This document shows, one piece after another, positions 1 through 64,000 of a DNA stretch of 64,000 bases. The first letter of the stretch is position 1; every line of letters begins with the position of its first letter. Where the stretch lies: positions 31,930,001 to 31,994,000 of the forward strand of contig OZ231126.1 in the NCBI GenBank assembly GCA_965153355.1. The letters run 5' to 3'. Source of the DNA: Flaccisagitta enflata (taxonomy: Eukaryota). The notes under the pieces were generated by a model that had not been told where the DNA came from, did no database searches, and saw nothing but the letters and a program-made list of their open reading frames with translations. The translations under genes were made by a program, and so were the position numbers.

Positions 1-412
1 CCCATCTATAGACACCTTTTTCGGGCGCGCCAATGCAACTCTAGATATGTATGATATATCCAGTCCTTTCCGTCAATTGGTTGATCTGTCTGTTGGTCCA
101 TTACACAATCATTTGACAATCCATCCAGTGGCAGTGAACCTATTTCCCTTCTTGGCCAAGTTAATTTTTCAAAATTTTTTCATCTTCTGTTCTTTTCAAA
201 TCATTATTTAGCTCTGAGTTTGTAAATGGCTGTAGTGCTGTGGGTTTTGCGTAGGAAGTATTAATCATATGGATCAAAGTCATCCTAATGCTTATTTCAT
301 CTGCCGTTAGGATAAATATTTTGTTTTGTTTTTGAAGAAAAAAAAACAGAATAAAATTGGGTGAAGATGCTGACATTATAAAACAATTTTGAAAATCTCT
401 GCCAGGATTACA

Positions 413-563
413 AACAAGGCCGGATACACGGCAATACAGTCGCGGACGGTTGGGCAGGAGCAGTGATGCTAAAACCGATCGCAATTCAAAAATATTTCGG
501 ACGGACGGACCGACGGACCGACCGACACGGCAAGGTGTAGAGTCGCGTGTCCGCGACTAAAAA
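413..563 (+). mobile_element. Short Helentron-associated (HINE/DINE-1-like) element, representative of an abundant family (other copies near 2035-2163, 2791-3087, 3641-4752(-), 16946-17652(-), 39696-39911(-), 45719-45897, 59167-59413)
   Basis: Recurrent 5' motif AACAAGGCC(GGATACACGGC), internal (GACG/GACC)n microsatellite, terminal hairpin AGTCGCG-tgtc-CGCGACT followed by an A-run, and no TSD. This matches the described HINE/DINE-1 architecture. Confidence 0.6.
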
Positions 564-1829
564 GAAAAGGAAAATAAAAGATTTAAAAAAAAAAAAGATT
601 TGGTCTGATAATTAGAGTGCCTATACCCCGTAATGAAGATGACCTGATCAAAATACCTCTTGCATTTTGACACTCCGTCACAAGTGATCACTACAGAGAA
701 TCACGTAGCAGCGACTAAAAAATTCTTTTGCCGAATACGGAATACCTATACAGTCAGCGGACTAAACACAATAGGTATATATATCACTCCGTTGGTTTTG
801 ATCCAACATACTGATGTTCAACAGAATGCTGTAAACAACAACTGGTTGTTGAAATTACAGCCGGCTTATTGCTGTCAGTTGGCAAAAATCCAACTTTCAA
901 TAAATAGAATGAGACCTGCAGATTCATAATTCTGATGAAATTCTGAGAAATTTGATATGTCACACTTAACACTTTTTGTAAAAAATAATTACGTTGCATT
1001 ATAATTAAATTAAACATTGATAAATTTTTTTATTTTTATATAAAAGTATATATATACCTATTGTGTTTTGTCCGCTGACTGTATATCTTCTCTAACTCGG
1101 TAGGACGCACTGAAAATTAACCCGGAAGAACTTACCCAGAGGACGAAGTTACCATTTCCATCATTGATTTTGGTTCAGTCAATATCTCTATCAGTTCTTT
1201 CCGACCTTGAAAGGTTAAGTTATGAAGGATCTCCATACTTTAATCGCCAAATGAGATAAATGCAAAATGATTGAGAGAAATTCGTTGATAAAGCGCCAAA
1301 AAAGTGAAAAAATTATTTATAATCATCTCATTTATGCTTAGACAGAGTTACAAATTTGCATCGAAAATCAAAATATCAACAAAATAAGAACATAGCGCGC
1401 TTAGTACATGATTTAGGGATCGAGCTATGTTCTTATTTTGTTGATATTTTGATTTTTTATGCAAATTTGTAATTCTGTGTAGGTCATGGTACAATAACAA
1501 GTTGAATTTTTCCATGTTTTTTGCCGATTTTTTAACCATAAAATGACAAGTTTAGAGGTTGAAACTGGCATGTGAAAGATTATCCATGCAAAATGTATCG
1601 ATCCACATCTTTATTGTTAACACCAAAAAAAAATATTTCAGCTAATTTCATTTTTTAAAAATCATGATTCATTGGGCACGGGTAGCAAATTCCATGCTAA
1701 TTTTCGGTGCGACATAGTAGCTTGCTACTGGGGTCTTTCCGCGTATCTGTCTATCTGTATTTCTGTATGTCTGCTTGTCTCTCAGATCTGTTGGTGTGTT
1801 TGGATGTTGCAAGTTTTTCTGACGTATCC

Positions 1830-1877
<48 letters not shown>

Positions 1878-2699
1878 ATCTGTCTCTGTCTTTCTGTCCT
1901 TATCGTTGGCGTGTGAAGTTGCAGAATCACGGCGTAGCGACGATTTTTTGGCGAGTCGATGAAAGTAAACAAAAAAGTCGAAAACAAACAAAAGACTCTC
2001 AAAGGAAAAAAAATGAAAAGAAAAAAAAGAGACGAACAAGGCCAAAGTAGGCCAATACAGCGACGTGTGGATCGTTGAACGAATGCGTTACCGACAGACA
2101 GACAGACCAACCGACCAACCAACGGACACAGGCAGTTAGAGGGGTGCTTTGTCGCACCTAAAACGAAATGAAATAAGAAGAAGGAAAAAAAAAGAAACTC
2201 CCATTGAGTTTGACTGAGGGAAGCCTAACAAGGTCTGCCCGGTTAGTTTCATGAATGAAAAGGGGTAGGCGAGGGTTATTAGGGTGCAAGAGACGGACTG
2301 AGACTGAGTTAGAATGAGACAGACAGATGGACAGTTGGACAAATGGACAGATGGAAACATATGATTTTTTTTAATCTTTTATTTCTTTTATTCCATTTTA
2401 TGATTCTTTTATTTTTCTATTTTTGGACGATCTTCACGATTCCATAATCTTTTTAACAAGTAATTGTTACGGTATTTCATTATCATGTAGACCACAATGG
2501 AAACAAATCTACGGATTTTTTTGAGCCTTTCACGGCAATCGCGCTGATATATATGTTTTTGCTGAAATACATTAGATGAAAACAATTGAGAGATATACGG
2601 AAAAACTAAAGGCGGAACAGTAAATTGTACGAAGTAGAAACATTGGAACAAATGATTTAACAAAAGGGAAGGCACGAACAAACTAAAGAGAGAAAGGAA

Positions 2700-2709
2700 G
2701 GAAGGAAAA

Positions 2710-2789
<80 letters not shown>

Positions 2790-3331
2790 AAACAAGCCCG
2801 ATCAGGCAACGATGCGTCCTAACTTTGTCTCTGCTTGTATTGACTTTGGCGATCAACTTGGACGGACAGATAGATTAAAAAACATATGTAGTACCATAAG
2901 AGGCTCTCAATACATCCTAACGACTGTTTGACTTCATGCGTGACATCCTCGCGGCTGAAAATTGCCGAAAACTGCGATTTTCAAGAAGGCGTAACGGACA
3001 GACAGACCAACCGATCGACCAACTAACCAACGGACGGACGGACATACGGACAGAACATCTTATAGAGAAGCGAGGACACATCTAAAAAGAATGAAAGAAA
3101 GAAAGAAAGGAAGAAGGAAAGAAAGAAAGATGGAATGAAACAAAAGGAAGAAAGAAAGAAAGAACAGAAGGAAGAAGGAAATAAAGAAAGAAAGAAAAGG
3201 AAGAAAGAAAGAATGAAAGAGAAAGAAAGAAAGAGAGAAAGAAAGGAACAAGGAGAAAAGGAAGTAAGGAATGAAGAAAAGAAAGAAATAAGAGAGAAAC
3301 AAAGAAACAAAGAGAAACAAAGAAAACAGGA

Positions 3332-3407
<76 letters not shown>

Positions 3408-3500
3408 AAAAAAAAGAAAGAAAGAAAGAAAAACGAACAAGAAACAAAGAAAGAAAGAAAGAAAGAAAGAAAGTAAAAAAAGAAAGAAAGAAAAAAGGAA
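2700..3500. repeat. (GAAA)n tetranucleotide and purine-rich microsatellite blocks
   Basis: Visible (AAAG)n runs at 2710-2790 and 3090-3495. They generate spurious F/L/S and K/E/R ORFs. Confidence 0.95.
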
Positions 3501-3966
3501 ACAAAGTGTCAGAAAGACTTGGTTTCAGGAAATTAAGGAAAACAAACAAAACCTCGACAAAATTTGATTTTGAGAAAAAGAAGGCAAGAAAAAAAAAGAT
3601 AAAGATTTCTTTAAAAAACTAAACTTTCCCCAGGGAAGTTTTTTTAGTCGCGTGCACGCACTCTACACCCTGCTTTGTCCATCCATCCGTTGGTTGGTTG
3701 GTTGGTTGGTAGGTCACATTTTACTTTTTTTTATTCGTTTTATTCCTTCTAAGTGATTGTATGTCAATTAGGTCATTTTTAGACAAATAAGATCATTTTA
3801 AGTCATAGTAAGTCAATTTTAGTTGTTTGAGTCTTTTTGTTAATCTTAGGTGTTTTAGAGATTTAAGGTCAATTTAAGTCAGTTTACATCAGTCAAAGTC
3901 AATTCAAGTCATTCTTGGTTGAATTATGTCAGTCAAAGTCATTTTGAGTCAGTTTAAGTCAATTTA

Positions 3967-4553
3967 CCGGGTCATCAGCCTGAGATGCCGGATTCTGTTA
4001 AGCTTTTACTCTGAGATGCCACATATCTTGGATTACTACTGATTGTGTCATGAAGAGTTATAGATTGACGTTTTTTGTATCAAAATTTCATCAAAATCGG
4101 TCAAGTAGTTTAGATTTTACAAGTCTTTGAAGTAAAAACTAATTTTCTCTCAATGGCAGAATTTTCAATAAAAGTCATGAAAGAGAACAGTTTCAAATTT
4201 CTCTCTTTTTTGAACAGTTAGAGCTGGGAACATATCAACGGTCTATAGTATGAAAAAAAAATTGATCTTTTCTTTAGGACTAATCATGTGTCTCTGGCTT
4301 ATAATATTGCAAAATGCGAGAATGAGGGAAAATGCTGATCCTCCATTTTCCCATCAAAAAACAGAAGTGGCAGAAAATAAGTTTTTTACTTAAGTACATG
4401 TAAAATCTAAACTACTTGACCGATTTTGATAAAATTTTGATACAAAAAACGTCAATCTATACTCTTTAAGAGACAATCAGTGGGAAATCTGTGATAAGTG
4501 GCATCTCAGAGTAAAAGCTCAACATTATCCGGCATCTCAGGCTGATGACCCAG
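3967..4553. mobile_element. Tc1/mariner-type MITE (587 bp) with long TIRs and TA target duplication
   Basis: Left end TA|CCGGGTCATCAGCCTGAGATGCCGGA, right end TCCGGCATCTCAGGCTGATGACCCAG|TA. Inverted similarity extends about 150 bp. It is inserted in the AGTCATTT-rich array of a HINE-like element. Confidence 0.85.
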
Positions 4554-6552
4554 TAAGTCATTTTACTCACTCAAGTCATTTCAGTCATCTTAGGTCAATT
4601 CGAGTCAATTTAGTCATTCTGAGTCATTTTAAGTCATTTTCAATCATTTTAAGTCATCCTAAGTCAATTTAGTAACAATGGAAGTCATTTTAGTTCTATA
4701 TTATAATCAATCATGTAAGTCGCGCACGCGACTTATAGGTGTTGGCCTTGTTTTTTCTTTAGTCTAAAATCCTTCAAACATTCGGAGGCAACATTCAAAT
4801 GAAGTAGACGCCCTTCCGGTCATCAGTTGGTAACCAAGGCTGAGGCTAGACAGACAGGGGACATGTTTACTTGGTTTTTGGGCAGCGGCCCCGAAGGGGA
4901 CGAAGACTTGTAGAACACAGGGGGACTTTCATCCGTCCATTTGTTCATTTGTCCGTTCGTTTGTCCGTTTGTTTGTCTGTCCCCCCACCCTTATTTTTTT
5001 CTAAGAAAAAACGACATTAGAATAGCCTATGCTATTTTTCTACCAGGCGCCGTTTCAACGTGAATTAAAATCCCAATCCTGGTCGCTTCGACCAATTTTT
5101 AAAGTGATTTTTAAAGCTTCGCGCTTTCTGAGAAGCGATTCATCATAAATCGTCTGTCTTACTTGGCTATCCCAATGCCATTATTAAAGTGTGTGTGTCG
5201 GCGTATAGGGCAATGACAACGTGCATGATTGACTGGGCTGGCGAGTAAAGGAGCAATTGAGTGTGTGACTGAGAATGAAAAAAAGATCTTGCATCTGCGA
5301 AAAAACACTTTTCAACCCTACAATTTGGATAACCGAAATTCATTCTTCCTTTGAGTAGTTCTTATCAGAAAACAAGTGACGTATTTATTTTATACAATAC
5401 GGTACACAAGAAACCCCTGCTTATCCGCAAGCTACTGGCAGTACTGCTTATTATCCGTCAGTCGATTGGTTAGTCTGGCGGTTTGTCTCACTCAGCCTTT
5501 TTGCCGCATACGAACGGTTTTTGCATTATTGTCCCTGCCTAAATGCTTGGTTAGCCTTTTTAGATGTGTCTTCGCATCTCTATAAGTCTGTCTGTCTGTC
5601 TGTGATTCCTCCTTGAAAATCGCACTTGTATACATTTCTCAGCCGGAAGGATGTCACGTATAAAGTCCAAGATTCGATAAAATGTTTCGAGATCCTCTTT
5701 TGATACTGCTTGTCTTTTTTTTTTTTCGCTCAAAAAAAAAAAAAAAAACGACCACCGGACGGACAAAGCGGGGTGTAGAGTCGCGGAGCACGCGACAAAA
5801 AATTATCTTCGGAAGAAATTTATTACGATGGAAAAAAAATACCAGTTGCGGACCAGCTATACTTCATCGAATTATGATCTATCTGACGCTGTTGAGACAG
5901 GCCAACTGATCAGTTTAACATGTTTGCTACTAAATCATGTTTATTGTAAGTATCTTTAAAAAAGTAAGGCCTCATAGAATGCATTTATTCGGAAAATAGA
6001 ATAATCTGTCCTTTTTATGTTCATTTCAAACAGTTGTAGAATTTCTTTGTTACAAACAACTTCTTAGAAAAAAAAGCAACGTCTGGAAAAATGGAACAAC
6101 AATATCAAGTTGCAAAAAAAAAAGTGTGAAGAAATCATTATGACTTTTGATGAATTCAAAATCTAGTCACATCTTTCGAAAGTTAATCTTCTATTGTAAC
6201 ATGTTGCACTTAATTCATCTTCTTTTTCCGTGTAAGCTTCCTCCTCCTCAATTGTTTCTCCCCCTCTCATTTTTTTGCTGAAAATTTCAAGTGTGAAAAT
6301 TTCAAGTGCGAGATAAGTAGCCGGCGACGGGACATGGAGAAATTCGGATCACTTTTTGCAAAAAAACCATGAGGCATCCTTCAGCAGAACACTCCAGAAA
6401 TAACGGAAAATGTCCAAGCGCTGGGGTGGGAATGAATAGCTAATTTGAGAGGAATTATTAAGAAGCTCAGCTCAATTTAGAGTCAGTGTACGCTAGGCGG
6501 CTGGTCTGGGCCTGTCTGGCCATGAACAATAGCCCGTAGCCGGCGAAAAGCC

Positions 6553-8739
6553 TCACTCGTCTGAAGAAGGGGGGCCCTGGGGGGTCACCCCCAAATCTCT
6601 GCAGTAGAAACGGAAAAACACTTCCGCCCCTGACCAGTCACCAGCTCGTAAAATAGCCTCTACGTCAACTCCACCTGCCAAGGCGGCGGAGGTGGACATG
6701 GCTCTGGTTGAGCCCGGAGGTGCATTAATTCCAGCTTGACTAAGAATTGACTTGAGCCGACGAGAAAAGGCTGATGAGGAAAGGCGGGCAAACGGTGGTT
6801 TGTCCTCGCAAAACAAGTAATCATGACTTATATTTAGCTTATTTCTTTCAGCAATGAGCGCCTCTAAGGCCGAAACAGGGCATATGGAAGAGTCATTAGG
6901 CAATCTGTAAATGATAATGGGCTTACCCATCCGGCCTGCTTTATCTGTCTTACTTAGTTGAGACGGGATAAATCTTGCACAAGTTGAATTAATGGACAGA
7001 AAATTGGCCGAAATTCGGAGGCTTGCTAGTTCGGAAGGTCGTCTAGTAGAAGCCATCGCTATGAGAAATGCAGTCTTTCGGATAAGAAGATGGAAAGGAG
7101 TCGGAGAAGGGAAATCGCGAAGTAATTTTATGACTTCTCCGGCGTTCCAAGAAGGAAAGAGGCGACGCGAAGCTGGGCGTCGGTTATAAATACCTTTCAT
7201 GAGGCGTTTGATAAGAGGATGTTGACCCACATGAAAACCGTCAATTGGAGGAAGAGTCATGGAAATGGCTGATCTATGTACATTCACCGAAGAGTATTTA
7301 AGACCTTTCTTGAACAACATGGAAAGGTAATCGGCGACATTATTTACAGAGACGGAATCGATAGAAATGTTGCGGGCACTGAGTAAGCGGGAGAAAGAGT
7401 CCCAGGCTCGATTGTATCTGTCTCCCGAAGATTTCCTCCATCCATCGGAGATAAGCTCGAAAGCTGCATCTGTAACTCCTGAGAGGTTGTACGCCCTCCT
7501 AAAATCTTCCAAGCGACGAGATGAAGAGACTCTAGAAGAGGAGGTGGAAGATCTGTTGACAGGTCTACTAAAAGGCGGCTGTTGAAAGGCAGACGTCGAA
7601 CTTGGAGGACGCGTAGTTGTTGAAGCTTGGGGAACCACGACTGGGCGGTCCAAAATGGAATTATCAGGATGAACACTCCTTGAGACAGAAGAAGCTTTTC
7701 TATCACTCTCGGAATCAGAGGAAGGGGAGGAAATACATATGCGAGGTTGAAGTTCCAGGGGAGAGACAGAGCATCGAATGCTTCTGCTGTTGGCGCTTCC
7801 CCCCACGCCATGAATCGAGGTAACTGAGCCGATTTGGGGGAAGCGAACAGGTCTATTTCCGGTACTCCCCACAACCGGCATATTTTGCGGAACACTTTGG
7901 GACAAAGGTGAAGGTCCGGAAGCTTCTTGAACCTCGACGCAAAATCGGCGTGAAGGTTTTGATCGGAGGGAACATAAACGGGAATTATTGCTACCTGTAA
8001 TTCCGCTGCCAGGAGGAGAATCTCCGTTGCAATTTTGAGGAGTGGCAGTGAATGTGTTCCTCCCTCCTTGGCGATGTACGACAGGGCTGTCGTCGAGTCT
8101 GTCTCCCAAAGGATTGTTTTTACTGGTTTGGTTAAGGAAGGAAAGTAATCCCGGAGGAATATCAACAATGTCATGGCTTCCTTCGCATTGATATGGTGAC
8201 GGGCAAGAGCACCCCATTGCCCGTTCACCATCTTCCCCATGTAAAACAGGCCCCAGCCCTCGTCTGAGGAGTCTGTTGCCACCGTCAAATCCGCATCCTC
8301 CAGACTCGGGCGCCAGATTGGAGCCTTGCAATCTTCCATTGTCAGGTTCACGACCCATTTCATCTCCTGCTTGGCTTCCTTGGTGAGATGGAGATGTAGA
8401 AGAAGATCCGAGGAGGTCTTGTAGAATTTGTTTAGACACACTTGGATCTGACGGCAATGGAGACGGATTAAGGGTACTGCTGTTATTGCTGCAGTCATTA
8501 GCCCCAGAAGCTTCATCACTGAGCGGCATGTCGGAGATGGAAGCGAGAGAAGGAGAGTGGCTTGAGATTGGAGAGCCAATAACTTCCGCTCCTCCAGAGA
8601 CACTAACTTGGTCTTGCAATCCCACCAAAGACCTAGAAAGAGGAACCTCTGAGCTGGGATGAGATTCGACTTCTTCCAGTTGATCACGAATCCAGCATCC
8701 TGAAAGGTTTTCAACGCTAATGTCACAAACCGTTGGCAT
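6553..8739 (-). CDS. DIRS tyrosine recombinase ORF. The frame extends upstream across the insertion to an ATG at 13029, with one stop at 12484-12486
   Basis: SAM-like N-terminal integrase segment (YNRAWDSF...SVNVHRSAIS), then the catalytic domain R-K-(G)xxR-W-Y. Overlaps pol in the -1 frame. Confidence 0.9.
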   Translation of the reverse strand: MPTVCDISVENLSGCWIRDQLEEVESHPSSEVPLSRSLVGLQDQVSVSGGAEVIGSPISSHSPSLASISDMPLSDEASGANDCSNNSSTLNPSPLPSDPSVSKQILQDLLGSSSTSPSHQGSQAGDEMGREPDNGRLQGSNLAPESGGCGFDGGNRLLRRGLGPVLHGEDGERAMGCSCPSPYQCEGSHDIVDIPPGLLSFLNQTSKNNPLGDRLDDSPVVHRQGGRNTFTATPQNCNGDSPPGSGITGSNNSRLCSLRSKPSRRFCVEVQEASGPSPLSQSVPQNMPVVGSTGNRPVRFPQIGSVTSIHGVGGSANSRSIRCSVSPLELQPRICISSPSSDSESDRKASSVSRSVHPDNSILDRPVVVPQASTTTRPPSSTSAFQQPPFSRPVNRSSTSSSRVSSSRRLEDFRRAYNLSGVTDAAFELISDGWRKSSGDRYNRAWDSFSRLLSARNISIDSVSVNNVADYLSMLFKKGLKYSSVNVHRSAISMTLPPIDGFHVGQHPLIKRLMKGIYNRRPASRRLFPSWNAGEVIKLLRDFPSPTPFHLLIRKTAFLIAMASTRRPSELASLRISANFLSINSTCARFIPSQLSKTDKAGRMGKPIIIYRLPNDSSICPVSALEALIAERNKLNISHDYLFCEDKPPFARLSSSAFSRRLKSILSQAGINAPPGSTRAMSTSAALAGGVDVEAILRAGDWSGAEVFFRFYCRDLGVTPQGPPSSDE

Positions 8740-8859
8740 TCCTCCAGAGTTGTTCCCAATATCAGAACATCGTCCAAATAAAGAATTGCCCTGACCCCCT
8801 TTGAGCGGAGAAACGCGGCCAGAGGGCGGGTTATTTTCGTGAACAGGAATGGGGCTGTA

Positions 8860-11800
8860 CAGTACGTTTTTTCAAGCACTGTCGTACTTGGATATCACAA
8901 CTGGTCAGCCTTTTTTCTTTTGATACATGATGTTCTGAGCCTAAAATACGAATTTCATCATCTTAGCTTGTTAAAACCCTTCGCCGAAATCCATTTATCT
9001 ATCACTACTCCAAGGTGGTTGTGGTGAAAGTGTTGAAATTTGGTCACTTTGGGCTCAAAATCGGGCCACTTTGGTTCTGAAATTTGACCCCAAATCCATG
9101 AGATTATGAAACTAGAGCTCAAGAGCTAACCAGTGGTGCAATTCGCATGTTGCTATTGTTTTTTGTTCAGATTTGAGAGCATTTCAAAGATGGAAGGGTA
9201 TGAGGGTTTTTTACCAGATGAATTTGGTGGTCAATTTTGACATTTTTTGCAATTTTTGATATATCTCCGCTTTGGATAGACAAATTTAGATGAAATTGGT
9301 GACCAAATTGAAGAGTTTTTGATGCTCTTATTGAATCTGGTAAAATTTTTGATCAATATGACCCTCAAAATATTTGGGAGACTCTAGAAGCAGGTGCAAA
9401 GTAATTTTTTCGCCATTTGGCTACTTTCTTGGTCAAAAATTCAGGCTCGAGAAAAGACAAAAAATCCATGAGCAAATTAAACTACAGTGCAAGATGTAAT
9501 CAATGGTGCAATCACCATGTCGACATGTTAAAGCATATAGATTTGGCACAGCTTAAAAGATCAGCGGGTATGACAAAATATCATTTTTTGGTAATTTTGG
9601 TCATTTTGGGCTCGAACTTGGGCCACTTCACTTTATAAATTTGACCCAAAATCCATGAGATTATAAAACTAGAGCTCATGAGCTAACCAGTAGTGCAATC
9701 CGCAAGTTGCTATCTTTTTCTGTTAAGATTTGAGAGCATTTCAAAGATGGAAGGGTATGAGCGTTTTTTACCACATGAATTTGGTGGTCAATTTTGACGT
9801 CTTTTACAATTTTTGATATATCTCCGCATTGGATGGATACATTTAGATGAAATTGGTGACCAAATTGAAGAGTTTTTGATGCTCTAGCAGAATCTGTCAA
9901 AATTTTCGATCAATATGACCCTCAAAAATTTTGGGAGACTCTAGAAGCAGGTGCTAACAGGTCGCCCAAGGGCAAGACGTGGTCAGCGATACCCGTTGTC
10001 CTGCTTAGCATGATTGTGAAATGGAATGAGGGGAAGAAGGCAGTGGTTCCCGAACAAAGTCCCAGAATTCAGGGGACTTTTGTTTGTCCATCCGTCCGTC
10101 CGTCCGTCCATCCGTCCGCCCTCCAGGCCCTCTCAGGTCTGAAATCTACCCTCTCAGGCCTGAAATCAGCCCTCTCAGGCCACGAAACCTGTCCTCTCGA
10201 CCTTGAATCTGAGCAGGCAGATGTCAGGCCTTAGAGGGCAGATTCAAGGCCTGAGAGGGCAAATTCAAGGCCTGAGAGGACAGATTTCAGGGCCTTAGAG
10301 GGCAGATTTCAGGCCTGAGAGGGCATATTTCTGGCCTGAGAGGGCAGATTAAAGGCCTGAGAGGACCAATTTCAGGGCCTGGGAGGGCAGATCTCAGGCC
10401 TAAGAGGGCAGATTTCAGACCTGAGAGGGCCTGGGGGACAAACGGAAGGACGAATGGACGAACGAACGGACAGACGAATAAAAGTCCCCCTGTGTTCTTC
10501 AGGGCTTTGTCCCCTTTGGGGCCGCTGCCCAAAAAGTGAATCTTTTTCGCCATTTGGCTACTTTGGTCAAAATATTCGGGCACTTCCGAGATAGAGAAAG
10601 ACAAAAAATCCATGAGCAAATTAAACTACAGTGCAAGATGTAATCAATGGTGCAATCGCCATGTCGACATGTTAAAGCATATAGATTTGGCACAGCTTAA
10701 AAGATCAGCGGGTATGAAAAAATATCATTTTTTGGTAATTTTGGTCATTTTGGGCTCGAACTTGGGCCACTTCACTTTATAAATTTGACCCAAAATCCAT
10801 GAGATTATAAAACTAGAGCTCATGAGCTAACCAGTAGTGCAATCCGCAAGTTGCTATCTTTTTTTGTTAAGATTTGAGAGCATTTCAAAGGTGGAAGGGT
10901 ATGAGCGTTTTTTACCACATGAATTTGGAGGTCAATTTTGACGTCTTTTACAATTTTTGATATATCTCCGCATTGGATGGATACATTTAGATGAAATTGG
11001 TGACCAAATTGAAGAGTTTTTGATGCTCTAGCTGAATCTGTAAAATTTTCATCAATATGACCCTCAAAAATTTTGGGAGACTCTAGAAGCAGGTGCTAAC
11101 AGGTCGCCCACAAGATGTGGCCAGTGATACCTGTTGCCCTGTTTGCATGATTGTGAAATGGAGTGAGAGGGAGAAGGCAGTGGCCCGAAGGGAATAAAGT
11201 CCTCATCATAGGACTTTTGCCCATTCGTTCCGCCCGTCCGCCCGTCCATCCGTCCGCCCTCCAGGCCCTCTCAGGTCTGAAATCTACCCTCTCAGGCCTG
11301 AAATCAGCCCTCTCAGGCCACGAAACCTGTCCTCTTGACCTTGAATCTGAGCAGGCAGATGTCAGGCCTAAGAGGGCAGATTCAAGGCCTGAGAGGGCAA
11401 ATTCAAGGCCTGAGAGGACAGATTTCAGGGCCTTAGAGGGCAGATTTCAGGCCTGAGAGGGCAGATTAAAGGCCTGAGAGGACTAATTTCAGGGCCTGGG
11501 AGGGCAGATCTCAGGCCTAAGAGGGCAGATTTTAGACCTGAGAGGGCCTGGGGGACAAACGGAAGGACGAATGGACGAACAAACGGACAGACGAATAAAA
11601 GTCCCCCTGTGTTCTTCAGGGGCTTTGTCCTTGGGGCCGCTGCCAAAAGTGACCTGTTATTTGCACTTTTTGGTCAGATTGGCACTCTGAGATAAAGACA
11701 AAATCCATGAGCAAATTAAATTACAGTGCAAGATCTAACCAATGGTGCAATCGCCATATCAATATGTTAAAGTATATAGATTTGGCAGAGCTTCAAAGAT

Positions 11801-12436
11801 CAGTTGGTTAGATCTTGAACTGTAGTTTAATTTGCTCATGGATTTTTTGTCTTTTCCTATCTCGGAAGTGCCCGAATTTTTTGACCAAAGTAGCCAAAAT
11901 GGCCAGAGTCTAGAGTCTCCCATAGATTTTGAGGGTCATATCGATCAAAAATTTTAACAGATTCAGTTAGAGCATCAAAAAATCTTCAATTTGGTCACCA
12001 ATTTTATCTAAATATGTAAATTCAAAGCGGAGATATATCAAAAACTGTAAAAATGTCAAAATAGGCCACCAAATTCACTGATAAAATAACCTTCACACCC
12101 TTCCATCATTGATGAGCTCTCAAATCTTAACAAAAAATGATAGCAATATGCGGATTGCACCACTGGCTAGCTCTTGAGCTCTAGTTTCATAATCTTATGG
12201 ATTTCAGGTCAAATTTCAAAAGCGAAGTGGCCCCATTTTGAGCTCAAAGTGACAAAATTTCAACATTTTCACCACAACCACCTTGGAGAAGTGATGAATA
12301 AAGGGATTTCGACAAAGGGTTTTATCAAGCTAAGATGATAAAAATTGTATTTTAGGCTCAGTACATCATGTATCAAAATAAAAAAGGCTGACAAGTAGTG
12401 ATATCCAAGTATTACAGTGCTTGAAGAAACGTACTG
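8860..12436. mobile_element. Non-autonomous DNA transposon (3577 bp), about 630-bp imperfect TIRs, TA TSD (Tc1/mariner-like target), with an internal 1.14-kb tandem duplication
   Basis: Left end TA|CAGTACGTTTTTTCAAGCACTG, right end CAGTGCTTGAAGAAACGTACTG|TA. About 8860-9500 is inverted at about 11805-12436. No transposase ORF. Confidence 0.92.
9956..10535 (+). mobile_element. Second HINE-like family (ends GGGGCCGCTGCCC-AAAAA) with a ~21-bp CCTCTCAGGCCTGAAATCTGC minisatellite; duplicate copy at 11098-11648; relatives at about 4875, 36770, 37450, 40085, 41570, 48806-49280, 49860
   Basis: The empty site CAGGTGC-AAAG at about 9391-9401 compared with the filled sites at 9956 and 11098 shows insertion at an A-run with no TSD. 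Confidence 0.6.
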
Positions 12437-13025
12437 TACAGAGGCCAAAAGGGAGCACTAGGAATTCGTAGAGTATCCCTTTCCTAACAAAACGAAGAAA
12501 CTTGCGATGAGTTGGGTGAATTAGAAGGTGAAAGAATGCATCTTTTAAGTCTATGGTGGCCCCCCAATCGCCGGGGCGAAGGAGAGAGGCCACGTCTCTC
12601 ACAGTGTCCATCTTGAAATGGGGGGCTGAAATAAATTGGCTGTTTAGCGGCTTCAGATTTATTATTGGTCGAAAACCTCCGTCTTTCTTTGGGACTACAA
12701 AAATGTTTGACGTGTAGCCCAGGGAAAATGGAACTTCTTGAATAGCCCCCTTTGAAATCAGAGATTTTACCTCCTCCTCTATTATCAAAGTCTTCTCCTG
12801 AGAAAAGTGATGGCGACGGGATAGGTTGGGAAGGCTGAGGGGGGGAGGGCTTATGAACGGAATTTTGTAACCTTTTAGAGTGTTCAAAATAAATGGCGGG
12901 GCCTTCAGGTGATCTTTCCAGAAGTCCCGAAACAAACTTAAACGTCCTCCGACTATGGGTATTGTTGATGGCTGTCCCGGAGGAGGAAGGGAAGGAGGAG
13001 GAGGAGGAGGAGAATGGCGGCCTTG

Positions 13026-15070
13026 TCATTCTTTGCCGGCCCCCTTGCCGCGAGGGGGGCGGCTCGTGGCATTTCCCCGCGCAGAAGGCTTGCGGGAAGA
13101 AGCTGCCCCAGATTTAAAGTTTTTGCCCCTATTGAAACGAGACTGAGGCTGGCGAGATGCATATGAAAAACTTCCTTTAGCAGCAGGCAAGAAACGGCGG
13201 GAAGACTTGTCATCCAAGGACCGAAGCATGAAAGCACTTGAAATGGCTGAGTTGACTTTCTCTGATTCATTGCCAAAAAAATGAGAGGCAGATGGTTTGG
13301 CCTCTTTCAATGCAGACTTAAGTTGTCGGGCTTGAGGAGAGGCAATGACAAGCCGACGGACATCTTTAACTCAGTTGTTGGAAACAGCTGCAAGGCACGT
13401 AGTTGCATCAGAAATTGGCGAGAGAACACTAGACTTAAATGAGTCCTTCGTAGTTGATCGCCATTCAGCCCACTCCTCTCTGGAGGGTGGGTTTTTGGGC
13501 AGCTCACTCAAGAAGCACTGAATAAAGGCCTTTGCCGATAAAATTGCGTGAGCAGCCGCACCGGTACAATTCATGGTCGAATTGAGCAAGTTGAACTGAG
13601 CCTTAGACTTTGTTTTGACATGTTCGAAGGCGGCAGAAAGAGAATCATCTGCCTTGGGAGCTGCAAAGGAAGGGGCACCAATTGCATGTGCCCATTTACG
13701 TTTGAAACGATTTGTTGAAATGCGGTCCCAATCAGAGGACATTTTACCAAAGGCCAGCTCTTTAGAAGGACCTTTGTCCGTAGAATCAGACTCGGTAGTT
13801 GCATCAGAGAGGCAACGGGCTGTAAGCCACTGGGATTTGACCCATTTGCCCTCTGTCACGTACTTCCATGAACGTTTGGAAGACTGAATCGATTCCTTAG
13901 AGGAATTAGACTCGGCATCAGAAGGATGAACATCTTCTATGTCCGAGGCCGCACGGGATTGCTCCGACGAAGATAAAGGCGATTTATCCATCTGGCGATA
14001 ACGTTTGGTTCGACCAGAGGATGTGCGGCAGGGGGACAAAGGACGCTTCTGTCCTCGACCAGAAGCCCCCCCTCCTTCTGCTTATAGTATGACGTCATCA
14101 GTCATAGAGCAGAAGGGAACACAATGGAGGGACCGGAAACATGGTTTCACAATGTGTTTTACCGGAATGAATGGATGAGGGACCGGAAAACATGGTTTCG
14201 ATCATCATTCCGGAGTCAAAAATCACGAGGAACAGATTGGAGAGAGAAAGCGCAGCAGGCGAAAGGAAAGTTGCGTAACACATGAAAGAAAGAAATCACA
14301 AAAAAATTTAACCCCAATATACTACGATGACTCCCAGCCTAATCCCCACCAGAGGTGGAGACTAGGGGTGGAAGGTGGGAATCGATTGGGGTGGATGGCG
14401 AAAGGAATCCGGAATTCCCTAAAGGAATTAAGGTATTCCATTTCGCCATCCACCCCAATCGACGTGTGGGAATATGCAAAGAACAGGAGGAAGCGTAGGA
14501 ATGTAGAGCGGTGATTGGGGTGAGCAAGCGCAAGGAAGAAAACCGACCTGGCTGGGACGTTGGAATCTTAGATAGAGCGTCAGAGAGCAAAGAGCGCAAT
14601 TGGCCAAAGTCGGCATCTCGTGATTTTGACTGACCAGGTCCACTTGACTGATCTGCAGGCGTCACGCGGACCGAGCGGTCAAGACGGGAACGGCTGGCAC
14701 GGGTCTGGTCACCTACTTCAGCTCTAGCTCCAGCAAGAGACTCCAAAAAAGCGGCTGAGCGTTTTGGAGATTTGTGTGACGAAGATTCGGGAGGACGAAA
14801 GTAGCCAGTAGGAGGAAGGTAACACTCCTCATCATCGGCAACGAAGGCGTCATATTGCGATCGATATTCGTCTTCGTATTCATTGTGATCGGAAAAATTA
14901 TCGTCCGGAGTGCGGTCCCACCGCGGCGAGAAGGCGCGTTCCTTACGACTTCGATCACGATTCTCGTCACATTCACGGAGAAGCCTACGCGCTTCGTCAT
15001 AATCTTGATGAGCGCGAGACTCGGGAGACAAACTTTGCTCCCAGTTTTCATCATCAGAAATCTCATCCAT
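13026..15070 (-). pseudogene. DIRS gag-like ORF: exon 15070-14548, predicted intron 14547-14081, exon 14080-13026 with one internal TGA (13371-13373)
   Basis: ORFs 13371-14039 and 13026-13310 share a frame. The phase-1 donor CAG|GTCGGT and phase-1 acceptor TAAG|CAG join them to ORF 14339-15070. The protein ends in a basic RG-rich tail. Confidence 0.7.
14382..14473. repeat. ICR-like hairpin of the DIRS element; 14434-14473 is a perfect 40-bp inverted copy of the element 5' end (15399-15438)
   Basis: TCGATTGGGGTGGATGGCGAAAGGAAT (14382-14408), a 25-nt loop, then TATTCCATTTCGCCATCCACCCCAATCGACGTGTGGGAAT (14434-14473). Confidence 0.9.
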
Positions 15071-15444
15071 GATGGAAGAGTTTTCACTTGATTTAGATAC
15101 GATTTCAAGTTCGATCGTTTAGAAGAAAAATGCGACTAAACGAGATAAATGGAAGTGCAATCAAGACATAAAATGCAATGCACGACGAAAAAGCAGATCA
15201 ATGTTAATAAACATTTAAATAAAATAATCGAAAAATACGTGTTTACACGAAGCGTGAGCGAATAGAAGTGAGGCTTTTCGCCGGCTACGGGCTATTGTTC
15301 ATGGCCAGACAGGCCCAGACCAGCCGCCACCATGCGGCTCGGCGGAAAAGCTTTATCCTTTTGTTTGGATTTTCGCTGAGAGAGATTTCGACGAGCGAAT
15401 TCCCACACGTCGATTGGGGTGGATGGCGAAATGGAATAAATGTG

Positions 15445-15695
15445 CATGATTCGCATCGTCCAAATTATCAGCATAGTTGTCGTCGTTATCATCATCGTCA
15501 TTTTCCTCATCGTCATTGTCATAATCACCGTCTTCTCCGTCGTTGTCAACATCACCATTGTTATCGGTTTCTTCATGCCTGTCATCGTTGTCATCGACGC
15601 ATTCAACTCTTTTATCAACATCGTCATCAGCAGCCTCTTCATTGTTGTTTTCGTGTTCGTCGTTTTCATCGCTATGATCGTTTTCATCTTCTCAA
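15445..15695. repeat. Degenerate (ATC/GTC) trinucleotide repeat flanking the DIRS 5' end
   Basis: CATCGTCATT-type 3-nt periodicity. Confidence 0.85.
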
Positions 15696-15988
15696 TTATT
15701 GTAATTTAATCCAACTGTGGCAAGACCGTCTATGGCAAGACAATCTGAAGTTCAACTGTACATAGCGAGATCATCACAGGATCTGTTTCTACTTGTGACA
15801 ATTGCATTTCAACGGGCCACTCGGTCGCTCGCCACGTCCGTTTGTTCGCACCGCTCACTCGCTTTGCAGCACTTTGCTTCGCTTGCTCGCTTCATTCACA
15901 AGCTTGCTCACTCACTTCGCTCACTCCCTCTGTCTGTCTGTCTTTCTGTGAATATGTCTGTCTCTCTTGTCCATCTACCTCTCTGCTC

Positions 15989-16047
<59 letters not shown>

Positions 16048-16632
16048 AGAGACAGAGAGAAATGGACAGAAGAAAAGGCAGCCGGTTGGGTGGTCAGTTC
16101 AAGACGTCTATCTTTTACTCCTGTCTTCCGATGTTTAATCTAATTCAGTCGCTCATTCATTCATTCATTCATTCATTCATTCATCCATTCATTCATTCAT
16201 TCATTCATTCAACGGACAAAGCGGGGTATAGAGTCGCGTAGCACGCGACTAAAAAGAAAAAGGTAACACTCGCATTTTGTATATGCATTCACAAACACAT
16301 ACTTGAACGCTCACGCTGATGCAGACTCAATTAAATTGATCGGAAACTTTCGAAGCATGGAAAATAGTCATACAGAAGTAAGTCGCCAAAAGAATCGGTT
16401 GAAAAAATCGCGCGGGGCGAGAGGAGCGAGACTTTGTTTTCTTTGTAACAAGGCTGTAAGAGTGAATATTCTTTTACTTGACAACATCGTTGACCCAAAC
16501 CAAAGCTCTGGATATAATTTTCTCGTACAAAAGTGGTCTTAATAGGAGGGGCGAAATGGGGCGAAATGACAATTTTTTGAGCGAGATGCGCGCGAAGGTT
16601 TGCGTGCTGCTAGGGAGCTTTCGCGCTGTGTG

Positions 16633-16812
16633 CCGGTATCGGCGATGACTCTCTCCAACGCTTGTTGCACGAGTCTTTCACTTTCCGCATCCAAAGCGGA
16701 AGTTGCTTCATCCAGCAGCAGGATTTTGGCGTCGACGAGCAGCGCGCGTGCGATGGCGATGCGCTGCTTCTGACCGCCGGACAATTTCACTCCGCGTTCG
16801 CCGACGCGCGCT
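16633..16812 (-). CDS. Isolated exon of an ABCB-type ABC transporter ATPase domain
   Basis: Acceptor TCTTCAG|, then [53 protein letters not shown] (signature, Walker B, D-loop). No other ABC exons were found. Confidence 0.85.
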
Positions 16813-19764
16813 CTGAAGATGAGACAGTCAGAGAAATAGCTGCTTAATTCTATATTCTTATGATATGTTGTACTGATTGAGTTTTTTTTTTGTTGTAAAA
16901 TCAATCTTTTTTTTTCCCTCCTTGGAGATTTTCTTGTTATGGTGGTTTTTAGATGCGTCCTCGCATCTCTATAAGAGGGTATGTCCCTTGGTAGGTCTGA
17001 ATGTCTGTCTGTCTGTCCGTCCGTAACGCGAAAATTTCAAAACACGATTTTCAAGGTTTTCTCTTCATTTCTATTCATGTCTCTTCCTGTCTCTTATATT
17101 TCGTATGTCTCTTTCATCTCTTTTGTCTCTTTTGTCTCCTATATGTCTCTTATGTCTCCTATATGTCTCTTATGTCTCATATATCTCTTATGTTTCTTAT
17201 ATCTCTTACATCCCTTATGTCTCTTATATCTCTTATGTCCCTCATGTCTCTTCATGTCTCTCTATGTCTCTTTTGTCTCTTCATGTTTCCTCATGTCTCT
17301 TCATGTCTCTCCATGTCTCTCCAAGTCCCTTCATGTCTCTTTGTGAGGATGAGGCGGGGGAGGCGTGGGGAGCCGTGGGGGGTGGGGAGGCGTGGGGGAA
17401 GGGGGGAGGGGTGGGGAGGCGTGGGAGCAGGGGTGGGGAGGCGCGGGGAAGAGGGGAGGGGAGGCGTGGGGGGGGGGGGTGGGGAAGAGGGGGAGGCGTG
17501 GGGGAGGGAGGAATCAGTTTATATTTTTGTCTTTATCTCTGTATCTTTATTTTTCATATCATTATATCTTAATATCTTTATATCTTTATAATTTGTAAGA
17601 AAATATCTTACATCTAAAGAGGACGCATCTATTGGACATCTCTTGGCCTTGTTCTTGTTATTTTTGTTTTTCTTGCGGTTTTTTTTTTTTTTTGTTTTTC
17701 TTGCTTTTTGTGGATCGCCAGATCCACTTAGTCCTGGGAGAGTTTTTACTATTTTATTTTTTTTATTATTTTGCGTGCTCACCTTTTCTTTTTCTTCTAT
17801 CTGGACGATTTCAGTAACAGACTCACACTTGGTAATGAAAAATTCGCATTTTCAAAATTGGATTTTTTAGATTGACTGTAGTTGAATCGTGAAAGTAGAC
17901 GTCTGGACGATATGAATCAGCTATTGTTTCAACTTAATGGCACCCCTAAAAGCCCACGGGGGGGAACGCTAAGGGGGGGGGGGGGTAAAAAAAATTTGAA
18001 AAAAAAAGTTAGTCTCAATAGATTCAGAATTGTTTGGAACGTACAAAATTCATGTTTTCAAAATTTCCATATTTTTGACAAAAAAATTTTTTTTTACCAA
18101 GTCTGTGCCGCGTCGAGCCTCTCGTCCCCTGAGGATTTATGGGGAAGGGGGGAGAGAGAGAATAATTCTGAAAGTGGTTGCAGCATTATCTATTTATCTG
18201 ACTCACGTAATCATTTGTACTGTAACTTGAGTTTACGGTAAAACCCATAAAGGCTAGAGTTGAAAAAGAATCAAGTCGAGCAGTGAAGGCAGCATCATCA
18301 TTTTGCGCGTGAAATGTTGAAAAACCGTAATTGTCCAAAATTCAACTCTCACTTCTTTGATCGTGCAAATCAGACAGAGCCAAGCCAAATTCATCTTGAT
18401 AGCGTACCACTAAGTTAGGCCAACATATATGGGTCATTGTGAATACATTAAGAACCTTTTCTGAGAAAAGTCCACAAATAATATTTGTTGGACGTGGATG
18501 GGACAATTAAATTGTTGAAAAACCGTAGTTGTCCGAAATTCAAAATCCTCTCAAACAAATTCTTTCTCTTACTTTTTTGCGCGATTTTTTTTTCAACGGC
18601 CTTCTTTCAGAAATGAAGGATGACCAAAGCCTATATCTGACGGCTCTTTCACCCATTATGAAGACTATATTGAACTTATTAGGTATTCCTATCAAATTTG
18701 TCCAAAAATGCCTGATTTTCCTCCTCCACTTCCATATGCTATAAATGTACAAAATTGAACAAGTTAAAGTAGCGAAGAGGATCGTATCTGTTAAACATTA
18801 CCAAATGGTAACAACAAATGTCCATGGTCCCTTAAAACATGGATTAGACCTCGAGATAATGCTTAAATACATACTGTTACATTTTTGTTACAGGAAAATG
18901 GAGTGTTTAAGTGACCTCGTATGGACATAATTTTCAAGAAAAAAAATAAGTCGACCTGCTTTAGCCCGCTAAAAATCATGCAAATATGCCTCCTTTAACA
19001 TTTAATGGTGACGATATCAATGACAAATCCCTAGTCAATTGATAATGCGCTCTCAGCCATGGGCTGGTCTGGGAAAATAGATGTGTGAGTCTCTTGCTGA
19101 AATCTTCCATCTTCTTTATTCTGTATTTTTCTTCATCTCATGATTGTGTGCTCACCTTAGTCTTTTGTTTTTGTTAGTGTTTTTTTATTTTACATGCTCA
19201 CCTTTTTGTTTTCTTCTTTCTTCTTTAATCTGTATTTTTTTTCTCATCTCAAGATTGTGTGCTCACCTTAGTCCTTTGTTTTTGATATTCTTTTCTCTCA
19301 AGATGTCTCCATAAATCTCTTTGTAAATCTTTTGTTTTTGCATCCTCACCTATTTTTCTTATCACATTCTTTAATTTTTTTTCATCTCAAGATTGTGAGC
19401 TCACCTTAGTCTTTTGTTTTTTTTTCTCTCAACATGTCTCCATATATCTCTTTGTAAATCTTTTGTTTTTGCATTCTCACCTATTTTGGGTGCTCACCTT
19501 TTCGTTTTCTTCTATCTTCTTTATTCTGTATTTTTTTTTTCATTTCAAAATTGTGTGCTCACCTTAGTATTTTGTTTGCGTCAGTCTTTTTTTCTATTAT
19601 TTTGCGTGCTCATTTTTATTCTTTTTATTGTTTTATTATTATTAAGAATACCCCCACCTTAGTCTTTTATTTAGGTTGGTTTTTTTTTTGTCACCAGATG
19701 TCTCAAAATCTTTTTCAATTCGCCTTTTGTTTTCTTCCCACTAATTGACATTAATTGACACTAA

Positions 19765-20437
19765 ATATATATATATCAAGTTTATTCACATGCAAGAAAC
19801 ATGTAGCAATAACAAAAGACAAAAAACAATAGCCAGAAACAATATAAGTAAATGAAATAGTTCAATTTCATGCCCATATACATGGTCAAGTATCAAAGAA
19901 AATTGAGTGTAGAGAGTCATCAATAATTACTTGATAGCACTGGGCCTACCGCAGTTGCTGCCCTATATATGTTCTTTGATTTGTCAGCATGTAAAAGCGA
20001 CAGATACAAACATACACACACCAATTAATGGCACCAAGTAAATGGTATATTGTACATGTATACAAGGATGATTGATTGATGGCCCCTCGCTACATAATAG
20101 CATGAGGGACAGAAAAAAATCATTTTGTGGAGCTGAAAAGAGGATGATTGAATGATTGATGGCCCCTCACTACATAATAGCATGAGGGACTGACACCAGT
20201 TTCTGTTCCAGTTCCAGACCTATGGGTACTTTTTATGATCGTGTTAGATAATGGATCTGAAGAAATGGTTCTGAGAAAGGCGCTCGTGGAAGAGTTTACG
20301 TCGTTTTTCTAGTAGCTCTTCCCAAGTGGGCCGCTGCAGCGCATGTTGGAGATCTGTAACAGACTCCCAATTTCTGTAACTGAAAGTTTTACGAAAGAGC
20401 AAGTTGTACGCCACTCTAAGACGTCTTCGCCTTTTGC
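19765..20437 (-). mobile_element. 5'-truncated non-LTR retrotransposon 3' end (CR1/L2-group-like ORF2 C-terminus plus 3' UTR)
   Basis: LRVAYNLLFRKTFSYRNWESVTDLQHAL..TWEELLEKRRKLF resembles CR1/L2-group ORF2 tails. AATAAA (19781-19786) is followed by an (AT)n tail. Confidence 0.55.
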
Positions 20438-20455
20438 TAGAGAGAAAGGGAGAGA

Positions 20456-20555
<100 letters not shown>

Positions 20556-20747
20556 AAAAAGAGAGAGAGAGCAAGAGAGAGAGAGAGAGAGAGGAAAAAC
20601 AATTTCAGCTATCAAATACCACAAAGCTTGAAATGTTCACAAATTTTGGCAATTCACTTATAGTTGGAGTTTTTTTTTTTTAGATTTAAATCTTATATTC
20701 AAATTTTTTATGTTTTAATAAATATTATGATTACAGTTAAAAATTAT

Positions 20748-22602
20748 AAAAAGCTTCAAAATTACAGTCCCCGACTGGGGACTGTAATTTTTGAAGCTTT
20801 CTCGTCGCGTAAACGCGACTCGAGAAGACACACACACAAAAAAAAAAAATTTTTCAAAAAAAAAAAAAAAATTCAAAAAAATAATTCAAAAAAAAATTTC
20901 AAAAAAAAATTTCAAAAAAAAAAATTTCAAAAAAAAAAAAATTTCAAAAAAATTTCAAAAAAAAAAAAAAATTAAAAAATTTTCAAAAAATTTTTCAAAT
21001 AAAAATTTCAAATACCTGGAAGTCCATGGCGGCATACCTTGAAGACCATGGTGGCATACCTTGAAGACCATGGTGGCATACCTTGAAGACCATGGTGGCA
21101 TACCTTGCAGTCCGTGGTGGCATACCTAGAAGTCCGTGGTGGCATACCTAGAAGTCCGTGGTGGCATACCTAGAAGTCCATGGTGGCATACCTATTAGTC
21201 CGTGGTGGCATACCTAGAAGTCCGTGGTGGCATACCTTGAAGTCCATGATGGCATAACTTGAGATCCATGATGGCATACCTTATGATCCATGATGGCAAA
21301 CCTATAGAAAAACAGAATGTTATGAATGAACAAGTAAAAAAATTTTCATCAATCAAATCCATTTTATAAATTGCTTAAGTCCTAGTAACATATTACTACA
21401 TAACACTGCCCTCTCATAGCAAGATCAGGTGAAAAGTAACATTGCTGTAGGTTTTTTCACTGTTTTGTATAGAATCTGAGCTCTATTTACTGGAACTAAT
21501 GAAGATAAAATCTTGTCAAGAGCGCTTTTGGAGATTTTCATAAAAATTGGTGGTTTTAAGCCTTCTTTTTTCTGTAGATTCAACTGGGTATTTCAGAAAT
21601 ACTTTTTGTCAGCAAATTCATATTCCTGGTGAAATTTCCATTCATTTGATAGGTCGCAACATATACTTTTATATAGAAATAAGATTTTCAGTTTTTAAGC
21701 CACCGTTGCAAAATTGTAACGGTGGCTTAAAAATGGGAAATTGCATTTTTGAATAAAATTATATAGTGCGACCTATCAAATGAATGGAAATTTCACCAGG
21801 AATTCAAATATGCTGTCAAAAAAGATTTTCAAAATACCCAGTAGAATCTACATTGAAAAAAAGGGTACAAACCATTAATTTTTATGAAAATCTCAAAAAG
21901 CGCTCTTGTCAAGATTTTATCTTTATTTGTTCCAGTAAATAGAGCTCAGATTCTATACAAAACAATGAAAAAACCTACAGTAATGTTACTTTTCTCCGGA
22001 TCTTGCTGTGAGAGGGCAGTGATAAATAAATAAATAAATAGAAAAAAAAAGCTAATATCTCATACACCAGACCTCAGATTTAATTCAAATTTTGCAGGGG
22101 CTGTTGAATTGACATCCTTTACTAGTATACCAAATTAAAAAAAAAATTCACATGCCTTTACTACCCTTTGCCTATGTAAATTGCCTAAGTCCTAGTAACA
22201 TAGTACTATATAAATAAGGTAATATCTCATAAACCAGACCTCAGATTTAATTCAAATTTTGCAGGGGTTGTTTGTTTAATACCCTGTGCTTGTATACCAA
22301 ATTAAAAAAAAATTCACATAGGTTTACTACCCTCTACCTATGGAAATCGCCTAAGTCTAGTAAAATATTACTACAAAAATAATAGGCAAAGGGTAGTAAA
22401 AGTTTATGAATTTTTCTGAAAATTGGTACACAAGCTCCCATTGACATAAAAATAACACTGGTAAAGTTTCATGAACTTCTGAGGTCTGGTTCAAAAGATA
22501 TGAGAAGGTTTTAAACGACGACGACAAACGAACAAACAAACAGACTACGTATCAATGCTACTTCATAGTCACCGACGAAAACTGTTCGTCGGGGACAAAA
22601 AA
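20748..22602 (+). mobile_element. Long HINE/Helentron-like element with a ~22-bp tandem array (CCATGGTGGCATACCTTGAAGA, 21020-21300)
   Basis: 5' AAAAGCTT...CAGTCCCCGAC, 3' hairpin AGTCACCGACG...CGTCGGGGAC-AAAAA. Same architecture as 31281-34484. Confidence 0.55.
21404..22021. mobile_element. Foldback MITE (618 bp, palindromic over its whole length), CACTG termini, apparent 4-bp ATAA TSD
   Basis: ATAA|CACTGCCCTCTCATAGCAAGATC ... GATCTTGCTGTGAGAGGGCAGTG|ATAA, with centre TTAAGCCACCGTT..AACGGTGGCTTAA at about 21695-21730. Confidence 0.85.
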
Positions 22603-22875
22603 TTGAAACAGAAAAGAAGAGAAAAGAGAAGAAAGATAAAAGATAAAAAGTGAAATATAAAAAAAAGAAGATAAAAAATAAAAAGTGAAACTAAAAAATA
22701 AAAAGTGAAAAATAAAGGGTAAAAAGTGAAAAGTAGAATCTGAAAAAAATAAAAAATGAAAAGTAAAAAATAATGAAAAGTGAAAAAATGAAAAAAAGGA
22801 AAAAATAGAAAAAATAAAAATAGAAAGAATCAAATTAAACATCGCGATCCACAGCATGGGCGACAGCCACTGGTT

Positions 22876-23788
<913 letters not shown>

Positions 23789-24057
23789 CACTGGTTTTTT
23801 GTTTTATTTGCTCTTTTTTTTCTTCCTTTACAGGAGTTATGTCCAAATATTGATATTTTCTGGCAGTTATGAATGCTCAAAATGATTTGGGTTCCATAAA
23901 ACTAAAAAACTAGGACACAAGCATCAATTGAACAACTTATATTTCAAATATCAAGTTTATGAAATGAAATTAAGACACTTAGATACCTTCCTCCAGTTTA
24001 GGCTGTTATTCCATGAACCCCACTGTATATTCAAGTGTTACAGTTCACGCCACTTAC

Positions 24058-26906
24058 GTCGTTATTCTGAGGCACGTGAGCCAATTCGATTTCGCGATCG
24101 TGGGAAGCCACAAAGTTATCGATAGTTTTGATGGCGAGGGAAGCGCGCAGGTTCAAATCGAATCCCTTGATTTTCTCAAGCACTGGTTGGAAAGAGGCGA
24201 GATTCAATGAGAGGATGAACGGCAAACCAAACAAAATGTTCCGCGTGCCTGACACGGAAATCACTACAATACTCCGTTCTTCTTTCTCGACTTTTCCGAC
24301 TAACCTTCGAGAACGGCGCGCGTCTTCAGATTACCGAGTTTCCTGTTTTTAGCGAACAACCATCCTTTAAACTTGAAGGCGATCGAATGCATCGTCCGAC
24401 ACATCACATGTTTTGGAAACCTGCACATAATGCACAAAGAATATAAGATCAGCTTACCATCGATGGACTTACAAGAGAAAGCAACCTCAGCAGCAAGCGA
24501 GAGCGGATAGATGGCAAAAATGATGTTACCGCTTCTCGGCGTCCAGTTTGATAGCCTTGTTATAGGCGATGTAAAGGAACTTAAGCGTTGGGCGCACTTC
24601 CGTGTAATGAATCAGCGTGGTTGTTTTACCTGAGTGAGGCAAGACGTGAGGGAGAATATACATATAAATGACTCAAAGAGAGAAAATGAGTAAGGCATTG
24701 GGAGAATTAAAGAACAACCATCAAGTTATCCTTAACTTAAATTCGTCCGGAAAACTAACAAACGTTTGGACTTACTAAATAAAATTCCAGTTACTGGAAC
24801 TCATATTTGGGTATCTCACCAGTTCCGGCAAAGGCGTTGATTTTGATGACTTCGCCTGGATTGATGTCATTGCCGATGATTCGAAATTGTTCGTGAGTCA
24901 ATCGGAGAAATTTGTCGTTGGCGACGAACCGGACAAGGCTCTGTTGTCCAACGGCACGATCCGAGAACAACCGGCTCATCGTCTCGCGGTCCACCTGATG
25001 TGTTTCGAAGAAGGATGTGCTTATTAAAGTTTCATACATTTTACTGGAAGTTGAAACGATTTTGTCTTGACTTCTGTATTTGATTACAGCGCATTGCATT
25101 CCTGAACCTTTATAACATTCTGACGCGGGTATACTTCCACTCCGTTCTGACCTGCATTTTGTTTTCGAAAAAGTATATCACAGTGAAAACGATGTAATGA
25201 TGTAAATCTGGGACGTTGTACCGCCGGTGAAAAGCCAGAAAGAAAGTGGCAGCCGCGTAGAACAATTCCAAGATGAGATGCAAGGGAATGTCACCGGCAG
25301 CCAAGAGATGACGTAAGAGTGAAGAAGTCTCGTCCACGTCTGGAAAAGGGAATCGGGAATTGAGCGGGTAAAGGGATTACGAAGCAAGCAAACACGCAAC
25401 TAAATCACAGCGTCCAAATTCGATCACTAGCAACCACCATCACGCTAAGTCTCATTTGTATGCGACAGCAAGAATAAGGTGATCGAATGTTTCTCCAACT
25501 GAGTTGCAGACCAACAGACCTTGCGCGAGGACGAACATGGCGGCTAAGGCACACAAGGGGTGAGGCTCGGAGAGAGAAGAATCCGCCTCGTTCACCACCT
25601 CAATACAATCTTGAAGAGATTCTTGTTCCACGAACAGATTCTTCACTGCCGAGTAAGTGGACATCTGTACGAATGGGAATAGGGAAATGAGAATAATCAT
25701 CAATACGAAAGAATTGGGATTTCATGATCATGAATGATTCTATTAACCACATCCCTTCTCACCTGTTTCAAGACTGCCATGATTCTCGGAGTAGAACCAC
25801 CAGCGTTGGAAGGGATAAAAGTTTTCATCCTGCAATGACAAAGTAAATAAGTTTTAGTGACGTGGTACTCATTTGCAAACATTTGTTGCTTTATTCATTT
25901 GTTGCTTTATTAAATAGACAAGCGCAAGTACCAGACAAGCTTCTTAAATTGGCTTTTCACCTACGAATGAATCCAAGAAAGCAAGTCCCAACGCTCAGCA
26001 TTCCACTTTCAGTCATCATATCATCAATCTCCGTCTGGGTCTTCTTGAAGTGTTCCCCGCTGGTCTTCTTGTAGGCGTAGTACAATTTCTTGTGTGGCAT
26101 AAAAGATTCGTCAGAAATAAGGTCACACCACCGCCGACAGACACGATTCATGTGTAAGCAAAGGTCTGGAGAAGAAGAAGAAAAGTTTTAAGTGAGGACT
26201 GAGGACTGATTTTAGAAGCGTAAACTTACGATCTGTATCAAGCTATGTCTCGCAAATTTGGCATTTATACAACTTGATAATCTGGGGGGTTTGATGAAAA
26301 TAAAACTCCTACTAAAAGATGATTCATCAGCCATCACAGGGAATTCATCTCTACCGATGTAAAGAAGACGAGTGACAAAAATTTAAGCCCGCATATCATT
26401 GAAGAGAACTTTCAAAACCACATATCAATAAATCTTCATCTAAAATTCTTACCTCCATGTGGTATTTGGCAAAAGATGGTCTCCAAAATTTCATCGGGTA
26501 AATCATCGATTCCCAGAGACTGATGCTCTCCACCAGAGGCGGCTACACTCCCGTTTGAAGACGGACCGACTTTCCCACGATGACTCGAACCGAAACCGAC
26601 CGATGTCGAAGCCGAACTCGAGGGAGAGAAGGAAGAAGATGATGATCCAGGATTGGGCTCGAGATTTCTCCTCTGCCTCTTCGCTTGAGGGAACAACGCC
26701 GATGTCGATGAAGAAGTCGATGATGATGATTGACTGTCAGTGACGCTAATCCTCGATGACGATGATAAAGAGTGTGGATTAGTCTTTTCTTCTTTCCGCG
26801 GTGATACGGAAACGAATCCATCGAGGGTCGAGACTTTGATCTCTCGGGAAGCAGTATAGTGGCGGTATATGGATAAATTGTTATCACTGAAAAATGACGT
26901 AGACAT
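24058..26906 (-). CDS. FBH1: F-box DNA helicase 1, 5' portion (exons about 26906-26453, 26165-25961, 25829-25763, 25664-25520, 25339-25152, 24994-24820, 24629-24530, 24420-24305, 24182-24058)
   Basis: F-box (IDDLPDEILETIFCQIP..VCRRWCDLI..FMPHKKLY), Q-motif LTHEQ, Walker A AFAGTGKTT, motif Ia FLYIAYNK, CRTMHSIAF and KTIDNFVASHD. All GT-AG junctions are phase-compatible. The start codon is uncertain. Confidence 0.9.
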
Positions 26907-27391
26907 CAAGTGAAAAATCAGAACCGTTATTGGTTATATCCCTTACTGTTTTTAGGATTTGAGGGGAAGTTAAGAACATGAAAAATTGATAACATGAAAT
27001 AATTCTTTTTCCTTATTAACAAAATAATCATGAAGGCAAAAATTAGGATCAGTACTATCGCTTAAAGAATCGACCCCGAACTCTTTAAACGTTTAACATG
27101 TTTTCAAAAGAACTGAAACCAAGAGTCGAGCTTCAATCACCGAGCAAAACATCTTTGATCAGTGATCACCCTCTCGGTCAAATCTTCATTTTTCTTTAAA
27201 TACACTTCGATCAACGTAACATGCCATGCCACCACCAAAAATTAACCAAATATTTCCCTTCTTCATCGGATATCCTAGTCAATAAACAACCTCGTCATAC
27301 GCAGTCACATGCTTCTTTTTTCCCGCACTTTACTTTGGGTCGCCCAGACTTCTCTAGTTCGCGAGCGGGACGCGAGACGCATTTCAGCATT

Positions 27392-30300
27392 TCAGCATTT
27401 CTTGGGCTGTTGGATGGGGTGTTTGTTGGTCGGATGATGAGGATGAACTTTTGCCATTCTGGTGACATCCTTCGTAGGAGACGGCTTCTGATGAGCCAAG
27501 GAAGACGGCATTTCGCTGTGGTTCAGCTCCACCTTTGACTTGGTCGTCACTTGCACCTAGTAAAAAAATCTTAAAAGAGTATGTGTCCGCGACTGGCGTC
27601 ATACGGCGTTGTCAAACGGCGTTGTCAAACGGAGATGTCAAACGGCGTTGTCAAACGGCGTTGTCAAACGGCGTTGTCAAACGGCGTTGTCAAGCGGCGT
27701 TGTCAAAACGGCGTTGTCAAAACCAACGTTATCCGACGGTTGCATCGCTGGCGTTGTCAAAGCAGAAAGGCGTTGTCCATAACGTTGTCATGCGAAGGCG
27801 TTGTCAGAAGTTGTCAAGGAAGGCGTTGTCAAGAGGCGTTGTCAAAGAGAAGGCGTTGTCAGGTGGCGACTCAAGGCGTTATCAAAAGGCATTGTCAAAG
27901 TGTTGTCAAAGGGTGTCAAAGGCGTTGTCAAAGAAGTTGTCCAAGTTGTCAAGGAGCGTTAAGGGCGTTGTCAAAGGGCGTTGTCAAAGGCTTGTCGGCG
28001 CAGCTGTTGGTTGCCCAATTAACTATAATCTTTACAAATCAAATATATATTTGAAGTCCTTCCATTTAGAGACTACATACCAAGTTTTAACCAAATCGGT
28101 TGAAAAATGCCAAAGTTATGCGTTTTACTTTGGAAAACAGTTGGGTGGTTGGCGGTTTGTGGTTGGCATGCTAAAATCTTTACAATTCAATATATATGTT
28201 GAGTCCTTCCATTTGGACTACATACCAAATTATAACTAAATCAATTAAAAATGTGGAAGTTATGCACGTTTTTCACTTTGAAGCTAGTAGGCTGGTTGGG
28301 TAGTGAGCCGGTTTGGCCAGTTAGCATGCTGAAATCTTTGCAAATCAAATACATATTTTGAGTCATTCCATTCTGAGACTACATACCAAGTTTTAATGAA
28401 ATTTGGTTGAAAAATGTAAGTTATGCTACAATTTTCACTTTTGAGCTGGTAATCTGGTTGGGTGGTGGGCCGGTTTGGCCGGTTGGCATGCTAAAATCTT
28501 TACAGTCATATATGTAAAGGTCTTCCATTTTAGAGACTACATACCAATTTTAGCAAATTGGTGAAAAATGCAAAAGTTATGCACGTTTTTCACTTTTAGG
28601 CTGGTAGGCTGGTTGGGTGGTGGGCCAGTTAGCATACTAAAATCTTTACAATTCAAAATCCTTCCATTTAGAGACTACGTATCAAGTTTCAACCAAATTG
28701 GTGGAAATATGCCTAAGTTATGCACGTTTTTCACTAAGAGGCTGGTTGGGTGGGGTGGTAGGCCAGTTAGGTGGGTGGATATGCTACAAGCTGCACAGAG
28801 CAGACACATACATTGAGGCCTTCCATCCAAATAAAGCATACCAAATTTCAGGCGTATCAGTTGAAAACTGACATAGTTATGCAAAAATAGCAGGCGACAG
28901 CGGCAAACGGCGGCAAGCGACAAACGACGACACCCACCCGCCTCGAATTATAGTCCGCGTCGGAATGGTATTCCGTCGACCGTCGCTGACAAAAAGGGAG
29001 GGGAGGTCGGGGAAGAAAAGGAGGGAAGATCAACTGGAATTCTGTCTTCAGCTTATCATCGCGCCGCCGGGAAGTCGTAGCCTTAATCATGAACACATGT
29101 TTCAATCACACCGATAAGCATGTTCGCGCGTGATACCAAGACTGACAATTAGCCTCTCAATTATCGGTAGCTAGTTACAAAGTTTCTGCTAAATAATAGA
29201 CACTTTGTAGATGCAGCTTAGTACTTGTGAATTATCCGGATCGCCTTTGGCGAGTTCCTTGTCGCCTTCGTTTTTGTTGTTATTATTATTGTCGGCTGCG
29301 GCGTCCGGATCTCCTTCCGGAGCTTCGATGGACGCTTCCTTCTTCCCGGCGCTGGAATCGGATTCACTCTTTCTGGCGCTGGAGACTCGACGCCGGCCGC
29401 CAACTTTGATGGCGGGTGGATGACCGCCTTTCAACTCGACGTTTTCGTTGTTGTGATTGACCGCCTTCGATTTGGGCGACGCGGCGTTTTTGCCTTCAGA
29501 TGGAGGAAAGGAAGGGAAAAAGAGGGGGAAAAAGATGATGTTGAAAGGTTAGGCCATGCTACAATGGAGCACCTCGCGGCATAAAACAAATTTGCAGCGT
29601 GACGGACGAAATTATAGAAAGGGAGTAGGAGAGGATAAATACTGAATATTACATGTGCGTTGATGGAGAAGTCTCATTTGAGCCCTTGGGGAGAGAAGGG
29701 GGAAAGTAGGCTGTTCAATCACATGATGACATGATGCCATGACTGAAGATCTAACCTTTGGTCGCCTCGACGGCGGTTTCTGCTTCAATATCGTTGTGAT
29801 TTTCATCTTTCTGTTGCCTCGGAATTGCGGCTTCTTTTCCTCGATTCTTGCCTCCCGCGTCTTCCGCCTTTTCCACGTCTTGTCGGGCGGAAATGATGAT
29901 CGCTTCCGCCACTTTGTCCGCCAAAGCGTCAACTTCGTCCTTTTCGCTGATCTCGCCTCCAGCAGCGGCAGCAGCAGCAGCGCTTCCCGCGACTCTCGGG
30001 CGACGAGGTGGCCGAGGCTTGGAGGATCTCTTGAAGGCGGCTTTGTCGACGGCGTTGTTGTTGACGCGGATGCCAGGATCAGTGGCGACGGAATTTTTGG
30101 GCGTGCGCGCATGATGAAGCACATCGTCTTCCGCGTAAACGTGAGCGGCGCGAACTCTGACGCCGCTGCCACGAGGGGCACCGCCGCGACCCCCGCGTCC
30201 GCGTGCCGCATTGGATCTAACGCCGCGATTGCTCGAACGGGAAACTTCGTTCTCGACCACTTCCTCCGCGTAATTTTCCTGTTTATTGATTGGTCATGCG

Positions 30301-33300
30301 TTGATTTGACTAAATCTCGCCTGAACAAAAAGCGGCTCGCTCTTTCGCCCGGTATATTTTCTTTTTTTGAAATTAAACAATTTATGTTTTCTTTCATTTC
30401 TACTTTCAATCCAAGAAGATAGTCCTTGCTCTCAAATCTAATTCAGCTCATAGAGATTTTCTCCCACAAGTACAAACGTTATTCAGGCAACAATCCTGAT
30501 TAACACACCTTATCCGTGGACTTCTTCCTGCCTTTGGCGGTGACGGGACGTTTCCGTCTTTCATAGTTGGACGGTGCTATATCATCGACTGTTTCTCCTT
30601 CTACGCTGGAGACCGAAGCTTTGGGCCTCCTTCTTCGAGGCGGTCTCTTCTGAGCGGCAGCGGCAGCACCAGTGGCCGCAGCAGCGCCAGCGGCGCCGGC
30701 GGTGACGGGTCTCCTCTTGGTCTTCACCTGTGCGCCGCCATCGTAATCAGCGCTAGAAGTGGAAGCCGTCTTCTTTCTCCGCGGCTGTTGTTGTTTGGCA
30801 ACGGGATTCCTCTTGTTTCGCGCCGCGGGCTTTTTCTCGACGACGTCGGCCTCCACGCTGAAGACGGACGCTCTTCCGGCGCCACGCGGCTTGTTATTGG
30901 CGCCGGGTCTCGTCGCTTTCTTCTTAGACGCAGCAAAGGCGCCACCGGCAGTCTCAGCGGCACCGACGCCGCCGTGGCGCTCCTTCAGTTGCTGCGCCGC
31001 CTTGAAATTGCAGCAGTTGACACCGAGCTCTTGGCATCTTTGACAGAATCGGCTTTCGTGCTTCTTGTTAAGACTTTTCATGTGCTTTGGGAAGAGGAAG
31101 GCGCCGCAATCGCAATCGATTCCACGCATAGCCTCAGTTTTGGAGAAGGAGTAACTGTAAATAGGGTGGTGGAGTAGAAAGAAGAAAAATGCGGATGGCA
31201 AGGTGGTAGGGTGGGAAGAATGGGGCAATACGGCAAAAGTTTTAATTACTCAAGTTGGTATGTCATTTGAAATAAAGTACAAAAGCTTAAAAACAACAGT
31301 CCTCGACTGTTGTCTATTTGGTGTCCGACCCGGCTAATCAGTCTGACCCGGCTACTCAGTCTGACCCGGCTACTCAGTCTGACCCGGCTACTCAGTCTGA
31401 CCCTGCTACTCAGTCTGACCCGGCTACTCAGTCTGACCCGGCTACTCAGTCTGACCCGGCTACTCAGTCTGACCCGGCTACTCAGTCTGACCCGGCTACT
31501 CAGTCTGACCCGGCTACTCAGTCTGACCCGGCTACTCAGTCTGACCCGGCTACTCAGTCTGACCCGGCTACTCAGTCTGACCCGGCTACTCAGTCTGACC
31601 CGGCTACTCAGTCTGACCCGGCTACCAATTGCATACCTTAAAGTCCAAAAAAAAAATTTTTTTCAAAAAAAAAAAAATTTTTTTTTCAAAAAAAAAAAAA
31701 AAAAAATTTTTTTTTCAAAAAAAAAAATTTTTTTTCAAAAAAAATGAATTTTTTTTCAAAAAAAATGAAATTTTGGCTAAAATTAGTTATAGATGTCTCA
31801 TGAGGGGAAGTGAGGGGTAGTGAGGGGTAGCTAGGGGTGGTCAAAAAGTGAAGGGTGGTTTGAAATTATGTAGGGGTAGCGAGGGGTGGGGGGGGCGAGG
31901 GGTGGGGTAGGGCGAGGGGTGGGGCGAGGGGTGGGGTAGGGCGAGGGGTGGGGTGAGGGGTGGGGTGAAGGGTGGGGTGGGGTGAGGGGTGGTTCGAGGG
32001 GTAGTGAGGGGTAATGAGCTTTTAACTTGATAAAGCCCTTAACCTTAAACCTAACACAACCCCTAACCCTAAATCTAACACAACCCTTAGCCCTAAACCC
32101 AACACAACCCCTTACTCTAAACCCAACTCAACCCCTAACCCTAAACCCAATACAACCCCTAACCCTAAACCCAACACAACCCCTAACCTTAACTTTAACA
32201 TTTATATCCAGCTCTAACCTTATTTAAAAAAAACACTAAACCCAACACAACCCCTAACCCTAAACCCAATACAACCCCTAACCCTAAACCCAACACAATC
32301 CCTAACCCTAAACCCAACACAGTCCCTAACCTTAACCTTAACATTTATATCCAGCGCTATTCCTAATTAAAAAAACACTAAACCTAACACAACCCCTAAC
32401 CCTAAACCTAATACAACCCCTAACCTTAAACCCAACACAACCCCTAACCTTAACCTTAACATTTATGTCCAGCCCTAACCCTAACTAAAAAAACACAACC
32501 TTAACCTTTAATTTGAAATCATAACCCTGCATAAATAACCTGTATTAATAACCTGCATAAATGAAGTGCCTTCGTGGGAAAGAGTTCGGGTCTGTTTTAA
32601 GTTAGTCTTAATAAGGTTTAACATTAAGGACTAAACATAAGTTAAGGGTTAGGGGTTGTGTTTGGTTTTGGGTTAGGGGTAGTGTTGAGTTTAAGGTTAC
32701 AGGTAGTGTTGGGTTTAGGGTTAGGGGTAGTGTTGGGTTTAGGGTTAAGGGTTGTGTTAGGTTTAGGGTTAAGGGTTGTGTTAGGTTTAGGGTTAGGGGT
32801 AATGTTGAGTTTAGGGTTAAAGGTAGTATTGGGTTTAGGGTTAGGGGTAATGTTGAGTTTAGGGTTAAGGGTTGTATTAGGTTTAGGGTTAAGGGTTGTG
32901 TTAGGTTTAGGGCTAGGGGTAATGTTGAGTTTAGGGTTAAGGGTTGTGTTAGGGGTTGTGTTGGGGTTAGGCAAATTTCAACTTGCTTAAGGTAAAAGGT
33001 TTTGTTTTACCACGAATGAAATATTTTACTTGCTATGGGAATATATATATATATCTGCAAAATGTTTCTTTTCTCTAGGCTGTAAATTAAATGATAGCTG
33101 TGCATTTTTAGTTTGAACCACCACCCTCCCCCACCACCACCCTTTTTGGTTTTTTGAATCATGAAATTCCTTGAACTTAAAGGTATTGAAACTGCAACAT
33201 GTAAATGAGATTTTTGTATTTTTTGTAAACTAGCAATTTTATTAAATTTTTGAAGTATAAAAAAGAACCGAGGGGTTGACCCAGTGGTAGACCCGGAGGT

Positions 33301-36300
33301 TGACCGAGGGGTAGACCGAGGGGTAGACATTTTCATTTTAGCTTAAATAATAGTCGTGTATTTTATAAACAATTTCAGTTTGAACCACCACCCTCCCCCG
33401 CCACCACCCTTTTTGGTTTTTTGAATTATGAAATCCCTTGAACTTAAAGGTATTGAGACTGCAATATGTAAATGAGATTTTTGTACTTTTTGCAAACTAG
33501 CAATTTTATCAAATTTTTGAAGTATAAAAAAACTGAGGGGTGGGTGAGGGGTGGACCAAGGGGTGGACCGAGGGGTAAACTGAGGGGTAAACCGAGGGGT
33601 GGGAGGGGCAAACCGAGGGGTGGGAGGGGTAAACCAAGGGGTGGTCTTTCAACTGATGGGTGGGAGGGGTGGGGCAGGGGTGGTCTCACCACCCTCGTCC
33701 CACCCCTCCCACCCTCGCTACCCTACATGAGACATCTTTAACTAATTCGATCCAAAATTTTTATTAAAAAAAATTTTTTTTTAAAAAAAAAAATTTAAAA
33801 AAAAAAAAAATTTTTTTAAATTTTTTTCAAAAAAAAAATTTCTTTCAAAAAATTTTTTTCAAAAAAAAAAAAAATTAAATCAAAAAAAAAATCTTAAGTC
33901 CAGGAAATAATGTCACTAGATACAATATAGATAATTTATATTTTCTTAACCAATACTCAGAATTTACTGAACTCTTGCAGGGGAGCTTTAATTGCTGCAA
34001 TGAACCTTCACAACAAGTTTGAACAACATTGGTGAACCATTACTACCCTTCCCCTATGTAGAATGCACAAGTCCAGGAATCAATATTACTAGCAAAATAC
34101 CCTAATATCTTCTAAACCAATTCTCAGAATTATCCGAAATCTTGCGGGAGAGCTTAAATTGATGCAAGTAACCTTCACAACAAGTTTGAACAACATTGGT
34201 GAACCTTTGCTACCCTTCCCCTATGTAAATTGCACAAGTCCAGGAATTAATATTACTACAAAAATAATAGGCAAAGGGTATTAAATATTTATGAATGTTG
34301 TTGAAAGTTGGTACACAGGATAGTAATGCTGTAAAAATAACACTGACCAAGTTTCATCAACATCTGAGTACTGGTTCCCAAGTTTTTAAGGGTTGACACG
34401 ACAAACAAACAACAAACAACGACTCACTACACGATCAGTGCTATGTTATAGTCCTCGACGTAAACTGATCGTCGAGGACAAAAATGTAAGCAAAAGGACC
34501 TCCTTTAGAGAATGTTTTTTTTTCAAGATGAGGATTCTTTTATTAGGATTTTTTTCAAAAGCACCACCATTCAATATATCACCGCGCATCTCTTCTCTCT
34601 CCTTCCCCTAGAGCTCTCAACGACTTCGCTTTGCTGTCATACTCTCGATCGCTTCTCTCTATTCATCTCTTTGTCTCTCTCTCGCGCCGCATATAATTAC
34701 AGATGGACGATGTTGCAGGTATCGCATGGAAACTCCCAGTCCGGGTAAACGGCAGTTTTGCAGGTTTTGCAGGTGATCCCCTGGTGGGCGTCGCCATTGC
34801 GGTAAGACTCGGCGATGTACTGGTCGCAGTCCACGCAGAAGAATTCGTATTTGCGAGACTTGGGGATTTGGCGGAAAGGCAAGACCCAAGTCTGACGGCG
34901 CCTCGAAGAACACGGCTTGCATAGCTGACCAGAGTTGGCCCACGAATACACGCTAGACCATTCGTGGGAACAAACCTGTCGAGGCAATTGGTATAGGCTG
35001 TTTCTATAATCTCCTTTTTGAGAGATGGCCAAATAGGTCAATTGAAAAATTGAGAAAATTTGTCAAAAACATTCATAATCAGATAGCTTATATCAATATG
35101 AAGATGGCTCAAAAACTGAATTTTGTTACTGATCCTTGATTTTCATGTAAATTAGGCTGAAATACAACAAATAATGATCGAAAATAAGCCAAAATTGAGT
35201 TGTTTAAGTCAGCAAAACCAAAAAAATGGGAATATTTTACTAAATCAAGTTCAAGAATTCAATCAGACCCATTCTGCTGAAAAAAATTGAGATTTCAATT
35301 TTTTGGAAAATTCTCTATAAGCAGCTTTTTTGGCTGGTTGGGCCAGTTGGCAAAAATTTACTGAATCTTTCAGCAACGATTAATTTAAGTAGGCATTCTC
35401 TAAAAGAACCACTGTGCAAAATTTCAGCCAAATCGGACAAATATTTTAGAAGTTATGCCGTTTTTTAAAATTTTTGGGTGGTAGGCTGGTTGGGTTGGTT
35501 AGATGTGTCCCAGATGCACCAAATGCTCTGTTCATAATAGTTTCAGTACAGTATTGATCCATGCAAAAAATCTTTTGTCTCTCTCAAAGGGTTTCCAAGA
35601 TATGGGCATTTCGTGATTTTTATGGTTTACCATTTTGCTGTAAGTGCATACATGCGCCAATAACAAAGAATTAACTACGAAAATTCATCTTGAAGCGTGA
35701 TTATTCTGCAACAATTTACTGACCAATCATATTGAAAATTTCATTATGGCTAAATGCCCGGGAGTTAATACCAAAAATTTTCAGTGTAAATGCAAAATTT
35801 CATGCTCTTTCTCATCGTGTTATCCAAATTTCCATCATCAGTTTCACAATGGCGTGACACTGACAGACTTGAAGCGTGACATGAGCGTGACAGAAGAGCT
35901 GGGGGGGGTGTGCGGAATAATCACGCTTGAAGAAAAGTGTCATTACGCGGGATTGGGGTGTCACAGTGGCATGAAATTTAGAGCATAAGTCCTTCAAGTA
36001 GTCTTCTATTAGATAGAAACCTGAAAAGTGATTAACTTTGAGAATTTATAGTGTTTTACAAAAAAGATAATCGGCATACTCAGATTTTGCCATGAAATAG
36101 CAAAAAAATTAGAAGGATCAAAATTTGAAGATAATACAATATATGAACAACTTAGCATTTGCGCAGTAGGATGAAATTTTTTGCACATCACATCGGATTG
36201 ATGATAACTGATTAAAAGCTGAGAAATGATCAGATGATCTATTTTTTGATAGGTTTTGCTTGTTATTTGCTTGTCCGGACAAAATCCGGACATGACAATG

Positions 36301-37915
36301 TGGCCAATTTGACCTAATTTTTAGGCCCCCTAGGGGTAGGGGTAGTCACAAAAAATGGTTTGGCAAGGTAATCCAGGTAGTTAGGAAGGTCATCCAACTA
36401 TAAAAACTTGTCACAATGCAATAGACATTGCGGTAACACTGTTAACGTGGTGGTGAGTTGGGTTCTCGCGTCGAAAAGAGATTGTGACATTAGCCTATAC
36501 GCGAATAATTCAAAATAACAGTTCTTAATAGATTTTGGAATTCTTTCATACACTTAAATCTTAATGGAGGTTAACTGGTTCGAAGGAGTGGCAATCCGTG
36601 GAGAATCTAAGTGTATATATGCGTGTACATATGCCGTCATTAGTCTATTATTCCTTTCATTTTAGCATTATTTCCTTCATTATTCCCCTCGTTATTTAGA
36701 CTATTTCCTTCATCCTATTTTGTTTAGCCTCCTTTAGCATCGTTTGAACATTTGCTCATGATATTTTCCTTTTTGGGCAGCGGTCCCAAAGGGCCGATGT
36801 CCTGTATGACACAGGGGTGAATTTCCATATGTCCGTCCTTCCGTACGTACATACATACGTACGTCCCCCCCCAAGCTTCTTAATTCTCGAATTCCCATTA
36901 AATAACATGGGAAACTGACAAAATGCAAACTTCCCATTGAATAATATGGGAAAATGACAACTTGCAAACTTACCATTGAATAAACATGGAAAATTCTTAA
37001 AAATACATATTTCCCATCGAATAACCTGGAAAATTAACAAAAAATGAAAGAAATTGTAGAAAATATATAACTCATTGAATATCATAGAAAATTGCTCAAA
37101 AGGCCTGAAATATGTCTTCTCAGGACGTAAGGAAATTCGCCCCTGTGTCCTACAGGCAGGGGCCTGTAGAGGCCTATACACCCTATACAAATTATAGGGG
37201 CCCGGAGGGCCCTTCAATTATTATAGAAATGAAAAGGAAAAAAAAAAATTTTCTATTTTTTAACAGTTCAAACTACTTAATTCAACACTTGGACATTCTT
37301 TTTCGAATAGAATGTACAGAGACTGAAAAGTAATCCATATAAAAACTACCTGTGCTATTATCTCAGCCGGCAATCACGCTAAAACTAGGGGGGCCCGGAT
37401 TTTTGGATTGTATAGGGGCCCGAAATTTCTCGGCTGGCGCCCCTGCCTACAGGACACCAGCCTTTTGGGGCCGCTGCCCTGCTCTCACTCCACTTCTTCA
37501 GCTGATCACTCCAAGCAGGACATCGGGTACCACTGACCATGTGCAATCCTTGGATGACTTGTTCTCTTTTGCTTTGATCATCAGTTTCTACAAAAATCTC
37601 ACCACGAAATACATGGTCTTTCGTTACACCGAGTTGGTCGATTCATATTGCGTGGCAGACAGGGTCGTAGGCCTTCGAGATAGTTCTAGGCCCAATCACA
37701 CCTGTTCTTGCGCAAAATTCTCGTAAGAAACCCGGTGAAGCTATTTCCCCTTTTTTTCCCACCTGACATTGAAAAAACCCAATGCAGCAGCGACTGCCTT
37801 TGTACGGAGTGGCAGCGGCGGAATCCTCCGGCTGCTTCTCCTCATAGGCCTCGCTGCCGCCACTGGGACGCTGATGACGAGGACGACGCTGACGACCGGA
37901 CTTGCTCAACGTCAT
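27392..37915 (-). CDS. 3CxxC zinc-finger (ZCCHC24/ZAR1-like) - DAP/DAPL1-like fusion protein, 676 aa (exons 37915-37763, 34975-34701, 31154-30509, 30278-29756, 29493-29225, 27556-27392)
   Basis: N-terminus PYKGSRCCIGFFQCQVCSHEWSSVYSWANSGQLCKPC...KHESRFCQRCQELGVNC. C-terminus LKGGHPPAIKVGG...AHQKPSP...IQQPKKC*. Five GT-AG introns with phases 0,2,0,1,0 give a 2031-nt stop-free CDS. Confidence 0.8.
27605..27995. repeat. Minisatellite of ~14-bp unit GGCGTTGTCAAAC in the last intron of the 3CxxC-DAP gene
   Basis: Visible tandem array. Confidence 0.9.
31281..34484 (+). mobile_element. 3.2-kb HINE/Helentron-like element carrying an 18-bp tandem array (GTCTGACCCGGCTACTCA, 31325-31625), G-rich tracts and telomere-like arrays
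   Basis: 5' AAAAGCTT...CAGTCCTCGAC, 3' hairpin GTCCTCGACG-9nt-CGTCGAGGAC-AAAAA (34451-34484). Confidence 0.6.
32036..32972. repeat. Degenerate telomere-like arrays: CCCTAA-type (32036-32510) then TTAGGG-type (32640-32972)
   Basis: ~24-bp units containing AACCCT / TTAGGG hexamers in opposite orientations. Confidence 0.85.
34996..36495. mobile_element. Probable non-autonomous DNA transposon with degenerate TIRs and TA flanks
   Basis: TA|GGCTGTTTCTATAATCTCCTTTT versus AAAAGAGATTGTGACATTAGCC|TA. Confidence 0.4.
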
Positions 37916-40143
37916 CTTCGCGTTCTCGACTTTTCGTGTTCGTGTTTCTTTTCGATCTTTCACTGTCTTTATGACGTTGCGCCTTCGTAATATCTCGCCA
38001 GCTTCCGAGGGCAAAATGGAATGTTAAGAAATTTTCAATCTGTTGGTGAAAAGAAGAAAGTAAATGAGTGATGATGCAATTAACGCATCAAGAGAATTAC
38101 AAGCAAGGCAAACAAGAACCGATTTCACCAAAGGACGAGCTGTTATTTATCACGGCTCAACATTATGGAAATGAGAAAAGAAATTCAACTACAATAGTGA
38201 CACGCATCCCAGGAACAAACCCTTGGTGGAAAAAAAGGCTAAGTATTGTGAACCCCCTAGACATGTTGTACATTGTAAAGTTGAACCCCGCTCCAACGGA
38301 TTTCAGGGGACTAACAAAATTAATCTGTCATAAGCGGAAATCTGTTATAGCCAATAAAAAAAGTAAAATGAAACTTATAAGGACCAAAAATTATCTGCCT
38401 CTCCGTCCGCCACACTCGGCCTCTCCGTCCGCCACACTCGGCCTCTCTGTCCACCACACTTGGCCTCTCTGTCCGCCACACTCGGCCTCTCTGTCCGCCA
38501 CACTCGGCCTCTCCAGGCAATATACACTTTTTTTCATAAGAACCTAGTTTATAAGAACATCAAGGCTTCGAATTGCTCAAAAATTAAGAACATCTTAAGA
38601 ACATTCGAAGGCTTCAAATCTTGAAAATTTTTTTCGCTAAATTTGATATTCTAAGAATATTATTAAAACACTTTAATTTAGTATAATTTAGATAATATTA
38701 CATAATTCTTAATATAAATTTCATAAAAATATCTTTAGATTTCAATGTTTAGCATTTATTTTAATAACATTTAATAAAAATATATTTAATATCAGTAAAT
38801 AATAGTATTTTATAAGGTTTCCCGTACTTTTTATAGTATTTCAAATTAAGAACGGTCTAAGGAGGAAAGGAGGAAAGGAGGAAAAGAAAAGAAAATGTTA
38901 GGAAAGGAGGATGAAAGGAAAAGGGGAATGGAAGGAAAGGAGGATGAAAAGAAAAGAGGATGAAAGGGAAGGGGAATGAAAGGAGAGGAGGATGAAAGCA
39001 AGAGGGAAAGAATGTTTGCGAAATAAACGGAAAGGACGATGAAAGGAATGGAGTTACGGGAAATTACGTGGAGGATAGGGGAATGAGAGGAGAGGAGAGG
39101 GAAATAAAAGGAAAGGACTTAGGAGGATGAAAGGAACACTAAATAAGAGGAAAGGAGAATGAAAGGAAGAGTGAGGAAAGGAACGGGGAATGAGAGACAA
39201 TGAAAATAAATAGTTACGAGGATGGATTTAATAAAGCAATGAAGAAAAGAAATTGATGAATATGGGAGAGAATGACCAATGGTAATCAGACAGTAAGGCA
39301 GAATGGTCAACTTCAAAAACTTTGTGATGATACATTGATACAAGATAACAATTCTAACAATCTGGATAGACAAAGACAACATAGATAAATAGATCATGCT
39401 CTGACAAGCTTAAGTTCGTTTGTAACAACTGAAGAAGAATGACACAACCCAAACAAATCGGTCCGCGAAAAGAGAACGAGGATAGAAGAGAAGATGACGG
39501 ATTCCAGATGTAAAATGTTGACTTTATACAAAAGCATCCCCGCTGCCCACCTCGGTAAGGGAAGGAGGCTGGGTGGGGAAGAGACGGGAAGGGATGGAAA
39601 GAAGGGAGCTGGATGGGAATTTCACATTTTTTTCCTTTTAAATAGACTCAAGGGAAATCGGCGAAAAGTTACAAAACTTTCAACCACCATCACGGTTTTT
39701 AGTCGCGTGCTACGCGACTCTACACCCCGCTTTGTCGGTCCGTCCGTCCGTTGGTCCGTCGGTCCGTCCATCCGTCCGTCCGTCACACTTTACTTTTTCG
39801 GCGTTTATGGGGTTTTTGGCTATACCGCTCCTGCCCAAATGCTCCACTGACCTCAAATATGGCCCCTGCCCACCCGCACGCGACTGGGGTAGCTGTGTAT
39901 CCGGCCTTGTTCTTTACCCTTTCAGTACCTTGGAGGATAAGCTAGATGCGTCCATGTCGATTAGTAGAAATATTACGCTCGGGGTTCAGTAAGATTTAAT
40001 TCTTTTCTAAAGGTAATTAGTAAAATCTGGAGATCTGAGAGGTCTGTCCGTCCGTGTCCGCATGTTCAGAGACCATAAGTGAGCTTTTTGGGCAGCGGCC
40101 CCAAAAGGCCAATGTCCTTTAGGACACAGGGGTAATTCCATCT

Positions 40144-41397
40144 CAGATCACACAAATCATAAAACCCCAAAAAATAGATTTTGTTAGTTTTTGGTGTAAA
40201 GGTAGGTCTTGGAAAGTTATTCACAAACAACAAATTTTTCTGCTCTACGATGAATATCTAGGGTTTTACGGGGGTTCAAAATTTTGAAAAATTTGGGTGC
40301 CCATCAAACTTTAAAAAGGAATATCTCAGCAGGTACAAACAATATAATCATTTTCTCCATGTCAATGTGATAGTATCGATCACAGGAATCAAATGGAACA
40401 AGAATTAGAATCAAAAATTCATTATTTGGGTGTTTTTTAATCTATCTGGGGCCATTTTGGATACCCCTAGGTACCTAGTATGTTATAAATTTAGGAAAAA
40501 AATATTTGGAAAATATACTTCAAGGCTTTCTCTATCAGATTCAATAATAAACAAGGTCATTAGACCTAAGTCGCGTGCATCGGCATTTTCAGAAAGATTC
40601 GGTCAGACAGACATACAGACAGACATACAGACAGACAGACAAACAGAAGGCACACAAATTTTCAAAATGACCACAGAATAATTACTCTCCACCTCCCAGT
40701 GCCTAAAAATGTAAAAAAATGCAAAAAAATGCATATAAAACGACTTTGTCACGGACGGACCGACGGACCAACCGACAAAGTGGCTTATAGAGTCGCGTAG
40801 CACGCGACTAAAAATATGTGTATTGGTATGCTTGAAAGTGAAAAAAAATAAATAAGTCAAGCTATAGACTTCTTTGAAATCTGATTGGCTGACCAAAATT
40901 CTCTCAGCCAATCAGAAGCCAGTACTCAAATTTGGGCCATGTAACCCATTTTATTCTTTTTTTTTTCACTATCAAGCATACCAATACACATATTTTTTAT
41001 CATTGAATCTGATAGAGAAAACCTTAAAGTATATTTTCCAAATATTTTTTTCCAAAATTTTAACGTACTAGGTACCTAAAAGTACCCAAAATAGCCCCGC
41101 ATAGGTTGAAAAACACCCAAAAAAGGAATTTTTGAATCCAACTCTTTTTCCATTTAATTCTTTTGATCAATACTTTCTGATAGTCATAAAGAAATCAATT
41201 ATATTGTTTGTACCTGCAAAGATATTCCTTTTTTAAGTTTGATGGGTACCCAAATTTTTCAAAATTTTGAACCCCGTAAAACCCAAAATATTGACGAGCG
41301 AAAAAATTTGATAATTGGGAATAACTCTCAAAGACCTACCTTTACAACAAAAACCAACAAAATCTATTTTTTTGGGTTTTATGATTTGTGTGATCTG
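40144..41397. repeat. Long imperfect inverted-repeat pair (about 40144-40560 / 40980-41397) of transposon origin
   Basis: CAGATCACACAAATCATAAAACCC... matches ...GGGTTTTATGATTTGTGTGATCTG in inverted orientation over several hundred bp. Confidence 0.75.
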
Positions 41398-42670
41398 TGC
41401 TGGAATTTCCAGATGTCCGTCTGTCCGTCCTTCCATCCCCCCCCCATTAGCCATGGAGGCCTCAAGTCCGCCCTCCAGACTTCAAATCCCGCTTCAATTA
41501 CCTCTTAGGCCTGAAATATTCCCCTCAGGACGTCTGAAAATTCCCCCTTGTGTCCTACAAAATATTGGCCTTTTAGGGCCGCTGCCCTGCTCTCACTCCA
41601 CCAGTTCACTTGATCACTCCAAGCAGGGCATCGGGTACCGCTGACCATGTACGATAACTAGTTTATGTTCAAACAGGCAGACAAACAAGCTTTAAAGGTG
41701 CGTGACCGATTTTGAATTAGACGTCCCAAAGCTTATGTTTCAACGCGACTCAAAAAGAGAATTGTTCTAAATCTATCAAGTGACGATTTGTTTAAAATAC
41801 CAATCCGAGAAAAATCATCACTGTAAAATCGTTTTCCTAATACGAAGGCAATTGCTAATTTTTTCTTTAGTCTCACAGATAAATGTAAGTTGATATAACA
41901 ATCAATTGTGTATGTAGTAAATTGTATATACTACCAACAGCAGCAATAATACTACGCGAATAAAGAAAAAAAACAAACTTTTCAATGATATTAAATTTCA
42001 GAATTATTAAACAAAACCTTAAGACCATTTTGAAGATCTCAAAGAGATCTTTTATTTGCCTGAACTCAACAATCCAGACCGGACATAGCCGATTTTTCAG
42101 TGATTTCCATTCATTTTCTACGATGAACAGATAGTCGGGAGAGGATGGCAACCCCCACCGACGACGGATAATCATCGCTTTTTATCTCGTTCTCATAATC
42201 AGCGAATGTAGGATCTAAATCCGCGCGCAGTCCCCCAGCTCGCCCCAAGACGCTCGACTTTTAATCGATTTTAAACTCTTGGCGATCAACTGACAAAATA
42301 GCGTCCAACAACAACAGTGATCGTGGATGCACGATTGAATTCGGAGACTGTGGATATCGCCAGATCTCTCTCTGTCTGCCTGTCTGTCTGTGTCTGTCTG
42401 TAAACTCTGTATCTGTGTGTATGTGAGTATCTGTCTGTATCTGTATCTGTGTGTATCTGTATGCATCTGAATCTGAGTGCATCTGAATCTGTGTGTATCT
42501 GTATCTGTGTGTATCTGTATCTGTGTGTATCTGTATCTGTGTGTATCTGTATTTGTGTGTATCTGTATCTGTCTGTATCTGTATATGTCTGTATCTGTAT
42601 CTATCTGTATCTGTCTGTATCTGTATCTGTCTGTATCTGTCTGTATCTGTGTGTGTGTCTGTGTGTGTGT

Positions 42671-42728
<58 letters not shown>

Positions 42729-42793
42729 TCCATTAATCAAATCCTCTATATGAATGAAGAGAAAGAGTGTTTGTAAAACAACCAAGGCTGAGG

Positions 42794-42879
<86 letters not shown>

Positions 42880-42922
42880 TCCCCGCTTTTCACTCTAGGC
42901 TTTCGGCGCGCCTTTCATTCCG

Positions 42923-45900
42923 ATGGCGGATTTCGACGCCGAACGAGAAGCCAGAAGAGAGGCTCGTAGAAAAAAACGCCTCGAATTGTAAGTGTTTCTA
43001 AAAAGATATTTTAATTTCACGGCGCGGAGCGTTTTCATCCTTACAACAGTTTTGCGTGCATCTCCGAATCTCAGTCACTATACGATCCTACCAGTAATGG
43101 CGGCTGTCGCCGTGAGGAAAAAAGTCTTATGCGTTGGTCACTTTTCACCATCTTCAGTCACTGAATCTTTGTTAGATCAAATCAAAGGCAATTGTATGTG
43201 TTGACTGCACTGAAAATCAGAGAAAAATAGGATTGAGCCAAATGAGCTAGATAAGCTAAAATAATCAAAATGATTCAACCAGACAATCAGTTTACTGACT
43301 GACATGCTTTCCTGTAATCACATGCTTAAATCAAAACATTAATTTATTTATCCTATTTCAAATTAGAGAAAAAGTGCAAGCTAAATGAGCTTAATGAGCT
43401 AGAATACTTGAAAACGCCCTCACAGATGAGCACCTCTGCTCACAGACATGTTTTTTTTTTTTATTTGCTTGCTTAAACAAGTTTGAAAATATTTATTCAT
43501 TTATCATATTTAAAATAAGAAAGAATAGACTGAGCTAAGTGAGCTAAATGAGCTAAAATGCTCAAAAACGCCCTCACAGATGAGCAGCTGTGCTCATAAC
43601 AATGGAAAAAAAAACCGGACAGTTACTTCTTTTGCTCATAAATCCTTTGAAAATTTACCCAGTGTGCTGAAATTTTTACTGAAGTTGCCTTTTAGCATCA
43701 TTAAGCATCACTGAAAAAATCAATGACCTGCTCCAAATAGTTTGAGAATTATAGATTTTTTAAAAGTGCTTGTCAGATGATCAGAAATTCAATCTGCACA
43801 TATGAGAATTTACAAAAAGAGAATAAACAAACTTTAAAAAACCATACTAAATCTAGTCCGATTTTGATGAAATTTGAGGTGGAAGTAGACCACATTGTTA
43901 GCAGGCTGTGGTAAAAATTTTACTACGAAACTCCAATTTTTTTAGCAGAAACAGCAAATTTTCATAAACTTTTTTTTACAGTTTTAAGAATGAAGTAAAT
44001 GAAGATGAAATCCAAAATATAAGTCGATGCTATAGCCGTAGTTTATAACCAATTATCATAATTTTTTAACTGGTAACTTTTGTACATATGGTTCATCTCC
44101 AGTAAAATTTTTGTAAAGATTGAAGCATTTTTAGACCCCCAAATTGCAGAAATATTTTTACAAGTGGCTAAATATTTTTTATCCTGAGCAAGCTTACAAT
44201 CAACCAATATCTACCCCACTAGACTTTATCTGAGTAAAAGCAAATTTTGCCTAGTATTAGTAAATAACACCATCAGACTACAGTTCAAAAATCATAACAA
44301 AACTCCCAATATTTTTTGCACAATGTCAATTTTATTAAAAACAAAATTATTTTGATGAAGGATAAATGTCATCTCTGGCAGTCAAAAAAAAGAGGTGACT
44401 TCAATAAAAACGTGATTTCGGCTGAAGTATTCAGCGGATTTTGATGAAATTTTAACCACACATAGTCCAAATCATGGTTATTATTCACTGTAAATTTTAT
44501 GCAAATAAGTCAACATCTTCATATGTTTTTGCTCTCTCAAAATTTGTCCGGTTTTTTTTTTGCCATTGTTAAACATGTTTTCTTGTATTTGCATGCTCAA
44601 CCAAACATAAATACACTCTTTTATCGATCCTACACAAAATTGTAAAAAATCAAAAAAATTTCATTCAAATTTTTCATAAATCTTTAAAAAATCATAGCGC
44701 AAAAAAAATTTGTTGTAGAGCATTCTGCTTGGCGCCAAATGAAAGAGAATTATCAAATATACTTGCCCTATCAATTTCATTGGAGGCCCCAATCGCTCGA
44801 TCGAGACCCACAACTTCCTAATAAGAAAGTGAAAACCCTGTTTCTCTCAAATATATCAAAAAGTTGAAGACTTGACTTTTTTCCCAATGATTCAACCAGA
44901 CAACAAGCTTTGCTCACTGACATGCTTTCTTGTATTTGTACGCCTAAATCAAAACATCAATTTAAAATCAGAGAAAAAGCACAAGCAAAATTAGCTAAAT
45001 GAGCTAGAATATTTGAAAACGCCCTTACAGAGGAGCAGTTCTGCTCACTGACACATTTTTTTTTAAATTGCTTGCTTAAACAAGTTTGAAAATATTAATT
45101 CATTTATCATATTTGAAATCAGAAAGAATGGACTGAGCTAAGTGAGCTAAATGAGCTGAAATGCTCAAAAACACCCTCACAGATGAGCAGCTGTGCTCAT
45201 AAACATGTTTTCTTGTATTTGCATGCTCAAACAAACATAAATACACTCTTTTATTGATCCTACACAAAATCGTAAAAAATATAAAAAAAATTTCAATCAA
45301 ATTTTTCATAAATAAATCTTTAAAAAAATCATAGCGCGAAAAATATTTGTCGTAAAGCCAAATAAAAAAGAATTATCAAATTTACTTACCCTATCAATTT
45401 CATTGGAGATTCCCAACTTCCGCATAAGAAAATGAAAACCCTGTTTCTCTCGAATATGTCAAAAAGTCGAAGACTGACTTCGACTTTTTTCCCGATCATA
45501 AAGGATGCATGTCACTTTGTCAGCCTCTCGTTCTGTCAGTCGGTTTGTCTGTGACTGCGTGTGCCTCAATATTTCTCTCCCAAGACAAGAGACATGGTCA
45601 TGAGTTTCAGTGCAGTTACACATGCTCACTCTCTGATCAACGAAGCCGCGATGTACTTTTCGAAATTTACCATGCCAGAGCATCACAAATAAATCACGTT
45701 AAATTATACTGATTACTTAACAAGGCCGGATACACGGCTACCCCAGTCGCGTGCGGGTGGGCAGGGGCTGTATTTGAGTAAGAGTAGTGAGACCAAAGAC
45801 CGCAATAAAAAAAAACACAAAAAGTCAGGTGTGACAGATTGACGTACGGACAGCCGGACCAACAAAGCAGGGTGTGGAGCCACGTAGCACAAACCAAAAA

Positions 45901-47084
45901 CTCGGGCTACTTCATACATGCATTTAATTTAGTTCCTTCAATCTTCAGGGCTGAGGCGAGTGGTGGTTCCGATGTGGATCTAGACGCTTCGTCCGAAAGG
46001 AGGCGCGAAAGACGCCGTCAAAGAGCCACCGGTCTTCAAGGGTATGCACAAATTACCATCTTGGCAGCTGTGGGCAGGCCGACAGAGTCGGAAATATTAC
46101 AGGCTCATCATTTGCAAGGGAAGGGGGAGAAAGAGTCTAAATTATTCAACAGCTCAAACAATCATCTTGTGGGGCGGCACTGCACTAAAAAAATCGTCCA
46201 TAAAAAGCCGAAGGCTGAAATGGAAGTCGCGTGCGGTTGTTAAGAACATAAGACCTAAAGACTAGAAGACAAAGTAAAAGACTCAAAGGCTGAATGTAAA
46301 CTGTCTTGAAATAACTTAAAATGACTAAAAATGGCTTAAAATGACGTTAAACGATGAAAAAAAGCTAAGCGTGACGGACGGACGCACAGACAGACCAACC
46401 GACCGACCGACGGACAGAGCGGGTCATAAAGTCGCGTGCACGCGACTAAAAATACAAAAATCCCAACGAAAAAGAATATAAGATGACAAAGATTAATTCG
46501 AGTCAGTTGCAACCTCGCAAGTCGATAACTTGTCGCTATCTACCCATTTCCAGAGAAGCGGAGGCAAAGGACAGCGACGGAGAAGCGAGGAGAGAAAAAT
46601 CGGACAGAACGGAAGATAGAGAGGCGCAGAGAGAAAGACGCAGAGCAGAAAGAGAGGAAAAGGAAAAGGCAGAAAGGGAAGAGAGGGAAGAGGGGGAGAA
46701 GAGAGAAAGAGAAGAACAAGGAGAACGAGAGAGGGTAGAAAAAGAAGAACAGGCTAAGGTAGAGAGAGAACAAGCAGCGAAAGAGCAGGAGGAAAGAGCC
46801 CAGAGTGAGGAAAGGGAAGCGGAAAGAGAAGAAGAGGAAAGAGAGGAAAGGCGAAGAAAAGAGGAGATTGAAGTAAAAGAAAGGTCAGAGAGGGAGGATA
46901 GAGAGAGGCGCGAAAGGGAAGAAGAGGCGGAAATGCAGCGAACGGAGGAGGAGAGGAGGCGGGCGCAGGCGAGGCGCGCCTCTGAGCGGAAAATTCGGGA
47001 CGAACATCTCGAAGTCAAGAAGCGTCATGACGTCGCCAGACAGGAGTCAAAGGTGGGGGAGAGAGAGAGAGAGAAGAGAAGAGA

Positions 47085-47149
<65 letters not shown>

Positions 47150-50100
47150 ACGGCGATAGAGACAGACCGACAAACAAAGGGAGATACAGACGGAGAGTCA
47201 GACATGCAGACAAGGTAATATTATTGATTATCGATCTAGTGACTGAGTGAGTCAAAAAAGTACCTATCCCGCACGCACGGAGGTTATCTGATAATCCTTC
47301 AAACACACATTTCCGCTGCTTGCAGGCACGCAGAAGATTCAAGCTGACGCCAGAACGCAGGCGGAAATTGAAGTTGCTCATCATGAAGAAGGCGATGGAA
47401 GATTTGAAACTGGAAGCAGAGAAGAAAGTCACGCAGAGGGAAGAATATCTCGCTACCAAAGTACAACCGCTCAACCTCGATGGTCTCTCGGAGAGAGGTA
47501 AATGTTGCTTGGTAGTCTTCAGTCGCCTGAAAGCGATTCCATTCCTCCTAAGTCTATAGGTTGGACAGTCTGAACGACTTACCCGGTATTAAACTTCGCT
47601 GCATCCGGCCCCGCTGACGTCTCCGACTTTATTTTACCGTCGTTGATTGCAGAGGTGATCAAACTATGCGAATCGTTGTACCGACGAATTCTGGTCCTTC
47701 ATGGAGAAACTTACGACTTGGAATTGAAGCTGTGCCAACAAGACTACGAAATCAACGAGGCAGTTGTCAGGATCAATGACATCAAGGGCAAATTGTAAGC
47801 GCTTATGACCATGAACATTAGAGGTCAGGTACACCGAAACTATTCATTTGGCTACTCCATCCAGGAGTGTTTTTCTTTCTAAACATATGAATTGAAGTCC
47901 CCGAGGCCGAGGAAGGGAGTTAGGACGCAATTTCAAGGTCGCGCATATCAGATTTTGCTCACAAAAGATCATTATCTCACAAGGGTAAAAGTTGAAATAC
48001 CCCTCTATCTTTGTAAGCACACTACATCTAAACGGAAAAAAGATAGAAGATCGCGCTTGGCGCCATTTTAAAGAACACAAAAAAATCTTTCATTTCATCA
48101 TGAATTTCGTCTAAATCGGTTGAAAAACAACTGAGTAACAAGCTTGCAAAGTTGGATGAAGTTTTAATAAACTTCAATAATTACCTCAATTTCACCCCTA
48201 ACTTTGTTAGTGTCATTTCAAAACGAAAAAAGATAGAAAATCGCGCTTGGCGCCATTTTAAAGAACACAAAAAAATCTTTCATTTCATCATGAATTTCGT
48301 CTAAATCGGTTGAAAAACAACTGAGTAACAAGCTTGCAAAGTTGGATAAAGTTTGAATAAAAAACAGCAGAGGTCATTGGTCCCTCGGGGCCCCTGCCCC
48401 TCTTGCCACCTCACACCCACATTCACTCACATAGAAGCAATGGGTACCGCTGACCATATAACGCTTTTGCGACTGTTGATCCATCCTGTCTCTTTGGAGC
48501 TGAGGACAAACTGTATATCATTGGGTGAATACCATTGTCTTTATTGTCGTAATATCAGATGAATCCCGAAGAGAGAAATGGACGTATTGGATCAAGAGAT
48601 CATGCGCAAGAGAGAAAACAGCATAGGGCTGAGATGAGGGTAGCAGAAGAACACGAGAGAAAACAAAAATATGAGGAAGAAAAAGTCAGATGGTCAGCGG
48701 TACCCCTTGCCCTTGCGGTACCCCTTGCCCATATGTGAGTGTATGCAGGTGTGAGGTGGTTAGAGGGGCAGCGGCCCCAAAGGGGCCAATGACCTATGCT
48801 GTTTTTATTGGGCAGCGGCCCCAAAGGGGACAAAGTCCTGTAGAACACAGGGGGACTTTTGTTCGTCATTCTGTCCGTCTGTTTGTCCGTGCATCCCCCC
48901 CAAGGCCCTCTCAGGCCTAAAATCTGCCCTCTTAGGCCTGAAATTTACCCTCTCAGGCCTGAAATCTGCCCTCTCAGGTCATGAATCTGCCCTCTCAAGC
49001 CTGAAATCTGCCCTCTCAGGCCTGAAATCTGTCCTCTCAGGCCTGAAATCTGCTCTCACAGATTCAAGGCCTGAGAGGGCAGATTTCAGGTCTGAGAGGG
49101 TAAATAGACCTGAGAGGGCAGATTTGGGCCTGAGAGAGGGCTTAGGAGGAACGGATGGATGGACGGACGGACGGAATGACAAACGAGTCCCCTGTGTTAC
49201 AGAGACCGTTCTGAGGCTGCTTGCTCTCCTCCATTTCACAATCACGCAAAGCAGGGCAGCAGGTATCGCTGACCAGATATTGCCCTTGGGCGACCTGTTT
49301 GAGCTTCAAGGCTGGAATTAGGGCCTGGAGGCTGGGATATGAGCCTTGCGGCTGGGATTTGAGCCTTAGGGCTGGGATTTGAGCCTCAAGCTGGTATTTG
49401 AGCCTCAAGGCTGGGATTTGAGCCTTGGGGCTAAGATTTGAGCCTCAAGACCAGGAGTTGGGCCTCAAGGCTGGGATTTGAGCCTCAAGGCTGGGATTTG
49501 AGCCTCGAGGCTGGGATTTGAGCCTGGAGACTAGGATTTGAGCCTCAAGACTGGGATTTGAGCTTTGAGGCTGGGATTTGAGCCTCAAGGCTGAGATTTG
49601 AGCCTCCACGCTAAAATTTGAGCCTCCAGGCTGAGATTTGAGCCTCCAGGCTGAGATTTTAGCCTCCAGGCTGAGATTTGAGCCTCCAGGCTGAGATTTA
49701 AGCCTCCAGGCTGGGATTTGAGCCTCCAGGCTGGGATCTGAGCTTTGGGGCTGGGATTTGAGTCTCAAGGCTAGGATTTGGGCCTTGAGACTAGGATTTG
49801 GGCCATGAGACTAGAATTGGGGCCTCAACAGGGGGGAGGACAGAGAAGAAGAAGAAGGAGAAATTTACCCTGTGCGAAAGCATAGGTCATCAGCCCCTTT
49901 GAGGCCGCTGCCCAAAAGCAGAAGCGGAGATGCACTTAGATGACTTAGAGGCGTTTCTGAATGTTCAGGGATTTCACGAGGCTGAAAGAATATATGATGC
50001 TTTTGACCTAGAATATGCACCTGCTGACAAGAAACAAAAAGATTTATCAAACTTCACCCAGTTTTGAAAGCTTGATTGTTATTCAACTAATTGAGATGAA

Positions 50101-51794
50101 ATTCATGAGATAAAGAAAGATTTTATGTGCTCTTTAAAATGCCGCCAAGTGCGATCTTTTATCTTTTCTGGTTTAGAAATGACATTCTTTTACTCAAACT
50201 TCGCCAATATTTGCAAACTTGTTACTTTGTTGTATTTCAACCGATTTTGATGGAATTCATGATGAAAAGAAAGGATTTTTTGTGCTTTTCAAAATGGCGC
50301 CAAGCACGATCTTCTATCTTTATTTGTTGAGAAGCAGTAAGCTTCCAAAGTTAGGAGTGAAATTGATGTGATTGTAAGAGTTCACTCAAACTTCATCTAA
50401 GTTTGCAAGCTTGTTACTTCGTTGTTTTTTAACCAATTTAGATGAAATTCATGAGGAAAAGAAATGATTTTTTGTGTTCTTTAAAATGGCGCCAAGCGCG
50501 GTTTTCTATCTCTATTCGTTTAGAAGCAGTAAGTTTCCAAAGTTAGGGTGAAATTGATGTAATTACAATAATTCACTCAAAGTTCATCCAAGTTTGCAAG
50601 CTTGTAACATCATTGTTTTTCAACCAATTTAGATGAAATTCATGAGGTAAAGAAGGGATTTTTTGTGTTCTTTAAAATGGCGCCAAGCGGTTTTCTATCT
50701 CTATTCGTTTAGAAGCAGTAAGTTTCCAAAGTTAGGGGTGAAATTGATGTAATTACAACAATTCACTCAAAGTTCATCCAAGTTTGCAAGCTTATCACAT
50801 CATTGTTTTTCAACCAATTTAGATGAAATTCATGAGGTAAAGAAAGGATTTTTTGTGCTCTTTAAATCGGCGCCAAGCGCGATCTTCTATCTTTATTCGT
50901 TTAGAAGCAGTAAGCTTCCAAAGTTGAGGGTGCCATTGATCCCTTGCAATATTGATATCATGGTTTTTGATCACCAAAATGAGGAATGCGCGAGTGGCAA
51001 ATTGCGCTGGTGATCCCATTCTCGGCCCTGGGGGCTTCAGTCTATATATATAGAAAGAAAAGCACTCCTGGCTGGGGTCCCAAAATGGATAATAACGGAG
51101 ATACCGATTTCTAATGAACATTACATTCATACATTGTACTTAAAATACATAGGTAACAACAGTCCGCAGCGGTGAAATCAAATTCAATTCTCTAAATTTC
51201 ATTCTGCAGCATCAAGCCCAATTTGAACCGAGTTTCGAAGACGCAGCAGAAATTGGCGCGGATGCAGGAGCAACACAAAGGATCGCAGAATCCCAATTTC
51301 ACCGCCAACTTGCGCCAAGTCGACAAATTTACCAACGAGTTGTCCAAGGGCCTCAAAGACGAGGTAGCGGGGCAGTTCTGCCCACCGATGCATGCATCCG
51401 ATCACAATTCTGGATGCGTTTTCAAACGCTCGACATCAAGGGTCTTTAAATGCATTGATCCGTGAAATACATATAGCTATGTCTATTTTGTGCGTAACTG
51501 CTACTGGAGAAGCTAGTGAAGCCGTTAAGCATTCAACGCTTTCGTACATATTGCTAGGATAAACGACAAAAACAAGTCTTACGGGTGGAAAAGAGCGGTA
51601 ATGCGCTTTGTCCCACTGTTTGACTCGATTTTTACGGACACATGAGGGACGAACAACCTCCTAAAGGAGTCCGCGACTAAAGACACATTTTATCTCTCTC
51701 GCAGGAATCGTCTGAGACGCCCGAGTGGCATCGATCGAAAAGCGTCAAAAGAACAAAGTCCAATACGCGCATTCCAGAGGAGGAAACCGCCTGA
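42923..51794 (+). CDS. TnI: Troponin I with long Glu/Arg-rich N-terminal extension, about 404 aa (exons 42923-42987, 45949-46041, 46554-47052, 47326-47497, 47653-47794, 51210-51363, 51705-51794)
   Basis: FKLTPERRRKLKLLIMKKAMEDLK, YDLE...DYEINE...NDIKGKFIKPNLNRVSK, NFTANLRQV and PEW. All junctions are GT-AG and phase-consistent. Confidence 0.92.
43599..44569. mobile_element. Non-autonomous TIR element (971 bp) with TA TSD, inserted in a dispersed repeat in TnI intron 1
   Basis: TA|ACAATGGAAAAAAAAACCGGAC ... GTCCGGTTTTTTTTTTGCCATTGT|TA. The empty paralogous site GTGCTCATAAACATG is at about 45193. Confidence 0.85.
47885..51047. mobile_element. TIR-bounded element in TnI intron 5 whose arms carry ~190-bp tandem units in opposite orientations; nested HINE copies and a 20-bp array (GGCTGGGATTTGAGCCTCAA, 49310-49830)
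   Basis: TGAAGTCCCCGAGGCCGAG (left) versus CTCGGCCCTGGGGGCTTCA (right). The GGCGCCATTTTAAAGAACAC unit recurs at 190-bp spacing and is inverted in the right arm. Confidence 0.6.
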
Positions 51795-52417
51795 ATTTCC
51801 AGGGCGACGAAGTTCAAACATGTGTGCGCACGAATGCATGAAGTAGTACTCCCGTGAGAAACCACTTTGAGCGCGCAAATGCACTACCATATTATTTCCT
51901 CCGCCTTCCAGATTGGAAGTCCTTGTTTTTTTGTTTTTTAAACACGCCATAAATTGTCGTTGAGAGAGAACCTTCATTCGGATTTCGATGTTGCATGACT
52001 GTATATTTCGTATCCATTAAAATAGTGTTTCTACAGTGATTTCGTTTTGGTCTTGAGGGATATCAGGCTGATTAATTCATTTCCACAGTTTATTGCATAC
52101 TTTTGGCGAAAATTGATCTTGTGAGGTTCGAGGTTTAGAAGAGAGACCGAAGCTGGACGACGCCCGACATGAAGTCCCGCACATGATTCTTCCATTGCCG
52201 TCTTTTTCAGATGGTTAATGGTTCCAACGATTTACGCAACGAGCTTTATCTGATATGACAATATCAGACTGTCAGTGAACCACTCGGACACCTGACTTGT
52301 TGGTTGCTCACAGCTCTCGAGATCATTCGCAGAACCACATTCGGAAAACAAAAGCCATGTCTTAAATCCTCGTCCGGGTACAAGCAGCTACACTTTTCAT
52401 TTGGCTCGATTTAACAA

Positions 52418-54996
52418 TAGCTGTCTTATTTTTGAGCAGTTGGAGCAGTGGCTAGCCACTGCCCAATGGGCAGTGGGCAGTGGGGAATGGGGAGTGGGCA
52501 GTGGGGAGTAGGCAGTGGGAAATGGTTGGATGGTAGTGGGGAGTGGTTGGAGGACAGTGGAGAGAAGGCACTGGGCAGTAATAAGGTAAAGTAAGGAGTG
52601 GGCAAAAGGAAGTGGAGAGTGTGTGGTGGATAGATTTAGTTAACCACGTACCCTAAGCAAAAAATTGATTAACTGAGTGAGACATAACTATGACATACCT
52701 GAGATTTTTTTTTTTCATTCATGGTGGGATTCACCAACACCATGACATTTTCTTCAAGAAACCTTAAAAGGGAAGCTACCTTGAAATGGAAACAGAACTC
52801 TTGCCAATTGAACGAAGGAGAGATTTGAGGGAAAAGTCGCTGTAATTGATTCGAGTCAACTGAATGCAGCAGCGGTGCTGCGACGCAGTGGCGTGGTGAT
52901 ACGCGAAGCTGCAGCAATGCGCGAGGCTGCGGCGATGAACGATGTGGTGATTTCAGAGCGATGGGAAAGGCACAAACAAAAGTTCGGTTTCGTACCCTGA
53001 ATAAAAACGGAAAAATCTAAAAAAACCAGTACAATGCAATCACGTGCCCACAACCTAACCTCAACCCTAAACTTAATCTCAACCCTAACCTCAACCCTAA
53101 ACCTAACCTCAACCCTTAACCTAACCTCAACCCTTAACCTAACCTCAACCCTAAACCTAACCTCAACCCTAAACCTAACTCCAACCCTAAACCTAACTCT
53201 AACCCTAAACCTAACTCCAACCCTAAACCTAACTCCAACCCTAAACCTAACTCCAACCCTAAACCTAACTCCAACCCTAAACCTAACTCCAACCCTAAAC
53301 CTAACTCCAACCCTAAACCTAACTCCAACCCTAAACCTAACTCCAACCCTAAACCTAACTCCAACCCTAAACCTAACTCCAACCCTAAACCTAACTCAAA
53401 CCTTAACCTAACCTCAAACCTAAATCTAACCTCAACCCTAAATCTAACCTCAACCCTAAACCTAACCTCAACCCTAAACCTAACCTCAACCCTAAACCTA
53501 ACCTCAACCCTAAACCTAATCTCAACCCTAAACCTAATCTCAACCCTAAACCTAACCTCAACCCTAAACCTAACCTCAACCCTAAACCTAACCTCAACCC
53601 TAAACCTAACCTCAACCCTAAACCTAACCTCAACCCTAAACCTAAACTCAACCCTAAACCTAAACTCAACCCTAAACCTAACCTCAACCCTAAACATAAC
53701 CTCAGCCCTAAACCTAACCTCAACCCTAAACCTAACCTCAACCCTAAACCTAACCTCTACCTTAAACTTAGCCTCAACCCCAAATCCCTTTCTTTTACCT
53801 ATTTCCACGGTGACGCGAAGATGAGATAGGATAAGAAGTTGAAAAAATGCTAAGATGGGATGCGAAGAGAATAGCGAGGTCCAAATGTAAAGAGAAAACT
53901 GCAGGCAAAATCGTCATTGAAGCGGCGCAAAACGGAGCTCGAAGGGGATAGGAAAACCTGGACTAAGATGTTATCAGCTATAATCCTAATTTCCTGCAAC
54001 TAAAATTGGGATATTAGCAGGTAGTTGGGAGAAGCGAGTAGTGGCAAGTGGAGTAAGGAGTTGGCAGTGAGGAGTGGGTAGTGGCAAGTGGAGTAAGGAG
54101 TTGGCAGTGAGGAGTGGGGAGTGGTAAGTGGGGAGTGGCAAGTGGGGAGTGGCAAATGGGGAGTGGCAAGTGGGGAATGGCAAGTGGGGAGTGGCAAGTG
54201 GGGAGTGGCAAGTGGGGAGTGGCAAGTGGGGAGTGGCAAGTGGGGAGTTGCAAGTGGATTTCCTTTGAGTATAATCAAATCCTCCAAACCACAGTTGAGA
54301 CCATCCTCCAAACCACAGTTGAGACCATCAAGGTGAAATAAAACCATCAAATGATAATCAATATGACAATATAAATATAGCTATGAAATTTAGACAAGAC
54401 TATTAAGAATAACTGAAAATCAAACTAACGAAAAGAACGTTATCATAAATTATAAATATATTAATGACTGTCTGCAATATGCAAATGAGATTCCGGCGAA
54501 TCTCCTTTGCTTACCAGTTCTACTCTGCCACAGCAAGTGGGGAATAGGGAGTGGCAAGTAGGGAGTGGCAAGTGGGGAATAGGGAATAGCAAGTAGGGAG
54601 TGGCAAATGAGGAGTGGCAAGTAGGGAGTGGCAAGTGGGGAGTGGCAAGTGGGGAGTGGCTATTGGGGAGTGGCAATTGGGGAGTGGCAAGTAGGGAGTG
54701 GCAAGTAGGGAGTGGCAAGTAGGGAGTGGCAAGTGAGGAGTGGCAAGTGAGGAGTGGCAAGTGGGGAGTGGCAAGTGGGGAGTGGCAAGTGGCAAGTGGG
54801 GAGTGGCAAGTGGGGAGTGGCAAGTGGGGAGTAGCAAGTGGGGAGTGGCAAGTGGCAAGTCGGTAGTGGCGAGTGGAATAGGACCAGTGGGCAATGGTGT
54901 AATTAACAGTGACAACAATAAACTTTATATAGTATCAGACTCCACTGCCCACTCCCCACTTGCCACTCCTGCCACTGATTAAGAATAAGACAGCTA
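52418..54996. mobile_element. Probable TIR element with G-rich 13-bp arrays (GTGGCAAGTGGGGA) and an 18-bp AACCTCAACCCTAAACCT array (53050-53780)
   Basis: 13-bp TIR TAGCTGTCTTATT / AATAAGACAGCTA with visible tandem arrays inside. Confidence 0.5.
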
Positions 54997-55065
54997 TCCT
55001 TTACTTTACCCAAAATGGGCTAGTGTAGTGGCATTGCATTATCATTGCATTATCAAAGTTAACCT

Positions 55066-55237
55066 CTTGAGCCGAGGTTGAGCCGCGGTTGAGCCGCGGT
55101 TGAGCCGCGGTTGAGCCAAGGTTGAGCCGAGGTTGAGCCGAGGTTGAGCCGAGGTTGGGCCCAGGGTGAGCCCAGGGTGAGCCCAGGTTAAGCCCAGGTT
55201 AAGCCCAGGTTAAGCCCAGGTTGAGCCCAGGTTGAGT
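55066..55237. repeat. 11-bp tandem repeat GTTGAGCCGNG
   Basis: Visible array. Confidence 0.9.
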
Positions 55238-57038
55238 CATTCTTACGAATTCAGACGCTCCTAAAAGAAAAATAGAGACATTTGGTAAAAACCACTAAAA
55301 TGGTGCATGGTGTGAGGATATGGTCGAGGCTTGTAAAATCAAATTACAATCTTTAGAAATCCTGATTCTTGGGCCCTAGAAATTAGTTTACCAAAAAGGC
55401 GGCTCTCGCCGTAGGAAAAAAGTGCGGGGTTTGGAAATTTTTTGTGATTGTGTTTTGTCTGGTTGATTGCCTTTTTTTTCTCCGGGCATCTTTTTGGGTT
55501 GTTCCACTCTCTACATGTGTTTCTCTGTTTGTTCTCTGTTTGTTCTTTGTTTGCCCTCTCTTTCTCTCTCCCATTCTGATTTTTTCTCTCCCCTTCTCTC
55601 TCTCTCTCCCCTTCCATCATGTAACACGGGGTTGCAATATCGTTGCGGACAGGTGGACAGAGGCATCCAACCCCAATCCACACCCTAGCCTCAACCCCCA
55701 CACACAATCATCTAGACCGCTTGTTTTTCCACTTTTCCACTTGGACGGACAGACGGACCATCAGACCAATGAATGGACTGACGGACAAAGCCTCTCATAG
55801 CGTCCAGAGTTTAAATGAGATAGAGACTGTGCTGCCAGGATATACAAACATCCCCTGGGACAAATCAAAGTTTAAATAGACTTCAACTAACTCGATTCCA
55901 CATTTTTGGGAAAAATGCGAAAAACGCGAAAAAAAAAAATTGAAAAATCATAGCTCCAAAACTATTGATCGCACAGAATTCTGCTTCGCGTCATCTGAAA
56001 AAGGAGAATTAGCTATTTCTTAACTATTAATTTCATGCGTAGTCCCCTTTGGGTGCTTCACATAGCAAAAGTTGCTTATTTCTTTTCATCCTCTTTACCT
56101 AATGTGGAGTGGTCAATTTTAGGACCCTTACCATTTTTCTTTCATCAAAAATCGTTCATCTTCCATTTTTTAGAAAATTGTTTTTGAGAGCCAAATTTGT
56201 ATATTGCAGTGGGATAAAACAATATGCTGATCTTATTTGAATTAGCTTTTACAAATTTATATTTTTTATAGAATTTTTAATCTGCCATTTCACGAGCTCT
56301 TTTGTAATTTATGCTCTGATATTTTAATTTATTTTCACAAAAATCAAGATTTTCTTTAACTAACAATTGGTCCTTTTGTAACAATACTACACAGGATTTT
56401 GTTGAATTCTGGGAAACCAGAGGAAACTTCAAGGCCAAAACAAAAATGGAAGATGAAGGAATTTTGAGAATAAAAAAACGGTAATCTTCATGATTTTTTT
56501 CACTCCATATTGGGTTAGCGGGACGAAAAGAAAATCAAATTTTTTTCTATGCGAAGCACCCAATAGTCCCATTCTGCCCCCAAAATATATCAACTTTCTC
56601 AAACGACTCAAAAAACAAGAGAAATCCGTTTTTCTCTGCAGGACTCAAAAAGACCGAAGGGACTTCATCTCTTCGACTTTTTTCCAAATGATTATCAAAC
56701 TTTTTAGATTACTAAAGGTACAAGAGGCGAAAAGAGGACTAGTCAATCGGTAAAATTATGACCAGTTAGGACGACAAAACAGTAAAAATTTCAGCTCACC
56801 ATGGTGTTGGGGACGATGATGTGCAGACGGTTAAACCGAAACAAAATGATTTGCACAGCTCAGAGACACTAGGACAGTCTGCGCACGGCGTTGTCTTCCA
56901 ATCACGCTGCCGCCTCACAAATACGAAGCGTGGCGACGACGCATTGATTGGTTAGATTGTTTACGTGACTGACATGACTCGCGTTATAAACATTCACATA
57001 TCGCCCTGTGATAAGGCAGCGTGAACATTGCACAAGCG

Positions 57039-58109
57039 TTAGGTTCCACTCGTAACAGAATCTAATGTTTCACTAATCCAAGATTTCACTTGTGAAAACA
57101 ATCCCGCCACATCCTTCATATGTCGCCCCAAACTGGGTTCTTCGGAATCACGGCCACTTTGACGCTCGGTAACGTCATTCACTCCGAATAAATAACTCCA
57201 TCCGAGATACATCAACGACAACGTGAACGATACCGACCAAGTTTCTTTCAAAACGCACCACAACACTTTGAACAAACATTTTATCGGGAAAAATAAAAGC
57301 AAACAAGCCGCTCTCCTCGTGGAAGAAAGTAGAAATGAGAGGGACCGAACGGGAAGGTAGAAGACAAGCTGAGTCAGGACCATTACGATCTGCCTAGCTT
57401 TCATGACGGTTCCTCCGTGTCGATGAAGAACCCAAAAGTCTTTTAATAGGACGTCAGTCCACCAGACGGCGATGGATAAAGCGACCAACGGCTGCACGAC
57501 CGTCGACACGTTTCCGATGTCCATACCAAGCCCGAAGACGAGGCTGGTTTTAATCAGCATCTGCGGTGAAATGGCAAATTAGAAGTAAATTAAATCAACA
57601 TGGCACAAATCTCCTTAGGTCCTTGTCGACGAATGGCTCTTCAACCATAAAGCGATGAACCATAACTAACAAATCACGATAGTCGATAAGAGTAAGCAAT
57701 ACAATGAGCTTATGTAGTGTTTCTTTCATTCATAACCTACTCTCGCTAGCTTGGGCTCAAGGCGCAGTGAAATCGCCTCTGATCAACCGCATTTTAGCAC
57801 TCGCTTGCCATTCGCATTTCAATTCAGCCATCATTCAGCTATCAATCGGCTCTCTAATCCAACATTCTACAGAAAGTACACTAGGGAGATTTGTACCTGC
57901 AACGCGAACCATCCTGTCATAAACGCGGCGAGGCTGACAACGAATACTATGACGCATTTGAAAAGCGGAATCCACGGCAGAATCGGGATCCTGTCAACCC
58001 GATTGGCCACGGTCTCGACGAGGCAGAAGTAAACCAATGCGCAGCTCAGCTCCACCACGTGAAAACGCGAAATGAAATCTTTCAGGGAATCTCCGTCACT
58101 TGAAGACAT
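57039..58109 (-). CDS. Uncharacterised multi-pass membrane protein, 244 aa (exons 58109-57897, 57560-57039)
   Basis: Two non-repetitive hydrophobic ORFs joined by a phase-0 CAG|GTACAA ... CCGCAG|ATG intron. No recognisable family motif. Confidence 0.6.
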
Positions 58110-59701
58110 TCAGTCAAACGGGAATATCAAAATGGGGAAATGGCGGATTAAATCTTCAATAATGGATTCTGCGTCGCCGATTGATATAGTAGTCTGTCCA
58201 TTGAGAATGTTGAAAATGGCAAATGGCTATTGAGGGATGAAACCGTCTACAGATTTGAACGAGAGGCCTCCACTTGCAGAAAGATAACTGTAGCAGCCCC
58301 CCTAGAGCCCATTATGTTGAAGCTAGGGGTATGATTGAGGTATCATTTGTTGAAAGCTTATGAGAATACAAATGACGCCATCGGAGGGTTTTTTGAATTT
58401 TGTTCCCTAGCTCAAGTTATAGCTCTTCAAAGTACTAAATTTAGCTTTTCTTAAATAACCCCAAAAAAGTCAATTTTTACACCTTTTAAGGGCTGTAGTT
58501 TTAGTAAGGGCTCAAAACTAAAAAAAAACCGCTCTGACGGCGCCATTTGTATTCTGTTAAGCTATCAAATGATACCTCAATCCAGGGTGGCAGAAAATTC
58601 TATAGGTCCGAGGCACGCTTTTTTCCCAACGCTATAAGTCCGACTTTCGGTGTTCCCCTTGTAATATCACATACCATCAGATTTATCATGTTTTTTTGCC
58701 TTCTTACCCATGAGCAAAGCTAAACAAAGACGTCTAGTAGATAAGCAAGGACAATTTGAAAAATGGATTTTCAATTTCAACAAAAAATACAGTTGACTTC
58801 TGTAGAAATGACTGACATTGCCTTTTGGTTCAATTCAATGTCCTACTTCTTAAATACAATGTGATTCAATAAAATAGGGAAAAGAATTTAAACTTCGAAA
58901 ATGAAATTGATTGAAAAAAAATTCAGACTCAAATTGATACAGATTCTATTCAAAAGCAAGATCAGATGTCTAGGCCTAAGAAATGATCTCAAACTCATAG
59001 GTTAGATTGAGAAAGTTTGTTTTTCTGAATGTGTTTTATGGAAAACTTGGGGTGGTGCGCTTAATAAGTAGTCAGCGGGGGTTCTCAAGGCCCTCTCCCA
59101 TTTATTTCAGTTTGGGTATGGTGAAGGATATTGTTCCACTTGTCATACAACTCCCCTAATTTTCAAGAACAAGGCCAGTTATGGCCAATAAGTGCACGCG
59201 CCTCGCTTGATTAAGAATTTGGAAATGAACATTTTTGATGAATGAATGAATGTATGAAAATGAATGTGGTACAGCATGAGAGGTGATAGGAATGAAGAAA
59301 ACGTCAGGATCAGCCGTTTTGCACATTTCAAATGTTTGCGTTACCGACCAACCTACCAATCCACCAACCGATGGACATGACCTCTTATAGAAGTGCGAGG
59401 ACGCACCTAAAAATATTCTGTAAGCAAAAACAGGGATTAGAAATGATCATTCCCAATATGAAATTAACTTAAATTTTGCTGATAATTGCTAATTTGACAA
59501 TTTGTGGCCCCAAGTGTTGGCAAGTGAATTTAACTTGTGATGTAAACAAGGCCAAGTAGGCCAAGTAGGCAAAGTAGGTGCGCCGTGTGGTTCATCAAAC
59601 ATTTGCGTTACTGACTAATAATCGACCAATCAATCAACCGACTAACCAATGGACACGGCTCCAGCTTTAGCGCACTTAAAAACATCGTTTTTACTCTTCA
59701 G

Positions 59702-59761
<60 letters not shown>

Positions 59762-61093
59762 CTCTCTCTTTCTCTCTTTTTCCCTCTTTTTTTTTTTCTT
59801 CTCCCTCTTTTTTTCTCTCCCTCGAATCTATAAGTCCGACTTTTGATCTATTGGTCCGAGGCACGACGTGCCCCGCGTGCCCCCGTTTCTGCCACCCTGC
59901 CTCAATCAAACTTGTAGCTTTAGTATACTACTACGCGAATAAAAAGAAAGCCGCACCCTTTTGTAGCTGAGTGGAAAAGACACAAAAATTAAATTTAAAA
60001 GTTTTTTTGTTCAACTGATTTTAAAGATTTTTGAATTTTTTTTCATTCTAGACCAACCCTAGGTCTGTATCTCAAACCGTTTAGGAGATAGAGCTTGCCA
60101 AAGTGAACCTCTTTTTTACAAAAATCCTTTTTTTTTCAATAGGATTGCAAAACTGATAATGGCAATGTTTTCACTCTTTTTTATGCCATTTCTAAACGAA
60201 TAAAGCTAGAAATACCAGATTGGAGCCAAATGAAAGATCTCTTTGAGATCTTCAAAATGGTCTAAGATTTTATTTAACTATTTTGAAATTTGATATGATA
60301 AATTGTCATATAAAAGTGCGGCTTTTTTTTCGCGTAGTAGGCTAAAGGGGGGCTGCTACAGTTTTCATGGGGGCCTCGCGTTCAATTACGCTCTGATCTG
60401 AAGAATATCCATGATTTTCGGTCTAAAAAAATTGCACTGTTACAATTACACCATGCCCGTCGCTGTCAGGCTCGCGGTTCCACACAACAAACTAAGGGTA
60501 TGCTGAGGGTTGATTCTAGTCGGGATTCAGCAGTAGAAAGGAGACAACGAGAGGGAAATAACGGCGCCAGTTTTGCTATCAAGCTATCTTAGTCGTACAA
60601 AATCCATACACATGTTCTTACACAATTCCTCGATTTGACGAAAAGATAATGCACAGAAAATTTGGACTGCGATCCATATTCATGGGGTATAATAAAAAAC
60701 AAAGACTTTCCGAAAGAAAACATTCATCGGTTGCATTCGTATTCTACAACCAGCAGAAAAAATTGAATCAATTTTTTTTTGCCTTTCTGGCAGACGCGGA
60801 AAAAAAGATGATTGACCTTTAAATTTGTAAGATTGGAAAAGTAACACAGAATATCAATTACCCTCGATCACCCGGTTGGTAGACGAAAAAATATATATAG
60901 TGTATTCGTATGTAGACGAGCTATCAGCTATAGTACTAGCGTATCACTAGGTAGAAGTATACAAAGCAAATTCCAGGGATGCGCAGGCGAAAGAAATCAA
61001 AAATCCGCATTTCATCTGTGCGGATTAATGCACACAGTAGCAAGTTAGTTTGCCGTCTTGTTATTGAAAGCGGTTCGCCGTTGCCACGGTTGA

Positions 61094-62705
61094 TCAGCGC
61101 CATTGTGGTTGTTGTGGATATGCGCCATATCCGGGAGCGGGGGGATAACCTGGAAAATGATGGAACAACAATTGAGTCAATTATACCGTAACTGTTGCCA
61201 TAAACGTCCGTCGGTGGGACACACTAAGCATTTTTTATGGTTCACGAGCTGTCTCTGGCATCACAGCCCCTGCCCATTAATTGCCAGCCCAAACAAGACA
61301 AGATTTGCCGTGTATACGGCCTCATCAAAAATCATTATGCCGATAACAAGATCGTGTTACCCCACCAGAATTCAAGTCGGGTCATTGGGTAGATGCGTTC
61401 GTGGATCTTCACAAGTCTTAAGTTGACCTGTCAGTCTCATCCTCATCAGTTTTGGCTCTCAACAAAATATCGACAAGGTCTTTTCCAACCAGTTCATAGC
61501 CTTGCGCCATCAGCCCAACTTTGGTTCAGCTGTGGACAATTCCAATCACCCCAAATCTTGTTTTCATTTCTTTGCCCATCAAATTTCTTACCTTGCCCAT
61601 ACGGTTGTTGTGGATATTGTGGTTGTTGAGGATAAGGCTGGGCGTATGGGTTGTATCCTGCTGGTTGAGGCGGCTGCGCTCCATAACCGTACGGGGGATT
61701 ACCATATGGAGCGTAGGGCATCGGTTGCTGGGGATACGCCGCTTGCGGGTAGGGAGCGTAGCCTGGGACAGTTGGAGGCGCCGCGTAAGGAGCCTGTGGT
61801 GCAGCGCCGGGTGCGGATGGCGCAGCCGCCGCGGCCGGCGCGGCAGGTGGCGCCCCCGGAGCGGAAGCGGGTGGAGCTGCGGCAGTGGCTGGAAGAAGAA
61901 AAGGGGTCATGATCGTGTGACCATGAAAATATGAATTGGAGATTATGCCGACTCGAAAAATCGAACGACAAGACCAAAATAATACTATGAAATGAAAAGC
62001 GAAATGCAAATCTGAAGTCTATTCTAACGCTAATTAACATGTACTTGTTACTTCTCAAAAGTTGAAATGGAAAGCAAAAAGCAAAATCAGTCCTCGGTTG
62101 TGACCCTACACACTCAGAAACAGTGGGTGATAGTAAGTCAGTATTTTAAGGTCCCGAAATCCCGTTACTCAGTGCAGAAAAAAGGAAAATGGTGATGATT
62201 TAACAGCAAACTAAAAGTCGCCAATTTTTCCGTCACGCGCGATGAAGAATTTCCAATTTAATAAGCTGTTGCGGAGCCAATTCACAGCAAGCTCGCAGAG
62301 AAGAATATGGGAGATAGAAGCTTGTCCTTACCCGGAGTGGAAACCCCGCTAGGGGGAGGGGCCGTCGTGACGCTGGGGGGTGGAGGGCGAGCAGGTGGGG
62401 TTGCTTGAGCCGGGGGATTTTGGTCCCCTTTGAGACCAGACGGAAAAAGAAAATACAGATGATCCAGCTGCACCGTAGTCTTAATACAGGTCTTAATAGA
62501 GCTCCGGCAACATATAAGACAGGAAAGAATTATGGACAGCTAAGGGATCTTTATTCTACCCTCATACAGATGTCTTAGATTTTAATTCACCTTGATAAGC
62601 AGGAGGTCTTGGAGGAGCCGCGGCTGGTTGTCTCGCGATATTGGCGTTTAAATCCTTCAACAGTTCCTCTTTCTCTGTCCGACGAGCGAAACAGAAATCT
62701 GTGAC
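61094..62705 (-). CDS. PDCD6IP: ALIX / programmed cell death 6-interacting protein, last four exons (62705-62591, 62427-62332, 61888-61592, 61149-61094); upstream exons lie outside the window
   Basis: DFCFARRTEKEELLKDLNANIARQP matches the end of the ALIX V-domain (FARKTERDELLKDL), followed by a P/Y/Q-rich tail with PARPPPP and GYNPY. Phase-consistent junctions. Confidence 0.88.
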
Positions 62706-62859
62706 CTGGAGCGAAAGACAAGTGTAAATTGGATGTTTTTTTTTTAAACGGGTATTCTAGGTACAGAATGTAAAATGTATTATCAGGAAAAAAGTCGGAG
62801 TCAGTCTTATTGACATATTTGAGAGAAACATGGTTTTCATTTTCTTTTTAGGAAATTGA

Positions 62860-63520
62860 GAATCTCATCCAGCTGATTGGGGCTTCCGATTAAATTTAGA
62901 GGGTAAGTAAATTGGATAATTCTCTTTTTCATTTGGCGCCAAGCAAAATTCTCTATGAAAAATGTTTTTCGAGTTATGATTTTTTAAAGATTTATTTACG
63001 AAATATCAAAATTGAATTTTTGTAGATTTATAAGGATTTTAAGCAGAATAGATTTATAAGGATTTTAAGCAGAATAAATAAAAGAGTGTATTTATGTTTG
63101 TTTGAGCATGCAAATACAGGAAAACATGTTTATGGGCACAGCTGCTCATTTGTGTGAGTGTTTTTTTAGCATTCTAGCTTCTTAAGCTCAGTTTTTTTTC
63201 AGATTTCAAATGCAATAAGTGAATATATATTTCGATATATGTTTAAGCAAGCAGATACAAAAAAAGCATGTCAGCGAGCCTAGCTGCTCATCTGTGAGGA
63301 TGTTTTTAAGTATTCTTGCTCGCTTAGCTCATTTAGCTCAGGATATTTTTCTATTTTAATGGGATAAACAAATAGATATTTTAATGTGAGCATATTGCAA
63401 GCACAGCTGACTGAGTGATTTTGAGCATTTTAGCTACACTAGCTCATTTGGCTCAGTCCTATCCTCCCAGATTTTCAGTGCAATTAATACATACAATTGC
63501 TCTGGATTTGATCTAACAAA
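62860..63520 (-). repeat. Inverted copy of the dispersed repeat found at about 43150-45470 (GAGCTAAATGAGCT family)
   Basis: Shared blocks such as TGAGCAGCTGTGCTCATAAACATGTTTTC in reverse complement. Confidence 0.75.
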
Positions 63521-63522
63521 TA

Positions 63523-63960
63523 CAGACAAAAGTGAAATACAAGAAGTTAACCCCCCAAAAACTGTAGCATCCCGACCTACAGCCTCAACCGCTGAATAAA
63601 AAAGGCATATAAAGTAGGGAATGGTAATTTATTCTAGATTTTTTGTAATGAAGTAATGTTGTCCAACTCCATATCAATACAATTAGCCTCATCAGAGCGA
63701 TTCTGGACTTTCATTCCAGCTTAAAAACTAGCTAAAAATAGCATTTTTTGAATTATACTAGATATGCAATTTTTCACAAGTTTTTTTAGTAATATCTCCA
63801 GAATAAGGATGAAATTCTAAAATCGCTCTGATGAGGCTAATTGTATTCATATAAGCTGCCATTCTCTATCTTATATGTCTTTCTTTACTCAGTGGTTGAA
63901 GCTGTAGGAGGGGCTGCTACAGTTTTTGGGGGTTAACTTCTTGTATTTCACTTTCGTCTG
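63523..63960. mobile_element. MITE (438 bp) with TA TSD
   Basis: TA|CAGACAAAAGTGAAATACAAGAAGTTAACCCCC ... GGGGGTTAACTTCTTGTATTTCACTTTCGTCTG|TA. Confidence 0.85.
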
Positions 63961-64000
63961 TAAAAAGATTTGCATTAACTGAAGTTTGGTTACAAAAGTT

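Follow-up and report, generated by a model that had tools for sequence, protein, structure and literature searches.

A spliced gene of a marine planktonic animal joins a ZCCHC24-type zinc finger to a DAP-like C-terminal module

The window, a stretch of 64,000 nucleotides, contains a real gene of a marine planktonic animal that is spliced, expressed and protein-coding. Near the N-terminus of its 676-residue product (~residues 36–194) lies a cysteine-rich zinc ribbon of the ZCCHC24 / 3CxxC_2 type. A long basic linker follows, and the last ~125 residues form a module of the DAP family, whose known members are small, free and able to block the exit tunnel of ribosomes in storage. The fused gene is almost certainly genuine. 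Judged from sequence, at least 11 full-length orthologues keep its combination of zinc finger and DAP module. No published or named member of such a fusion turned up, in keeping with the initial annotation, which knew of none.

Rebuilt from the window sequence, the gene lies on the minus strand from 37915 to 27392 (Table 1). Six exons of 153, 275, 646, 523, 269 and 165 nt (2031 nt in total), entered in phases 0, 0, 2, 0, 1 and 0, encode 676 amino acids and a stop, with a GT donor and an AG acceptor at every junction. This agrees with the six-exon model of the initial annotation, and several other features described there were recovered. The spliced protein carries all three DAP motifs (KGGHPPAIKVGG, AHQKPSP and terminal IQQPKKC). 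Exons 4 and 5 contain no in-frame Met, the last one before the DAP motif being residue 168 and the next residue 636 (numbering of the window protein, P0001). If the frame is continued beyond the donor of exon 3, it adds DKVC and meets a stop 4 codons into intron 3. Translation starts in exon 1 with the ATG at 37915 (MTLSK, unchanged in 14/14 orthologues), and the end of this exon already holds the first cysteines of the zinc finger. No Rfam family was found in the window at gathering scores.

Table 1. Coding exons, motifs and conserved segments of the gene
Feature	Position	Strand	Evidence or remark
Exon 1, coding part	37763..37915	-	GT donor after 37763
Exon 2, zinc-ribbon core with several CxxC pairs	34701..34975	-	PF17180, E 2.8e-4
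Exon 3, second half of zinc-finger domain, then basic Ala/Lys/Arg-rich linker	30509..31154	-	PF23490, E 3.4e-3
ZCCHC24_C-like part of exon 3	31001-31150	-	PF23490
Exon 4, disordered linker with RGG box and three conserved islands	29756..30278	-	Joint 30277/30508 in X1, X5
RGG box, exon 4	30180-30203	-	
Exon-4 island 1, HVYAEDDVL..TPKNSVATDPGI	30069-30143	-	Conservation
Exon-4 island 2, helix EVDALADKVAEAIIISA	29886-29936	-	Helix predicted at residues 468-496
Exon-4 island 3, PRQQKDEN	29799-29822	-	Conservation
Exon 5, N-terminal half of DAP module	29225..29493	-	PF15228; joints 29492/29755, 27554/29223 in contigs
DAP N motif region VELKGGHPPAIKVGGRRRVSS.RKSES, exon 5	29360-29440	-	
Exon 6, coding part, C-terminal half of DAP module	27392..27556	-	Dapl1-B alignment; contigs cover 27300-27554
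AHQKPSPTK, exon 6	27470-27496	-	
Tail HPHHPTNKHPIQQPKKC, exon 6	27395-27445	-	
Stop codon, exon 6	27392-27394	-	3'UTR continues below

Two marine metatranscriptome studies yielded assembled RNA contigs in which exons 3, 4, 5 and 6 are joined at the predicted junctions. Two long contigs (3117 and 3000 nt; studies P1, 2016, and P2, 2025) span exons 6-5-4-3, with joints at 30277/30508 (GT..AG on the minus strand), 29492/29755 and 27554/29223. The three splices proposed in the initial annotation (30509/30278, 29756/29493 and 29225/27556) are therefore all present in RNA contigs of two studies. The finding that would have told against the model, a lack of reads joining exons 3 and 4, was looked for, and the joint was seen in contigs of both studies (X1 and X5). 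Both long contigs have an in-frame 6-nt deletion at 30691, in exon 3. Contigs X1 rec1, X5 rec6 and X9 rec18 all end their match to the window exactly at 31154 and carry 557, 570 and 414 more letters past that point, respectively. Assembled contigs by themselves do not prove a single transcript. Because they drop rare isoforms, a minor zinc-finger-only or DAP-only transcript may exist.

Five full-length same-species proteins (2 Logan, 3 JGI), called on independent assemblies, are identical to the spliced model at 664–667 of 676 residues, and each contains all five junction peptides, including e1/e2 and e2/e3. The exon 3/4 junction is also present in 4/4 MERC partial proteins, and hence in 9/9 same-species proteins overall. 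Raw reads of run X17 (organism B) gave 3 matches only, at 90–95% identity in the 5' part of exon 3, too few to be informative.

A search with exon 2 returned 14 matches from 15 candidates. The initial annotation had suggested looking for the same architecture in relatives, and 11 of these 14 keep it, with the zinc finger N-terminal and an intact IQQP tail at the extreme C-terminus. Overall identity for these full-length fused orthologues is 45–60%. Pfam detected Zn_ribbon_3CxxC_2 (PF17180) in 14/14, ZCCHC24_C (PF23490) in 13/14 and DAP (PF15228) in 11/14. In none of the 14 does a Met occur within the 137–383 residues before the DAP motif. Regional conservation was highest in the DAP N motif (0.94), the zinc finger (0.90) and the C tail (0.88), against 0.25–0.48 in the linkers. 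When metagenome_contigs was scanned with the family alignment for orthologue DNA, 34 pattern stretches matched and none was confirmed.

The DAP module was compared with proteins seen in egg ribosomes. Passages of a preprint on dormant egg ribosomes (10.1101/2021.11.03.467131) place the Dap C-terminus in the exit tunnel, as the initial annotation had stated, and the N-terminal motif near Rpl31 at the tunnel exit. The same passages describe known DAP members as small (~15 kDa) stand-alone proteins, define the N-terminal motif as P-A-V-K-A-G-G-M/K-R, report that binding requires the hypusine-contacting Gln, and note one extra C-terminal residue in ribosome-binding forms (10.1101/2021.11.03.467131). 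In the window protein, the N motif reads PAIKVGGRR. The C-terminal motif, taken as I-Q/H-Q-P-R-K/R-x at the extreme C-terminus, is represented by IQQPKKC directly before the stop, extra residue included. The patterns PA[VI]K[AV]GG[KR]R, central (AH)QKPxPT and terminal IQQP[KR][KR]x are common to the fusion and to Dap1b, Dapl1 and DAP, as are the Gln pair and the single additional residue at the end. Residues G554, H555, P557, A558, K560, G562, G563, R564 and R565 are invariant in 14/14 orthologues, as are I668, Q669, Q670, P671 and K673, and the QQP[KR]K(C) tail is a free C-terminus. As in those proteins, the module has a basic, proline-rich sequence and is predicted to be disordered. It differs from them in having neither its own start codon nor a nearby upstream Met, and in forming the end of a 676-residue fusion rather than a small free protein.

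Exon 5 alone matched PF15228 with E 1.4e-5 (26.3 bits). The score of the whole window protein, 18.1 bits, is below the gathering cut-off of 27, a further difference from Dap1b, Dapl1 and DAP. Among 10 orthologues, seven were detected at E <= 0.05 and three were not; two exceeded the cut-off (28.9 and 28.8). The matches always span profile positions 1–98 of 98, end to end, and stop 1–2 residues before the C-terminus. Searched against PDB (177,635 sequences), the family profile gave only two matches at E <= 10, Dap1b (7oya_s1; E 3.4e-4, residues 10–48) and Dapl1-B (E 0.1), each a chain of an egg-ribosome entry. Exon 6 aligns end to end with residues 83–113 of 113 of Xenopus Dapl1-B (7oyc_s1), at an E of 2.7 that alone is not significant; relative to Dapl1-B, seven residues are inserted ahead of the tail in the window protein. 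With the DAP part of P0007 as query for stand-alone relatives, one of 694 candidates matched, a fragment of the fused family. An exhaustive representative search with exon 5 gave seven matches: five from the fused family, the window's own unspliced exon, and a stand-alone-like N-terminus (P0020). Since searches for stand-alone relatives yielded little, the family link to ordinary DAPs is drawn from the Pfam and PDB profile matches only.

The zinc finger most resembles that of ZCCHC24. PF17180 matched 14/14 orthologues at E <= 1.8e-4 (best 6.7e-7), reaching the 27-bit cut-off in 2/10; the window protein scored 23.6 against that cut-off. PF23490 matched 13/14 at E 7e-4 to 1e-2, always below 27 bits (16.7 for the window protein) and over profile positions 13–31 of 35 only. 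The two signatures occur in the same order as in ZCCHC24. In the ESM Atlas, the cluster nearest to residues 30–200 is named 'ZCCHC24-like' (score 0.91, 193/256 features in common), and the nearest zinc-finger clusters point to Arthropoda; a query with the whole protein gave no usable match. In contrast to ZCCHC24, no CCHC knuckle was detected (no zf-CCHC Pfam match on the exons at E <= 1 or on the 14 orthologues at E <= 0.1), an extra ~50–70 residues with more CxxC pairs separate the two signatures, and the finger is N-terminal, with ~480 residues after it.

ZAR1 and ZAR1L are oocyte mRNA-storage proteins. They too have a cysteine-rich 3CxxC-type zinc ribbon, and their model, PF13695, is also found on 23–28% of members in the finger's nearest Atlas clusters. 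Yet PF13695 had no match on the window exons at E <= 1, nor in later searches at E <= 0.1 and E <= 0.05. Thus, of the 'ZCCHC24/ZAR1-type' finger first proposed, the ZCCHC24 half is supported, minus the CCHC knuckle, and the ZAR1 half is not. The Pfam comparison proposed at the same time was likewise split: the DAP model was found, below cut-off for the window protein, and zf-3CxxC (PF13695) was not.

Between finger and DAP module lie ~350–360 residues that are basic (pI ~9.7), disordered and contain RGG boxes, so that both the spliced protein and its orthologues bear out the ~360-aa linker of the initial annotation. An AlphaFold2 model of P0001 from the 14-sequence alignment had a mean pLDDT of 39.6, too poor for fold searches, and lends no structural support. 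Conservation in the three exon-4 islands is 0.85, 0.86 and 0.94, against 0.25–0.48 in their flanks. No Pfam family was found in exon 4. A likeness of HVYAEDDVL..TPKNS..DPGI, beside the RGG boxes, to SERBP1/HABP4 was considered and is unsupported: no such Pfam match was found, and no SERBP1/Habp4 PDB chain matched exon 4 or the family profile at E <= 10. A hemojuvelin PDB match of exon 4 was low-complexity noise. The conserved helix EVDALADKVAEAIIISA may resemble an AKAP-type amphipathic helix.

By analogy, there is an even chance that the module works as in Dap1b and Dapl1. Its C-terminal tail would then sit in the exit tunnel and its N-terminal motif at the tunnel exit. Because Dap has the polarity of a nascent chain, the 550-residue N-terminal extension would emerge from the exit port and need not interfere. 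The zinc finger and RGG part, outside the ribosome, would bind RNA, and the protein would link the mRNAs (or rRNA) it holds to ribosomes whose translation is blocked; we advance this step tentatively, as one that may well fail. The outcome would be co-storage of mRNA and ribosome, or transcript-linked silencing. Like the initial annotation, we infer that the fusion could be an mRNA-tethered ribosome silencer. A more specific proposal, which we regard as unlikely, is that the DAP dormancy factor of this lineage is the tail of an RNA-binding protein, which would plug the tunnel while its ZCCHC24-type finger and RGG linker hold selected mRNAs at the exit port. Such a protein would be a single-protein mRNA–ribosome co-storage particle for eggs or dormant stages. 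With its large cargo, the DAP tail would either thread in from the exit side with its C-terminus leading, or stay in the ribosome on which it was synthesized and plug it in cis.

Rei1 and Nog1 are large proteins of several domains, and each inserts its C-terminal tail. Both are listed among exit-tunnel-inserted factors in the legend of Extended Data Fig. 8 (10.1101/2021.11.03.467131), a precedent for non-Dap ribosome factors with a chain in the tunnel. However, they have no sequence relation to the window protein, act in 60S maturation rather than dormancy, and have no RNA-binding zinc finger. A conserved, expressed DAP with a large putative RNA-binding cargo would be a natural experiment on tunnel insertion. 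It would bear on whether insertion tolerates an N-terminal load, and hence on the side from which the tail enters, and on whether the silencing of ribosomes can be tied to specific mRNAs. Transcripts of the source organisms were assembled from the runs of several marine metatranscriptome studies, and the gene may therefore bear on the biology of plankton eggs or resting stages. If the tail does not bind ribosomes, what is left is an unusual and moderately interesting fusion of domains.

Ribosome binding should not be assumed, given the Arthropoda hint from the Atlas and the report, in the same preprint passages, that Drosophila Dap does not bind rabbit ribosomes (10.1101/2021.11.03.467131). 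That result would also suit a real fusion in which DAP is a phospho-regulated signalling or autophagy module, not a ribosomal one, and puts an mRNA-binding finger under nutrient control. The preprint notes that DAP had been described as regulating cell death and autophagy, mammalian DAP being a negative regulator of the latter (10.1101/2021.11.03.467131). Serine-rich motifs with acidic flanks point the same way: RKSESEG is conserved beside the DAP N motif, and similar motifs recur in the linker (SVSSVEGE). Yet conservation is strongest in exactly those two motifs with which Dap touches the ribosome in the egg structures, Gln pair and free C-terminus included, and we think a signalling role improbable.

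A ribosome-binding fusion might also use its N-terminal part for extra anchors to the ribosome or its partners (rRNA expansion segments, exit-site factors), with no mRNA tether. The linker is suitably basic (pI 9.2–9.8 in 14/14 orthologues) and disordered (566/674 residues with pLDDT < 50), three conserved short islands lie between finger and DAP, and RNA binding by the window finger is itself a prediction. Against this, ZCCHC24, the finger's closest named relative, binds motifs in mRNA 3'UTRs, as seen by PAR-CLIP (PMC11624195). We would not expect the extra-anchor reading to hold; if true, the protein would be an enlarged hibernation factor, not a transcript-specific one.

Some ENA contigs leave intron 3 unspliced, with exon 3 (P0023/25/30) and exon 4 (P0021/24/26) called as separate ORFs, one of them on 11 contigs. 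Such contigs would fit two isoforms, a major fused product and, where intron 3 with its early stop is retained, a protein that has only the zinc finger and closes with DKVC; splicing would then toggle the DAP tail. But the contigs may be genomic DNA rather than RNA, and the two RNA runs have no contig in intron 3 and no depth beyond the exon edges; a splicing toggle is therefore quite doubtful. Least tenable, and already largely refuted, is the idea of two adjacent genes (a zinc-finger gene ending DKVC-stop and a stand-alone DAP) joined by read-through, chimeric assembly or chance phase, which can draw on that same stop, on the separate ENA ORFs and on the limits of contigs as proof of one transcript, but is rendered extremely improbable by the spliced exon 3/4 joint in RNA contigs and same-species proteins, the fusion kept in 11 diverged orthologues, the long Met-free approach to the DAP motif in 14/14 and the three conserved islands of exon 4.

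At the 5' end of the gene, the 5'UTR of exon 1 extends upstream to at least ~38014. In P0029 and P0022 the ORF is extended upstream by 33 aa, colinear with the window.

We rebuilt the gene on its splice borders, and the six-exon GT-AG model of the initial annotation, with a single 676-aa ORF, was reproduced on the minus strand (table below). All donors are GT and all acceptors AG, the entry phases are 0,0,2,0,1,0, and the spliced coding sequence of 2031 nt ends in IQQPKKC and a stop. The absence of an in-frame ATG from exons 4 and 5 was borne out as well. The methionines flanking the DAP motif are residue 168 (the last before it) and residue 636 (the next), in the numbering of P0001, a predicted protein matching the gene. 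With no Met between these residues, exons 4 and 5 are unable to initiate at AUG.

Features of the window, with conservation where it was scored
Feature	Position	Strand	Basis	Conservation
Exon 1, coding	37915-37763	minus	GT/AG rebuild of model	
Exon 2	34975-34701	minus	GT/AG rebuild of model	
Exon 3	31154-30509	minus	GT/AG rebuild of model	
Exon 4	30278-29756	minus	GT/AG rebuild of model	
Exon 5	29493-29225	minus	GT/AG rebuild of model	
Exon 6, coding	27556-27392	minus	GT/AG rebuild of model	
Zinc finger			14-sequence alignment	0.90
HVYAEDDVL..TPKNSVATDPGI island, exon 4	30069-30143			0.85
Helix EVDALADKVAEAIIISA, exon 4	29886-29936			0.86
PRQQKDEN			14-sequence alignment	0.94
DAP N motif			14-sequence alignment	0.94
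DAP C tail			14-sequence alignment	0.88
Linkers			14-sequence alignment	0.25-0.48
Retroelement	6553-8894 and 12366-13025	minus	RVT_1, E 2.5e-9 and 8.9e-6; Phage_integrase, E 2.6e-6	
ABC transporter ATP-binding domain exon	16539-17036	minus	ABC_tran, E 5e-11	

The region 27392-31200 was partly present in 16 of the 17 public runs listed. The best five, all marine metatranscriptomes, contained 0.31-0.34 of its sampled words; exons make up 0.42 of the region (1603 of 3809 bases). Four runs were compared with 27300-31300, and the resulting evidence consists of assembled contigs, which are uninformative on expression level and rare isoforms. Exons 6, 5, 4 and 3 are all covered by a single 3117-nt contig from run X1 (study P1, 2016), and again by a single 3000-nt contig from run X5 (study P2, 2025). 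Both contigs are joined at 27554/29223, 29492/29755 and 30277/30508, the second joint being displaced by a few variant letters in X1. These joints read CT..AC on the plus strand, hence GT..AG on the strand of the gene, and they are the three junctions at which RNA support had been called for. Transcripts lacking the link from 30509 to 30278 had been named as the finding that would speak against a fusion; the contigs of two studies contain that link. In X1, X5 and a 594-nt contig of run X9 (from a third study), the match ends exactly at 31154, with 557, 570 and 414 further letters, respectively, consistent with exon 2 (275 nt) followed by exon 1 and the 5'UTR. Run X17, searched as raw reads, gave 3 reads only, too few to be informative.

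Independent gene calls gave the same structure. A query with exon 2 for longer proteins yielded 14 matches among 15 candidates from Logan, JGI, ENA and MERC assemblies. All five junction peptides occur in each of the five full-length proteins from the same species (2 Logan, 3 JGI), which verifies exons 1 and 2 too, and the exon 3/4 junction is found in 4/4 partial MERC proteins. These full-length proteins are identical to the model at 664-667 of 676 residues; P0001 (674 aa) shares 664, with 10 substitutions and a 2-aa deletion. Versions of 707 aa carry 33 additional residues from an upstream ORF colinear with the 5'UTR of the window. Both long RNA contigs and every same-species protein share an in-frame loss of 6 nt at 30691, within the alanine run of exon 3, and the ~10 amino-acid differences from the window fall mostly within the linker. 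The deletion and substitutions look like population or strain variation.

The fused architecture is conserved. Full-length proteins of 548-695 aa make up eleven of the 14 exon-2 matches, and each of these has MTLSK, a zinc finger and an IQQP tail that is intact. Two of the others are truncated fragments, and the third, P0003, loses frame at the GHPPA motif. Across an alignment of fourteen full-length sequences, identity to P0001 is 45-60% and conservation is patchy. A Met-free stretch of 137-383 residues precedes the DAP motif in all 14. Of the 8000 candidates scored in a profile search of 5.8 billion clusters, 16 belong to the family, none with a real name and none from NCBI or UniRef. An exhaustive search with exon 5 gave seven matches: five from the fused family, the window's own unspliced exon, and P0020, which resembles the N-terminus of a stand-alone DAP and has a Met 8 residues ahead of the motif. 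We regard it as almost certain that the fused gene and its protein are real. Narrow literature searches, which did not take in the extended DAP alignment of the egg-ribosome study (in its figures and supplements), found no description of a DAP-zinc-finger fusion.

Scanned as single exons, exon 2 matches PF17180 (Zn_ribbon_3CxxC_2, E 2.8e-4), exon 3 PF23490 (ZCCHC24_C, E 3.4e-3) and exon 5 the DAP model PF15228 (E 1.4e-5, 26.3 bits), and exons 1 and 6 have no Pfam match; a Med3 match in exon 4 (E 0.17) was dismissed as noise. Of 14 orthologues, all match PF17180, 13 match PF23490 and 11 match DAP. When 10 orthologues were scanned singly, DAP was detected in 7, always at profile positions 1-98 of 98 and at the extreme C-terminus, with the 27-bit cut-off reached in 2/10. 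PF17180 was present in 10/10 (own cut-off reached in 2) and PF23490 in 9/10 (own cut-off reached in none). The same scan contained neither a CCHC knuckle nor the ZAR1 model PF13695. Of the ZCCHC24/ZAR1-type finger originally proposed, the ZCCHC24 part is supported and the ZAR1 part is not. The protein carries the PF17180 signature of ZCCHC24-type fingers, with PF23490 matched below its cut-off, and has no CCHC knuckle; it has the defining motifs of the DAP family but is neither small nor stand-alone. In ESM Atlas, the nearest cluster to residues 30-200 is 'ZCCHC24-like' (score 0.91, 193/256 features), and of its members, few of which are labelled, most with a phylum are Arthropoda or at least more often so than any other, a weak hint at the host group. 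In the PDB, the family profile matched only Dap1b (7oya_s1, E 3.4e-4) and Dapl1-B (7oyc_s1, E 0.1), chains from dormant egg ribosomes, even at E <= 10. Exon 6 alone aligns end-to-end with the C-terminal 31 residues of Dapl1-B (AHQKP..IQQP..C) with a 7-residue insertion (E 2.7, not significant alone).

AlphaFold2 gave a mean pLDDT of 39.6, with 566/674 residues below 50 and moderate confidence only at residues ~92-144 and in a helix at 468-496. The model agrees with a protein that is largely disordered, but its quality is too low to search for related folds. Within exon 4, the conserved predicted helix EVDALADKVAEAIIISA may resemble the AKAP amphipathic helices that dock protein kinase A. The HVYAEDDVL..TPKNSVATDPGI island adjoins RGG boxes; Pfam and PDB searches gave no support for a suggested likeness to SERBP1/HABP4.

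In excerpts of the egg-ribosome study (10.1101/2021.11.03.467131), the conserved C-terminus of Dap1b/Dapl1 lies inside the exit tunnel, beyond the position of the nascent chain's last residue, in agreement with the initial annotation. An invariant Gln touches the eIF5a hypusine and is needed for binding, and crosslinks place the N-terminal conserved motif close to Rpl31 at the exit. Ribosome-binding forms have one extra last residue; invertebrates have one Dap1, and no binding to rabbit ribosomes was seen for Drosophila Dap. The window protein retains the two motifs, the pair of Gln residues and the additional last residue, and its C-terminus is free. Within the tunnel, its DAP tail would run in the same direction as a nascent chain, and the N-terminal extension would come out at the exit port. 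We infer from this polarity that the fusion is topologically compatible with plugging. Whether the tail binds the tunnel appears evenly balanced. ZCCHC24 binds 3'UTR motifs by PAR-CLIP (excerpts of PMC11624195), and the ZCCHC24-type finger may bind RNA. That the fused protein links mRNAs to silenced ribosomes is a tentative proposal, and a rather doubtful one. Less probable still, and to the same degree, are a non-ribosomal role for the DAP module and an N-terminal part that serves purely as a ribosome anchor.

An additional isoform that retains intron 3 is improbable. Left unspliced, the exon 3 donor reads into DKVC and a stop, as had been foreseen, and unspliced intron 3 does occur in ENA contigs, which may be DNA or RNA; in the runs compared, the depth bins spanning intron 3 contain the exon edges only. 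A pair of distinct genes, or an assembly chimera, is nearly excluded, being countered by the RNA contig joints, the independent gene calls and the conserved architecture.

A second minus-strand gene lies downstream. Its first exon (26453-26906) begins with an ATG at 26906, ~485 nt past the stop codon, and is serine-rich, ending DDLPDEILETIF... with 26453 followed by a GT donor. The exon after it starts at about 26176 and continues ...RVCRRWCDLISDE. By eye, this gene appears F-box-like; exon 1 alone has no Pfam match. The two long RNA contigs run 871 and 741 letters past 27300 and, if colinear, enter this exon, which could reflect overlapping or read-through transcription.

In the metatranscriptomes, repeats of intron 5 (27568-27701, 27970-28103 and 28506-28639) have a summed contig depth of 550-3365, versus 15-39 for exons. 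Many contig pieces there can be placed at two positions, which points to expressed copies elsewhere as the probable source of the depth. The repeats comprise a 13-nt tandem array (27598-27721) together with a 162-nt unit (28023-28735) of tandem or SINE-like kind. Two stretches of intron 2 (31323-31625 and 32036-32971) carry an almost perfect 18-nt tandem array (16.8 copies, 98% identity) and two arrays of opposite orientation with a 24-nt unit of TTAGGG-like hexamers. The retroelement's reverse transcriptase and tyrosine recombinase are a DIRS-like combination.
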